This document shows positions 1 to 64,000 of a DNA stretch of 64,000 bases, piece by piece. The position numbers and the translations under genes were made by a program. Under the pieces are notes generated by a model. That model saw nothing but the letters and a program-made list of their open reading frames with translations. It was not told where the DNA came from and did no database searches. Source of the DNA: Convolutriloba macropyga (Eukaryota); assembly GCF_964194025.1 (NCBI RefSeq), contig NC_134471.1, forward strand, positions 64,480,001-64,544,000, in the 5' to 3' direction. Within the stretch, counting starts at the first letter, position 1, and each line of letters begins with the position of its first letter.

Positions 1-3000
1 TTGAAACAAATTTCGGTCCAACGACCTGTGTTATTCGTCACCGTAGCAACTGGAATCAATACGGCTTCTGCTGCGTCCGCGGAGGATGGGTACACCCGAA
101 TTGCACCAACTTACAGTCCATAGAGCAATGGAACAACACGTTCGACTGTAGGCGCTGCTCTTGGTGCAAGACAATAGATGTAAACACAAGGCGAAGTTTC
201 CGCACTCACGACCACACACCTCAAGATTCTTCAACTGAATTGTAATGGTCTCAAACGAAAACTATACAACATGAAAGACTGGATGCGGAAAACACATCCA
301 ATTAGCTGCCATCCAGGAGACCAACCTCAATCAAAAATCCTCCCTCAAAAGCCCACCTGGCTACTGCATAATACAAGACAATAGGCCCAAAGAAAGAGGC
401 AAACGTGGAGGGGTAGCTTTTATCATTAAGTGCAAAATTATGCTTCAAGAACTTAAATTCAAGACTTCTGACAAACACCTAGAAGTTCAAGCCATAGAAC
501 TCAAAGCAGGTGGTTATAACATCAAATTAAGGAACACCTACAAGCCACCTTCGTCTAGCTGTGATGCAGGATACAAGACATCAATCAGTAAACTACTTCG
601 AGTTAGAAGACTGCATTATTGTCGGTGATTTCAATGCTCATAGCCCTCTATGGCACTCGAAATTACCGGAAGACACAGGAGGAAACAATATTGCAAGTGA
701 AATAGACCTCTCTAATCATGTAGTGCTCAACGAAAAAGCCAGCACAAGAGTAACTGACTCTTGTGAAAGCTCCCCGGACATCAGACGGGCCAGCTCAAGG
801 TTAGCAATGAACATCGGCTGGCGCACGGAGTACGCATTAGGCTCAGATCATTTATCAATTGTTCTATCAATCACTTGTGACCTCATCACACACACACAAC
901 ACCACAAAAAACTTTCATCAACTTCCGCAAAGCTGACTGGGCAAGTCGACTTTGAATGAAACTGAAAAAACAACAAAGGCCAACAAATGTCTACAACGCG
1001 GAAAAGAACGTAAGGAATCCACCCCAAAATAACGCAACTAAAGCTTGAAAAAAAACTTGTTCAAAGTCAAAAGCGCAAAAATAGTAGTACAAACACTCTC
1101 TCACAGAGGTAACTGCTCTACACTCTGGAGAACATTGAAAAACTTTCGTAAAGTAACGCCTAACAACCTGCAAACAGAGCCATATAATTTGACGCTAAGA
1201 AAACTACTCCTTACCATGATCCAAGGAAATGCGCCAAGTTTTACCAACAATACACCTCCAAACCAAGAAAATTGAGAAAAAAGAAATACACTAAGAACAA
1301 TAATAAAACTGGAAATAGACGGCAGAATGTTTAAGTGTATCACAGTGAAGAACCTATAAGAGACAAAGAAAAGTAAGACGCTGGGCACAGATAGAATACC
1401 GCCAATCCACTTCCACCATCTAGTCCCCATAGAACATATCTCACTGACACCTAACCTTTCCGTAAACAGTGCAAAAATTCCAAACATCTGGAAAGTTTGC
1501 GAGTTATTCCACTACACAAGCCGGGAAAACCCATAGACCAACCTAAAAGCTTCAGACCAATTGCATTCCTCTCCCCCATTCCAAAACCAACAGAAAAACT
1601 CCTACTGAGTGACTTTATAGAATATCCAATAAAAACATCAGCATGGCTTCAGACCTGAGCACTCCACAACAGCTCTCAACACTACACTAACATTACACAA
1701 AAAGGCCTTAATCAAAAGAAACCCTGCAACAGTACTCTACTAGTAGCCGTAGACCTCAACCCCGCCGTCGACACGGTTGATCACAAACTACTACTAAGAG
1801 ACATACTCGAGGCACCACTACCGAACAGCACTAAAAGATGGGTCGCTTCATAGTTACAGGGCAGATTTTCTCACGTAGAATATAATAATAGAAAATCAAA
1901 GTAGAATACAATAATAAGTCAAAGTCAAACAGGGTGTCCCCCAGGGTGGTGTATTATCGCCAATGCTCTTCAACATTTACATGAGCAAGCTGCCTGTACC
2001 CCTGAAAAGTCTAAACATCACGCTTTACGCTGATGATATAACTTTAAATACGTGACATAATAACTCCATACCTAAATGTTTTACACGACTGGCTAGAATC
2101 AAGAAAACTTAAGTTATCTGCTGAAAAGTCAAGTGCAACGGTGTTCACAACCTGGAGCAACGAGGCCAGGTTTGACCCACACCTCACTATCAGCAATTCA
2201 CCAATACCGGTAAAGTCCAAACTGAAAGTACTTGGTGTTACCTTCGATATTACGCTCATGTAAGAAGCCCAAAAGAGAAATTACAAAAGAGCAATAACAT
2301 ATTGAAAAAGATTGCTGGTAGCGACTGAGGCTGCACAAAAAAGACAATCTCAATGACCTACAAAGCTATTGATCGGAGCGTTCTGAACTACGCTGCTCCC
2401 ATTTGGGCTTCCACGATCAGCAATGCAATTTGGAACCATCTGCAAACGCAAACAAACATTGCTCTTCGCACAATTACTGGCTGTGTAAAAATGTCTGACA
2501 TCAATGGCTTACACAGTGAGGGTAAAATGCTGCCTGTCAAAGCTCACACTGAAATTTTGGCAGAGCAATTCCTAGCCGGCAGTCATGAGAGCAATCGTGC
2601 TGATCATGAAACAACCTCAAACAGTTTTCGTCCCATGAGATTGACACTAAATGATACTTATAGTGACCGCGTTACGCAATACAAACAATACAGAGCAATT
2701 AAAGCAAAGATTACAAAAATGCGCTCAAAAGTATCCACCGACACACGGCCCACACTCAGTTGAACAAAGACAGCAAGTAACTAGGTACACCTCCAAAGAT
2801 AGCAGAAAAACAAACGCTGCCAAGAATTGCACGTATCCGACAAGCACAACTGAGAACTGGATACTGTCCCCTGCTAAACTTTTACTTGGGTAGGATCCGT
2901 GACAATGTTAAAAACTGCTGTCCCAAATGTAATGTAGCACCACATGACTTAAACCACATTTTCAACTGCAGTAAGAACACCACGGACCTGAAATTGACTT

Positions 3001-3349
3001 GTGGGAAAGACCAGTAGAGGTAGCCAAATGGCTGGACTTAATTCCATCAGTCCTGCACGATCACACTGCACAGAATAATCCGCCTTCCGTGCCTCTTTCC
3101 CCTGATGTTGACGATGCCCCTCTTGGTCCCCCTAACCCGGGGGACCGCATGCCATTCACCACGGCGTAGATGCAGAAAGGTCGCCGCACACAAGCAAGTT
3201 GTGGATAGGCAGTCACTCACTACTACTAATATACCTATTATTATTATGATGATACAGATGCAACTAGGGTAACAGTTAAAACGGCAATAAGCGCCTGTAT
3301 CCCGCCAAAACTGCCTGCGAATTACAGTTCTGTGCGACGGCTACAACAA
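1..3349 (+). mobile_element. Decayed APE-type non-LTR retrotransposon (LINE, probably I-group/Ingi-Vingi-like); 5' end lies outside the window
   Basis: Frameshifted motifs in order: ETNFGP (3-20), PHD-like C..WVHPNC..CRRC (27-158), APE endonuclease (ILQLNCNG ~225, IQET, GGVA, VGDFNAH, SDH ~843), RT (FRP at ~1650, GVPQGGVLSPMLFNIYM ~1933, YADDI 2026-2040, KVLGVTFD), YAAPIW, C-terminal CPKC..H..H..C (~2918-2968), 3' end GGCTACAACAA. Many stops and frameshifts. Confidence 0.92.
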
Positions 3350-3549
3350 TATGGTCACGCAAAAATTTTGCTTAAAAAGACCACCACGTTTACAGTAATG
3401 CTTCAAACTACGTTCGAGAGCATTTAAAAAGCGTCTTCTTTATCCAACAATCAATTATACATCTGTCAAAATTACAAATTATTTTGTGCCTCTCTATTAG
3501 ATTCAGCAATGGAAAAAAAACAATGATAAATCCATGGAAAGAATGAAAA

Positions 3550-3719
3550 TTATGATCCTGATTGTATCTTCTTCATGAGTTTTTCCAACTTCATTGCTAC
3601 AAACATATCTCCTTCAATCTTCAACTTTCCACTCATGAAAGCGGAGGTGGAATTCAGTTTCCCTCTTGCCATGTCAATAAAGTCAATTCCACTCAGTTTC
3701 ATTATAACATCACTCTCGA
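3550..3719 (-). CDS. HSDL2: HSDL2 coding exon 4 (C-terminal half of SCP2 domain, stop)
   Basis: Acceptor ttttgtttcag|, SDVIMKL..DF..M..GKLNSTSAFMSGKLKIEGDMFVAMKLEKLM, TAA. Exons sum to 709+153+219+170 = 1251 nt = 416 aa + stop. Confidence 0.92.
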
Positions 3720-5657
3720 CTGAAACAAAATTAGTCGACATCCCCCCATAATTTCAGATAGGTAATAAACCCACGCAGAAAAACCCTATGACTTATTCGG
3801 CCAAGCATCGCGTAGGACTTGATTTGAAACTATCACAAACGTACAAATTATCACGCGCGATGTTCAATGTTAGCATGGGGTATTATTTCCGGTGGGGTTA
3901 TATTTCCTATGAGAATCAGACTGGGTGTTATTTTCTCGGGACGCTTTTTCTTATTGTAAACATCCCAATTCCGTGATCTCTTTAAGCAGAGGCGTTTTGC
4001 TCCTTACAATAGTATGTAACCAAATCACATCGCAGGTCAAATTCATTTTGTCAAATTCATAATCCATAGCCAAGCCAAGAATCCATTTGACATAATAAAC
4101 GTACAACCAAATGTAAATTGTGCCTCATAACATAAGCAAGACCAGAAGCTTTCTTTTTGAACGTAAACGTGGCTAGAGAGATAAGAAAAAGCGAAGGTGT
4201 TAGCAGATACAATAGTTCGAGAGCTGGCGACCAGTTCTTTCGCCTGCTTAGAGCCACTAACAGGTCCAGGAAATAAACCCCCACGAAAACCAAATTTGAA
4301 TTTCAAATTTGAATGCTGCTCGCGATAATTTGTTAGGTTGTGGTAGTAATCCAGAGCACAGTGTCATAAAGCATTAAGATATTGGCTCCAGGACAAGTTC
4401 TCTTGTTTCCAACAAAAAAAATCGACAATCGTGCGCAATAAAATTTCAAAGGTCCAAATCGAACAGCTTTCCTTAGCAATATTAAAAACATACCCGGCAG
4501 ATTGCCGGAAAATAGCCGCCGTTGATTCCAATAAGCACGATTGGGATTGAAAGAATAGAAGATATTGAAAAAAAAAGATTTTTGTACAAAAACATTTTTT
4601 AAGTCCGATTTATTTTGATGGCATTTCGTAGTTGAAGATAACGTACTTCTGTTTCTTAGAGAGAGGCTACAGGGGCTACTATCAATACCAATAAGCATTA
4701 GAGATGGTAACTAAGACTTATAGTAACGACGTTCAAATAGCGGGCATCTAAAATTGGGCTTTATGGGTTTATCCCGTTTCTACTTCTGACTTCAATTTTT
4801 TATACTGACTCTGTTCATTTTGAATTGCTTTGCTGAGCAACTGATGTTCAAAATCACTTTTAGCAGAATGAGAGAAGCGAGAAACTAGTCTAGAGAAGTC
4901 AAAAAGATATCACGCAAAATGTTGAAAAAAAGGCAAAATGAGGTAAAGCGAAAAATTTTTTTATTCGACGAAGTAAAAAAACATAGCAGGACAAGTCCTG
5001 ACGTACAATTCAAAGAATTTTCATTGAAATAACAAACAACTAGACCTAGAACGGACAATGAGTTAATTGGGAAAACCATTTCTAAAAAAATCAGATGAAA
5101 AAAAAACAAAAAAAAAACAGAAAATCAATGTCAAAATGCTGCTAGGGAGAAAAAACCACTAGTGAGATATGTAATTTTGATTCTAACAAAAAACTAGGTC
5201 CAAAATGAGCTGTGAATGGATTGGGAAAACTATTAAGAAAAAAATCCGATCCAAAAAATCGAAAAAACAGTAAAAATCAGAGTGAAATTGCCGCATGTGA
5301 ACAAAAAACCACTAGCGAGAAACCGAATTTTTGTTCAAACACCGTTTTCTCACTCTACTTTAAAATTAGAGCGAAAAAAATTCACGCCGCAAAACCACTC
5401 GCTTTTTCGCTCCATTTCCTGTTTCGACGTGACCAAAATCACTACTCCAATTTGACTTCAAAAATCATGAAAATGTGTGAACAGATCTTAAAAAAAAAAG
5501 ACAGCGCCTCAATACAATTCAAATTCTTTGAATTGTAAAAAAAAAAATAGGAGCGCTATAATAGCCGGCTGAGAAGATGAGGCGGCTATTAAACACAAAA
5601 GCAAATTTAGCTATCTATCTTATCAAACTTGCTAATAACAATTCTGGCAGCCTTTAC

Positions 5658-5876
5658 CTTTGGGAGTTCCTTTTCCAGCTGTTCCTTGCTTCAGGTCCAG
5701 GTAAAATGTGCCAGGCTGGTCTCCGGATAGTTCAAACAAGAACACTTTCCCGATGTCCTCCACAATCTCAGGTGTAATCATAGACTGCATGTGTTTCACT
5801 ACTGACTCTGGGGTATCTGTCTCACTTGACGATGAACTGTCTGAACTTGAAGAAGCACCTTGTTTGATAGATCGCT
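5658..5876 (-). CDS. HSDL2: HSDL2 coding exon 3 (Ser-rich linker + N-terminal half of SCP2 domain)
   Basis: Phase-compatible acceptor gtgtttag| at 5877, VFLFELSGDQPGTFYLDLKQG, donor AAG|GTAAAG at 5657. The 5' boundary is the least certain; the tttag near 5896 is the wrong phase. Confidence 0.82.
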
Positions 5877-8800
5877 CTAAACACATCCATTGTTCCTAAA
5901 TCGCAGTTTATAACAACAAACGCAGTTAATTTCAACTGATTTGAAGCAAATATCTCAAGGTCACTATAATTAATGTCAACTCCTCCTTTGAAATGATGAT
6001 TATCTCATTTAATAGCTATTTATGTTGAAACACTAACATTTTCTATTTTCAGTTGATGTTTAAACTGCAGAGTACACCTTAAAAAATAGATTGAAAAACT
6101 TTTAAAAAATCAAAGGATGATGTTGAAGAACAAGATAACATGCCTTTTCTTATTTGTCGTATGTTCTCTTTTCTATTCGAATAACTCATGCTGGTTAATT
6201 ATATACCTCATCAACTATGAACTTTGGGATAAAAGGGAGAAGGGAGGATTTGTGAAGTCAATCAAGAATCAGAAATAAAGAACGGAAGATAGAGTGGTAA
6301 AAAAGACAATTCTTAATCAGTCTTCGTTATAGCTACTCGAGGGTCCGCAGCCAAGATGACTGCTAAAGACCCTAGATTATAGGCAAATATCAAATTCCAG
6401 CGAACATTTGTATCCTTATCTCACACTTTACAAGGGAGTCTTCTCTGAAAATTGTCACCCAATGAGCGGGACAACCAGTACTGATTCATTTTTGACGTCC
6501 CGCCCAATGAGGGGGAGCGCAAAATTTTTTTTGTTTTATCATATGGGTTGTTCCGAGAGTAACTCCTTTGATGATTGGAACTGAGCTGATAATAACAACA
6601 ATGATCAGCTGCGAACCAAGATTTTACACTTATTGATGAACTAATCAATTTAAATTTTTCCAAAAATTCTTTGTTTTTTCTTCTTATGTTCTGGCTTATA
6701 GTGTTTCATTTTTATGTTCTGGTTTCAAATATGCCATATTATATCAATTTTGTGAACCTCGAGTAAAAAAAACACAACTAAATAACACGGATTTCAGAGT
6801 TAACGTTAAGTATTCGGAGAAAAATAAAAAATTGAAGATTTCTACGTTTCAAACGTTTTTCTTATTGTAAATGACTTATCACCTTATAAACGATGTGACT
6901 GATGATATTTTTCAACGTCCGTATCATAGAGAGAGATTGAGTTTTCAGGTCAGTCGAGAATCGGAAACCAGCAAAATATTGCTTTTGCTTAAGAAAAGTA
7001 GAAATAAATCAACTTTCAAGACATTGAGATATATTTTTCTCAATTTAAGTATACTGCAATCTTTTCCTTGAAAACCAGCTGCTAATCAATGATAGGTAAA
7101 TTGGAGAGCTCAAGTTTTGCGAAAAATTTACAAAGTGGAGTTGAAAGAGTTGCTTTTCTCAATTGAAAAAAAATTGTGGTTCTTTTTTTCATATCTAACA
7201 CTGTAAAAAGTAAGCCCTGAACCGTCCGTGGTTTTTCTGGTTATTCCATGCACTCGCAAAAATTAAGAGAAATTAAACAATTTTCACATTTTTCTGAAAT
7301 CATTTGATGTTTTCATATTCAGAAAATATATGCTGATTAACCCCTATACTGTATTTGACTGAAAATGTTAAGCATCTGGAGATCAACTGGATAAATTTAT
7401 TCTGAAAACCAATGTAAATCAGGGAGTCAACAAGATACTCTACTCTAATCCTCTTAAGAAACAATTTTTTCCGTTATTCTTGTTTCAGATATCTATTTCT
7501 TCAGTTTTACGAAATTAAGGGTGTAACATCAATGCATCTTTTTCTCTAAAAACGATTTTGATCATTGTTTTTCTCATTTGAAATAAAATACGCCCATGTT
7601 TCTGTACCGATAAATTTTACACTTTTTGAAGTTTATTCACGAATCCAAAAAAGGAACCTAGTTGATAGTTAGCTGTATTTTTTCATCGTTCTCCAAAAAT
7701 ATATTTTCTCAAGTTTATCAGGTTTTTCACAATAGTTCAATAGCTCTCCGGGATCTATTCTGTTTGTTTTGCATCCCCCCGCTTAGTGGGCTTATATATT
7801 TCACGCCACCAGGCACATGTGCTTTTTTACATTGTAACGTTCTATATAACAGCATATAATTAACGGGTGGGGGGGGGGGGGGGGGGGGTTGCGGTAAAAC
7901 ACTGGGGGAACAGAATAGATCCGCGCACCGTTACTGTCGAGCCAAAATAGAGAAATTAATGAGAAGTTGTGATACAGTTCACCTCCAGTTTCTATTTTTT
8001 ACAAAAACAGAGCGTCTGTTTATACTAAACTGGATTCCAATATTTAGCAATTTTTTCTCTTTCGGTTATATCAGCATTCAATTAACTTACAAAAAAACTA
8101 AATTAGATAACTATATGAAGCCATAGAGCTCAGGAAAAATGAAAAGCGGTTGTAGTTGCTTTCAGTTTATTGTATTTTGAAATCTTTGTTCCGACCCCAC
8201 TTGTGGGGAGAGGAACTATATACTCAAATGGTTTTTTTTTGTTCAGTCAATTTTGGCCGATCGATATATTCATCGCAGAGAAATGTGAGTGGTATCATTA
8301 AAAAGCTGGTCCAGCGTAGAATTCAAAATTAAAACGATTTTTTTTATTTTCGTTTGTTCGAGGAGTTATCGCGGATTGGAGTTTTGTGTGAACACGGGAT
8401 ATTTGTTCACTTTTAGTGTGATTTTTCTTCAAATTATATTTTCTATAAAAATAGTATATCAAACTTAAATTTCTTGCCAAAAAATGAACCAATTTCGTGT
8501 TCCTAATAGACTAAAGGCGATAAAAAAAACTAGTTCTGGTCTCATAGGGAGCTTCAATATCAAGAAAACTCGAAATCTATTTGAGAGCTCTTTTTTTTTA
8601 TAAAACTTTTCTACTTTTCTTTGCTTTTTAAGTCACCTAGAGACAAGTCAATTTTCATATCGAGGTTCCATTAAAGTCAAATGAAGCCCAATGAACAAAA
8701 AAATCGTTTTCAAGGAACTGCTCACGTTTTTTTTAAATTCGACTGAGTTTTCGTAATTTTTAATAAAATTTTGAATTGCTTTTTGAGGTTTTACTAATTT

Positions 8801-8894
8801 TTTAGTAGTCTTATGGCATGGACTCATTGACTAACAGTGCAATATGTTCCGTAATGAGATTTAAGTGAGCATATCTAGTGCTTTGAGTGGACAG

Positions 8895-10560
8895 CTAATG
8901 GCTGTTAAGACTTTCGATCATTAATTTTTTCGAACATTAACCAATCATAATTTTATTATCGTGAACTGTAAGTCAGTCTCTGTGATGACAGCACCCTCTT
9001 CCGTCCTACTGTAACCAAATTTGATCTAGCCGGCGGTTTTATCTTCTATTTTTAGTAATATGATTTCAATGACACAAGACCACAAAAAGTTTAAAAATTT
9101 TTTTTTTGGATATTTCCAGATTATTGGTTACTTTTGAAATCTTATCCCAATATACTAAAATTGACAGCTCTTATTGACGTTCAGTGTTTCAAAAAGACGT
9201 TTATTGGATCAGATAAGTTTTCAGAGAAAAGCTTATGGTTTCAGATGGCTTCGACCTTTTCTTCTTGCACTTCTCTAGTGAATTTTTGGTCTTTGCCTGA
9301 TTTTGTTGTTGTTGTCATAGTCATAAGATTTGTTGTGACATCTTATTGATCACCTATGCATGAAAAACATCCCCATACTCCTACTGAAGCATATTTGAGC
9401 ATATTTTACGACTTCCGTTCAAATTTATTGAATTTAATGGCTGTTAAGAATTTAAAAAATAATTTTTCGAAAATTTTTTTTGAACATTAACCAATCTTAA
9501 AATTTTCCTGAACTGTTACTCAGTCTCAAAATTGACAGAACCCAATTGCTTTCTACTGAAACTAAAATAAATTTCGTTTGCAGTTTTATCTTCTTACTAT
9601 TGATTATATGACTTCAATATCACAAGAATTCAATTTTTTTTTTTTTAATTTTGGATGTTTTTGTATTATTGGTTAGTTTTGAACTCTTATCACATTATCC
9701 AAATATTATACACATCCAAAAATTATTTTAATCCAATTGGCTTGGAAAAGACATTCAGTGGATTACAGATAAAGTTTTCAGAGAAAAGCTAATGGTTTAA
9801 ATATCTTCGAAATATTATTGGCATTATTGGCCAAAAAATCTCGAACTTTTCTACTGAATTTTTGTTTTTCGCATGTTTTTGTGGTTGTTTTCATAATCTT
9901 AGGACTTATTGCGATCCCTTATTGATTACTTGTGTATGACAAATATCTTTTTCGTACCATCGCGTTATTTCTGAGCGTAGTTATTGACCTCCGTTAAAAG
10001 CTTTTTGAGTTTAATGGCTTTTAAGACTTTAAAAAAAGTTTTTCGAAATTTTTTTTGAACATTAACCGATCCTAAACTTTTTCGTATACTGTTAGTCATT
10101 CTTAGTACTTACAGGATCCGTCCTTAATTCTAATGCAGCCAAAAATAATCTGGTTAGCGGTTTTATCTTCTACCTATTAGTTTTAAACCTTCAATGCCGC
10201 TAGTTTTCATATTTTTTTTCGGGTACTTTTTTTATTTTTGGATGCTTTTGAAATGTTATCACATTATCCTATTACTGATAGTTTTCATTGGTTTAGGGAA
10301 GACGTTCAACGGACCATATATAAAGTTTTCAGAAAGAACTTATGATTTATATGGCTTCGACACTTTCTTCTGGCACTTTTTTTGCTGAATTTTTGGTTGT
10401 TGCCTGTCTTTGTAGTTGGTTTCATCTTCAATAACTTGTTGTAAGGCATTATTGGCCAAAAATGAATGGCCAACAAACTTGTTGTCCCATGGAGGCAAAA
10501 TTTAGCGTATTTAGTGGATTCCGTTGAAAGCTAATGAAATTAATGGCGTTGATACTACGA
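8895..10560 (+). repeat. Three diverged tandem units of ~540-575 bp in HSDL2 intron 2, probably derived from a CR1/L2 endonuclease region
   Basis: Anchor TAATGGCTGTTAAGA recurs at ~8897, ~9436, ~10012 and (diverged) ~10541; GTTTTATCTTCT and AAGTTTTCAGA recur in register; residual DFN and DH codons. Confidence 0.75.
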
Positions 10561-11300
10561 GTTTTCTCAAAAATTGTCAAATTCTTTTCGTCAAATTCAA
10601 AATACAAAATCTTTTCGTCAAATTGTAACTTATTTTCATCAATGAGAGTTCACATCCAATTTCTTGTATTCCTAAAAAACATCTACTGATATTATTTGTT
10701 ACCGATGCTTTGTTTGTTGGACAATATGCGTTTTCATAAACGTTTTTTGAAAGGTCATTTTTTGCGCTTCTTTTCTTTCAGAACAATCGCGTAGTAACAG
10801 ATCCCAATGGTTTACAAATTTGGCCCAAATAAACTTATTTAATCTCTCAGTATATTTCCTGCAGCTGAATTAGTAGAAAAAAGAATTGAATTAAAAATAC
10901 ATAATATTCAGATAATAGCTAATGATTTTAATGTTAGCAATAGTTTGTATTTTCGCAAATAGTTTTAAACATTTCAGGTTTTTCTTTAGTTCGTCTCTAA
11001 GGCTTAAACTACCCAAAGACAAGGTTTTTTAGTTTTGTAGTAACTTTTTGGTAATTTGTCAAGGATTTTTTCGTTAAAAGCTAATTTTTGAATTTCGCCT
11101 CATTGTTCGTTCTCTTTGTCGACTTATTATCTAGTCTCATTAAGAAAGCTTTCCATCTGCTGTTTAGTTAGGAAAAATTAAATTTGAGTAGTTAAGGATT
11201 TATCTGACTGCATTTTGACGTTGTTACTATGTGCTTTTAAATTTTGATATTCAGTTTTTGCCGTGAAGTTTTTGTTTTTGCTATTTTTTGGTTGTTTTTT
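10560..11300 (+). mobile_element. Highly decayed CR1/L2-like ORF2 remnant continuing from the tandem units
   Basis: GATTTATCTGACTGCATTTTGACGTTGTT at ~11197 resembles frameshifted RT motif DLS.AFD.V. Confidence 0.4.
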
Positions 11301-11650
11301 TTTGTCTCGTAGTCTCTTCAAGGTCAAACCTCATTGGCGCGGTAATAAGGCATGGCATTATGTAATTCAATTAGTAGATAGGTTGTGTAACGATTGCTTT
11401 AGCTCAAACATCTATTTTTGTTATTTCTTCACTTGGTTGACAATTAAGTCGAAAATGTCGATGAGCTCGGGTCGGAACATCATGTGCGAACGCACATTAA
11501 TGAGCCGCCTAGTTTCCTTTATAAAACTAATTTTAAATTTGGTTTGAACATAAACCAACTGACATTGGACAAATTGATTTTTTACGACAGGTATAGCAAT
11601 TTAATTCAAGGAGGGCTGAAGCCTAGATAACTTTATGGGTGCAAAACAAT

Positions 11651-11724
11651 TGCACAGGTGAAGGGTTCGAACCCGCAACTTCCCGTATAGAAATCTGATA
11701 CCATAACCACTCAGCTATTCCGGC
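11651..11724 (-). pseudogene. tRNA-derived sequence (SINE head or tRNA pseudogene)
   Basis: Minus strand GCCGGAATAGCTGAGTGG (A box)...GCGGGTTCGAACCC (B box) at tRNA spacing; acceptor and anticodon stems are poorly paired. Confidence 0.7.
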
Positions 11725-12253
11725 TTTGCTTTCGTATTTACAATCGACTTTATAATAGCAGCCGATTTTATTTCGGACTAACAGCAAAGCGTAAAAAGCT
11801 CAAAAACATTCAAGCAATTTTTTTTTAAAAGACAGACGTTTACAAGTATCGCCTCAAACTTCGTTCGAGAGCAATTAGTAAAATTACCTCATGCAGTATG
11901 AACATCAATAGTAATTAAATATCTTCTACAAAACTACACTCAATCTTTATATGTGGGGGGTATAAACTCCTCTCCTCTCCTCCCCCACCCCCAAAAAAAA
12001 ATATAAAGATTGTTTCCCTTCTCATTTTGGTTTATTGAAAATAGCTTCGAAAAGCGTCAAAATCACGCGCTTCTCTTTTTAGAAATTGGAACAATTTTAG
12101 AGATAATCATGGATTTTGAATTGTTGGAAGAATTGTCACGTCCTTAACTATTTTACCCAAATTAATGTTCTCACGCGTAGATTTGCTTATTTTTAGAGAC
12201 ACCTTTTAAATCAAAGTCATTTTAGTAACTAGTTGACGAATTAATATACTGAC

Positions 12254-12406
12254 CGTGTTGGATAGCAAGAGCTTCTGCCTCTGGACTGTCAACAAAGAAG
12301 TCAGGCATCAATTTGGCGCCTGGCTTGTGAGAATAGTGATCTAAGTCCTTCACGCCCACGTCCTGAAGAACTTCCTCATCTATCGCGAAGTTGCCAGTGA
12401 AAGAAC
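12254..12406 (-). CDS. HSDL2: HSDL2 coding exon 2
   Basis: Acceptor tttcag|, SFTGNFAIDEEVL..GVKDLDHYS..PGAKLMPDFFVD, donor G|GTCAGT; phase 1/1, 153 nt. Confidence 0.92.
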
Positions 12407-12829
12407 CTGAAATATTGCATCGATAGTAAGTTCTTCCCTTACCCGATATGACCATTAATCATTTACCGCGCAATTCAACTTAAAAAATCGGAAATTTTCT
12501 TTCAATTACAATATTCGAAATGCTAACTCCGAAGTTCCTTCAATCTTGTACACACCGCTTAAATCAATTAAGCTCATTTTCACTAAAAACGTGAGACCTA
12601 GATAATTACCACAGTTAAAATTTTGCTCACTTCTATAGACTCAGAACGCGATAAACCGCTTAACATAAAGTAATTGTGCTGTTTTTGCATTTCGTGGCCA
12701 GATCATCTACTGTGTTCTAACTTGATTGTGACGTACATTTTCGTCTGCCCAATGGACTTTAACCTCAAATTGTCTAATTTTTTGAACTATACTAGCGTCC
12801 TTTATTATTCAACATGCTGAACTGTAGGT

Positions 12830-13260
12830 TATAAGGCCCAGGGTTTAACCCTGAGTTTGTTTTTATTTTCGAAAATCAGAAAATTTGAGTAAACTATTCC
12901 ATCCAGAGCAACATTCAGGGCAACTTTGTCGCTATCTCAAAACAGGAAGCAACAAGTGAGAATCGGCTCCATAACATTATGACTGTTGGAAGTGCACATG
13001 GATCTCTTAGGGCATTTATTGTCCCTTATTTTTATCAATGACCTGTCTAAATAGTCAAGACAAAATTTATGGATATGCTGATGTCCTTAAAATTGCTGGT
13101 GATAACCCACTCACGCTCAGCATTGACGTCGGAAATGGTACCAAAACTACGGAAATGATACCAAGAAAACCAGATGTCAATTAACTTGTCAAAAAGCAAA
13201 GAATTGTTACTAAAAGTCTAACCCGAAAGTTGCATTCGATATTACAGATTCGAAACAAAA
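12830..13260 (+). mobile_element. Decayed CR1/L2-like RT fragment in HSDL2 intron 1
   Basis: GGATCTCTTAGGG..ATTTTTATCAATGACCTG (GS.LG..IFINDL) then GGATATGCTGATGTCCTTAAA (GYAD[D]LK). Confidence 0.65.
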
Positions 13261-13647
13261 ATCTGAGCCGAATCAACCTTCTTCCGAGCAGAATCAAACT
13301 ATCACTTTTCCTCTGACATTTTTGTCACGCGCCTGCCACCTAACAAACATGTGCATAACTATTTCAAATCGGATATAATTCTTGCCGAGCATCGCAAGAA
13401 ACTTCTGTCACTCAATGCAAAATATTTTAAGGACAAATCTTACGAAATGCACCCGCGCACATGGGTAATCCTTTGCGGGTGCACAAACTGTTAAGATTAA
13501 AGAAATAGGACTTTCAATAATTTGATACCTTAACAGACTGTTAAATTGTTAGCGGAGAATAGCTCCCATTGGACCTCAGTCCTAAAGCCTTTGTTATTAT
13601 CATTATTTGACGATTAAAGGCATAAAAGCTACATAAACGCTGCTCAC

Positions 13648-14356
13648 CTGAATCTTTTGATAAAATAACATAGGCTGCGTCCGCCATAATATCCGGCTTC
13701 CGAGACTGGTTCATCATACTATCTCCGCCCAGCATCTCTACAGCAGCGGTCGCAATCGCAGTTTTAGGCCACAATGCATTCACTGCAATTCTGGCATCTT
13801 TTAACTCTTCGGCCATTCCCAACACACACATTGACATTCCGTATTTTGACATTGTATACGCCACATGGCTCCGGAACCACACTGATTTCATTATCAATGG
13901 AGGACTGATATTAAGTACGTGAGGGTTTTTGGCTTGTCTAAGATATGGAAGACACTTTTGTGTCATCATGAAAGTTCCTCGGACGTTAACTTGATGCATG
14001 AGATCATATTTCTTCATAGGGGTCATTTCAGTCGGGGTTAAACTAATCGCAGATGCATTGTTTACTAAAATATCGATTCCTCCAAACGTTTTAACAGCTT
14101 GTTCAACAGCAGCCTGAACATTAGACTCATCGCGAACGTCAACTACGCATGGTAGACTTTTACCACCTAGAGAATTTATTTTCTCAGCAACTGAGTAAAT
14201 GGTTCCAGGGAGCTTTGAATGAGTTTGAGCTGTTTTTGCTGCTATCACAATATTGGCTCCATCTTTGGCGCACTTTTCAGCGATTGCTTGTCCGATTCCT
14301 CTACTGGCTCCTGTCACCAAAATCGTTTTCCCAGCAAGCTTCCCAGAATTTATCAT
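13648..14356 (-). CDS. HSDL2: HSDL2 coding exon 1 (short-chain dehydrogenase/reductase domain)
   Basis: ATG at 14356 (MINSGKLAGKT); TGASRGIG Rossmann motif, ILVNNASAI, YTMSK catalytic YxxxK, NALWPKTAIATAA typical of HSDL2; donor CAG|GTGAGC at 13647, phase 1. Confidence 0.95.
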
Positions 14357-14689
14357 CACCACAACTGAAAATATTCAATAAAAAGTAGGAAAACAGCTGC
14401 CTGGATACAAATACTTTGAATTGCGCAAAAAATCTATTAATATAAAAGACCGACGTTATTACAGTTCTCAATGAAACTGAAAAAGAAGTTTTAAAGTTCT
14501 CTGCATAAGCTTGAATAAAAAGGAGCTTTGCTATTTTTAGCGTGTCACGTAGACGCAATCAGAAACACAAAATCTTTCTTACAAAACAGAAAATTATGGC
14601 AATCTAATAAAAAAAGATACAATCTGAAAGCTTCTGAAAACTGAAAATTATAAGCATAACCGACTAACGTCGGGCGAATTGCTCTCAAA

Positions 14690-14850
14690 CGACCAGCGGG
14701 GGGACGGTGGTGGCTTCTTTGGCGGGACGGGGCCACGTCCTTACGGTCTAAACGATGGACACGGGTGGGAACTGTGAACTGATACGGGAGAGGGCTGAAG
14801 TGGGGTGGAAGGTGTGTGTGTGTGTGTGTGTGGGGGGGGTGGGGGTCAAA
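14690..14850. repeat. G-rich island with (GT)n microsatellite and G-runs between the two host genes
   Basis: (GT)~10 at ~14812-14831 followed by G8 and G5 runs; several GGG tracts 14698-14805. Confidence 0.7.
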
Positions 14851-15212
14851 CTCTAAGAATCGCCCTTCGCACCATGAGTATACGTCTCCAAAACAGTTTC
14901 TTTGAATCGCTTACTTGGAGACTAGTCTAAGACTTGGAGACTAAGATAACTTAATGCCCGATGGGCTCTACGTGTTTATCCCGTTTTCGAGGACGAAAAG
15001 TCAAATGGGTCAGACGAAAAATCGGTCAAGCGAACAATCACATAAAAATGACCACAGGACTAATATAATTGCTACAAACTTTGTTTGAGAGCAATTAAAT
15101 GTACAACCAAATGTAGTCACATCAGAAAAGATAGTTTATTTTTGTCAATGCACCGTCGAATTGAAAGAACCAATCTAAATAAAACCAACAAAGTGACTAT
15201 ATACACGGAATT

Positions 15213-17117
15213 TTACGAAGAAGGAATCGAATTGATTAAAGTGGACATTTGCCACATACAGGGAATGTTTGATCCATAGACAAATATGAAGATATGAGTT
15301 ATAGTATGGTGCACAGATACCCATCCTGTTTCCATGTCACAATTGCTTGGAATGTTGAGTAATTTTGGATTGAATGCCTGCACGACCATCCACTTAGAAC
15401 TGGCACCTTGGATACACTCCCTCATGACAACGCAAACTTGTTTCTTCAAGTTCCAAATAAGCAGAAGAGCTCCATTTTTATCTTTAGTTAAATTTAGCGC
15501 ATCAATTTTCGGCAAGCCGTGGTTAGCCGTTGTTAAGACTGTTTTAGTTGAGTTTTTAGTGATTGTAATACTCTCACCCAATGAGTCGACAAATGCTCCC
15601 AACTTAAGGTCATTACTGAACGCAAAAATTTCCGGCTTTGTTTCAAGCTTTATCTCTTGAAATGAAATCTCGTCCATTGTACATTCAATGGCCTTTGTCG
15701 TACCGTTCCATACTAAGCAGCCAACATTAGGGCTGGCAAAAACTACTAATAAACTTTGGTCAGCTTTTAATGCTGGCAGTTTCTCTAATACCACAGCATT
15801 CCCTTCCGATAACTTGGAATAGGATGGATGCGACGCTTGCACAATTTCAACACACTTGTCAGTAACAATTGCGAACAGAAGAGGATTGGTTGTTTCGCGC
15901 AAAGGAAGAACTGACAAAACTTTTGTGACCGCTGCCGTTGTCATCAAACTACGATTTAGGGAAAAGTAGATCTTCTCGCCCCATGAGGACTTCTTACAAC
16001 TTGTGCAAAAATTTCCCATACCGGTTAAATATAAGGAGCATCTTAGAGCACATCTTCCGGGTTCGTGAAAACACACAAAAAAGCTGAAACTCGCCTTCTC
16101 GTCGGCAAGTTGTTCAACATTGCCACAAAACCCTCCATTAAGGACGAAAAGCTCGTTTCTATTCGAGGCATATGATTCAGAGCGTTCAGGATAAAATTTA
16201 ACCGATCTGATCTCTGGCTTTGCGTAAGAAATCATTTCCAAAGAAGGCCAAACCATAGACGTTAGAAACTCATGCATCAGCTGTCTGGAGATCTCGGCTA
16301 TCTTTTTGCTACTTGTAAAGAAGGGTTTGTAAAATATATGATGATGCAAAATGTCTCTTTCAATTTCTAACAAATCATCCATTTGCGTTACTTTTGACAG
16401 AAAACGATCAACCAGAGTACCATCTGAAGTACCCAGATCATTTCTAAGTTTCACAACAAACTCATCGCCACTTTCAACTGCGTCGCATATTCTTCTGGAA
16501 GTGTTCGAACAATTCTCGAGTTCTTGTTGAAACTTAGCACCCAATTCCTCATTTTTGTCTTTATGGACGTCCAAGAGAGAAACCTCTTTCAAGTAAGCAC
16601 ACAGAATCTCACATAAATAGTCAACAGCATTTTTTGGATTGCACAGCATTGAAGCCTGATCTACTTTGTCAATGCCATCTTTGCCCACTTGCTGATGAAA
16701 TTTTACACTTTTTGTCAACGACTCGAATTTAGTTATGTAGCTCAAGACTTCTTTACGGACATCTTTACACTTTTCAGCTACGGTCAAAAATTCGTGACTC
16801 GAATGCTTAAGGGTACACCTTGTACAAATAACTTGAACACATGTTTTACAGAACAAATCGTTTATTATTTTGTGATCACTGCACACGCTAACTTCATATC
16901 CCTTGATGTCTACAACATTGTGCTGGAGTCTCACATGTGACGAGATACACGCCATACAGAACACCTTAACAGCTTTTTCTTGGTGTGACAAAACAAAATC
17001 ATCAGAAAAGGCCGAACAAGTAGCGCATGAATAAACATCAGATACCATACAGAGATTATCGCACAATTCACAAGACAGCTCCTCTTCGCAGCCCAAATTT
17101 TGCGTTAGCGAAGACAT
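15213..17117 (-). CDS. Intronless B-box zinc finger / coiled-coil protein (TRIM-like, no clear RING), 634 aa, with unidentified beta-rich C-terminal domain
   Basis: Uninterrupted 1.9 kb ORF from ATG 17117; CELC..CATC..CMAC..H..H (B-box1-like), CSDH..FCKTC..ICTRC..HSSH (B-box2), helical region; AATAAA on the minus strand at ~15136-15141. Confidence 0.82.
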   Translation of the reverse strand: MSSLTQNLGCEEELSCELCDNLCMVSDVYSCATCSAFSDDFVLSHQEKAVKVFCMACISSHVRLQHNVVDIKGYEVSVCSDHKIINDLFCKTCVQVICTRCTLKHSSHEFLTVAEKCKDVRKEVLSYITKFESLTKSVKFHQQVGKDGIDKVDQASMLCNPKNAVDYLCEILCAYLKEVSLLDVHKDKNEELGAKFQQELENCSNTSRRICDAVESGDEFVVKLRNDLGTSDGTLVDRFLSKVTQMDDLLEIERDILHHHIFYKPFFTSSKKIAEISRQLMHEFLTSMVWPSLEMISYAKPEIRSVKFYPERSESYASNRNELFVLNGGFCGNVEQLADEKASFSFFVCFHEPGRCALRCSLYLTGMGNFCTSCKKSSWGEKIYFSLNRSLMTTAAVTKVLSVLPLRETTNPLLFAIVTDKCVEIVQASHPSYSKLSEGNAVVLEKLPALKADQSLLVVFASPNVGCLVWNGTTKAIECTMDEISFQEIKLETKPEIFAFSNDLKLGAFVDSLGESITITKNSTKTVLTTANHGLPKIDALNLTKDKNGALLLIWNLKKQVCVVMRECIQGASSKWMVVQAFNPKLLNIPSNCDMETGWVSVHHTITHIFIFVYGSNIPCMWQMSTLINSIPSS

Positions 17118-17269
17118 GCCAATCAATCTCAAACTTATCAAATATATAGTTTATTTCGCTCTAGTTCCCCGCCCATTAGTGGTAGAATAGAAAAAAACGT
17201 CAATTAAGAGAAAGCCCCTCCCCTAAAAGCCTATTTGTTGTGGTAAACTTATTAAATAGTCTCCAAGTG

Positions 17270-17590
17270 TGTTATATTTTCTTTCGTCTGATCCGCTTTC
17301 AGAGACAACGACTGGTTTTCAAGAGTTTATTTTGCTGTATGTTCTTCTATAAGCTTGTATGCTGGTTAAATAATAGCTTACAAAGGTTTGGTTTATACCT
17401 GCATTTACTATCAAAGTTAAGTGTGGCACGATGAAACTTATGTATGATAATGAATAAAAGATTTGGCATTGAAAGTCATGCAAAAATCAAAGTTAAAGAT
17501 ATGATTTTTACAGCGATTATGAATATGAACTCAATAAAATTGAACTAAAGGGGAAGGATTGGGGGGCTAAACGGTTACGGACCGTTTACA
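17270..17590 (-). repeat. BEL/Pao 3' LTR (321 bp)
   Basis: Minus strand begins TGTAAACGGTCCGTAACCGTTTA and ends ATAACA; matches the 5' LTR. Confidence 0.95.
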
Positions 17591-17733
17591 CTCCGGCAAG
17601 CAACAACAAAACTTAGCAAATAAATTTATCAGAGAAGAACAAAATATTTGACATCAGAAATTCAAATTTACTGCCTCAAAAGTTTCCGCTTAAGTGAGTT
17701 TTATGCATCAATTTGACATGATTGAAGGAGTAT

Positions 17734-20700
17734 TCATACACCCTCCGCGGCCAACGAAGAAGAATCGTTTTCAGTTTCAAACACTTTGCCCAATCTCACT
17801 GCGGGACGTTGCACCATGCCAGTACTGGTCTTGATGTCGAAGCTTCTTGCCACTCCATCTCTACTCACATGTGCTTTGACGATCCGACCAATGGGCCAAA
17901 TTCCCTCGGGGTGTAAAATCTTTGTAGAGCCAAACAACATCGTCTTCCTTGAGCTCAGCGTTGGCTTGCTGCCGTTTTGTTCGTCCGTTAAGTCCCGGTA
18001 CAAATTCTTAGAGAAGACGAGGCCAATAGTGGTCCAAAAGGGTCTGTGACTCCTTGAAGTCTTTAATTGAAAACCGGGTTCTGTTGTTTGCCAGAGGTTT
18101 TAGGCAGAAGTGGCGTCTTCTCATCAGGAAATGATTCGGTGTTAACGGTTCCTCGTCGGCCAAAGTGCTCCCAACCTGCGTCAGTTGGCGTGAATTAAGA
18201 ATTCCTTCTTCCTCCGCTACGACTGTATGCAAGACTGAAAAGTTTAGTCGGCGGCTTCCGAGGACAACAAGTAGGCTTCGTGTAGCCGACTGGATAAGTC
18301 GTTCCCAAACCCCTCCGAAGTGTGGTGCCAGAGGTGGACTGAACGTCCACTGGATGTTCTGTTGGGCCAGCTGGAGACGTATTTAATTGTTGTCTGGTTT
18401 GTAGTTTTCCTGAAAATTGAGTTTCATTGCCTGGTTATCTCCAACAAAGTTTTTCCCGTTGTCCAAAACAATGACATCAGGGTATCCTCGTCTGGATACA
18501 AAACGTCGAATAGCCATTAGTAGACAGTCAGTAGAGAAGTCCTCACAAACTTCCAAGTGTACTGCTCGTGTGACCAAGCATGTAAACATGCAGACATAAT
18601 TGAGTTCTGTCTGGGTTCTGGATTTTTCAGTGTGAAAGGGACCGAACATGTCCATTCCAGTATTCACAAATGGGTAGAGTTTGGAGTGCTCCGGAAAGCG
18701 AAATTTTGGTAGAGGAGCCATCTTCGGTCTTACATTGTCTGCTCGCCAGCGTCTGCAGATGAAGCAGTACTTCCCTAAAGTTCTAAAAGCTCTGCGGATT
18801 CCAACTATCAAGAACGTTGCTTGGATATGTGCACGAACATGTTCAATTCCATGATGCCCGCAGTTGTGATGTGCTTTCTCAATAAGCAGTTTGGCAACTC
18901 TGCACTTGCTGTGGAGTATCATCGGATGTTTGCTCTGAAAAGGCAATCCAGGTTTCTGATTTCGTCCCTCAACCCTAAGTAATCCGTCGCTATTCAGAAA
19001 AGGTGTATATGGTAATAGTTTGTCCTTCTTGTCTAGGGGTAGTCCACTTTGAAGTCGAGAAAATGTGTCCTTGAAGTGTGTGGACTGAGATATTCTCAAG
19101 AGAAAGCTCCGAGCCTTGTTTTCGTCAGCCGCGAAGTCGTCCAAGTTGCAAGGTACGTCGCGTTTGATCCACCTCTTCAGTACGGGCACTGCTCGAAACA
19201 CTGTTCTAATTGTGCCAAGGAGTTTAGACCAATTTGAAAATCTGTTTGGATCTACCAAGGGTTTTTCACTGGTCTTGACATCAACTTGAGTGGCGTATGT
19301 TTGAGCTGTTTTGTCACCGGAGAATGTCCACTGGCTCTCAGGTTTGATAAGGAAAGAAGGTGCTGTTATCCACAATTTTTGAAGATCGCATGGAGCTAGA
19401 CCTCTGGTACCATGATCAGCCGGGTTCATTTTTCCTGGTACGTGCCGCCAGTCGTCTTTGTTTGAGTTCTCAGCAATTTTGTTGAGCCTATTTGCAATGT
19501 ATATCTTCTGTCGATCCTTTGATTTGACCCAGCTGAGTACTGCTGTGCTGTCGGTCCAAAATTTTTTGCTCTTCACATTTATTGTCATCTCGGTCTCACA
19601 GAAGCCTGCTAGTTCTGCTCCCAGTGTAGCTGCTTCGAGCTCCAATTTGGGAATGCTCATCTGTTTGATTGGTGCCACCTTGGACTTGCTGATGACGTAG
19701 TGGGTAGCTATTGAGCCGTCAGCGGAGATTGTCCTCAGGTACACCACTGCTGATACTGCTGAAAGTGAAGCGTCTGTGAAGGTGTGCAACTCGTGGGTTC
19801 CATCGACGTTGGGAACTAGACATCTGGGGATTTGAATTGAAGGCATATTCTAGAAGTTTTCCATCCATTGCTGAATTTCGTCGTAATGTTCCTTTAATAG
19901 TAGCTGTTCCCAATTGTGTCTTTGTTTGAAGACTTTTTGCAAGATGGATCTCAGTCGAATTGCAAAAGGCGAGATTATTCCAATGGGAACAAACAAAGAA
20001 GCAGCCATTGAGAGAAGCTTTCTGTGTGTGATATTCTCTCTTTCATAGCTTAGTTTGGGTTTCGCAAAAAGAAGTTGATCGGATTCAGGGTTCCATGTTT
20101 GACCAAATATCTTTTGTAACTTTAGAACTCCAATTCCTTCTTCCTCTGGAATCTTTTCCAGCACAGCAGGGTTATTGCTGAGAAACTTGGTGAAGTTGAA
20201 TCCCCCTGTTTTCAGAACATGTTTCAGCTCAGTCGCTGTATTTGCTGCCTCTTCCTCTGTTGAGAATGTTTGAATGAAGTCATCCATGTAGAATTGTTTT
20301 CGGATTGAGTCAAAGATTTTTGGATGTTCTTGTCTGTTATCGTTGGCGCACTTTTGCGGAACAAAAATTGCGCAGGCAGGAAAACATGTTGCTCCAAAAT
20401 TGAGTCGTTGGTATTTGGATGGCCTCTCCTGATCATTGTCGCTCCACAAAAAACGGAGAGCATCTTGGTCTTCTTCTCTGATTCCAACTTGCATGAACAT
20501 AGCCTCTATGTCTGCTGTTACTGCAACCTTGTACTGACGAAACCGTAGAAGAAGTCCACGTAGATTGCACAAAAGGTCCGGTCCCGTTAGCAGTGCATCG
20601 TTCAAAGAAACCCCTTTGTATTTTGAGGCTGCATTTCTCCCTCGTCTTATCTTGTCTGGTTTTTGCTCGTTGATGATAAGATGATGCGGTAGGTACCAAA

Positions 20701-21043
20701 TGTTCTTTGCATCCTGGTTCGTAACAGCTGCTATGTATCCCTTACCCATATCATCAAAGATAGTGGTCATATATCTTTGTTTCAGTTGGTTGTCTCTCTC
20801 TAATCGCTTCTGCAGGGCGTGCCACTGAACACTTGTCATGAAGTAGTTGTTGAGTAGCTTGACATTTTCTTGCCAAGGGAGTCCAATCTCATATCTTTCC
20901 CCGTTGTGTTGTGTGGTCTCTGCCAAAGTCTTTATTGCCTTCTGGTCTTCTTCATTGTGTCCCTTCGTAGAATCTTGACTAAAGTTGACACCTTCAAAGG
21001 TCCGAAAAAAATGTAGAAGATTTTCGTCCGTGTTGTCACTACC
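17734..21043 (-). pseudogene. pol: BEL/Pao RT-RNase H-integrase (disrupted)
   Basis: WYLPHH, ADIEAMFMQV, FYMDD, LHTFTDAS, IPKLELEAA, WTDS, NPADHGTRG, HHNCGH..CFIC, GMDMFGPF, DNGKNF, GGVWERLI, PLTPNHFL, WPIGRIV; in-frame stop at 19850 and frameshifts. Confidence 0.95.
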
Positions 21044-23862
21044 TCACTTGAGATGGTTGCAAAGAGTGATGTTGTGGTTGCTGCTTCCTCTATGGTTTGG
21101 TTGAAAGTACTCTTGTGGCACAGGGCCTGTCAAAATCCATCCTAACAGTGTGTTGACTCCGTAGGGTGTTCCTGGTTTGCTGGTAGTGAAATGTCTTGAA
21201 ACAGTAGCCAGAAAAGCATCTGCCCCTATGAGTATTCCAATTTCGTTGTCACGAATTTGTGGGAAATTGATTTCTGCCAAATGATCATGGTCTCTACAAA
21301 GTCTGTTCAACATTTCTGCGGGGAAAATTGGCATCTGGAACTGCTCAATGGAGATTGCGTACACAGGAAGACTTGTCACCGGTTTTGAGCTGTGAAGTGA
21401 ACCGATTCCAATCATGACATCAGCTGTTGTCACTGTGTGCTCCGCATGTAGCGAAGCTAGAGGAAGTTCTATATCTTTGGGGACTCTAATCCGAAGAGCA
21501 TCAGCAATGTTTTGTGTGATCTGTGTATTATCACTTCCACTGTCCAAAAGTGCATAGGTCTCTATGTTGAAATCTTTGTAGAAGAATGTGACTGGTATTA
21601 CCTGTAGTTGAATAAAAGCTCTGACCCATGTGGGTTCCCGATTTCTGCTACAAGTGTGGTTTTGCACCCTTGGAAATTTTGATGAATCATCATTCAGTTG
21701 GTTGCTAGTCACTGATTGAAAGTGAGTGTTACTTCTGTCATTAGTTTGATGGGGATTGATGTGCTGCTGATTGGCAGTTGGATGCGAGTTGTTGTTTCCA
21801 TAGCTTAGATTACGAGGGTTGAAACTGTTTTGATTGTATCCCCTTCTGTTGTTGTTATTTGGCGTGTTACTGGTTTTTGACGAAAGCTGAGACGTTGTAT
21901 GGTTGAAGTTTCTACCGTAGTTTGACTGCACCGGGTTGTCCCTGGATTGAAATACCCTTTTACTCGTTGCTTGGAAATCACTTTTCTGCAAAATCTTGAA
22001 GTTGTCTCGATGGAGAGTTGAATGATGAAACCCATTGCATCTGTCTACAAGACATCGATTCTTTGATTTACAAAATCCACTCTCATGTCTCTTCAAGCAA
22101 TTGACACACAAGTTGTGATGCCTCACCAATTGCTGACGGTCAGCTACAGACTTGCTCAGGTATTCTTTGCAGCGACCAAAGTTGTGATCCCCAGAGCACA
22201 GTTGACAATTTGAGCTGGCTTGAAGAACTATGTTGGAGTATTTCTGGCCTTGGGAAGGCCGTTCAACCCGGTCTGTTCTTTGTGGTCTTTGTGGAGAGAC
22301 ATCCTCGCAAGCCTCTGCATATGTGCTTATCCAATCTGCAAAGTCAGCCAGATTTGGCTGCTCTATTCTCATGCTCCTTACATGTTGATTCCAGCGAATC
22401 GTCATTGGTGTTGTCAACTTCTCCTTGGCAACTTTAACTACCGCAGAAGCCTTCAGGTCCGATTCAAAATGGTGAAGTCGAAAGGTCTGTACCAAACGTC
22501 TGAGGAAGGACGCAAAACTTACAAAGCTGCTGGGATCATCCATTCTGGTCCTAGGCCTTTGTTCAAGTTGTGCGAGGTACGCACTCACAACATGCTGTGG
22601 CTTTCCAAAAATTCTGATAAGTTCCTGAAGTGCCTCCTCATAGAAGTCTCCGTTGTAAGAGTAACCACAGATGAAGTCTTTTGCTTTGTGAGTTACCGAG
22701 TTTTTCAAGTATGTCATTTTCTGAACAGTTGTAAGAGCTGGATTGTCGTGAATGGTTGACTGGAAAAAACTGTACCGTTGATGCCACATCAAAGGATCGC
22801 CTGAGAAATGGTCAAGACTAATCTTTGGTAGACTGAACGCATTTACCATCACTTGATGGTTGGTCCATTCAGAACTGTGGGGTCGTTGTTGGAACTGTTG
22901 CTCAGAAAACTGTTGTGGCATGAAATTGAAGTGACGGTTGGTCTCTCCGTTGGGAGCGTTCATCATTTTGTTTGTCTCTGGGAATGAGTGATCCATTTGA
23001 CTACCGAGCAAATGACCTGACTGCTGCTGATCCCGCGGATAGTGATTGTCTGCAAAAGTTTGAGTGGAATTGTAAGGCTTTGCTTGATGTGGAAATCCGG
23101 TTGCTGTACCGGAATTCCAGTACAGAGTGTCTGATGGTTGATCGCTAGAAATATTGAGGGTAGCAAAACCTTGATTTGGAACATTCACATCAAAAATCGG
23201 GCAACTCTGAACCTGTTTCACATCTTCACTGAGGCTGCGATGCTCCTGTATCTCACTGTTTTTTTTGGTTTCTGTTGCTGAGCATTGTATTTTTCTACAC
23301 TTGTTCTTTCTTTTTGAAGATCACGATGACTATTTTCGAACGGTACACCATCAGGGTCATCAGAACCGAACACCTCAACCCAGCTCTCAGCGTTTTCACC
23401 TGCATTGTGCATTCGCGTTTTACGTCTCAATCCGCTTGGTTGTTTACCTCTGCTTCCTGAATTAACCACCTTGCAGCGTATTTTGTTGGGTTCTTCCGAG
23501 GAGGTGTGGGAAGAGATGAACTTTTGATGGTTTGACCCATGAAGCAATCTAATTTTTTGTTTGGTTCTCAGCAAATTGCAATTTCTCCGTGCAGACTCTG
23601 CAGCAACAGTGTCAAACTCTTCTTGTGTCAACTGCTGTTCTATGAGTTTGTTACACATGCGATCAAGCTCCGCTTTTTGCTGTCGAAGTTCGTCAACGAG
23701 CTCTTGGAGATCTGTTGCTGCTTCTGTTTGTTGCATTTGTTTGTCGAGTTGGTCTTGTGCTGCTTCCCACTCAATGACTTTGAACTTCAAGAGTTGCATG
23801 AGTTGAGCCTTGGAGGTTGACTTTGTTTTGGTTTTAGTTGACATGGTTCTGGCTTTCCTCAT
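21044..23862 (-). pseudogene. gag: BEL/Pao gag-protease (frameshifted at ~23220-23265)
   Basis: N-terminal coiled coil, LPKISLDHFSGDPLMW (BEL gag motif), CQLCSGDHNFGRC / CVNCLKRHESGFC / CLVDRCNGFHHSTLH, protease ALLDSGS, TLLGWILTGP. Confidence 0.9.
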
Positions 23863-24796
23863 TGGTTAATGGTTACTTTGTTTATGGTTGCACGATGACA
23901 TTCACAAAAAAAAATTATTGCACTATGAGTGTTATGAGTCACTGCACTTTTAGTTAGCACTTAAAATGTTGTTTGAACGCTTATTAATTGTTTTTTTTTG
24001 TATCTTAAAATAACTTGAATGCTAATTATACTGCTGTTGTGGACAGCTATTAATGGTTTGGTTGTCTTATGTTTTATCAAATCTTGCTTGAATGCAGTTT
24101 TTTATTAAATTATATTATGCACGCTTTGCGCTGTGGGGAGGGTTTTGTCTGATCACGTTCGCAAAGAAATACCCTAACCTGGGGAGGATACTGTTTTACC
24201 TTTTAGAAAAATTTGTGCCTAGAAACAAAAAATTTTTGCACTTGCGTGTCAGCAGGTGCAAAACTGTAAATTAGAATCAACTAGAGTAATTGTTTGAATG
24301 TAAGAAGGGCTTAATCAAACCCTGAAATTTTAAATGCTCTTTCGCTAGATTTAGGGTCAGAGAGTTTTAGCTGAACTAGAACGTGCTATAATCTAAGAAC
24401 GATCAGGCTTTGCTACCTATGTATATGTTCGACTATCCCCGTCGTCAGCCTATGCGTTGGTCCAAAAGAGAACCCGCAGCCTCACCCGCTCAGGCCCCAG
24501 TCAATCTTATAAGCAAATGTGGGACCTCTAGCCGCATGGACTAGAGAACTGCATTGAGCTGATTGCATCATAATGTTCGGAGTGCAATGAACGATGCAGG
24601 GGGAAGGTCATCGAACTGTAACTTACTTAGAAAACCTAACAGCCTAGAAATTTGAAGTGCTAAAAATATCAGATGGAAAAATCTATAGCACGTTTATTTC
24701 AGCTAGATGGTGGGTTTTTTAAAAGTTTTAGTGAAAAACTACAAGTCAGAAATTTTAAGTTGTCTCTGTTTTGTGAGTCGATGGTTCGGTTTTAAA

Positions 24797-24811
24797 ACCT
24801 AGGATGCGCCA
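24797..24811 (-). promoter_or_regulatory. BEL/Pao primer-binding site
   Basis: TGGCGCATCCTAGG 5 nt inside the 5' LTR; primer tRNA not identified. Confidence 0.65.
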
Positions 24812-24816
24812 AAATT

Positions 24817-25143
24817 TGTTATCTTTTCTTTAGTCTGATCCGCTTTCAGAGACAACGACTGGTTTTCAAGAGTTTATTTTGCTGTATGTTCTTCTATAAG
24901 CTTGTATGCTTGTTAAATAATAGCTTACAAAGGTGTGGTTTATACCCGCATTTACAATCAAAGTTAAGTGTGGCACGATGAAACTCATGTATGATAATGA
25001 ATAAAAAGGTTTGGCATTGAAAGTCAAGAAAAATCAAAGTTAAAGATATGATTTTTACAGCGATTATGAATATGAACTCAATAAATTTGAACTAAATAAC
25101 AAGGGGAAGGATTGGGGGGCTAAACGGTTACGGACCGTTTACA
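24817..25143 (-). repeat. BEL/Pao 5' LTR (327 bp)
   Basis: Direct repeat of 17270-17590 with roughly 10-12 substitutions plus a 6-bp indel by hand count; followed on the minus strand by a PBS-like TGGCGCATCC. Confidence 0.95.
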
Positions 25144-27043
25144 AAGTGTAACCGGGAGGCTATTTAATTGTTTCAGCTCTTGATTGTTGTTATTTCCTGT
25201 GGTATCAGGGGCTTTTTTTGGGTAGCCCGTTACCGGGGATTTCATATTCCGGCGAAAAAATTATACGAGAATTATTTTTGAATCCATATTTTGTATCAAA
25301 CATTTGGTGTGAGCTTTCGATAATTGTTTGACTAATTAGTTTAGGCCCAAAGCGGCCAATTCCCTTTTATCCAAAGTTACAACAGTGCCCACACCACCAC
25401 CGCCCGAACCTCTCTGCAATATTTGTAACGAGCCTTGCGATAGACAAGTGAGTGCAATTTGAGTCAAATTTAAGAAATATATGTTCACTTTGGTTGTTTG
25501 GAAATTTCAAGTTCAGTCAGTTCAATTCATTGCAAATTAAAACTGCCTTCACAGTCGTCTCGCCGCGGCCGCTGCGTACAAGTAGTAGATTGATACAGTA
25601 GTACGCTGCAGTTTTTTCATTTGGTAATCATTATTTCAGAAGTTGATAGCCCACCGCCCTTTGCATCGTCTGAAAAGCATCGTAAAGTGTTCGATATCTT
25701 ATCAGACTGCATTTCATTGTCAAAATTCTTTAATTTATCCATTTTATGTTTTCTACTTATTTTCATTAAAGGCTCTTGAAGTGCATTTGCCTCAATAAAC
25801 AGGTAGTTGAATTTTACGTGATCCACAGCTCGAGCCTTCTAGACATGTTTTTGATATTAAAGCATCATTTCAACTTTTGGATTTTGCGAGAAGTAAGTGC
25901 ATTATCATTGTGCTAATCATAGCGCATTCAGTATGAGGCCCGTCTTGAAGCATCTTAGTGAGCATGATGTTCAAAGAATTGGCAATTTTGAAACGTATTT
26001 TATTTTTGCTAACGGTAAAGAGGACTGGTTTCCAGTGAACTATTTCATTGTAAATTTCCCGCAGAGTTTCAATTTGTTCGTCTTGTAAATTTTTTCCAAA
26101 AATCGCATTGGTCCGGGTTGCCTCGATCGAATGTGCCGGGTTACGTTTAGCTGTTTCCTGAGGACCAAGATTTGCATGTTCACAGCAGTGTTTGCAAACA
26201 AATTTAGGATGGTAGAAGTTTTTAATTGACAGGCCGCTGCATTTGATATGCATATATGTGCCGCAACCGTAGCATCAAACTCCACCTTTTCGGGGTTGAA
26301 TAGAACGCTTAGAGCAATCGGTTTGAGTAGCTGACGTTGTCAGAGGGAGGCTGTTCACCGAGTGTAGATTATTGATAAAAATGATAATAACCAAACATAA
26401 AATTCATCGCAAAGATATATCCCACTATGCATTGAAGAGATCGATTAGGTTAGCTCCGCGATATGAGTGGATGCTTTCTCCGACTGCGCTATCTTAAATA
26501 TATTTTGTCCTGGATGTTCCAATTAATAAATCTTTTGCAATCCAGGGTAGTATCTGTGCAGCAACTTGTCTCGCCACCTGCAAAAACAAAAAGCAGTATC
26601 TTCTGTTTCACACATGCACAATCCGCTTCAAATCACGCGCAAACACAAGAGCACACTCAAAGACCCAGAGCATACTCATAGATATAATCAGAAGCGGAAG
26701 AATAGAACTCCATTACCAGAAGTGATAGAATAAAAGTTCATTCCCGTTTAGGGAAGTATTTAAAGCATACAAAAATAAAGCAATGGTTTAAATCAGGAAG
26801 TATCTGCTTGCGACTAGTGTTCTACAGTTAAAACTGATGCAGAAAGAATTGGAGATTACTCTAAATTGACGATTGGAACCCAAAAACCTGCAGCCCTAAT
26901 GTGAATTTAAAACAACAAATATCCACAAATCAACTTGAAAAAAACTATTTTACAATATCAAGGTATTTCTTTAAGATTGTGCAATAATGTCAATGAAAGC
27001 CCATTGTTGTGATAAATTTATCAAATAGTTTCATTTTGTGTAA

Positions 27044-27250
27044 TGCCTGGAACACGGTCAAAACATGCCTCAAACCAAGATGAGACCTGTTAAAACTGTA
27101 GCAACAGGAGGGAACCGGCTTCTGTGTCTGCTACCAAAATTGCACAAAGAGTGATTGTATGCATGAGTTATACCAAAGAAGAGTTCAATTCACTGTAAAA
27201 AGCAAGAAACATTTTGTCCGTTTGTGATTCATGTTTACCAATAGCCAAGG
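27044..27250 (+). mobile_element. CR1/L2-like ORF1 N-terminal PHD fragment (copies at ~30152, ~32138, ~35028)
   Basis: MPGTRS..ETCENC...C..C..H..C..F.KE.FN.L..K.F..CD.C, frameshifted. Confidence 0.55.
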
Positions 27251-28219
27251 AAAACAAGGAGTTAGATAAATTTTAGAAATTTAGAAAACAATATAATTAA
27301 AAAGATGTTAAAAAGCTAAGTCAACTATAAAATATAATGTACAAAGGTTTTTGGCTATATCTAGGATCATCATGTAAAATTCGACTAAAAATTATTCTTT
27401 TTACGATTAAATTGATTTAAATTCAAACAAAAAATAAAACAGTGAAATGAGAGCTTCTCGGAATATTGTGTATCCGTAGAAACGAAAATTTCCCAAATTT
27501 TGTTTTCCAATTCGTTTTCAAGATTGTTGAAGTTAGAGTTTTGAAGTTCTCAATGGCTTTTTATCGTTTCGGTGACGTTTTGAAACTTTGCAACGTTTTA
27601 ATTCTTGATTTAAAAGTGGATGGGTTACTCTGCTACTAAGCGCCATAATAGAGCAAAGAACATTGTTTTGAAAAAGCACAGCAAATTTTATTGCTCTACG
27701 AAAGAGAAAGAGTTGACGGCTGTAGAGTTTTTAGTAGTTTGATTGGTTTTGATAATGCAGACAAAAAATTTCCAGAAAGCTCAAAAAACAGCAGAAATTG
27801 TTTTAAAAAATTTGGCTCACTTTGGTGGTTTGGGAATTTCAAGTACAATCAGATCAGTTCATTGCAAATTAAAACTGCCTTCACAGTCGTCTCGCCGCGG
27901 CCGCTGCGTACAAGTAGTAGATTGATACAGTAGTACAGTGCAGTTTTTTTCTTTGATATTCACTATGTCAGAAATTGACAGCCCAACACCCTCTGCATCA
28001 TTTGAAAGGCATCGTAAAGCATTCGATATATTACCAGACTCCATTTGATTGTCAAAAATTTTTAATTTATCGATTTTTCGTTTTCTACTTAATTTCACTA
28101 AACGCTCATGAAGCGCCTTGGCCTCAATAAACAGGTAGTCGAATTTGCACCTGATCCACAGATGGAGCTTTTAGACAAGTTATTTGTTATTAAAACATCC
28201 TTTCCATTTTTGGATCTTG

Positions 28220-29480
28220 CGAAAAGTAAGTGCGGCATTGGAGATCCCAGGCTAATTGGAGATCTCGTTTAACGCATTTCACTCTATTCCTGACTGTAAT
28301 TCCTCCTAAGTCCTCTCCAATTCCAATTCGTTGTGCCCCAGGGCATACATCTAGTGCAATCAGAAAGCAAGCAATAAAAGAACTCAGGAAATTTAGTTCT
28401 TCGGTTGCAATTCTGATCGAATGTTTGGACAAAGTTTTGCTGAGGTCGATTGAGGAGAATTTGCATGATGTAATAAGTTGCCTTTATTCCCTTGCATCAA
28501 GACGAGATGGGCCATGGCTGCCATCTTTTTTCATTGCGGCGCGTTTTATTCCCGAGCCATTAATTGATTAAAAATAGAAGGATAAAAGGCTAAATTCCAA
28601 TTTTTCATTTCGGTTGATATGTACTTAAGATGGCTTTTCTGACTAAATGTGTGCTTTTCTTGTATATGATTGATACGGTAGTACGGTGCAGTTTTTTCTT
28701 ATGATAATCACTATTTCAGAAGTTGATAGCCTACCGCCCTTTGCATCGTCTGAAAGGCATCGTAAAGTGTTCGATATGTTATCAGACTCCATTTGATTGT
28801 CAAAAGTTTTTAATTTAACCATTTTTCGTTATCTACTTAATTTCACTAAACGCTCTTGAAGTGCCTTTGCCTCAATAAACAGGTAGTCGAATTTGCAACT
28901 GATCCGCAGATAGAGCCTTCCAGACATTTTTTTTGTTATTAAAGCATCACTTTCACTTTTGGATTTTGCGAGAAGTAAGTGCATTATCATTGTGCTAATC
29001 ATAGCGCATTCAGTATGAGGCCCGTCTTGAAGCATCTTAGTGAGCATGATGTTCAAAGAATTTTGAAACGTATTTTATTTTTGCTAACGGTAAAGAGGAC
29101 TGGTTTCCAGTGAACTATTTCATTGTAAATTTCCCGCAGAGTTTCAATTTGTTCGTCTTGTAAATTTTTTCCAAAAATCGCATTGGTCCGGGTTGCCTCG
29201 ATCGAATGTGCCGGGTTACGTTTAGCTGTTTCCTGAGGACCAAGATTTGCATGTTAACAGCAGTGTTTGCAAACAAATTTAGGATGGTAGAAGTTTTTAA
29301 TTGACAGGCCGCTGCATTTGATATGCATATATGTGCCGCAACCGTAGCACCAAACTCCACCTTTTCGGAGGTGAATAGAACGCTTAGAGCAATCGGTTTG
29401 AGTAGCTGACATTGTCAGAGAGGCAATGGGTTTGAGTACCTGACATTGTCAGAGGGAGGCTGTTCACCGAGTGTAGGTTA
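28220..29480 (-). mobile_element. CRE-like (RLE-type) non-LTR retrotransposon, N-terminal part to start of RT; repeated in each array unit
   Basis: PHD (CSKR..CYGC..MHIKC..CKHC), EIYNEIVHWKP.LF, HLLLAK, LW...L..EAKALQERL, GNISN.LRCLS, GSHGPSRLDA, LIALDVCPGAQRIGIGEDL; motifs characteristic of animal CRE elements. Confidence 0.75.
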
Positions 29481-32400
29481 TTGATAAAAATGATAATAAC
29501 CAAACATAAAATTCATTGCAAAAATATATCCCACTATGCATTGAAGAGATCGATTAAGTTAGCTCCGCGATATGAGTGGATGGTGTCTCCGACTGCGCTA
29601 TCTTCAGTTTATTTTGTCCTGGATGTTCCAATTAATAAATCTTGTGCATTCCAGGGTAGTATCTGCGCAGCAACTTGTATCATCATCTGCATATATAAGA
29701 AGCAGAATCTTCTGGTTCACACATGCACAATCTTCTTCAAATCACGCGCAAACCCAAGGGCACACTCAAAGACCCGGAGCATACTCATAGATATAATCAG
29801 AAGCGGAAGAATAAAACTCCATTACCAGAAGTGATAGAATAAAAGATCATTCCTGTTTAGGTAAGTATTTAAAGCATACAAAAATAAAGCAATGGTTTAA
29901 ATCAGGAAGTATCTGCTTGTGTCCAGTGTTCTGCAATTAAAACTGAAGCAGAAAAAATTGGAGATTACTCTAAATTGACGATTGGAACCCAAGGACCTGC
30001 AGCCCTAATGTGAATTTAAAACAACAAATATCCACAAATCAACTTGAAGAAAACTATTTTACAATAACAAGGTATTTCATTAAGATTTTGCAATAACGTC
30101 AATGAAAGCCCATTGTTGTGATAAATTTATCAAATAGTTTTATTTTGTGTAATGCCTGGAACACGGTCAAGGCATGCCTCAAACCAAGATGAGACCTGTG
30201 AAAACTGTAGCGACAGGAGGGAACCGGCTTCTGTGTGTGCTATCAAAAATGCACACACAGTGATTGTATGCATGAGTTTTAACAAAGAAAAGTTCAATTC
30301 ACTGTTAAAAGCAAGAAATCATACATCTAGTGCAATCAGAAAGCAAGCAATAAAAGAACTCAGGAAATTTAGGTCTTAGGTTGCAATTCTGATTGAATGT
30401 TTGGACAAAGTTTTGCTGAGGTCGATTGAGGAGAATTTGCATGATGTAATAAGTTGTCTTTATTCCCTTGCATCAAGACGAGATGGGCCATGGCTGCCAT
30501 TTGTTTTCATTGCGGCGGGTTTTATTTCCGAGCCATTGATTGATTAAAAATAGAAGGATAAAAAGCTAAATTCCAATTTTTCATTTCGGTTGATATGTAC
30601 TTAAGATGGCTTCTCTGACTAAATGTGTCCTTTTTTTGTATATGATTGATACGGTAGTACGGTGCAGTTTTTTCTTTTGATAATCACTATTTCAGAAGTT
30701 GATAGCATACCGCCCTTTGCATCGTCTGAAAGGCATCGTAAAGTGTTCGATATGTTATCAGACTCCATTTGATTGTCAAAAGTTTTTAATTTAACCATTT
30801 TTCGTTATCTACCTAATTTCACTAAACGCTCTTGAAGTGCCTTTGCCTCAATAAACAGGTAGTCAAATTTGCAACTGATCCACAGATTGAGCCTTCCAGA
30901 CATGTTTTTTGTTATTAAAGCATCACTTTCACTTTTGGATTTTGCGAGAAGTAAGTGCATTATCATTGTGCTAATCATAGCGCATTCAGTATGAGGCCCA
31001 TCTTGAAGCATCTTAGTGAGCATGATGTTCAAAGCATTGGCAATTTTGAAACGTACTTTTTTTTGCTAACGTTAAAGAGGATTGGTTTCCAGTGAACTAT
31101 TTCATTGTAAATTTCCCGCAGTGTTTCTATTTGTTCGTCTTGTAATTTTTTGTCCAAAAATCATATTGTTCCGGGGGTGCGTTGATTGAATGTTTCGGGC
31201 AACGTTTAGCTGTTTCCCGAGGACCATGTTTTGCATGTTCACAGCAGTGTTTGCAAATAAATTTAGGGTGGTAGAAGTTTTTAATTGACAGGCCGCTGCA
31301 TTTGATATGCATATATAGGTGCCGCCACCGTAGCACCAAACTCCACCTTTTCGGAGGTGAATAGAACGCTTAGAGCAATCGGTTTGAGTAGCTGACATTG
31401 TCAGAGAGGCAATGGGTTTGAGTACCTGACATTGTCAGAGGGAGGCTGTTCACCGAGTGTAGATTATTGATAAAAATGATAAAAACCAAACATAAAATTC
31501 ATTGCAAAAATATATCCCACTATGCATTGAAGAGATCGATTAAGTTAGCTCCGCGATATGAGTGGATGGTTTCTCCGACTGCGCTATCTTCAGTCTATTT
31601 TCTTCTGGATGTTCCAATTAATAAATCTTGTGCATTCCAGGGTAGTATCTGCGCAGCAACTTGTATCATCATCTGCGAATATAAGAAGCAGAATCTTCTG
31701 GTTCACACATGCACAATCTGCTTCAAATCACGCGCAAACCCAAGGGCACACTCAAAGACCCAGAGCATACTCATAGATATAATCAGAAGCGGAAGAATAA
31801 AACTCCATTACCAGAAGTGATAGAATAAAAGATCATTCCTGTTTAGGGAAGTATTTAAAGCATACAAAAATAAAGCAATGGTTTAAATCAGGAAGTATCT
31901 GCTTGTGTCTAGTGTTCTGCAATTAAAACTGAAGCAGAAAGAATTTGAGATTACTCTAATTTGACGATTGGAACCCAAGGACCTGCTGCCCTAATGTGAA
32001 TTTAAAACAACAAATATCCGCAAATCAACTTGAAGAAAACTATTTTACAATATCAAGGTATTTCATTAAGATTTTGCAATAATGTCAATGAAAGCCCATT
32101 GTTGTGATAAATTTATCAAATAGTTTTATTTTGTGTAATGCCTGGAACACGGTCAAGACATGCCTCAAACCAAGATGAGACCTGTGAAAACTGTAGCAAC
32201 AGTAGGGAACCGGCTTCTTGTGTGTGCTATCAAAAATGCACACACAGTGATTGTATGCATGAGTTTTACCAAAGAAAAGTTCAATTCTCTGTAAAAAGCA
32301 AGAAACATTTTGTCCACTTGTGATCCATGTTTAATAATAGCCAAGGAAAAAAGGAGTAAGATAAGTTTTAGAAATTTAGAAAATAATATTTTTAAAAGAT

Positions 32401-35400
32401 GTTAAAAAGCTAAGTCAACTTTAAAATATAATGTACAAACGTTTTCGCTATATCTAGGATCATCAAACAAAATTCAATTAAAAATTATTTTTTATACAAT
32501 TAATTGATTTAATTTCAAACGAAAGATAAAACAGTGAAATAAGAGGTTCTCGGAATATTGTGTATCGGTAGAAACCAAAATTTCTGAAATTGTGTTTTCC
32601 AATTTGTTTTCAAGATTGTTGAAGTTAGAGCTTTGAAGTTCTTAATGGCTTTTTATCGTTTCGGTGCCGTTTTGAAACAATGCAACGTTTTGATTTTCGA
32701 GTTAAAAGTGGATGGGTCACTATCCCACCAAGTGCCATATCAGAGCAAAAAACATCGTTTTGAGAAAGCACAGCAAATTTTATTTCTCTTCGAAGTGGAA
32801 AGAGTTGACGGCTGTAGATTTTTTAGTAGTTTGATTGGTTTTGATAATGCAGAAAATAAATTTATAGAAAGCTCAATAAAACAGCATAAATTGTTTCTAA
32901 AAAGCTGGCCGTTCATGCCAATGTTTCAATTCAAAATGTTTAAAAATCGTTTACTTCAACGTTTCATCATAGGTTTACCTTCTTAGCTCTAACACCTAAT
33001 GTTGAATACCTGATAAAAGAATGTGAGAAATTGATCGACGGTGAGTTTTACCTAATCTAATAAAGGATCCCGCCCGAAAAACCGGAATACTTTTTCGTTG
33101 ACTCAACAGGGAGGTTGGCCTCAACGTCCTTAAACATTAAGCCACACAGTGATTGTATGCATGAGTTTTACCAAAGAAAAGTTCAATTCACTGTAAAAAG
33201 CAAGAAATCATACATCTAGTGCAATCAGAAAGCAAGCAATAAAAGAACTCAGGAAATTTAGTTCTTCGGTTGCAATTCTGATTGAATGTTTGGACAAAGT
33301 TTTGCTGAGGTCGATTGAGGAGAATTTGCATGATGTAATAAGTTGTCTTTATTCCCTTGCATCAAGACGAGATGGGCCATGGCTGCCATGTGTTTTCACT
33401 GCGGCGGGTTTTATTTCCGAGCCATTAATTGATTAAAAATAGAAGGATAAAAAGCTAAATTCCAATTTTTCATTTCGGTTGATATATACTTAAGATGGCT
33501 TCTCTGACTAAATGTGTCCTTTTCTTGTATATGATTGATACGGTAATACGGTGCAGTTTTTTCTTTTGATAATCACTATTTCAGAAGTTGATAGCCTACC
33601 GCCCTTTGCATCGTCTGAAAGGCATCGTAAAGTGTTCGATATGTTATCAGACTCCATTTGATTGTCAAAAGTTTTTAATTTAACCATTTTTCGTTATCTA
33701 CTTAATTTCACTAAACGCTCTTGAAGTGCCTTTGCCTCAATAAACAGGTAGTCGAATTTGCAACTGATCCACAGATTGAGCCTTCCAGACATGTTTTTTG
33801 TTATTAAAGCATCACTTTCACTTTTGGATTTTGCGAGAAGTAAGTGCATTATCATTGTGCTAATCATAGCGCATTCAGTATGAGGCCCATCTTGAAGCAT
33901 CTTATTGAGCATGATGTTCAAAGCATTGGCAATTTTGAAACGTACTTTATTTTTGCTAACGTTAAACAGGATTGGTTTCCAGTGAACTATTTCATTGTAA
34001 ATTTCCCGCAGTGTTTCTATTTGTTCGTCTTGTAATTTTTTGTCCAAAAATCATATTGTTCCGGGGGTGCGTTGATTGAATGTTTCGGGCAACGTTTAGC
34101 TGTTTCCCGAGGACCATGTTTTGCATGTTCACAGCAGTGTTTGCAAATAAATTTAGGGTGGTAGAAGTTTTTAATTGACAGGCCGCTGCATTTGATATGC
34201 ATATATAGGTGCCGCCACCGTAGCACCAAACTCCACCTTTTCGGAGTTGAATAGAACGCTTAGAGCAATCGGTTTGAGTAGCTGACATTGTCAGAGAGGC
34301 AATGGGTTTGAGTACCTGACATTGTCAGAGGGAGGCTGTTCACCGAGTGTAGATTATTGATCAAAATGATAAAAACCAAACATAAAATTCATTGCAAAAA
34401 TATATCCCACTATGCATTGAAGAGATCGATTAAGTTAGCTCCGCGATATGAGTGGATGGTTTCTCCGACTGCGCTATCTTCAGTCTATTTTGTTCTGGAT
34501 GTTCCAATTAATAAATCTTGTGCATTCCAGGGTAGTATCTGCGCAGCAACTTGTATCATCATCTGCGAATATAAGAAGCAGAATCTTCTGGTTCACACAT
34601 GCACAATCTGCTTCAAATCACGCGCAAACCCAAGGGCACACTCAAAGACCCAGAGCATCCTCATAGATGTAATCAGAAGCGGAAGAATAAAACTCCATTA
34701 CCAGAAGTGATAGAATAAAAGATCATTCCTGTTTAGTGAAGTATTTAAAGCATACAAAAATAAAGCAATGGTTTAAATCAGGAAGTATCTGCTTGTGTTT
34801 AGTGTTCTGCAATTAAAACTGAAGCAGAAAGAATTTGAGATTACTCTAATTTGACGATTGGAACCCAAGGACCTGCAGCCCTAATGTGAATTTAAAACAA
34901 CAAATATCCACAAATCAACTTGAAGAAAACTATTTTACAATATCAAGGTATTTCATTAAGATTTTGCAATAATGTCAATGAAAGCCCATTGTTGTGATAA
35001 ATTTATCAAATAGTTTTATTTTGTGTAATGCCTGGAACACGGTCAAGACATGCCTCAAACCAAGATGAGACCTGTGAAAACTGTAGCAACAGGAGGGAAC
35101 CGGCTTCTTGTGTGTGCTATCAAAAATGCACACACAGTGATTGTATGCATGAGTTTTACCAAAGAAAAGTTCAATTCTCTGTAAAAAGCAAGAAACATTT
35201 TGTCCACTTGTGATCCATGTTTAATAATAGCCAAGGAAAAAAAGAGTAAGATAATTTTTAGAAATTTAGAAAATAATATTTTTAAAAGATGTTAAAAAGC
35301 TAAGTCAACTTTAAAATATAATGTACAAACGTTTTCGCTATATCTAGGATTATCAAATAAATCAAATAAAATTCAATTAAAAATTATTTTTTATACAATT

Positions 35401-35989
35401 AATTGATTTAATTTCAAACGAAAGATAAAATAGTGAAATAAGAGGTTCTCGGAATATTGTGTATCGGTAGAAACCAAAATTTCTGAAATTGTGTTTTCCA
35501 ATTTGTTTTCAAGATTGTTGAAGTTAGAGCTTTGAAGTTCTTAATGGCTTTTTATCGTTTCGGTGCCGTTTTGAAACAATGCAACGTTTTGATTTTCGAG
35601 TTAAAAGTGGATGGGTCACTATCCTACCAAGTGCCATATCAGAGCAAAAAACATCGTTTTGAGAAAGCACAGCAAATTTTATTTCTCTACGAAAGGGAAG
35701 GAGTTGACGGCTGTAGAGTTTTTAGTAGTCTGATTGGCTTTGATAATGCAGAGAGGAAACTTCTAGAAAACTCAATAAAACAGCAGAAATTGTTTTTAAA
35801 AAGCTGGCCGATCATGCCAATGTTTCAGTTCAAAATGTTTATAAATCGTTCACTTCATCGGTTCATCATAAATTTAATTTCCTAGCTCGTACAACACCTA
35901 ATGTTGAAGACCTGAAAAAATAATGTGACAATTCAGTCGACGGTGAGTTTTACCTAATCTAATAAAGGATCCCGCCCGAAAAACCGGAA

Positions 35990-36780
35990 TACTTTTTCGT
36001 TGCCTCAACAGGGAGGTTGGCCTCAACGTCCTTAAACATTAAGCCCGTTTTAGGGAACATAATCCATCAGTTCAACTGTCATCTCCTTTTTCCATATCTC
36101 AGCCCGAAGACCAACTAATCAAACAACAAATCATACTTGAAACATAAAAGGAGGAAGAGCTGAATATCAATTCGAAAAAGATGAGAATTAAAAGGAATTG
36201 AAAAAGAACGAGATTCGCTCACTTCAGTTAGTTAGTGAAAAGGGAGCACCCAGTTGGTTGAACGCTGTGACATTGAAGCGACATCAGTTTGACCTAACGA
36301 ATAGCGGGCTTCGTGATGGCATTGAATTTCGCTGTGGTTGGAATCAAGTAAGAATGCCATCACTATCCGCATGTAATGAAAACTTCAATATCGCACAGGC
36401 TCTCAACTGGGATTCCTTTCCAATTTTTTTAGTCAATTGTGTCATGATGCCGAAGTGAAACCAAATTTTCTGCCGTTGCAAGGGGAAGCCTTTGCTCTTT
36501 AATCAATGACAGCTGATGATGATGCAAGACTAATGCCAACGAAAATTGGTAACCGATGAGAAAAAACAATTTTTGATGTGGAAACTACCAACAATTATTA
36601 ACAAAGAATAATTGATTTTAGGAAAGCAATTTTTTTCCAACTGTCTTCGCATGCATATGCACAGCTGGCCAATCAGCGTCAAAAACGCCGAAACAACTGC
36701 CATCAAAGCTCTCTGCGCTGAACAGGAGCTGAGGTTGAATAAGGGAAGATGCTAGTTGGACTCACCTACTCTCGCCAATA
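35990..36780 (+). mobile_element. CRE-like element C-terminal remnant (zinc knuckle / restriction-like endonuclease region); paralogue at ~54070-54830
   Basis: GG.GL, SEKGAPSWLNA, LRDGI..R.GW, EP...PLQGE.F, DDDARL, KANFCPLVF..GSGPSASKTLKQLASKL. Confidence 0.75.
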
Positions 36781-37289
36781 GCTGTTTGTTTTCTTATGCT
36801 CTCTGCATTTTGATTTGCTGTTCTTCAGCTGATGTTTGTACTCACTTTCTTGAGAGATTCAAACAAATCGAAAAGTTTTATGAAGAAGTAGGGCTGGGAG
36901 GGCCCCGGACCAGCCAATGTTCACCCAGTGTTGGACATTGGCCTTCCTTAACTAAGATATTCTTTTTTTATTGGTGAATTAATTGAACGTTTTTGCAATA
37001 AAATGCCTAGTCAGGAGTTAAAAACTTGTTAAGTTAAATTTTTACAAATATGCGTACATACGGTAAAATGTTTTGATTACCTATTTACAGTTTCAGTTTT
37101 TCTAAAACTCCAACAATTTGTCATATTGAAGTTTGTTTTAATGTTACAAAGACTTTGAAACGTTTCAGATGAGTTTTTGTTCTTGTGAGTTTTCAACGGG
37201 CAATTTTTGCTTGCTTTTGTGGTCGATTTAAATTTGGTCACGTTCTGATTCAAATTTATTTGGCACAAAATGCATTTTGTTATTATTAA

Positions 37290-39300
37290 TTGAATTATAA
37301 TTCCTGGCTCTTGTACATGTCTCACGTATTCATTTGTCATTTGTGTCTACTAATATGTAGAGCTTCTGTGTTGAGAATTGTTTTGGTAACCTGGCATTGA
37401 TCTAATATCTCACAATTAGGGGCTGCTCGAGACCCACAGCATTCTTTTACACGTTGCTCCATCAGTGAATCAACTCTTTGATGCTCCAAATTTCTCTTAA
37501 TCAGATATCAACTTTTTTGGCTGACACAAGTTGAGTTGCATCCACAATAACTGTGTTCGTAAACAACATGAAGTTTTAGACTGCTATCAAAACTTGATTT
37601 CAGGGACGTTAGACATATTGGTAGTTATCGCGTGGCAAAGATGGTTCTCATTTCGCACGTTTTTTTTAAATGCCGCTCCAATTGCAGGCTGATGTTACTC
37701 CGGTACTGCAAGAAAAAAATAGTTCAACATCTTTTGCTCATGGTTGGTGTCTCCACTCTTTAAACTTCTCGCCGCCACTCTTCAGCTGAGTTTTACTTAA
37801 AACCTCTTGTAAGCATCAATTCCAATGTTCAGGGTAATGATTTTTGAGCCCTATAATTTTTTTCCATAAAAACTTTTTCCATGAGAACTTTGCGTGCGCT
37901 TCTGAAAAAAAAGTTGAACAGCTCGTTCTACGATATTTTTCTTTTGTTGGATAGTTGCACAGCTGCGCAATTTCAAGAAAACCCCGTATCGGTTGGTTTC
38001 GTGTACCACTCGCCGTTAATCATTTTACAGCTATTTACATTATTGATAAATGTCTAAAAATGCTAAATTGTGTTTTTTCTCCTGTCCCATCAAATGTGAA
38101 TTTCAATTTCTCGTCAGGATTGTTGACTTTTCCGAGCAATTTTTCTGGTTCACCACTTAAAGTAGAATTTATATTGGCTGTATATCTTTTGAATAATTGT
38201 CTTTCAGTCACCAGTTCACTAGCTTTTTTCTTGTTTTTCAAGAAATTAGAGCAATACCACAGCATGTCTTTCATTTTGGCGTGAACTTACTGATCAACAA
38301 AAATCTGGTCTTTTGCATGGAATCCACTCTCGCATTTTTCACATTCGAATCAATTTCTTCTATAAGTAAGTTTACGTTTGCATTGAGGGCTTACCTGAAG
38401 ATCTTTTTAAAAGAGTTTAGTGGCAATATGTTTTGTTGATTTCATCTGATTTTTGATTAAAAATCCTGCTATTTCCTTTTTCCCGCGTCTCTAAATTTTG
38501 TCGTATGTTCCGAAATTTCCATTTTTCAGTTTTTCTTAGAGCATGTTCCAAACAACACAGTGAAAGAGTGGCGTCATTTTGCCCAAGTTTTACCTGAATT
38601 ACGGACAAAAAAATCAGTAATTAGCAAATTGGACTCGTTTGCACTTCCCCAAGCTCTTGTCTGACGGTAGCGTTTACCCAACTTCGATTTACCTTTTCGC
38701 TTTTTGAAAAACCACGTAAGTTAATTCGTTATCGCCAAATGATACCCAGCGTCTTCAATTCCTGTGCCCTTTCTTGATGAAATTCACCGTGTTGCTTCAA
38801 ACACCAGTTATCACGCTGTTCGCGTCTGTTTTGTTACCTAAATTACCGGAATACTTGTTTTCAGCAAGCTTGCCACAATATCTAAGACTCGTTTTGCTGC
38901 AAGCACTCCAAAGGTTGTCCGGGTCACAATGATTGAAATCTTTGGATCTGTGTTCTCTGATTGCATTGTTAATTGTATCGTGTCACGGTACTAGATCTGT
39001 CCGATTTCCAAGGTTTCTGCTATTTTCTATCTAAAATCTGTCATTTTTCAGGATATTTCTTGAACTCCTGTTGAGAAACAGGCCGGCAAATGAAGCGACC
39101 GTTCTTTGTCCTTGTATATCACATTGTGCAATGCCTGAGAAAAAGATGACGCCTGGTGCATGGTTGCTCTGAAAATCTGTTATTTTGAAATAGTATCCTC
39201 AATATAACCCTGCTGATAAGGCAACAGTTTCACTCGTGACCTGTTTGTATAGCTAAAACGGGTCAAAAATGGATATAAAATTGTGGAATTGCTCCAAACT
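37290..39300 (-). mobile_element. Decayed Penelope-like element (RT + GIY-YIG endonuclease), copy 1
   Basis: LFKRYTANI (degenerate RYVDD), VNNPDEKLKFT, downstream VVYEHSYCGCNST GIY-YIG-type motif. Confidence 0.75.
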
Positions 39301-40069
39301 TTTGGCAACATCTTGCATCATAAGCAGTTAGAAACTTGTTGAGTTAAAATTTTAGAAATATGCATACATACATTAAAGTGTGTTGATAATCTATTTTCAT
39401 TTTCTCATTTTCCTCAAATTCCGAAAGGTCTTCAGAAGTTAGTTAAAATGGTGACAACTGTTTTAAAACTGCTAAAAGGAGTCTGTTTCTTTATGATTTT
39501 TCAATGGAGGATTTCGATTTTGTGATCGATTTAACTTTGCATACCTGCTAATTCGTTCATACGTACAAAGATAGAATTATTGTTTTTATGCGGGACACTG
39601 AAAAATTGTAATTAAAAAACTGTACGATTTTAAAAAGTGGGATTCCGAGCTACTCTCGTTTTTCTAGGATTGTAACAAAAATTGCTCTTTGAAACTATAA
39701 GATATCTGGCGCATCAGTTAGCAAATTGATGATTTAAACCTGTCTGATCATTCCTGTTGACTAACATGGACAATTCATCTTGCTAATTGATTCCTATCAT
39801 TCCCTTGGTTGATTATAAATTAGCTTACTTTAATTTTCGCGAAAAAGAAAACTTGGACTAAGTAGTTCTAACCCAAAGTTTCACAATAACTGAACAAATT
39901 TACCTCAAATTTATTCCGAAATTGCAGAATCTTTAAACTTTGAATTCTCAAAACTAGGGCAACTGTGTGGGAAGAAAAAAGAAGAAACAGCGTGTTTTGA
40001 TGCTGACGACTCTTTATTTAATTTTTGGCGGCCAATATCAGAAAAAGATTGTTTTTAGAAAAAAGTATA

Positions 40070-40512
40070 TGTAATGTACCTACATAAACATTTGACATTT
40101 ATAATGCTATACGATTTTAACTTCTATCAAACTAGATTGATGTAAACTTGTAGTTAAATACCAAACATACACCTTTTTGATTTGAATAACGAAAGTGCTT
40201 AAACTTATAACTATTTAATGCCGTATTCATTCCATTATATTTAAATGTTATGTTAATTAAACTAAAGCAATAACGTTGATTATGTAAATTGTTGTTATTA
40301 TAAATTTCTTATATGTCAATGCCAATAATAATTGAAATATCTATTTCAAACTAGAGAGAGGAGATAAACATATTGAAAGCAGTCGGTTCTTTTAAATAGA
40401 TCAAGAAAATAAAACTGTCCGAACACGCTCCAAAATTCTTTAAACACCCACTCTGGTCTAAAAAAAAGATAGACTTGGCAAAATAAATTAGTAAGAGAGA
40501 ACATATATTACA
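40070..40512 (+). repeat. Gypsy 5' LTR (443 bp)
   Basis: TGTAAT...ATTACA terminal inverted repeat; about 40 substitutions and two 2-bp indels versus the 3' LTR (~91% identity, hand count). Confidence 0.96.
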
Positions 40513-40529
40513 TGCTGACAGGAGTGCTG
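40513..40529 (+). promoter_or_regulatory. Degenerate primer-binding site, probably tRNA-Leu
   Basis: TGCTGACAGGAGTG directly after the LTR; two mismatches to TGGTGTCAGGAGTG, the complement of a tRNA-Leu(CAG) 3' end. Confidence 0.6.
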
Positions 40530-40880
40530 ACAGTTTAAATATTCTCTAACTCTACTAAAGTGGAACTAAACTATTTGAAGTGCTGGAAACTAGATCTAGA
40601 CTATCTTCAGCGCTGAAGTTGCATCTGAAAGCATCAACAACAGAGTCAAAGAACAGAGACATCTCAATTTTGTAAGTCAAAAACTCAAACTCAAATAAAA
40701 GGCGCTTAATTTTATTTTACTGGCCAATTTCATGCTCTCCTCAATAATGAACCATTAGCTATACTCTTCGCTAATAAGTTACCCTTCCTAAATTCGCTTA
40801 CACAATAGTTGAAATCTATTCTCATCGCATATCACATGTGCTGTGCAGTAAATTAATACGTAAATTAAAACGAGCGATAA

Positions 40881-41955
40881 ATGGCCGCAAACGCATAGGT
40901 AATGATCAAGCCGTACAGCAAAACGGAAAATGAAAATTTCGGCGAATTTGAGCAGTTGTTTTGAGGAATGGTCGGAGTCGCCGATGTTGCAGCAGCACAG
41001 CAGCCAAATTTCCTACAACTCCATCTATGTGAAGCAGCCCTGCGTTTCTTTCAAACGTTACCCGCGGCAACAAGAGCGGACGTCGATCTTTGCTTAACTG
41101 CGCTTCGAGAACATTTTTGCAATGTCCAACTACAAGAAATCCACATTTTAAAACTCGAACAGCAGCGTTTTGATATAAAGAAGGATACTCCAGAAAATTT
41201 TTTAGTAACACTGCAGTCAAGAGCGCAACGGTCTTACCCGACGCCAAATTTGCCCGAAGTTGCACCTCTAAATTTGGCGGCAGCAGGAGCAGATGCAGGA
41301 CTTGAAGCAGCGCAACGAACGAGATTCGACAGAGAAATTGCAGCGCGAGACGAGCGATTACAACCAGCTAGAGTTTTCAGGACCGCACAAATAAAACGTT
41401 TTTTTATATGAGCTAAGCCCGGGTGGCTCAGGTCGAAAGTGATGGAACAACCAGCTGCAGCGACAGTAAACGACTTATGTACCGTTGCCCGACAAAAAAT
41501 GTCCATCAGAAAAATGTGCAGGACTGTAGATTACCCTGAAGATGGCCTGAACGCTATAAATAATACGGTATCTGACAACTTGATAAACGCACTTAGAAAA
41601 CTATCAGCAAATCAGGAAGCAATGGAAATACGACTACATAATATGGACGAGCGATTGAGAGAAGACAACAAAAAACAACAATCTAGCCAATAACAACAAA
41701 ATAATTCCAGTCATATCAGACACAAACAACACAACAGCCATATCAAACACAAAATCATACAAAGCACAACAACAACAACAACAAGGTCCAGTACAGGGCG
41801 AACCGAACAAGCTTTGTTTCCCAGTCACATAATCCACAAAAGTCCTCTGTTATATTTGTGGGTACCCAAAACACAAAGCAAATCAGTGTGCCATGAGAAA
41901 TACCAAAACCTCAAGAAGAAACGTATTTCCTTTCCAACACCAGCCTAAAAAGTAA
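40881..41955 (+). pseudogene. gag: Gypsy gag (stops and frameshifts)
   Basis: ATG 40881; FLQLHL..AALRFFQTL, L..HF, FLV.LQ..A...YP, Gln/Asn-rich tract, zinc knuckle CYICGYPKHKANQC (~41848-41889). Confidence 0.85.
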
Positions 41956-41989
41956 TTAAGCCACCCAGATCTAATGAACACCGCAAATC

Positions 41990-44900
41990 ATCGTCATTTT
42001 CAGAAAAACCAAAATACGAAGCGGAAAAGAATGTTCAACCAACCCTTCAATTATATATTATTAGCCAAAGATTAGCCTCAACTCTATCTTTCCTTAAAAT
42101 ATCAATTGACTCGAACTTAACAAGACGAGCCCCAATAGACACCGGCGCCTGCGCCAACGCCATTAACAAGCATTTATACAAAGAAATTCAAGCAGAAAAA
42201 TCCATGTGTATTCAAAAAATTGACAGACCAAGTTTAACAAAAGTTAAGATGGCATCGGAACAAGAAGTTGAATAATTGCAGAAATTTTACTGAATTTCCG
42301 AGTAGCACATCAAAGTTTTACTGAAAAATTTCTGGTGTTTCCTACAGTGAATCCACTCATTCTAGGCAATGATTTCTTCAAAAAACATGATACAGTAATC
42401 AAACCAGGTAAAAACCTAACCAATATAGCGGACTTAACAATACAAATTAGCGAAATAAAAACATTAAATGAACCAAGACGAAAAGTGAGGACAAAAAGAG
42501 TTGCAGCGTTCACAACAAAGAAAAACGCAATCCAACCAAACACTCAGATGATCATTGAAACCAAGTTAAAAACCACAGCAAATTTTGAAAAATGAAATGG
42601 AATAGTAATACTGAACGAGTATATAGAACAAAAACTAGACTTAGCAATAACTTCATCTTTAAGTACGATTCTGGATGACAATATCCTTTATTTCGCATTG
42701 ATTATTATAACTGATCAATCAATAACGTTACCTAAAGGAACCGAATTTGCTAAATTCTCATTCCTAACTCTGGAACAAGCCGAAACACTCCAACAAATCG
42801 ATCCAGAACTGATTGCCTTAGCGGAAAACCAAAGTGATGACATCGTCGAGATTAATCAACTTGTTCAAGACTTCCCATTTCACGGAAAGAGTCAACCACA
42901 GCGACAGCAACCAGAATATAGTAAACTATGGTTCCCAACAACGGAATCATGTTCAGACCCTGAAAACCTTCCACCACTTCAACGAGAAATTTTTGACCAA
43001 AAACTACGATTCCAAAATATAGAATGGCAGGATGCAAGAAAAAAAATACCACATACAAGAATTTCTTTAGCGTTTTCCATGGCAAAATTCAAAATTCTAA
43101 ATCTCGAAGAACGAAAAATTATAGAGGAACTTTTGCTTGAATTCCACGATATCTTCGCCAAACACCGTTTTGATGTCGGCTACAATACCGAACTTAAAAT
43201 ATAATTAACACCAGAACGCTCAAAACCACTCTATGTACAGGGACCACCAACACCAGTCCAACTTCGAGACGAAAACATATCGAACTTGCTCTTACGCATT
43301 ACTATGGACTGATTACCACACTTTCTCAATCGAAATATAGCAGCCGGTTTTTCGCCCATCGTAAACAATCAGGGAAACTGAGACTACTGGTCGATCTCCG
43401 AGGCGTGAATCATCTCCTGAAAAATGAATATATTAATGCTAACTTTCCAATTTCAATAAATGCTAACTTTCCAATTTCCGATAAAACTGATGCTACCAAC
43501 CACTTTGCAGGAAAAACTCTTTTCACAAAACTGGATTGCTCACAGGCCTACCACTGTGTTCAGATGGCGGATGACTTATCAACACAGCTTCTAGCATTCA
43601 ACTTTTCATCTCGTACATACGCGTACAATTGTTTGGCGCAAGGCCTTAGCAAATCGGTCACTGGATTCAGTGATTTCAATCGACACTATTTGGACCCATG
43701 CCTTGCAGCGGACATCTGCACGCAATTTATGGATGATATTGGATGCGGAGTTGAAACCTTTCAACAACTAGATACAACCCTACGGAAAAATTTTGAATGT
43801 ATTAGGAGACCAGGCTTGAAATTTTTGCCCGAGAATAGCGAAATAGCTACAAAATTCTTACAATTTTGGGCAACGTCCTCACTCCTAATGGCATATCACC
43901 TCAATCGGAAAAAATATAAAAATTTCTAGATAACTTAACTATGCCAAAAACAATTTAACAAGTTAAACGATTGATCGTATTTCTAAAGTTCTTCAGAAAT
44001 TATATTCCGAATCTCGCAGAAAACTTATGCCCTTTTACAAACTCCTACGTAAGGACTCACAAATCGAACCAGATGACATGCACTACAAAAATTGGGAAAT
44101 TTTGAAAAACGACCTTTTGGATGCAACAAAAATAATTCTGAGGCTTCCCACACCTGGAGTTCAATACGTCGTTTTGTGTGTCGCTATTTATTATTCAGCG
44201 GGATTTGTACTAATGATTGAAGATTATATCATTGATCAGAACAACAAAAAGAAAAAAGTATATGCCCCAGTGTCTTTCGGATCGCAGCTCTTCACTACTG
44301 CCCAACTTAAATTTTCAATTAATTATAAGAAATTCTTAGCCTTATATTACGCCCTCGATCAATTTGCACACTATCTCTGGGAAGCAACAAAACCAAATTT
44401 AATTCTAACAGACAATAGAAGCCTCACTCAATTTTTCATATCAAAGGTTATACCACCATCACTTTGGAACTTTTGGGATTGTGTTCTTTCATTCAACGTG
44501 ATTATTGCCCATATACCAGGAAAAGCAAATTACGCCGCAGACTTTTTGTCTCGCGTCCAAACGGACAAAACCGCTGGCTTTTACTTGAAAATTACTGAAA
44601 ATATTCCAAGAAAATATTGAAAGAAGATGAAGCGGACACGACCGCTCACACCTGACGTGAAAGCAAATTTCATTAGCGAAATGATGGAATCTTTTGAAAA
44701 AACCAAAGATCCACAACTAACAGAAAACCTGAAGAACCTTGGACTTTACGAAACATATCTGAAAATGCAGAAACAATCAGAAAACGAAATCACCGGTTTC
44801 CTCAAACTAGTGAGACCAACAGTAAATTCTGTCCTCTATGAAAATCCGTTAGATTTCTGAGAGGTATAAATGCAAAATGGATCCGATGAAACTCAAAACA

Positions 44901-46150
44901 GAACAACAAAAAGATGAGGATATACAAACTGCTATCCAGTGGAAGCGACAAGGAACCAAAGTTGACTTGAAATACGAACCAATTTCACGGAAAAATTTCA
45001 CAAACAATTGCGACTATTAATAGTTGAAGATGAAATACTTTATAGACTTTTCTATGATGATACAGGAAAGGTACAGTTAGTTCAGACAAAATTGCCCTCC
45101 AAAAAATCTCTGGAAGGAAGCATTATACAGAATACACAATTCAAAAACAGCTGGACACCTAGGAATTGACCGCACATTACAAGAATTCCGCCGCCGCTTC
45201 TACTTTCCTAACTTTACCGAACATTTTCTTGATCTTATCTAAAATTGCCTGACATGCCTTCAGATGAAAAACGTCAAAAGGAAACAGTTCAAATCCTCAC
45301 TGCAGCCGTTATCATCACTACAATCATTCCCCGGAGACTTATTTCGACCTTGTGGGAACTTTCAACTCACCAGTGTACAAATACGTGTTAAGCGGCATTG
45401 ATGTTTTCACGAAGTATCTTTTTGCAGTCTCCCTTACGAATGGAAGCGCCGTTACTGTAGCTTGTGGGCTCGTGAAGATTTTTTTCCAACACAGCTATTT
45501 GCCCGAAACTATTTTGATGGATCTAGGAACCACATTTACCTCTGATCTCGTGCACGAATTAGCCCAATTCCTCAAATTAAGCTAAAACACGCGTCACTAA
45601 AACACCCACAAACCATTGGCACAGTAGAGCAATTGTATAAACCTCTTAAAAAGATAATAAAACTTAATAGTAAAGATCAGTGGAACGACTGGCATAATTA
45701 CGTCCCATTGGCAGTTTTCATACATATTACATCATACCACTCTTCCATTGGATGTTGCCCAAGACTTCTGTTTCACGGACGGGAACCTACAAAACCCTTG
45801 GACCTTCGCTTCTTCAGAAAAGGAACGGCAGTAATAGAAGCGAATTCAGGCGATGTTATTGGACTTCAGGACGCAATGTTGAAAATATTTTCCGAAAACA
45901 AAGAACAACTTCTTGACGCATATCACCGCTATCGAAGCTATTACGATAAGAAAACTGGAGCAAAACCACTCAAGAATCATTCTTACTGTTTTTTCCTAAG
46001 TTCTCAACTAACAAGTCAGCAACAAATCATCAAAAAATCAGCTCAAACCTGGATTCCATTGTAAAAGGTTCAAATTATGCAGTAAGGAAAACAGGCACAA
46101 ACTTCACACAATGCGTCCACCGGATCAGACTAAGAGCCGTTAAACCCCCT
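41990..46150 (+). pseudogene. pol: Gypsy pol: protease, RT, RNase H, integrase (disrupted)
   Basis: IDTGAC (~42135), ILGNDF, KLRLLVDLR, KLDCSQAYH, AQGL, QFMDDI, RNase H (..YSAGFVL, LTDNRSL, HIPGKANYAADFLSR), IN HHCC (IHNSKTAGHLG..CLTC), IDVFTKY, DLGTTF. Confidence 0.95.
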
Positions 46151-46959
46151 CCGGATATTGTTGACATTGAAACTATTGGCCCAAACAAATTTCAACCGGA
46201 CCCAACTCGAAGAAACGATAGAAGTGAACCACAACTTTTTGACGACCATCTTCATAAATTACTGGAAAATAGACTCAGTTTATATACAAAAACCCTTAAA
46301 ACCTGCAAATAAATCACATGTCAGCATCACTCTACCAGTCGCGGGAGTACCCGGACCCTTTGCAGCCCCCGCACCAGAACCAGTGCCAGTGCCGCCTGAA
46401 AATTCATCCGGAATTTCCAATAATTCAACACCACAGATTTCTCCTGAGAATAGCAACCACAATTCTCCAGATCAAAGCGACGACGAAAAACAACTTCACA
46501 AAGAAAATCCGATACCAACGCAACTAGAACCCCTTCAACCAGATGTTGATACCAGTGTCGATATAGCCGATTTTACCCAAAATACTCCAAAACGAACTAG
46601 AATACCTAGGAAAGTACAATTTAATTCAAGAGTTGAAAGACGACATTACAAGCCGCGTAATGAATCTCCTGTTATTCATCGATCACGCCCAGCTGATGTC
46701 AACTTTACGCCTACACCAAACCAACAGAATGCAACATTAACAACAGAGAAATAAAAAAACGGCAAGCAATTCTCGATTCTTTTTTGAGAACACGATCTTC
46801 TAAAATACCAACTCGTGACACTAAACTGGACCAGGTGCAATCAAGTATCAGAAAACACCAGAATAGGAGCCCGGAAGGACCGCCAAACCAGAAACGTCAC
46901 ATAATAGAAAAAGAGAAGCCAAAAATCACGACATAAATTTAATCTATCACCAAAGTCAG

Positions 46960-47418
46960 GCAAATTTTTGTTTCTGGCAACATTTTTGCAAAATATCCGT
47001 CCTGTTGTACATTGCATATCAGCCGATGCTGCCATGAAAGCAGGATTAGCAGCTGCAATAGCCAATTGTTACGCTTTACTACGAAAAGTTGTGCAAAACC
47101 GTTCAAAAATCCGGACTGGTTCTGTTATTGTCTACATTGACGCGAATGAAAATCGCATTATCTTCAATTTAGTAACTCATATAAAAATATCATAATATAG
47201 CAAATCTCAATACTATGAAAAGCCCACTTATTACGCGCTATCAAAGGCACTTCATGGAATAAAAAAACCTCCTACTTCAATACGGTATAAACAACATTCT
47301 TTTGCCACAAATTGAATGTGAACTCGATAAATTGAAACAAGACACCGTCTATCGAATGCTACAAAGTGTATTTTCCGATGCTCCACTTACTGTTCACCAC
47401 AAATTTCATAATCAGTAA
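46960..47418 (+). pseudogene. TARG1/OARD1 (Poa1p-like) macrodomain at the end of the Gypsy pol region
   Basis: VVHCISADAAMKAGLAAAI...IFNLVT[24-nt insert]KSQYYEKPTYYALSKALHGIK/NLLLQYGINNILLPQIECELDKLKQDTVYRMLQSVF; parallels TARG1 motifs HCISED..MGAGIA, YLITK..KPTY..L..SL, MPRIGCGLD.L.W. Confidence 0.88.
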
Positions 47419-49970
47419 TGTCAAGACACCGATACTGTTACTCAACCAGACAAAAGAAATAGCGCTCCATCGACAAACTTGAGAAAATTTTGACAAAAAC
47501 GCAATAAATCGAAAATCATGCAAATTCGGAATTTTCACCGAAATTATTATAACTCGAGTTATATTCAACCCAAAACCGCGATAATAGGTCCAACCGATCA
47601 CCCATTATGCCAATGGATTTCATTGGCCGATTAGTAAATCTGAGGCAATATTTTTTGAGAAACTGAGAAGTTAAGAAAAATGCAAAATTTGGCTAATTCT
47701 CAAAATTGACAAAATATCAATAGGAAAATTACTATATTAAATTCGTCAAATCAAGCCCAAAATTGATCCAGGATCATAACTTCCATACCTATAATGGATG
47801 ACCAAAGCAACTTGGGCCAAATCAAATACTTTGGGAGATATCGGATTTTCAACTTTGGAAAAATCAGCCTCAAAAACTATCCGATCCGGGCTAAAATGTT
47901 GATAGCTACGTCAAAAATCACCCACCTATCAGCTATAGCAATGCCATAGCTAAATCTTGGATGAAAACGGCAGCTTAAAATGTGTTTATCTTTGAGAAAA
48001 ATTGATATTTATGCCAGAAAAAAGAGCCCAAATCTACCTCTCGGCCCTGACAAATATTCAAGTCTTCTAGTCAAAAAAAGTAACTTCAGACCGCATTTTA
48101 ACAGTCAGACCCTTTGGGATGTTAAACACTAAGACCGTGGTAGCAAAAAAGGCGTCAAAGACCATTTTTTCGAACTCTACAGACCTTAATCGATGGTGCA
48201 ACTTAAGCCCTCAAAAAAGGGCCCAAAATCATTGGAAAATAGCATATCTCGCAAAATAATTATGTCACGGATGCCAAAATTGTCAGGGCATCATCAATTA
48301 GTCTGTAGATGAGAACCAAAATTCAAATTTTGCGCTCTGACGCCTATAAGTTCCCTTAATGTGAAAACATTTTTTTTCACACTTTTTCAAAAAAATGTGA
48401 AAAAAATCAAAAATGACTTAACTCGCCCGCTACTTCGAAACTGGCCCTTTTTTTATTGCGGACCTTGGTGCACCTCAAGACCATTGTGCCCAATTACTTT
48501 CCAATCGCCCTACACTCGTTTTTCATCAGTTTCAGTGCAAGTACTGAGCAGTAACGTCCACTGCTCAGCAAGGCAAAGGGTCAACGCTGCATGGTGCCAC
48601 CCACTGCATGGTGCCCATAAATACAAAGTGTCGCCAAGACACTGGTTTACATGCATGGCCTTGCCTGATAACTTTGGCACTTGAGCAATCATCAACTTTG
48701 GGCATCTGGCAGTTCTTTTAGCATTTATTGCAACCTCACCAGGAGGAAGCACGACACAAATTTTCCTGCCCTGGCCGTGTAACGTGATAAAAGAGTCACA
48801 GGCATCCTCCCAATCATTATGCTACCTTACAAACAGGGGCCTTGGCTCAAAATAGGGGACCCAAAGGAGTAATCAGATAAAAATAAGCCCTCTGCGAGCT
48901 TATATTTCAAGTCAGATGTATACTTTTCTTTCAATTTACCATTAAAATACCCACTCCGACCAAAATAACCAGCTTTTTTCTGTTCCTCCGGCCAATTGAT
49001 CTTCTCCCAAACAGTGGAATACTTGGCGGCGTTGTAGATTGATCTCTAAAAGGAACATTGCTAGAATACAACTGCTGTATAATGTGACAAAACAACTCGC
49101 TGTGGATATCATCAACTTACGTCCAAACTGTAACCTTTATAAGCAACAACTTTCTCCTTTACCAAGAAAGGCACACCCTTCACAACAGACTCTAACTTCC
49201 CACTGTTAACATGCTTTAAATTACCTAGAATAACTTTTTCAATTCAAACATTTGATCACTCATTTTGACCTGGAAAAGAACTATTTTGTAACACCAAGCA
49301 AAAATTAAAACACATATAAACAGCTCATGCATAAACAGTTCACATATAATGTAACAATGCTCTAACACAACTGAAGGCGGTTCAGATGGTTAAATTGAAT
49401 CAAACACGGGCACTCACACAACACAGTACAAAAAGGATTAATAATACATTATTACAGCGTCAAAAAACTAAAGCACTCAACACTTAAAACACACTTAAAT
49501 AAACGTTTCTAACAAGTAAATGCCTACACTCTCGTTCTTGTTCTACTTCTAACTAAATTCTCCACACCTCTCTGACTAGCCACTACCGATTAAGTAATAA
49601 CTTCACCGCCATGAAGCGGGCAAGGAAGAAAATAACGAAAATGGCAAATGCCACAAACGAATGCAGGTCACAATTTGACTCTTCTGGCAGTCTTTCTGCC
49701 TGCTCAGTACCACGCAGCCGTGTTCTAGAAAAGGTCCAAGTACCCGTTGTGGGAAAAAAGGTCCCAATTTCACAACATTGAAACACATGTTGAAACGAAA
49801 GTTTCCGAAAGTCATGTTGAAACACATTTTGATCTGAAGTGCTCAAACTCACTCAATCTATTGAGCTTTACATTGATCAGACACATAAATCAGATTAAAA
49901 CCATTGACTCCAAATTCCTCTTGTAAATATATCTAAACCTAGCAAAGTTGAATTGTCTTTTCAGTTTTAG

Positions 49971-52264
49971 GAAGTACACTCAAGCAAAAACAGCTGCAAC
50001 TTCGATAACGCACTCACTAACAATTATCAAAATTTACAAGCCAGTGGCAAACGTCATACTCATCGCCATCTTTTTACAAATCTGCAATGCTTTCAATCAA
50101 ACAGAAAATTCAATTAGAATAATGTTATCTAAATTAGCCGAAATGTGGAAAGCTCCTTCTCTGTTCTGTCCATTAAACTTCTCCTCTAATTTCAACGGCT
50201 CTGCTACACCATTCAATATCAATTAGATGCTTGACAAACTAGTTAATGAAACTGATTCCGCTAAAATTGAAATCAAAAATCTACAACACTATTCAATATC
50301 AATTAGATGCTTAACAAACTAGTTAATGAAACTGATTCCGCTAAAATTGAAATTAAAAATCTACAACACTACAACAAAAAATGTCAACACTTTTGACAGA
50401 AAAGGACTGGGAGCTGCAGTTCTTGCCGGAATTGGCCTTTTCGGTACTGGAGTCTTAGTTGGAAATATGGAAGAATGTGGATTAATGTGAAAATTTGGCG
50501 GCTGCCAGAAGCAAGGACAGAAAAATTCAGAAAACATCAACCGCCTCCACCAATACACATCGATGTTAACGAATTATGTTGTGGAACTTGAAGATGAGAC
50601 AAAGAGGAAATTTTCATGATTTCCAACGAGCTGAGTGAAATAAAAAAACTCCAAGAAGAAATGGTACGGATCCAAACAGAAAATTGGAAAATAATCGAAG
50701 CCCAATTCGAAGTTTTTGAACACAATTTTCATATCTTACAAGACTGCACCCAAATATTGTTCTCAAACCAGCAATTAAACTTTAATTTTGACTCTGTGGC
50801 TTCTCTTCTTGCGCTACTTTTTGCCGATGTTAAAAATTATCGTTCAGCACTTTATGCCTATAAGATAAAACTAATTAATTCGGCATCGATTCTTTTAAAC
50901 AGAAGTTTACCAATGTCACTGGTCCCAAGAGAAACGTTGATTGCAATTTTGGGATCTGTTCATAGAAGCCAGAGGACAGCAAGAGACCGTCTTACGCTGG
51001 CGTTACATATGACAGATCTTCTATCTTATTATGATGCAAAATTAGTTAGAGAGGTTGCGACAAGTGAAGAAGGTATATTGCTCACTCTAGCAATTCCAAT
51101 GTCATCAAGACAGACAGCATTCAATATATATGAAGCGCATCGTATACCCATGCCCCAAGCTGACTCATCTGAAGCATTGATGTGGGTTACTGAAGGCCCC
51201 TACCTTGCAATCTCAGAAGATTCTGTGGAAAGTGCTATTCTTTCTCAAGAAAAATTTGACAATCGTCTTGGCGCAGCTCAATACAAAATATGTCATGAAA
51301 GTCTTGCAACACAATTAGGATCATCATCTTGCCTTGGCGCCCTTTACTTTCATAATATTCAGCCCTAGCCGTTTGTGACACCGAGAGATACTTATTACCA
51401 AGTCCGGAAAAGGCCACGAACTTGGGATATGGAATTTGGCTCAATACTTCAGCCAGTTAATCGTTTATTCTTCGAGAATACAATATAGATAACGACAAAA
51501 TTCCCGGGAAAAAAAGAAAACCCTGTATGTAAATCTGCTTAATTACACTTGAATGTGGCTGCCAGCTAATCAGTAAAAATGTTAAGATAAGACCGGATCT
51601 CCAGAGTTGTGACAAAATACCAGCGATGTGCATTGGAGTTAAACTCCCAGACCCTCTTGAATATTTGATAGCCAAACTGCTGTCAATAGAAGATCTTCCT
51701 TTCTTTGAATCCAAAACTGATGCAAACACCGCCCTTCTAAGAGAAGTTAGAACACAATTGATTTATAGTCCACAAATCACTCAAATGAAACATCTTAATA
51801 CACTAGGAAAATCAATCGCTCATCGAATGAAATTACTGAAGTCAACACCCGCCCATCAACTCGAGGAATACGTACCGCTCAAATTATCTCTAATGCTAAC
51901 AGTAATAGTGTTTATTGGAAATCTTTTCTTGCATATTCTTGCTATGTATCTCCATCACCGTTTTGCCATATTTAAACGCCTCACACCTTCCTTCCTGAAT
52001 TTTTACAACAACAAAGTTCCGTTAAAACCTGTGATGACAGTCGAAAATGAATATGCAAGCCATCTCAAAAGACAACACATAAATAACATGACTGTCATTA
52101 CAAAACAACAATTACCTCAACTACAACCTGCTCTCAGTCGAAAACCTTCAAAAATGTCTATGTATAACCAACCAACAACTACGTTCAGTCGAAGACCATC
52201 AAATACATCTATCAATACACACAACGATGATACGGTTACAATCAACGACCAAAGTGAATTCTAG
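49971..52264 (+). pseudogene. env: env-like class I fusion glycoprotein (baculovirus F / paramyxovirus F-type), disrupted
   Basis: Signal peptide VANVILIAIFLQICNA, N-glycosylation sequons, RK|GLGAAVLAGIGLFGTGVLVG fusion-peptide-like segment (50404-50463), heptad repeats, Cys-rich beta region, TM helix LSLMLTVIVFIGNLFLHILAMYL, S/T-rich cytoplasmic tail; located between pol and the 3' LTR. Confidence 0.85.
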
Positions 52265-52389
52265 ACAATTGCAGATTAACATTTTCAGGGCGGATTAAAA
52301 ACTATATAAACTTTAAATCACAAATCACTCATCCTATGATATGATTTATTTATTAAGTTTTTCAAAAAAATTTCAAAAAAATTGGGTAG

Positions 52390-52832
52390 TGTAATGTACC
52401 TACATAAAAATGTGACCTCTATAATGCTATACGATTTTAACCTCTATTAAAATAGATTGATGTAACCTTGTAGTTAAAAACCAAACATACGCCTTTATGA
52501 TTTGAATTACGAAAGTGCTTAAACTTATAACTATTTAATGCCGCATTCATTCCAACATATTTAATCTTTATGTTAATTAAACTAGAGCAATAACTTTGAT
52601 TATGTAAATGGTCGTTATTATAAATTTCTTATAAGTCAATGCCAATAATAAATGAAATAGCTATATTAAACTAGAGAGAGAGGAGAAATACATATTGAAA
52701 GCAGCCGATTCTTTTAAATTGATCAAGAAAATGAAACTGTCCGAACAAGCTCCGAAGTTCTAAAAACACCCACTTTGGTCTAAAAAAAATAGACGTGGCA
52801 AAATAAATTAGTAAGAGAGAACATATATTACA
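52390..52832 (+). repeat. Gypsy 3' LTR (443 bp)
   Basis: Matches the 5' LTR; preceded by purine-rich AAAAAAATTGGGTAG (PPT-like). Confidence 0.96.
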
Positions 52833-55139
52833 GTATATCATCAGAGAAAGAAATCCCAACAAGAACACTGGTCCCTTTAAAGTAACCGCCTGAAACACTT
52901 GACGTTTATTGCAAAGCAAATTCTTAATAACTGTTTTTTCCTGAAAAGAGCTGAAATAACATCAATCTATGAAGAAGATGGCATCATGGACCCTGTAAAC
53001 TATCATCTATCTCGATAATTAAATCGTTTTCCAAAATGTTACAAAAAAAATTGCACATTTAAATCATAAATTATACTGTGAGTAAAAAATACAGTCGCCG
53101 CCTCATTTCGGATATCAATATACTGTGTCAGCACAAGAAGCTATTCTATTTTGCTTTGCTTCAGTCCAACAAAAAATTGATAATAGTAATTTTGTTGATG
53201 CCGTTGTGATCAATTTATCTAAAACTTTTGACTCACTACCATACTAATACCTATTGAGAAAATTACAATTTCTAAACATTTCAACTTCTGCATTGCATGT
53301 CATACGATGTTTTCCTTTGAATCACATACAACAGGTTGGAGTTTTTTGAGTTGTGTCAAATTGGATTGAATTAAAACAAGCGGTTCCACTGGTATTTGTT
53401 TCAATAGGTTAAAATTGAATGCCAAAAAACTGAGTTTATTACAATCTCGCACAAAAATAATAACAGGCTCAACAATTTTTAAATTGATTTAAATTCAAAC
53501 GAAAAATAAAACAGTGAAATAAGAGGTTCTCGGAATATTGTTTAACGGTAGAAACAAAAGTTCCTGAAATTTCGTTTTCCAAATCGTTTTCTTGATTGTG
53601 GAAATTAGAGCTTTGAAGTTCTTAAAGGTTTTTTTATCGTTTCGGTGACGTTTTGAAACAGTGCAACGTTTTGATTCTCGAGTTAAAAGAGGATGGGTTA
53701 CTATCCTACCAAGTGCCATATCAGAGCAAAGAAAATCGTTTTGAAAAAGCACAGCAAATTTTATTTTTCTTCGAAGTGGAAAGAGTTGACGGCTGTAGAT
53801 TTTTTAGTAGTTTGGTTGGTTTTGATAATGCAGAAAAGAAATTTATAGAAAGCTCAATAAAACTGCAGAAATTGTTTCTAAAAAGCTGGCCGTTCATGCC
53901 AATGTTTCAATTCAAAATGTTTAAAAATCGTTTACTTCAAAGTTTCATCATAGGTTTACCTTCTTAGCTCTAACACCTAATGTTGAATACCTGATAAAAG
54001 AATGTGAGAAATTGATCGACGGTGAGTTTTGCCTAATCTAATACAAGATCCCGCCCAAAAAAACTGGAATACTTATTCGTTGCCAAAAAGGGAGGTTGGC
54101 CTCAACGTCCTTAAACATTAAGCCCGTTTTAGGGAACATGATCAATCAGTTCAACTGTCATCTCCTTTTTCCATATCTCAGCCCTAAACTAATCATACAA
54201 CAAATCATACTTCAAACAAAAAAGGAGAATGAGCTGAAAATTAATTCGAAAAAGATGAGAATTAAAAGGAATTGAATAAGAACGAGAATCGCTCACTTGA
54301 GTTAGTTAGTGAAAAGGGAGCACCCAGTTGGTTGAATGCTGTGACATCAGTCTGACCTAAGGAATAGCGGGCTTCGTGATGGCATTGCCCTTCGCTGTGG
54401 TTGGAACCAAGTAAAAATGCCATCACTATCTGCATGCAATGAAAACGTCAATATCGCACATTTTCTAAACTGGGATTCCTTTCCATTTTTTAGTCATTTG
54501 TGTCATGATGCCGAGATTGAACCAAATCCTCAGCCCTTGCAAGGGGAATCCTTTGCTCTTTAATCAACGACAGCTGATGATGATGCAAGATTAAGGCCAA
54601 CGGAATTTGGGAACCGATGAGCAAAAAACAGATTTTGATTTGGAAACTACCAACAAATATGAACAAGGAATAATTGATTTTAAGAAAGCAAATTTTTGTC
54701 CACTTGTCTTCGCTTGCATATGCGGATCTGGCCCATCAGCGTCAAAAACGCTGAAACAACTGGCATCAAAGCTCTCTGCGCTGAACGGGAGCTGATGTTG
54801 AAGAAGGGAAGATGCTAGCTGGACTCACCTACTCTCGCCACTAGTTTTCTAATGCTGTCTGCGTTCTGTTTTACTTTTCTTCAGCTGATAATTTAAAATT
54901 TTTACGGTAACTTACATTTGGTAACGTGTCTCTACATACGATAAAAATAAGCGTACATACGGCAACATGTTTTGATATCTATTTATAATTTCAGTTTTTC
55001 TAAAATTCCAACAATTTGTCACATTGAAGTTTGTTTTAATGCTACAAAATTGTGCAAGCCGCAAGTGCTGATTGCAAGTGCTGCAAGTGCTGCAAGTGCT
55101 GATTCGAATTTATTTGGCCAACATGCATTTTTTTATTAA

Positions 55140-57150
55140 TAATTGAATGATAATTCCTGGCTCCTGTACCTGACTCACGTATTCAGTTGTCATTTGTGTC
55201 TACTAATATGTAGAGATTCTGTGGTTCAAAAGTGTTTTGGTAACCTGGCACTGATCTAATATCTCACCATTAAGGGCTGCTCAAGCCCCACAGTTGGTCC
55301 AATTAATGTTGGTCCATCAGTGCATCAACTTTTCGATGCTCCGAATTTCTCTGATTCAGATATTGACAATTTTGGCCAACACAGGTGGAGTTGCATCCAC
55401 AATAACTGTGTTCGTAAACAACATGAAGTTTCAGACTGCTATGAAAACTTGATTTCAGGGACGGTAGGCATATTGGTAGCTTTCGCGTGGCAAAGATGGT
55501 TCCCATTTCGCACGTTTTTTCAATATCCGCTCAAATTACAGGCTGATGCTACTTCGGTACTGCCAGAAAAAAAAATAGTTCAACATCTTTCGCTCATGGT
55601 TGGGGTCTCCATTGTTGTATTTTCTCGCCGCCATTCTTCAGTTGAGGTTTACTTAAAACATTTTGTAAAGAATCAATGACAATTTTAGATGTCCCACGTT
55701 CAAGGTAATGATTTTTTTGCCCTATTTTTTTTGTTTTCTATGAGAACTTTGTGTGCGCTTCAACAAATGCGTTGATCAGCTCCTTCTACGATATTTTTTT
55801 TTGTTGGATAGGTGCACAGCTACGGAATTTCAAGAAAATCCCGTATCGGTAGGTTTCGTGTACCACTCGTAGTTAATCATTTTACAGCTATTTACATTAT
55901 TGATAATGTCTAAAAATGCAAAATTGTGTTTTTTTCTCCTGTCCCCTCAAATGTGAATTTCATTTTCTTGGAGGGTTGTTGAATTTTCTGAGCAATTTGT
56001 CTGGTTCATCATTTACAGTAGAAATTAAATTGTCTGTACATCTTTTGAATAATTGTCTTTTAGTCACCGGTTCACTAGCTATTCTCCTGTTTTTCATGCA
56101 ATTAGAGCAATACCACAGCATGTCTTTCATTTTGGCGTGAACTTACCGGTCAACAAAATCTGGTTTTTTGCATGGAAAACATTCTCGCATTTTCCACATT
56201 CGAATCATTTTCTTCTAAAAGTACATTTACGTTTGCATTGAGTACCGACCTGACGATCTTTTTTAAAGAGTTTAGTGGCAATATGTTTTGTTGATTTTAT
56301 CTGATGTTTGAATATAAATCCTGCTATTTCTTTTTTCCCGCGTCTCTAAAGTTTTTGTATGTTCCGACAATTCCATTTTTCAGTTTTTCGTTGAACATGT
56401 TCCAAACAACACAGTGAGAGAGTGGCGTCGTTTTGCCCAAGTTTCACCTGAATTACGGACAAAAAAATTAGTAATTATCAAATTGGACTCGTTTGCACTT
56501 CCCTATGCTCTTGCCTGACGGTAGCGTTTACCCAACTTCGATTTACGCTTTCGCTTTTTCAAAAACGACGTAAGCTAATTCGTTACCGCCAGATGATACC
56601 CAGCGTCTTCAATTCCTGTGCCGTTTCTTAATGAAATTCACCGTGTTGCTTCAAACACCAGTTATCACACTGTTCGCGTCTGGAAATATTGTGTTTTTTT
56701 ACCTAAATTACTAGAATACCTGTTTTCAGTACGCTTTTCACAATATCTGTGACTCGTTTTGCTGCAGGCACTCCACAAGGTTGTCCGGGTCACAATGATT
56801 GAAATCTTTGGATCTGTGTTCTCTGATTGCATTGTTAATTGTATCGTGTCACGGTACTAGATCTGTCCGATTTCCAAGGTTTCTGCTATTTTCTATCTAA
56901 AATCTGTCATTTTTCAGGATATTTCTTGAACTCCTGTTGAGAAACAGGCCGGCAAATGAAGCGACAGTTCTTTGTCTTGTATATCACGTTGTGCAATGCC
57001 AGAGAAAAAGATGATGCCGCTAATATATGCTTGGTTGCTCTGAAAATCTGTTATTTTGAAAAAATATCCTAAATATAACCCTGCTGATAAGGTAACAGTT
57101 TCACTTGTTGCCTGTTTGTATAGCTAAAACGGGTCGAAAACTGATATAAA
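55140..57150 (-). mobile_element. Decayed Penelope-like element, copy 2
   Basis: LKLHVVYEHSYCGCNSTCVGQNCQYLNQRNSEH matches GIY-YIG consensus VVY..C..C..YVGQT.R.L..R..EH; FKRCTDN RT motif; collinear with copy 1. Confidence 0.78.
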
Positions 57151-57499
57151 TTTGTGGAATTGCTCGAATGTTTTGGCAATATCTTGCATCATAAGCAGTT
57201 AGGAACTTGTTGAGTTAAAAATTTACAAATATGCATACATACACTAACGTGTCTTGATAATCTATTTCCATTTTCTCATTTTCCTCAATTTCCAAAAGGT
57301 CTTCAGAAGTGAGTTAAAATGTTGAAAGGTGTTTTTAAACTGCTAAAATGAGTCTTTTTCTTTATGATTTTTCAATTGAGGATTTCGATATTGTGATCGA
57401 TTTGACTTTGCGCACCTGCTAATTTGCTAATTCGTTCGTACGTTCTAGGATGGATTTATTGCTTTCATGCGGGACAATGGTAAAATTTTATTTGAAAAT

Positions 57500-59600
57500 C
57501 TGTACAAGTTTTAAAAGTGGGATTCCGAGCTACTCTCTGTTGTGTAAGATTGTAAAAAAATTTGCTCTTTGAAACTATGGGATTTCTGGCGCATCAGTTG
57601 GCACATTGATGTTTTTCTTGCACGCTGAAAATTTTTGAACATTTGTGGTAACATCAAGCGAAATCTGGGTACTGAAATTGAAACAAGATTTTTCAAAGTG
57701 TCGGAAAAATATAAACCAAATTTACCCGTTGCTCATATTATCTTTCAAAACGCATCTAGAAAGCGTTTGCAACTGATGTCTTTTGTTAATGACAGGGGAA
57801 AAGGCTATTGTGGGTATATCAGAAATATGATTGACAGCAGATGATAAAACTTCCTTATGGAATGTAGCTCCCAGTGCGATAGAAGTGCAATAAACTGTAA
57901 AAAGAGTGGGGTACTGCTTTTTGTGCCCTTGAAATTCCCTCCATAAGAACGTAAGGATTTAAACCTGTCTGATCATTCCTGTTGACTAACATGGACAATT
58001 CATCTTGCTAATTGATTCCTATCATTCCCTTGGTTGATTATAAATTAGCTTACTTTAATTTTCGCGAAAAAGAAAACTTGGACTCAGTAGTTCTAACCAA
58101 AAGTTTCACAATAACTGAACAAATTTACCTCAAATTTATTCCGAAATTGCAGAATCTTTAAACTTTGAATTCTCAAAACTAGGGCAGCTCTGTGGTAAGA
58201 AAAAAAGAAGAAACAGCCTGTTTTGATTCCGGCGAATCTTTATTTAATTTTTGGCGGCCAATATCGGAAAAAGATGTATTTAGAAAAAGGTGTATCATCA
58301 AAGAAACAAATCCCAACAAGCCCACTGGTCCCTGTAAAGTAACCGCTTGAACCACCTGACGTTTATTGCAAATCAATTTCTTAATAACTGTGTTTCACCT
58401 GAAAAGAGCAGACATAACATCAATCTATAAAAAAGATGACATCATGGACCATGTAAACTATCATCTATCTTCATAAATAAATTGTTTTCCACGATCTTAG
58501 AAAAAAACTTGCACAATTAAATCACAAGTTATACTGAAAGTAGAATTTATAGTCGCCGCTTCAGTTCGGATATCAACATATTGTAACAGCACAAGATGCT
58601 ATTCTTTTTTGTTTTGCATCAGTCCAACATAAAATTGATAATAGTAATATTGTTGATGCCGTTGTGATCGATTTATCTAAAACTTTTGACTCACTATCAT
58701 ACCAATTCCGATTGAGAAAATAACATTCTCTAAACATTTCAACTTCTGCATTACATGTCATAATGTTTTCTTGTGAATCGCATGCAACATGTTTGAGTTA
58801 TTTGAGTTGTGTCAAATTGGATTGAACTAAAGCAAGCGGTTCCACTGTTATTTGTTTCACTAGGTTGAAATTGAATGCGAAAAAACTAATTTTATTACAA
58901 TCTCGCACAAAAAAACAGGCTCAACAATTCTTAGACTGTAATTCTAGGGACAGCAATAGAAAAAATTTAAACCAATGTAAATGTTCAGGTGACAAAAAGA
59001 GACAATAAATATCAAAAACATGGCTGTTGGTACCAAAGCTATTGAAATTGAACAACATAGTTTCCCGTAACCGTGTTATTCTTTGCATTTCCACTCATTT
59101 GTCATTAGTCACTTACAGTAGTCTGATTTATGTCTCTTTCAAATGAGTTCAACTTAGTGCTTTTATGAGGAAACAGATGAAATGGGCTTTGAAGTGTGTA
59201 TTTTTTGTTCTTGTAACAAGTCGTCAAATGAATCATGAAAGCGTAGAAATGTAAATGGCATCAAGAACTAATTAAGTTGAAATCCTTAACGTACTATTTT
59301 CAAAACAATAGAATTATGGAAAGAGCTGTTCAACAACAGCTTAAAATACTTACTGCCAGCTATAGGAATAACATTCGCGCGAACCAAATAGTTTATGTAG
59401 GTAATCTTCCATCTGTTTAATCCTCTTCTAAATCATGCCTTAGTCAGGTATCGTTGAAGTGAAACTCACTCTCATTGCACCTGTAAGACACAAAATTGAT
59501 TGAAAAACATTTTTGATATCGGAGTAAAATCATTTGTTATCAAACAAGCTACCACGTGGCGTGACTTCCGTCTCAAATGACCTGTGAACAGCTATATTTA
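57500..59600 (+). mobile_element. Decayed, internally deleted CR1/L2-like LINE ORF2 (its paralogue is the Gypsy target site)
   Basis: DR..KKSGVLLFV (APE), D.VNYHL (NYRP), AVVIDLSKTFDSL, KQAVP, HSFVISHLQ. Confidence 0.7.
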
Positions 59601-59949
59601 AGAAAAAATTGTTTGTGTTGCAACATAATTCATTTATAATTTGGTATATTCGGCGACAGCAGCTATCCCTGAACAATATTTTACTGCTCCCTCTATCTCT
59701 ACGTACCAGGCAATATTTAGTAAAATCCCGCAGTGTATATCTGACAGAAAAATTTTTAGCTAGTGCATCGTTGCTTAAATTGTACGAACTTTATTTTAAT
59801 TACGACCACTTCAAGGTTTTTTTAAAATCCCCAAATAAACAGGAACAAGCCAAGGAGCGTCAGTTACATCAAAATAGACAAAATAGACGAGAACGTATAA
59901 AATCAGCAGAAAATTCCTCCGATTTGTAAAAAAACGGTTTTCTGTATCT

Positions 59950-62900
59950 AAACAAGACACTTTCACAAATTAACAACTGACTAAGAACTCCCACAGGAGT
60001 TTTTTTGCTTTAATATACGTAGCTTGTTTAAAATAGAAACGAGACAAATATTTGACACTTTTTAACTATTCATAAATTTAACATTTGCGTCTCAGAAACT
60101 TGACGTAGCAGTTTTACAGCTCACAGCAGAACAGTAATTTATGTAAAACGTACTCCCAATTGTGAGTTATTTATACTCAACTGGGAAACAATTGGATCAG
60201 CTACTTTAAGCTTGATATCCCTGAAAAAAATTTTGGTAGTTTTACAGTATCTTCCTCCGTCCAGTAGTATATACGCGTATAGCCATAACCAGCGATTTGA
60301 TTAATTTTTAAAAACAATTAATTAAAGCCAAAAAACTAGCGGATGAAATCATAATTTATAGAGATTTTAATTTCCAATCATCAACTAGTCAAGCTTGTCA
60401 TCAATCATCGAAAGAAAACCTGTTCCAAAACATACTCTAGGCAAATAATTTGCGGCAATGTTTATTTTTTCCAATTGCAGCAACACAATTTTCAGACTTG
60501 ATCCTGGTAGCAAAAACGTTTATGTTATTAATCTCAGAAAATAAATCAAATTTAAGGTTTTACCCATATTTCAATTATTTTCACGTGGTTTTGAAGCTAA
60601 TGTTAAAAAGATTTGCCTAACGAAGTGAAATGCTTCTCTGCAAGAATAAAAGTTTTTGCAAGTTTAATATGACTAGCTCTCTCAAATGTTAATAACTAAA
60701 AAGATTAACATTTATTGCTGGTCAAATCTAAATAAACCCCTCGTGAATGGGTACAAGAGCCAGGAAGATAGCCTCTAGGCTTCAATTTCCAAGACAACAG
60801 TTCTTGGAGCATCTAAGAACATCTTGGGGTGTCTCAAGAAACTTTGCAAAGAGTTTTTCCGTTCGCGTCTCTGAAACGTTTCTACGTCTCAAAGTAGAAC
60901 ATTGATTTATCTAAAACGTACTCTTGACTGTGAGGGTTTTTTACTCAAATTGGAAACAAATGGATCAGCTAATATAAGCTTGGTATCCCTGGGAAAACTT
61001 CGGTAGTTGCACTGTATCTTCCTCCGTCCAGCATCAAATACGTGTAAAGACAAAACCCACAATTTGATCAACTATTTAACAGCTTTAAAGCCAAAGAAAT
61101 AGCCGCTGAAATCATAAATTATAGAAATTTTAATTTCCAATCATCAACTAGTCAAGCTTGTCATCAATCATCGAATTGAAAACCTGTTCCAAAACACACT
61201 CTAGGCAAACAAATTGCGCAATGTTTATATTTTCCAATTGCAGTAACAGAAGTTATAGACTTGGTCCTTGCAGCAAGAATGTTTAGGTTATTAATCTCAG
61301 AAAATTAATCGAATTTCAGGTTTTACCCATATTTCAATTAATTTTCACGTGGTTTTGAAGCTAATGTTAAAATTATTTGCCTAACGAAGCGAACTGCATC
61401 TGTGCAGGAATATAGGTTTCCGCAAAGTTGAATATGACTAGCTCTCTTAAATGTTAATAACTAACAAGTTTAGCAGCTATTGCAGGTCAAATCCAAATAA
61501 ATCACTCGAGATTAGGCACAGGTAGTAGGAAGACAGCCTGGAGGCTCGTATTTCCGTTACAACAACTCGTGGAGCAAATAAGAGCGTCTATGGGTGTCTC
61601 AAGGAGCTTTGCTAAGAATTTTGACGTTTGCGTCTCTGAAACGTCACTTAGCAATCATTTTGTGGAAGCAATTATTTTTTTTAAATCATACTTCAGTTTT
61701 TGCTCCAACAGAAAATTTTTGACAATTTCTGCAATTCACATCGGAAAATTGGTTTATGTAAAACGTACTCGTGACTGTGAGAGTTTTACACTCAATTGGG
61801 AAACAAAAGCAACAACTAATATAAGCTTGGTATGCCTGGGAAAATTTTTGGAGTTTTAATTGTATCTTCCTCCGTGCAATAGTAAATATGCGATTAGCCA
61901 TAAAGAACAAATTGATAATGTTTTGACATAATTAGGGCCAAAAGACTAGCCGAGGAAATCATAATTTATGGAGATTTTAATGTTCAATCGTCGACTGGCC
62001 AAGCTTGTCATCAATCATCAAAATAAAATCCCGTTCTCACACATACTCGAGGCAAATAATTTGCGGCAAACTGTAAATTTTTCACTATCAGCAGCAGGAG
62101 TTTGACACTTGATCCTGGCAGCGAAAATGTTTCGTTTAATAATCTCAAAAAATGACACGAACTTCAGATTTAAACCATTTTTCAATTATTTTTACGAGCC
62201 TTTGAAGTTTACTGTTTACATTTTCTGGTTAACCAAAAAACTCCCTCTAAGCAAAAATATCAGATTTTGCAAAGGCGATTATAATTAGCACTCTCAAATG
62301 TTGTTACGTAACAAGATTAGCAGCTATTGCTGCTCAAATTCAAATAAACCCCGCGAGAAAAGGCACAGAGACTTGGAAGATAACCTCGAGGCTTGTATTT
62401 CCAAGACAACAATTCGTAGAGCATCTAAGAGCAACTATGAGTGTCTCAAGAAACCTTCACATAGTTTTAACGCTTGCGTCACTGAAACGTGACTGAGCAA
62501 TAATTTCGTTGAAGCAGATATCATTTTAAAATTATATTTCAGTTTTTGCTCCAACAGAAAACTTTTGACAATTTCTGCAGCTCTCATCGGAACATTGATT
62601 TATGTAGAACGTGCTCTCAATTGTGAGAGTTATACACTCAATTGGGAAACAAATGCAACAATGTAGTAATAGCTTGTTATGCCTGGGAAAAGTTTTGTTG
62701 GTTTAATTGTATCTTCCTCCGCGCAATAGCAAATACGCGAATAGCCAGCCATAACGAACAAATTGATAATGTTTTAACATAATTAAAGCCAAAAGACTAA
62801 CCGAGGAAATCATAACTTATGGAGATTTTAATGTTCAATCATCGACTGGTCAAGCTTGTCATCAATCAACAAATTGAATTCCCGTTCTCACACATACTCG

Positions 62901-63850
62901 AGGCAAATAATTTGCGGCAAAGTGTAAATTTTCCAATAGCAGGAGCAGGTGTTTGACACTTTATCCTGGCAGCAAAAACGTTTACTTTAATAATCTCAAA
63001 AATGACACGAATTTCAGATTTAAACTATCTTTCAATTATTTTCACGAGCTTTTGAAGTTTACTGGTTACATTTTTGGGCTAATGAAAAAAAGGCTCTCTG
63101 CAAAAGTATTAGATTTTGCACAGGCGATTATAATTGTCCCTCTCAAATTTTATTACTTTAGAAGATTAGCAGCTATTGCTGCTCAGATCCAAATAACCCC
63201 TCGAGAATAGGCATAAAGTCTTGAAGATAGCCTGGAGGCTTGTATTTCCAAGATAACAATTGGTAGAGTGTCTAAGAGAATCTATGGATGTCCCAAAAAA
63301 CCCTTCACATAATTTTGCAATTTCATTTTTTGAAACGTGACTGTAGCTCGCATCGGAACATTGATTAATGTAAAACGTACTCTCGGTTGTAAGAGTATTA
63401 CACTCAATTGGGAAACAAATGCATCAACTAAAACAAGCTTGGCATCACAAGGAAAAGTTTCGGATGTTTGACTGTATCTTCATCTGTCCAATGGCAAATA
63501 AGCGTCTAGCCATTACCAACAAATTGATGCTTTCGTTAACCTAGTTAAAGCCGAAAAACTAGCCAATGAAATCATACTTTACTGAGATTTTGAAATTCCA
63601 ATCGTCAACTGGTCAAGCTTGTAATCAATCATCGAATTGAAAAACCCTTCCTAAACATACTCGAGGCAAATAATTTGCAGTGATGTGTAAATTTTCCAAC
63701 TGCAGCAACAACATTTTTAGACTTTATCCTGACAGCAAAAAAATTCCGCTCATTGATCTCAAAACATTGACTCAAATTTAAGAGATTTTAACCATCCTTC
63801 ATTTATTTTTAGGTGGTTTTGAAGTTATACCGACAAGGACCGAGCTTAAC
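59950..63850 (+). repeat. Five diverged tandem units of ~765-850 bp derived from a CR1-type APE endonuclease domain
   Basis: Anchor (GCGTCTC)TGAAACG at ~60088/60865/61630/62475/63330; units retain VSET[W]L, LYLPP, IIYGDFN, LD[L] and F.K.DY codons; CAAGCTTGT.ATCAATCA present in all five. Confidence 0.88.
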
Positions 63851-64000
63851 GATTAATTGTGTCTATTAAATGTTTTAAAATCAAAGTTTGTGTTTTTGAT
63901 GTACCTACAAATCGCGGTTCAAGGCAATAATTGTAACCCTTTCAATTTATGACAGTGCTTGCGTTGTTTTAAGCAGCTTAGTTATGATACAACTTGACAA

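Follow-up and report, generated by a model that had tools for sequence, protein, structure and literature searches.

A decayed env-bearing Ty3/gypsy provirus of Convolutriloba macropyga and its relatives with a Pol-terminal TARG1-like macrodomain and an antisense JmjC gene

Results

Boundaries and state of the element

The window analyzed here is a 64,000 nucleotide stretch of Convolutriloba macropyga DNA (assembly GCF_964194025.1, contig NC_134471.1, positions 64,480,001 to 64,544,000). An earlier note had described a complete Ty3/gypsy provirus at 40070-52832, and LTRs, target-site duplication, primer-binding site, gag, pol and env were all detected there. The 5' LTR (40070..40512) and 3' LTR (52390..52832) lie on the plus strand, are 443 bp each and run from TG to CA, and the sequence GTATA flanks the element on the left (40065..40069) and right (52833..52837). 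The insertion interrupts a host repeat, and in a second copy of this repeat at 58250-58335 the target is present once with one mismatch. The LTR pair was identical at 401 of 441 ungapped columns (90.9%, K2P 0.097), matching the roughly 91% reported before. The primer-binding site (40513..40526, plus strand) pairs at 13 of 14 bases with the 3' terminus of the tRNA-Leu genes in this genome once CCA is added. The polypurine tract listed in the note is weak: the stretch before the 3' LTR (52370..52389, plus strand) is not clean with 13 purines in 20 positions, and the tract is weak in relatives too.

The gag remnant (40881..41949, plus strand) is broken and is 62% identical to the gag of an open relative, whose Gag protein ends in a weak zf-CCHC match. 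It is followed on the same strand by a pol remnant with many stops and frameshifts (41949..46252) that covers protease, reverse transcriptase (RT, 43276-43866), RNase H (about 44066-44479) and integrase (about 45087-45821). The Pfam matches in this remnant (RVT_1, RT_RNaseH, Integrase_H2C2 and rve) are spread over three different frames, and the order protease-RT-RNase H-integrase is present with gypsy-type domains. By its LTRs, target-site duplication, tRNA primer-binding site and Pol domain order the element is a Ty3/gypsy LTR retrotransposon. Alignment of gag, pol and env to open relatives ran through several frames with stops, and because all three genes are broken in this way the window copy is dead, as had been proposed.

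The envelope gene

An env remnant, also broken, was found on the plus strand at 50101..52261, with the true 5' end lying somewhat upstream. It matched the family profile with an E value of 1e-124 and contains an 80-bp tandem duplication (50200-50359), a fusion-peptide-like stretch (about 50400-50460) and a transmembrane segment (about 51890-51960). A separate env after pol recurs across the family. Language-model features (Atlas) scored 0.94 for Fusion_gly and 0.91 for Baculo_F, and an R-x-K/R-R furin-type motif was present in 34 of 48 aligned env homologs, together with the hydrophobic peptide and transmembrane segment. Pfam Baculo_F contributed weakly, matching 3 of the 48 members with a best E value of 0.002, below the cut-off. 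The best PDB hits by sequence were weak HA2 matches (E 0.007), and these, like a Tau131 match, were dismissed as compositional or helix-level. The features, furin site, fusion peptide and transmembrane segment support the prediction that Env is F-type, as the note had suggested.

A C-terminal TARG1-like macrodomain in Pol

The earlier note had listed a macrodomain alongside gag, pol and env. The domain is present (46986..47397, plus strand), frameshifted and with a degenerate motif in the window copy, but it is no separate gene: in open relatives it forms the C-terminus of Pol after the integrase and shares one frame with RT, RNase H and integrase. Integrase and macrodomain are joined by a Pro/Ser/Thr-rich linker (46253..46985, plus strand) that is in frame with Pol in these relatives. 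Pfam searches of the broken window frames gave no macrodomain, JmjC or env match, and all three were recognized via the open relatives; weak matches to HTH_19, MetOD2 and ODP were discarded as compositional or helix-level.

The macrodomain of the relatives matched human TARG1 with an E value of 6e-19 over 140 residues, while the window fragment matched the family profile at 3.5e-22 and, when searched alone, matched TARG1 chains only, weakly (E about 0.3). Conservation was evaluated in 20 stop-free copies at the equivalents of Lys84 and Asp125, which we take to be the catalytic positions of TARG1 in role and numbering. The lysine was kept in 19 copies and the aspartate in 15, with the remaining 5 lacking Asp, and the motif is degenerate in several lineages. 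TARG1 was the best and a full-length match, in line with the identity first proposed, and this supports assignment to the TARG1/OARD1 class with a predicted hydrolase role. Outside this genome none of 155 candidates was a long Pol-like protein with this macrodomain, in a word-limited search that does not imply absence.

An antisense JmjC gene between pol and env

About 2.5 kb of the element had been called unexplained. The spacer between pol and env instead holds an antisense JmjC gene (49263-48438) that was missed at first and is the most unusual part of the element. On the minus strand it consists of a predicted first coding exon, broken in this copy (49121..49263), with an ATG just after a second acceptor-like site, a predicted 75 nt GT-AG intron (49046..49120) with a GTAAGT donor, a pyrimidine tract and a TAG acceptor, and a main exon of type A that is frameshifted and contains stops (48438..49045). 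A YAG acceptor was present in all 22 JmjC copies compared, 3 of the 22 offsets having been placed by eye, and a donor lay 55-130 nt upstream in 20 of them. Four contig sets from one study, of unclear kind, contained no joint for the predicted intron, which is uninformative either way.

Two deeply diverged JmjC types, A and B, were found. Type A gave Pfam matches in all 9 further copies scanned, 3 of them above the curated cut-off, and an Atlas score of 0.94. Its profile matched PHF8, PHF2 and KDM7A in the PDB with E values of 3e-7 to 2e-6, followed by JMJD6 and KDM2A at 0.04, and identity to KDM7 proteins was only about 25%. The T-x-x-H-x-D, G-x-K and late His motifs are conserved in type A, and the structure model has a strand-rich core (pLDDT 69.7, pTM 0.68). 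Type B itself matched nothing in Pfam or the PDB and is tied to JmjC by profile comparison (93%) and motif only. The metal triad was H/D/H in 19, 19 and 18 of 19 type A copies and H/E/H in 20, 20 and 20 of 20 type B copies, and the ligands stay invariant at 26-53% identity. With an H-x-D/E...H triad in a cupin-type domain, the protein is predicted to be a 2-oxoglutarate/Fe(II) oxygenase; its likeness to KDM7/PHF8/PHF2 is a claim only about how it may work. In pairwise comparisons, where most dS values were saturated, pN was lower than pS in 8 of 8 type A pairs, 6 of 6 type B pairs and 4 of 4 macrodomain pairs.

No Pfam match to a PHD reader or the JHD helical domain, both present in cellular relatives, was obtained in the JmjC exon-2 ORFs scanned, which suggests that nucleosomes may not be the substrate. 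Among long library relatives, 6 of 7 scanned carry PHD, JmjC and JHD; the library also includes small JmjC proteins (E 1e-15 to 1e-6), and a near-length search with type A returned 2 close matches. In the host genome the best match was another small JmjC gene, at locus L096 (iE 3e-5), and none of the 6 host JmjC matches was a KDM7 or KDM2 gene in an exon-wise search that gives a lower bound.

Recurrence and cassette exchange

Sixty loci fetched around JmjC matches in the genome were examined. Pol, macrodomain and env lay on the strand opposite JmjC in 40 of the 60, so macrodomain and env are family traits and the nested-insertion alternative raised earlier fails for them. The window copy belongs to a large family with some recently inserted members; the younger relatives anticipated in the note were found, as all 6 sister elements examined have LTRs that are 98.7-100% identical. 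A quick RT tree of 49 rows covered copies from the C. macropyga genome only and left out L070 and the loci without a single 140-aa RT stretch.

The JmjC cassette has been swapped between lineages: L025 and L027 are 93% identical in pol and 94% in env, and 64% in JmjC. One young sister lineage (3 loci) is without JmjC, and the gene is therefore dispensable. A candidate OTU gene in this lineage was not confirmed: Pfam matched none of 4 antisense ORFs in L010. JmjC-B was also found in other repeats, and adjoins SET-domain genes in repeats that lack RT.

Discussion

Proposed function and alternatives

The architecture, its recurrence, the conserved catalytic positions, purifying selection and cassette exchange are features observed in this family. 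The copy in the window is a dead member of a Ty3/gypsy clade with env, whose elements carry a TARG1-like macrodomain as the last part of Pol and, in many lineages, an antisense JmjC gene with splice signals between pol and env. On balance we lean towards the view that both enzymes act in counter-defence. The element would use tRNA-Leu-primed reverse transcription and integrate with a 5-bp target-site duplication, as in any Ty3/gypsy element. The macrodomain, made as part of Pol, would travel with the integrase and could strip ADP-ribose from the integration complex or cDNA. For JmjC we propose a separate antisense transcript that is spliced; since the genomic RNA comes from the other strand, the intron would be kept through reverse transcription. 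KDM7 and PHF8 act on H3K9me1/2, H3K27me2 and H4K20me1, and the JmjC enzyme may likewise remove repressive lysine methylation and keep the provirus expressed. The slot between pol and env would act as a cassette whose accessory content can be exchanged, and particles bearing the predicted F-type Env would be able to enter other cells. A bolder version is possible though rather doubtful: an infectious animal retroelement clade with a two-eraser kit, in which an integrase-tethered TARG1 would oppose ADP-ribosylation and an intron-bearing antisense KDM7-like demethylase would oppose the element's own heterochromatin, the slot passing from lineage to lineage and being shared with DNA transposons that carry SET. 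If true, this would be a first histone demethylase encoded by an animal retroelement.

It is also conceivable that the two domains do nothing for the element and are neutral passengers or insertions nested within it. The absence of JmjC from one lineage, its exchange in others and the presence of type B in other repeats would fit, but selection and position data largely refute this reading and leave it highly improbable: position and orientation are fixed in 40 of 60 loci, the metal ligands and splice signals are conserved, and pN was below pS in all 18 pairs. The macrodomain might instead be a reader: bound to ADP-ribosylated chromatin, such as that at DNA breaks, it would guide or aid integration in the manner of a chromodomain. 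Chromoviruses carry a chromodomain after the integrase. The macrodomain sits C-terminal to the integrase, where some errantiviruses have chromodomains according to section 8 of PMC13524379, and it is retained in lineages without the catalytic Asp or the glycine motif. However, most copies keep both catalytic positions (19/20 and 15/20) and the match is specific to TARG1, a hydrolase, and we regard a reader function as unlikely.

Similarly, the JmjC protein could be an active 2-oxoglutarate oxygenase that hydroxylates or demethylates something other than histones, be it RNA, a protein of the element or one of the host's defence proteins, and would then be no chromatin anti-silencer. The scanned copies without PHD or JHD, the low identity to KDM7 proteins, the small L096 gene as best host match and the RNA-demethylating AlkB known from orchid gypsy elements (PMC9289625) are consistent with such a target. 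In contrast, the KDM7/PHF8/PHF2 type came clearly first in PDB and library searches, and type B beside SET-domain genes in RT-less repeats points to a chromatin context, so that we give this alternative little credence.

To our knowledge, animal retrotransposons with enzymes that counter host silencing are few. A TARG1-like domain that selection keeps on the integrase would suggest that ADP-ribosylation restricts the integration of retroelements, and a KDM7-like enzyme carried by the element would mean that repressive chromatin is attacked directly. With an antisense gene whose splice signals are conserved, an LTR element would have a route for taking a spliced gene of host type through reverse transcription. 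Both proteins are small and directly assayable.

Comparison with known systems

F-type env on gypsy elements has already been published as "ancient errantiviruses" (Chary and Hayashi, PMC13524379), making this feature less new than the earlier note implied. What appears new is the TARG1-like domain on the integrase and the antisense JmjC cargo; the literature searched contained no published retroelement with a TARG1-integrase fusion or JmjC cargo. The main text of PMC13524379 has no occurrence of macro, ADP-ribose or TARG1, its 7 text supplements none of JmjC or cupin, and "macro" in the supplements was part of species names among the matches listed (4 of 10). Neither macrodomain nor JmjC occurs as a term in PMC9289625, and nothing relevant turned up among the terms searched in the Crypton paper PMC3212892. 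The window family shares with the errantiviruses of PMC13524379 the order LTR-gag-pol-env, a protease-RT-RNase H-integrase Pol, a tRNA primer-binding site, young multicopy families and an F-type Env with furin site and fusion peptide, here predicted from sequence. Unlike them, its Pol ends in a TARG1-like domain and its pol-env spacer holds an antisense JmjC gene.

Like human TARG1/OARD1 (C6orf130; PDB 2lgr, 4j5r), the element macrodomain matches over its full length and mostly keeps the catalytic Lys and Asp, but it is joined to an integrase by a long linker and is degenerate in some lineages. The JmjC protein resembles the KDM7 subfamily (PHF8, PHF2, KDM7A) in the best PDB matches of the type A profile and in its motifs, and differs in being small and stand-alone with no PHD or JHD seen in scanned copies, in lying antisense in an LTR element and in occurring as two exchangeable types that have diverged deeply. 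Epsilon-like fish ERVs, in the section of the review PMC4977317 that cites Basta et al. 2009, are env-bearing LTR retroelements that likewise captured a macrodomain, but they are Retroviridae with the macrodomain among additional ORFs, whereas here it is fused to Pol of a Ty3/gypsy element. In orchid Gypsy elements of the plant Ogre/Tat lineage, a 2-oxoglutarate/Fe(II) oxygenase has likewise become a fixed additional ORF with a proposed counter-defence role (PMC9289625); theirs is an AlkB m6A (RNA) demethylase and ours a JmjC protein. Finally, brtn of Botrytis Boty (PMC8365987) is an additional antisense gene inside a gypsy element, as is the JmjC gene, which unlike brtn is a recognizable enzyme with conserved splice signals that is swapped between lineages.

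Antisense JmjC gene between pol and env

The ~2.5 kb between pol and env of the provirus, called unexplained in an earlier note on this DNA, carries on its minus strand a broken JmjC exon (48438-49045) with 47% identity over 101 residues (E 4e-28) to an open relative, meaning another genomic copy with uninterrupted reading frames. Two diverged kinds of this antisense gene were found, type A with 97 genome matches from 119 candidates and the longer type B with at least 107 (106 scored of 334 candidates), and profile comparison indicated that the two are homologous (93%, E 2e-7). Type A was assigned to JmjC by Pfam and by Atlas, a protein-language-model feature comparison (0.94), and PHF8, PHF2 and KDM7A headed the PDB matches of its profile (E 3e-7 to 2e-6; next match 0.04); type B alone matched nothing in Pfam or the PDB. 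The metal triad was almost invariant across lineages with 26-53% identity to one another, and the predicted model has a strand-rich core (pLDDT 69.7, pTM 0.68). The JmjC part of the spacer was also found amplified in tandem arrays of ~1.06-1.15 kb units (fetched locus L014:1-7500; G000:C2:27097961-27109902).

Most type A ORFs are missing the early ATG. A YAG acceptor was present at the homologous type A start in 22/22 copies (three offsets placed by eye), a donor-like site was found 55-130 nt upstream of it in 20/22, and in many copies an ATG exon encoding alignable protein precedes the predicted intron. The window's JmjC gene shows the same layout of predicted splice signals as its relatives, all on the minus strand (ATG 49263, donor 49120, acceptor 49046). 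With the gene in antisense orientation, genomic RNA would escape splicing at the predicted intron. A second antisense ORF was seen in the most distant lineage (L061:733-1434, L062:459-1214, L076:8824-9540, L078:8788-9543), with JmjC-like wording, no evident metal triad and a profile match in L061 only (iE 0.024), and is possibly a pseudo-JmjC.

Arrangement and exchange of the pol-env slot

We fetched 60 loci around JmjC matches, spanning the score range of the at least 204 matches. Within 10 kb, 40/60 loci carried pol, macrodomain and env, each in opposite orientation to JmjC, which is not a frequency because the loci were selected by JmjC. Macrodomain and env hold up as the family traits they had been proposed to be. 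The remaining loci held pol and macrodomain (10), pol only (2), macrodomain and env (2), env (1), macrodomain (1) or none (4, including L050 with one same-strand match), and env lay just beyond the fetched stretch in 3/3 env-less loci with flanks retrieved.

Types A and B were interleaved in the RT tree, with 3 and 4 changes. L025 and L027 were 93% and 94% identical in pol and env, respectively, against 64% in JmjC, and between L071 and L055 identity was 90% in pol and 86% in env with JmjC unalignable; L036 and L043 were collinear at 85%, and L057 and L056 diverged in env too. JmjC was missing from one young lineage (3 loci). The pol-env slot acts like a cassette that can be exchanged.

In the JmjC-less lineage, an ORF of 127 aa on the antisense strand (L010:4905-5285, also L006) encodes a single hydrophobic helix together with a polybasic tail, and further antisense exon-like ORFs there had no Pfam match. 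Type B was found also in multicopy RT-less repeats, adjoining SET-domain ORFs (L053:1-4203, L085:8411-9226, L067:5798-10000, L084, L089; Pfam E 6e-12, 2e-10). Another ORF in these repeats has no Pfam match and shows motifs that, by eye, resemble those of tyrosine recombinases. The repeats may be DNA transposons of a Crypton-like kind that combine a methyltransferase gene with a demethylase-like one. At L081:1461-2030 a same-strand ORF beyond env matches MVB12/DUF2464, an ESCRT-I subunit (E 1.4e-12).

Macrodomain and envelope

A macrodomain fragment gave at least 150 genome matches (150 scored of 460 candidates). The domain is indeed present in the family and is not a separate gene; in open relatives it terminates the Pol frame, ~250 low-complexity residues beyond integrase. 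Its proposed TARG1-like identity was borne out, as one relative's domain had human TARG1 as best match (E 6e-19 over 140 residues), with other macrodomains well behind (9e-6). The domain is degenerate in some lineages. A profile still detects it in the most distant one, so the ancestor of the clade probably carried it already.

An env fragment gave at least 149 matches (148 scored of 1831 candidates). The Env of one open relative spans 772 aa stop to stop, with a hydrophobic N-terminal leader, a TM segment, and RKRR followed by a hydrophobic Gly/Ala-rich peptide; R-x-K/R-R was found in 34/48 aligned homologs. Atlas ranked paramyxovirus-type Fusion_gly clusters top (0.94, 205/256 features), with Baculo_F at 0.91. 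Counting against an F-type assignment, Pfam Baculo_F matched only 3/48 members, all below cut-off, and PDB sequence matches were weak. Env is likely F-type, as had been suggested.

Proviral structure and relatives

The provirus (40070-52832) is bounded by 443-bp LTRs starting TG and ending CA (401/441 ungapped columns identical, K2P 0.097) and flanked on either side by GTATA, in agreement with the LTRs and target site duplication described earlier. Its target was an older repeat (37043-40070, 52833-53481), an uninterrupted copy of which lies at 54942-58933; insertion is confirmed because this second copy carries the target site once. Of the 14 bases that follow the 5' LTR, 13 are complementary to the 3' end of tRNA-Leu, consistent with the claimed PBS, and the tRNA-Leu pattern gave 163 genome matches, with an ARAGORN tRNA-Leu call in 4/4 loci examined. 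The polypurine tract position was weak (13/20 purines). Sequences resembling tRNA-Leu also form long tandem arrays (G000:C11:45168120-45218905, C1:80691761-80725836).

Pfam found RT, RNase H and integrase spread over three frames. The window copy is dead, as stated before, because every gene aligns to open relatives across several frames with stops. In the 1.18-Gb genome the window's own LTR had 21 matches, and five other places examined were deleted or decayed. The younger relatives thought possible do exist: in six sister elements for which both LTRs were examined, the two LTRs are 98.7-100% identical and the gag, pol and env frames are long. A quick RT tree (49 rows) placed the window inside a 26-row clade (SH-aLRT 99%).

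The window also holds a BEL/Pao element (18386-23865, minus; DUF1759, RVT_1, Peptidase_A17, integrase) bracketed by direct repeats of 328 bp (17270-17590, 24817-25143), a short-chain dehydrogenase ORF (13544-14374, minus; E 1e-37), an ORF of 645 aa that encodes a B-box zinc finger (15216-17150, minus), and tandem arrays of 2-3 kb (25469-36833) and ~0.8 kb (60112-63827).

Possible roles of the cargo genes

We lean towards a reading in which both cargoes counter host defence, as a predicted macrodomain eraser and a predicted JmjC demethylase. The macrodomain would ride with integrase and strip ADP-ribose; repressive methyl marks would be taken off by the JmjC enzyme, translated from a spliced antisense mRNA of its own. 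Among 20 stop-free macrodomain copies (of 24 single-stretch copies), the Lys84 equivalent was present in 19 and the Asp125 equivalent in 15, both catalytic positions in TARG1 numbering; that the domain acts as a reader seems unlikely. No PHD or JHD domain was seen in the JmjC copies scanned, which favours a non-histone JmjC substrate, an option we consider improbable; of the long proteins scanned among 121 library matches, 6/7 combine PHD, JmjC and JHD. That the cargoes are passengers is very hard to credit. pN was below pS in 8/8 type A and 6/6 type B pairs (dS mostly saturated; computable ratios 0.07, 0.27 and 0.38) and in 4/4 macrodomain pairs (dN/dS 0.24-0.42 where computable). The overall interpretation of the earlier note is supported by these data, and the antisense JmjC gene extends it.

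The literature searched yielded no gypsy element that has TARG1 fused to integrase or that carries a JmjC gene; such families may be recorded in Repbase, Dfam, subscription journals or the supplements of preprints, which lay outside this scope. A term search of the Crypton paper PMC3212892 returned nothing relevant. Gypsy elements with F-type env are widespread among invertebrates (PMC13524379); term searches of that paper turned up neither macrodomain terms in the text nor JmjC terms in 7 supplements. Cargoes of comparable kinds have been described: macro-domain ORFs in fish epsilon-like ERVs (PMC4977317, citing Basta 2009), orchid gypsy elements that encode an active AlkB (PMC9289625) and the antisense brtn gene cited in PMC8365987.

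What the first reader, a model, noticed from the sequence alone, without database searches (positions are those of the whole stretch)
49971..52264. Class I fusion (F-type) env with full architecture but a non-canonical cleavage site
Signal peptide, Gly/Ala-rich fusion peptide, HR1-like coiled coil (ISNELSEIKKLQEEMVRIQTENWKIIEAQFEVF), Cys-rich core, TM helix and a long S/T-rich tail can all be read across 4-5 lesions. The fusion peptide lies early in the protein, as in baculovirus and paramyxovirus F. It is preceded by TFDRK rather than an R-x-K/R-R furin site, which is either decay or use of another protease. Such genes are also candidate sources of domesticated fusogens.
Basis: partly seen in the sequence, partly recalled or inferred. 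Interest (0 to 1): 0.72.

Follow-up and report, generated by a model that had tools for sequence, protein, structure and literature searches.

The report
Broken retrotransposon envelope gene; site deleted
This is a decayed envelope gene, predicted to be of the viral F-fusion type, in an old jumping gene of what is likely an acoel worm; its odd cleavage site is only a deletion scar, because uninterrupted relatives in the same genome carry the ordinary furin-type motif.

Summary
The stretch is the env gene of a 12.8-kb Ty3/gypsy LTR element (40070-52832; LTRs 90% identical, 5-bp target duplication). The F-type reading holds: a model of a natural, uninterrupted paralog matches paramyxovirus/pneumovirus F and baculovirus F structures. 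The headline does not hold. 'TFDRK' is an out-of-frame reading of linker DNA that abuts the fusion peptide across a deletion of about 32 bases. Three close copies keep those bases, and 65 of 75 aligned relatives have R-x-K/R-R there (74 of 75 have at least R-x-x-R). The copy carries about ten lesions and lacks part of F2, so the architecture is not complete. No domesticated solo env was found: all 20 sampled copies with long env frames have RT within 10 kb upstream. Env-carrying gypsy elements with F-type env are already described across animals (PMC13524379), though acoels were not surveyed there. Two side findings: one env-only LTR-leader-env-LTR insertion joins exactly at this element's GT and AG sites, indirect evidence that env is spliced; and Pol ends in a TARG1-like macrodomain. 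Verdict: new member of a known kind, anomaly explained by decay.

The parts
40070..40512 (+). 5' LTR (TG...CA), preceded by a 5-base target-site duplication at 40065-40069
   Evidence: 90.1% identical to 52390-52832 over 445 bases; same 5 bases on both flanks
40513..40671 (+). Degenerate primer-binding site and leader; inferred first exon of the env mRNA
   Evidence: PBS-like start compared with three young copies; leader shared with the env-only copy up to 40671
40672..40677 (+). Inferred splice donor (GT-type; the only GTRAG in 388 bases of leader)
40906..41948 (+). gag region, broken
   Evidence: ORF pieces; the 40965-41408 piece matches the first ORF of paralogs at 49-71%; no Pfam family for the paralog's first ORF
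41949..46754 (+). pol region, broken: protease-like motif, RT (43198-43929), RNase H (43967-44620), integrase core (45268-45585)
   Evidence: Pfam RVT_1, RT_RNaseH and rve above cut-off; protease motif read from the sequence, not scanned to a family
46908..47400 (+). Remnant of a TARG1/OARD1-like macrodomain at the end of pol
   Evidence: Window piece hits the pol end of 13 of 20 paralogs; paralog L047 has Pfam Macro above cut-off and matches human TARG1 at E 1e-18; the end coordinate is approximate
49950..49964 (+). Inferred splice acceptor (pyrimidine run and CAG); env exon would start at 49965
   Evidence: Homology to the env-only copy starts at 49965
50044..50091 (+). Signal-peptide-like hydrophobic stretch, no in-frame Met
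50101..50371 (+). Remaining F2-like part, with an 80-base tandem duplication and stops at 50224 and 50304
50389..50406 (+). 'TFDRK' and the deletion junction that removed the basic cleavage motif and the first fusion-peptide codons
   Evidence: other copies' contigs part from the window at 50407 in all four runs (loose ends)
50407..50463 (+). Remainder of the fusion peptide
   Evidence: matches paralog residues from 142 on
50500..50750 (+).
   Evidence: paralog model helices 177-192 and 216-251; 13 of 21 a/d positions hydrophobic; bounds approximate
50751..51877 (+). Beta-rich, Cys-containing head domains and membrane-proximal helices; frame change near 51360, stops at 51458 and 51530
51878..51952 (+). 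Transmembrane helix
51953..52264 (+). Cytoplasmic tail (103 aa) and stop; tails differ widely among paralogs
52390..52832 (+). 3' LTR, followed by the target-site duplication at 52833-52837

Best explanation
The stretch is the dead env gene of an old Ty3/gypsy LTR element, whose family encodes a protein predicted to be an F-type class I fusogen that is likely cut by furin, and 'TFDRK' is the junction of a deletion that removed the basic motif in this copy. Shown: element anatomy, lesions, deletion, the basic motif in relatives, conservation of env among subfamilies. Inferred for uninterrupted family members: env is made from a spliced RNA that joins the leader to an acceptor just ahead of env; the protein enters the secretory path, is cut after R-x-K/R-R into a short N-terminal subunit and a membrane-anchored subunit, probably held by a disulfide between the invariant Cys of F2 and the Cys behind HRA; the freed hydrophobic N-terminus inserts into a target membrane and HRA and the membrane-proximal helices refold to pull the membranes together. 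By analogy with Drosophila gypsy this would move particles between cells, for example from soma to germ line; that step is untested.
For: LTR pair, target duplication and empty site; RT, RNase H, integrase. About 31-32 bases at the site are present in all 3 close copies aligned and absent here; one of them reads a canonical motif, two are one residue off. 12 of 12 genome copies with frames over 760 aa among 30 loci read R-x-K/R-R; 65 of 75 aligned rows spanning the site do, 9 more have R-x-x-R, 1 has neither; 42 of 55 distant representatives do, 5 more have R-x-x-R. Model pLDDT 73, pTM 0.60; 213 PDB matches at E<=0.001, all listed rows paramyxovirus or pneumovirus F, best E 1.2e-8; baculovirus F E 4.9e-16; Atlas top clusters Fusion_gly and Baculo_F at 0.91-0.93. 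Ten Cys conserved in 97-100% of rows. Between subfamilies synonymous sites are saturated while dN is 0.20-0.26; within one pair dS 0.168, dN 0.009. Env-only insertion joined at GT and AG.
Against: No Pfam fusion family for the window pieces or 5 paralogs. Foldseek TM-scores against solved F are low (0.20-0.30 by query, rmsd 13-25 A), and by VIA-align F chains (Z 7.0-7.8) tie with coronavirus spike and helical bundles. The cleavage loop and fusion peptide (130-199) have pLDDT under 50. 8 of 55 distant representatives lack R-x-x-R. The splice inference rests on one independent insertion; two diverged full-length leaders lack the GT at the window's donor position. One very recent pair (L023/L025) shows pN 0.005 against pS 0.002.
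Confidence: 0.9

Rival explanations
1. This subfamily had switched to another protease that cuts after a mono- or dibasic site, and TFDRK is its real site.
For: RK does precede a hydrophobic stretch in one reading frame; another close copy (L034) also shows this peptide in one frame; a minority of relatives have non-canonical sites.
Against: In L034 that reading is not in the fusion-peptide frame and a basic motif follows it; all 3 close copies keep the bases missing here; the deletion also takes the first fusion-peptide codons; the gene has five stops.
Confidence: 0.02
2. The gene is, or gave rise to, a domesticated host fusogen or restriction factor that lost its cleavage site, as reported for Drosophila Iris.
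For: Iris lacks the cleavage site (PMC1262188, abstract read). An env-only LTR element exists in this genome. Only 148 of 1831 candidates were scored, so the genome is not exhausted.
Against: The window copy has about ten lesions and lies between two LTRs with gag and pol. 20 of 20 sampled long-frame env copies have RT upstream; the one with inverted RT has a 99% sister copy with its own pol. The env-only copy is decayed.
Confidence: 0.03
3. The protein is a membrane glycoprotein of another fold that resembles F only through long helices.
For: Low TM-scores; middling Z values shared with helical bundles; profile search of solved structures gave only weak hits, led by influenza HA2 at E 0.007.
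Against: Alignments to RSV, hMPV and PIV F cover 295-387 residues including the beta domains; Baculo_F scores above cut-off in 4 homologues over the beta-rich core; order of signal, F2, basic motif, hydrophobic peptide, helices and TM is that of F.
Confidence: 0.05

Closest known systems
F-type env 'ancient errantiviruses' (env-carrying Ty3/gypsy elements across metazoans; PMC13524379: abstract, part 1 of sections 5 and 6, keyword passages and a term search of 7 supplements read)
   Same: LTR-gag-pol-env order; F-like ectodomain between signal peptide and TM; conserved furin site and fusion peptide; multi-copy, recently inserted members.
   Different: Host is likely an acoel, a group absent from that paper's list of surveyed taxa and from its text and supplements. 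Pol ends in a TARG1-like macrodomain ('macro' 0 hits in the text). A long non-coding spacer separates pol and env. Placement in their Pol tree was not tested.
Drosophila gypsy/ZAM errantiviruses (Metaviridae; PMC4276936, passages read)
   Same: env related to baculovirus F, furin site before the fusion peptide, env from a spliced RNA lacking gag and pol.
   Different: Sequence too distant for Pfam Gypsy or Baculo_F hits on this genome's copies scanned; infectivity has evidence for gypsy and none here.
Baculovirus F (PF12259) and paramyxovirus/pneumovirus F (PF00523)
   Same: Predicted fold, early fusion peptide behind a basic motif, two-chain layout.
   Different: 9-14% identity; longer protein (760-840 aa with long variable tails); encoded by a retrotransposon.
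Lokiretroviruses (PMC9040795, passages read)
   Same: Retroelement env similar to Mononegavirales fusion proteins.
   Different: Reported in vertebrates only, with a dual RNase H; a second RNase H was not looked for here beyond Pfam, which gave one RT_RNaseH region.
Iris, domesticated F-type env of Drosophila (PMC1262188, abstract read)
   Same: F-type env lacking a cleavage site.
   Different: Iris is an intact, expressed host gene; this copy is a broken gene inside an LTR element.

Membership tests
Ty3/gypsy LTR retrotransposon | Paired LTRs with TG...CA ends and a short target-site duplication | tested here: met
Ty3/gypsy LTR retrotransposon | pol order protease, RT, RNase H, integrase | tested here: met
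   protease by motif only
Ty3/gypsy LTR retrotransposon | RT groups with Ty3/gypsy in a tree | not tested
   no reference RT set was fetched
Ty3/gypsy LTR retrotransposon | tRNA primer-binding site behind the 5' LTR | tested here: inconclusive
   TGG-initial site in three young copies, degenerate in the window; the tRNA was not identified (a Leu match is recalled, not tested)
Errantivirus-like element (gag-pol-env, PMC13524379) | Third ORF after pol with signal peptide, ectodomain and TM | tested here: met
   uninterrupted in paralogs; broken in the window
Errantivirus-like element (gag-pol-env, PMC13524379) | env expressed from a spliced RNA | tested here: inconclusive
   one genomic env-only insertion joined at GT and AG; no RNA data
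Errantivirus-like element (gag-pol-env, PMC13524379) | 'Ancient' group: RNase H plus mini-domain bridge, Pol tree position | not tested
   bridge region not folded, no tree
F-type class I viral fusion protein | Basic cleavage motif directly before a hydrophobic fusion peptide (family) | tested here: met
   65 of 75 canonical, 74 of 75 R-x-x-R
F-type class I viral fusion protein | Same feature in the window's own copy | tested here: not met
   removed by deletion; the copy is a pseudogene of the family, not a working member
F-type class I viral fusion protein | F fold: HRA helices plus beta-rich head domains | tested here: met
   Foldseek on a paralog model; VIA-align alone inconclusive
F-type class I viral fusion protein | Trimer and six-helix bundle | not tested
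F-type class I viral fusion protein | Membrane fusion activity | not testable with these tools
   needs bench work
Domesticated env (Iris, syncytin-like) | Uninterrupted frame outside a retroelement context | tested here: not met
   window copy broken and inside LTRs; 20 of 20 sampled long-frame copies near RT
Domesticated env (Iris, syncytin-like) | Syntenic orthologs under selection and host expression | not testable with these tools
   no relative genomes held for G000

The most novel reading that the evidence does not exclude
Acoel worms host a large, still-active lineage of enveloped gypsy-type retroviruses not covered by the published survey: furin-cut F-type Env made from a spliced RNA that is itself occasionally reverse-transcribed and integrated as a compact env-only element (a ready route to a domesticated fusogen), with a TARG1-like macrodomain fused behind integrase to strip ADP-ribose marks laid down by host defence.
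Probability: 0.25. Interest if true: 0.6.

Novelty: new member of a known kind. Interest (0 to 1): 0.3.

Why it matters
The flagged anomaly does not matter: it is decay. The family has modest value. It likely extends F-type env-carrying gypsy elements to Xenacoelomorpha, a deep bilaterian branch missing from the survey in PMC13524379, which bears on how old the env-pol pairing is. The env-only insertion gives DNA-level evidence that a non-insect element splices env as Drosophila gypsy does. The Pol-terminal TARG1-like domain suggests a testable link between ADP-ribosylation and retroelement control.

Tried and rejected
Pfam on 12 window pieces and 5 paralog env frames: no fusion family. phmmer of one paralog against solved structures: only a chance helical hit; profile search: weak HA2 and F0 hits, E>=0.007, not used as proof. 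VIA-align wide search: inconclusive. RNA evidence: no RNA holder listed; the four runs behave like DNA, come from at most 2 samples of 1 study, and showed no leader-env joint on L042. Whether a contig bridges the window's own deletion junction could not be read from the cut table. Trimer or six-helix-bundle prediction: tool not available. Search for further env-only copies: 0 of 60 leader loci from two large subfamilies had env within 1.5 kb downstream (58 had gag; 30 of 40 listed matches per search were fetched). The second env-only copy (L064) is a segmental duplicate of the first (shared flanks, 94% over 6 kb), so it counts once. L024 as a solo env: rejected. Five of 20 further env loci had no pol within 10 kb: one is a tandem array derived from a full element; four (L034, L035, L039, L020) gave no leader match upstream with four reference leaders and were not followed further. 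Donor conservation: GTRAG at +340-350 in 26 of 30 leaders of one subfamily, none of that motif in 30 of another (GTATG at +310 in 16), absent at the window's position in two diverged leaders. Earlier findings: none on this genome or sequence. Literature: searches (acoel elements; macrodomain in LTR elements; retrocopied spliced env) listed no paper on these points in acoels; I saw listings only, apart from passages of PMC4977317 (macro-domain ORFs in fish ERVs) and PMC4695847 (nothing relevant). The library lacks most subscription journals; figure supplements of PMC13524379 could not be seen.

Full report
Observation. They are real. The middle piece found 149 matches in the own genome (148 of 1831 candidates scored), many with open frames of 760-840 aa. 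Against one natural uninterrupted copy (L002) the window matches residues 59-120, 92-120 again, 142-210, 208-458 and 461-718 at 38-67% identity. Residues about 21-58 and 121-141 are missing. I count about ten lesions: five stops, two frame changes, an indel pair, an 80-base duplication and two deletions. So the architecture is not complete.

Context. The gene is the third ORF of a 12.8-kb element: LTRs at 40070-40512 and 52390-52832 (90.1% identical), the same five bases on both flanks, and an unoccupied copy of the insertion site at 57956-58933. RT, RNase H and integrase lie upstream in Ty3/gypsy order. An LTR divergence of about 0.11 per site marks an old insertion, whereas three other elements have LTR pairs 97.5-100% identical, so the family has moved recently. 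A neighbouring host gene is closest to a protein named from Symsagittifera roscoffensis (84%, against 73% or less for other named animals), so the host is likely an acoel worm; this rests on one gene.

The cleavage site. A DNA search with 50290-50700 found the closest copies. Three span the site, and all three hold about 31-32 bases that the window lacks near 50405/50406. Those bases encode a basic motif and the start of the hydrophobic peptide: canonical in L033, one residue off in L032 and L034 (L032 and L033 descend from one insertion). In L033 the F2 helix, linker, motif and fusion peptide run in one frame, and the window bases read as TFDRK fall in another frame. Contigs of other copies part from the window at 50407 and at 50106 in all four public runs, the two deletion points. 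Across the family, 12 of 12 frames over 760 aa among 30 loci have R-x-K/R-R. In an alignment of 6 such frames and 80 of the 120 listed homologues, 75 rows span the site: 65 canonical, 9 R-x-x-R only, 1 neither. Among 146 more distant representatives, 55 span it: 42, 5 and 8. The non-canonical site is therefore a deletion scar.

The fold. A model of the natural L002 protein (679 residues, 86-row alignment) has mean pLDDT 73 and pTM 0.60; the cleavage loop and fusion peptide are poorly predicted. Foldseek gave 213 PDB matches at E<=0.001, with every listed row a paramyxovirus or pneumovirus F (best Nipah F, E 1.2e-8), though TM-scores are only 0.20-0.30. Among predicted viral structures the best hits were an uncharacterised abalone herpesvirus protein (3.5e-19), glycoproteins of chu-like viruses and baculovirus F (4.9e-16). 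VIA-align placed NDV, RSV, PIV and hMPV F at Z 7.0-7.8 with 295-387 aligned residues, tied with coronavirus spikes and helical bundles, so it is not decisive alone. Language-model features pointed to Fusion_gly and Baculo_F clusters. Pfam Baculo_F passes its cut-off in 2 of 15 and 2 of 20 homologues but not in window pieces or 5 paralogs. Ten cysteines are conserved in 97-100% of rows. Synonymous sites are saturated between subfamilies while dN stays at 0.20-0.26; one closer pair has dS 0.168 and dN 0.009, and one very recent pair shows no such signal. The env has been kept under selection as part of the element. No trimer model was obtained.

How it most likely works. For uninterrupted members (inferred from established F biology): signal peptide, secretory path, furin-type cut, a short N-terminal subunit probably tied by a disulfide from C81 to C255 (L002 numbering, by analogy with paramyxovirus F, recalled), insertion of the freed hydrophobic end, and refolding of HRA with the membrane-proximal helices. 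Spread between cells, as for Drosophila gypsy (PMC4276936, passages), is an analogy only. The window's copy makes nothing functional.

Splicing. The closest relative turned out to be a 3.46-kb element, G000:C3:14323316-14326772: LTR, leader, env, LTR, with its own 5-base target duplication and no gag or pol. Its leader follows the window to 40671 and continues at window 49965 with no gap. The window has GTAAGT at 40672, the only GTRAG in 388 bases of leader, and a pyrimidine run ending in CAG at 49964; a rough chance figure for both ends is 6e-5 (computed after seeing the junction, and the junction lies in a T run). The simplest reading is an integrated copy of the spliced env RNA. It is one event (the second copy is a segmental duplicate), it is decayed, and 0 of 60 leaders in two large subfamilies lead into env. 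Donor motifs are only partly conserved.

Domestication. All 20 sampled copies with long env frames have RT and RNase H within 10 kb upstream, 19 on the same strand; the exception has a 99% sister with its own pol. Of 20 further loci 15 have pol; the other five are one tandem array and four broken or partial copies. No domesticated env was found, in a sample that is not a census.

Macrodomain. The piece at 46908-47195 hits the pol end of 13 of 20 paralogs. In L047 it is in frame behind integrase, passes the Pfam Macro cut-off and matches human TARG1/OARD1 at E 1e-18; the Lys and Asp motifs that I recall as catalytic appear to be kept. Macro-domain ORFs are reported in fish ERVs (PMC4977317, passage). 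Its role here is unknown; removing ADP-ribose marks is my guess.

Comparison and verdict. PMC13524379 describes 1512 env-carrying Ty3/gypsy elements across animals, with F-type Env, conserved furin site and fusion peptide. This element works like those and meets the anatomy tests; tree placement was not tested. Acoels are not in that paper's taxon list, text or seven supplements. The finding is a new member of a known kind, and its flagged anomaly is decay. Interest 0.3, carried by the likely new host group, the env-only insertion and the macrodomain.

Noticed in passing
G000:C3:14323316-14326772 (L062/L063) and its duplicate near C3:14405000 (L064/L065): Env-only LTR-leader-env-LTR element with a 5-base target duplication, joined at the window's GT and AG sites; likely an integrated copy of the spliced env RNA.
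   Followed up: yes
window 46908-47400; L047:3715-4170 (-): TARG1/OARD1-like macrodomain at the C-terminus of Pol in 13 of 20 sampled elements.
   Followed up: partly
window 47400-49960; L056, L057, L061: Long spacer without long ORFs between pol and env: about 2.6 kb here, about 6 kb in the 765-aa subfamily.
   Followed up: no
G000:C9:16392932-16400048 (L075): Tandem env units with a 3182-base period, 99.9% identical, derived from a full element; real array or assembly artefact not tested.
   Followed up: partly
BFVD entry A0A145VUZ2: Best structural match is an uncharacterised abalone herpesvirus protein, which would be an F-like protein in a herpesvirus.
   Followed up: no
window 18383-23865 (-): Long ORF pieces of a second LTR-type element that look like BEL/Pao by recalled motifs; not scanned.
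   Followed up: no
window 13541-14374 (-) and 15213-17150 (-): Host genes: HSDL2-like short-chain dehydrogenase and a B-box zinc-finger protein.
   Followed up: partly
window 25400-36800 and 60100-64000: Two arrays of diverged direct repeats, with spacings of about 2-3 kb and about 760-850 bases.
   Followed up: no
window 37043-40070, 52833-53481 and 54942-58933: The element sits in one unit of a local duplication; the other unit shows the empty site.
   Followed up: yes
L042:1640-1725, L047: gag and pol overlap in different frames with an A-rich run near the gag stop, suggesting ribosomal frameshifting.
   Followed up: no
window 1-6000: Base skews like those of the gypsy element (A-rich, C over G); possibly another retroelement.
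   Followed up: no
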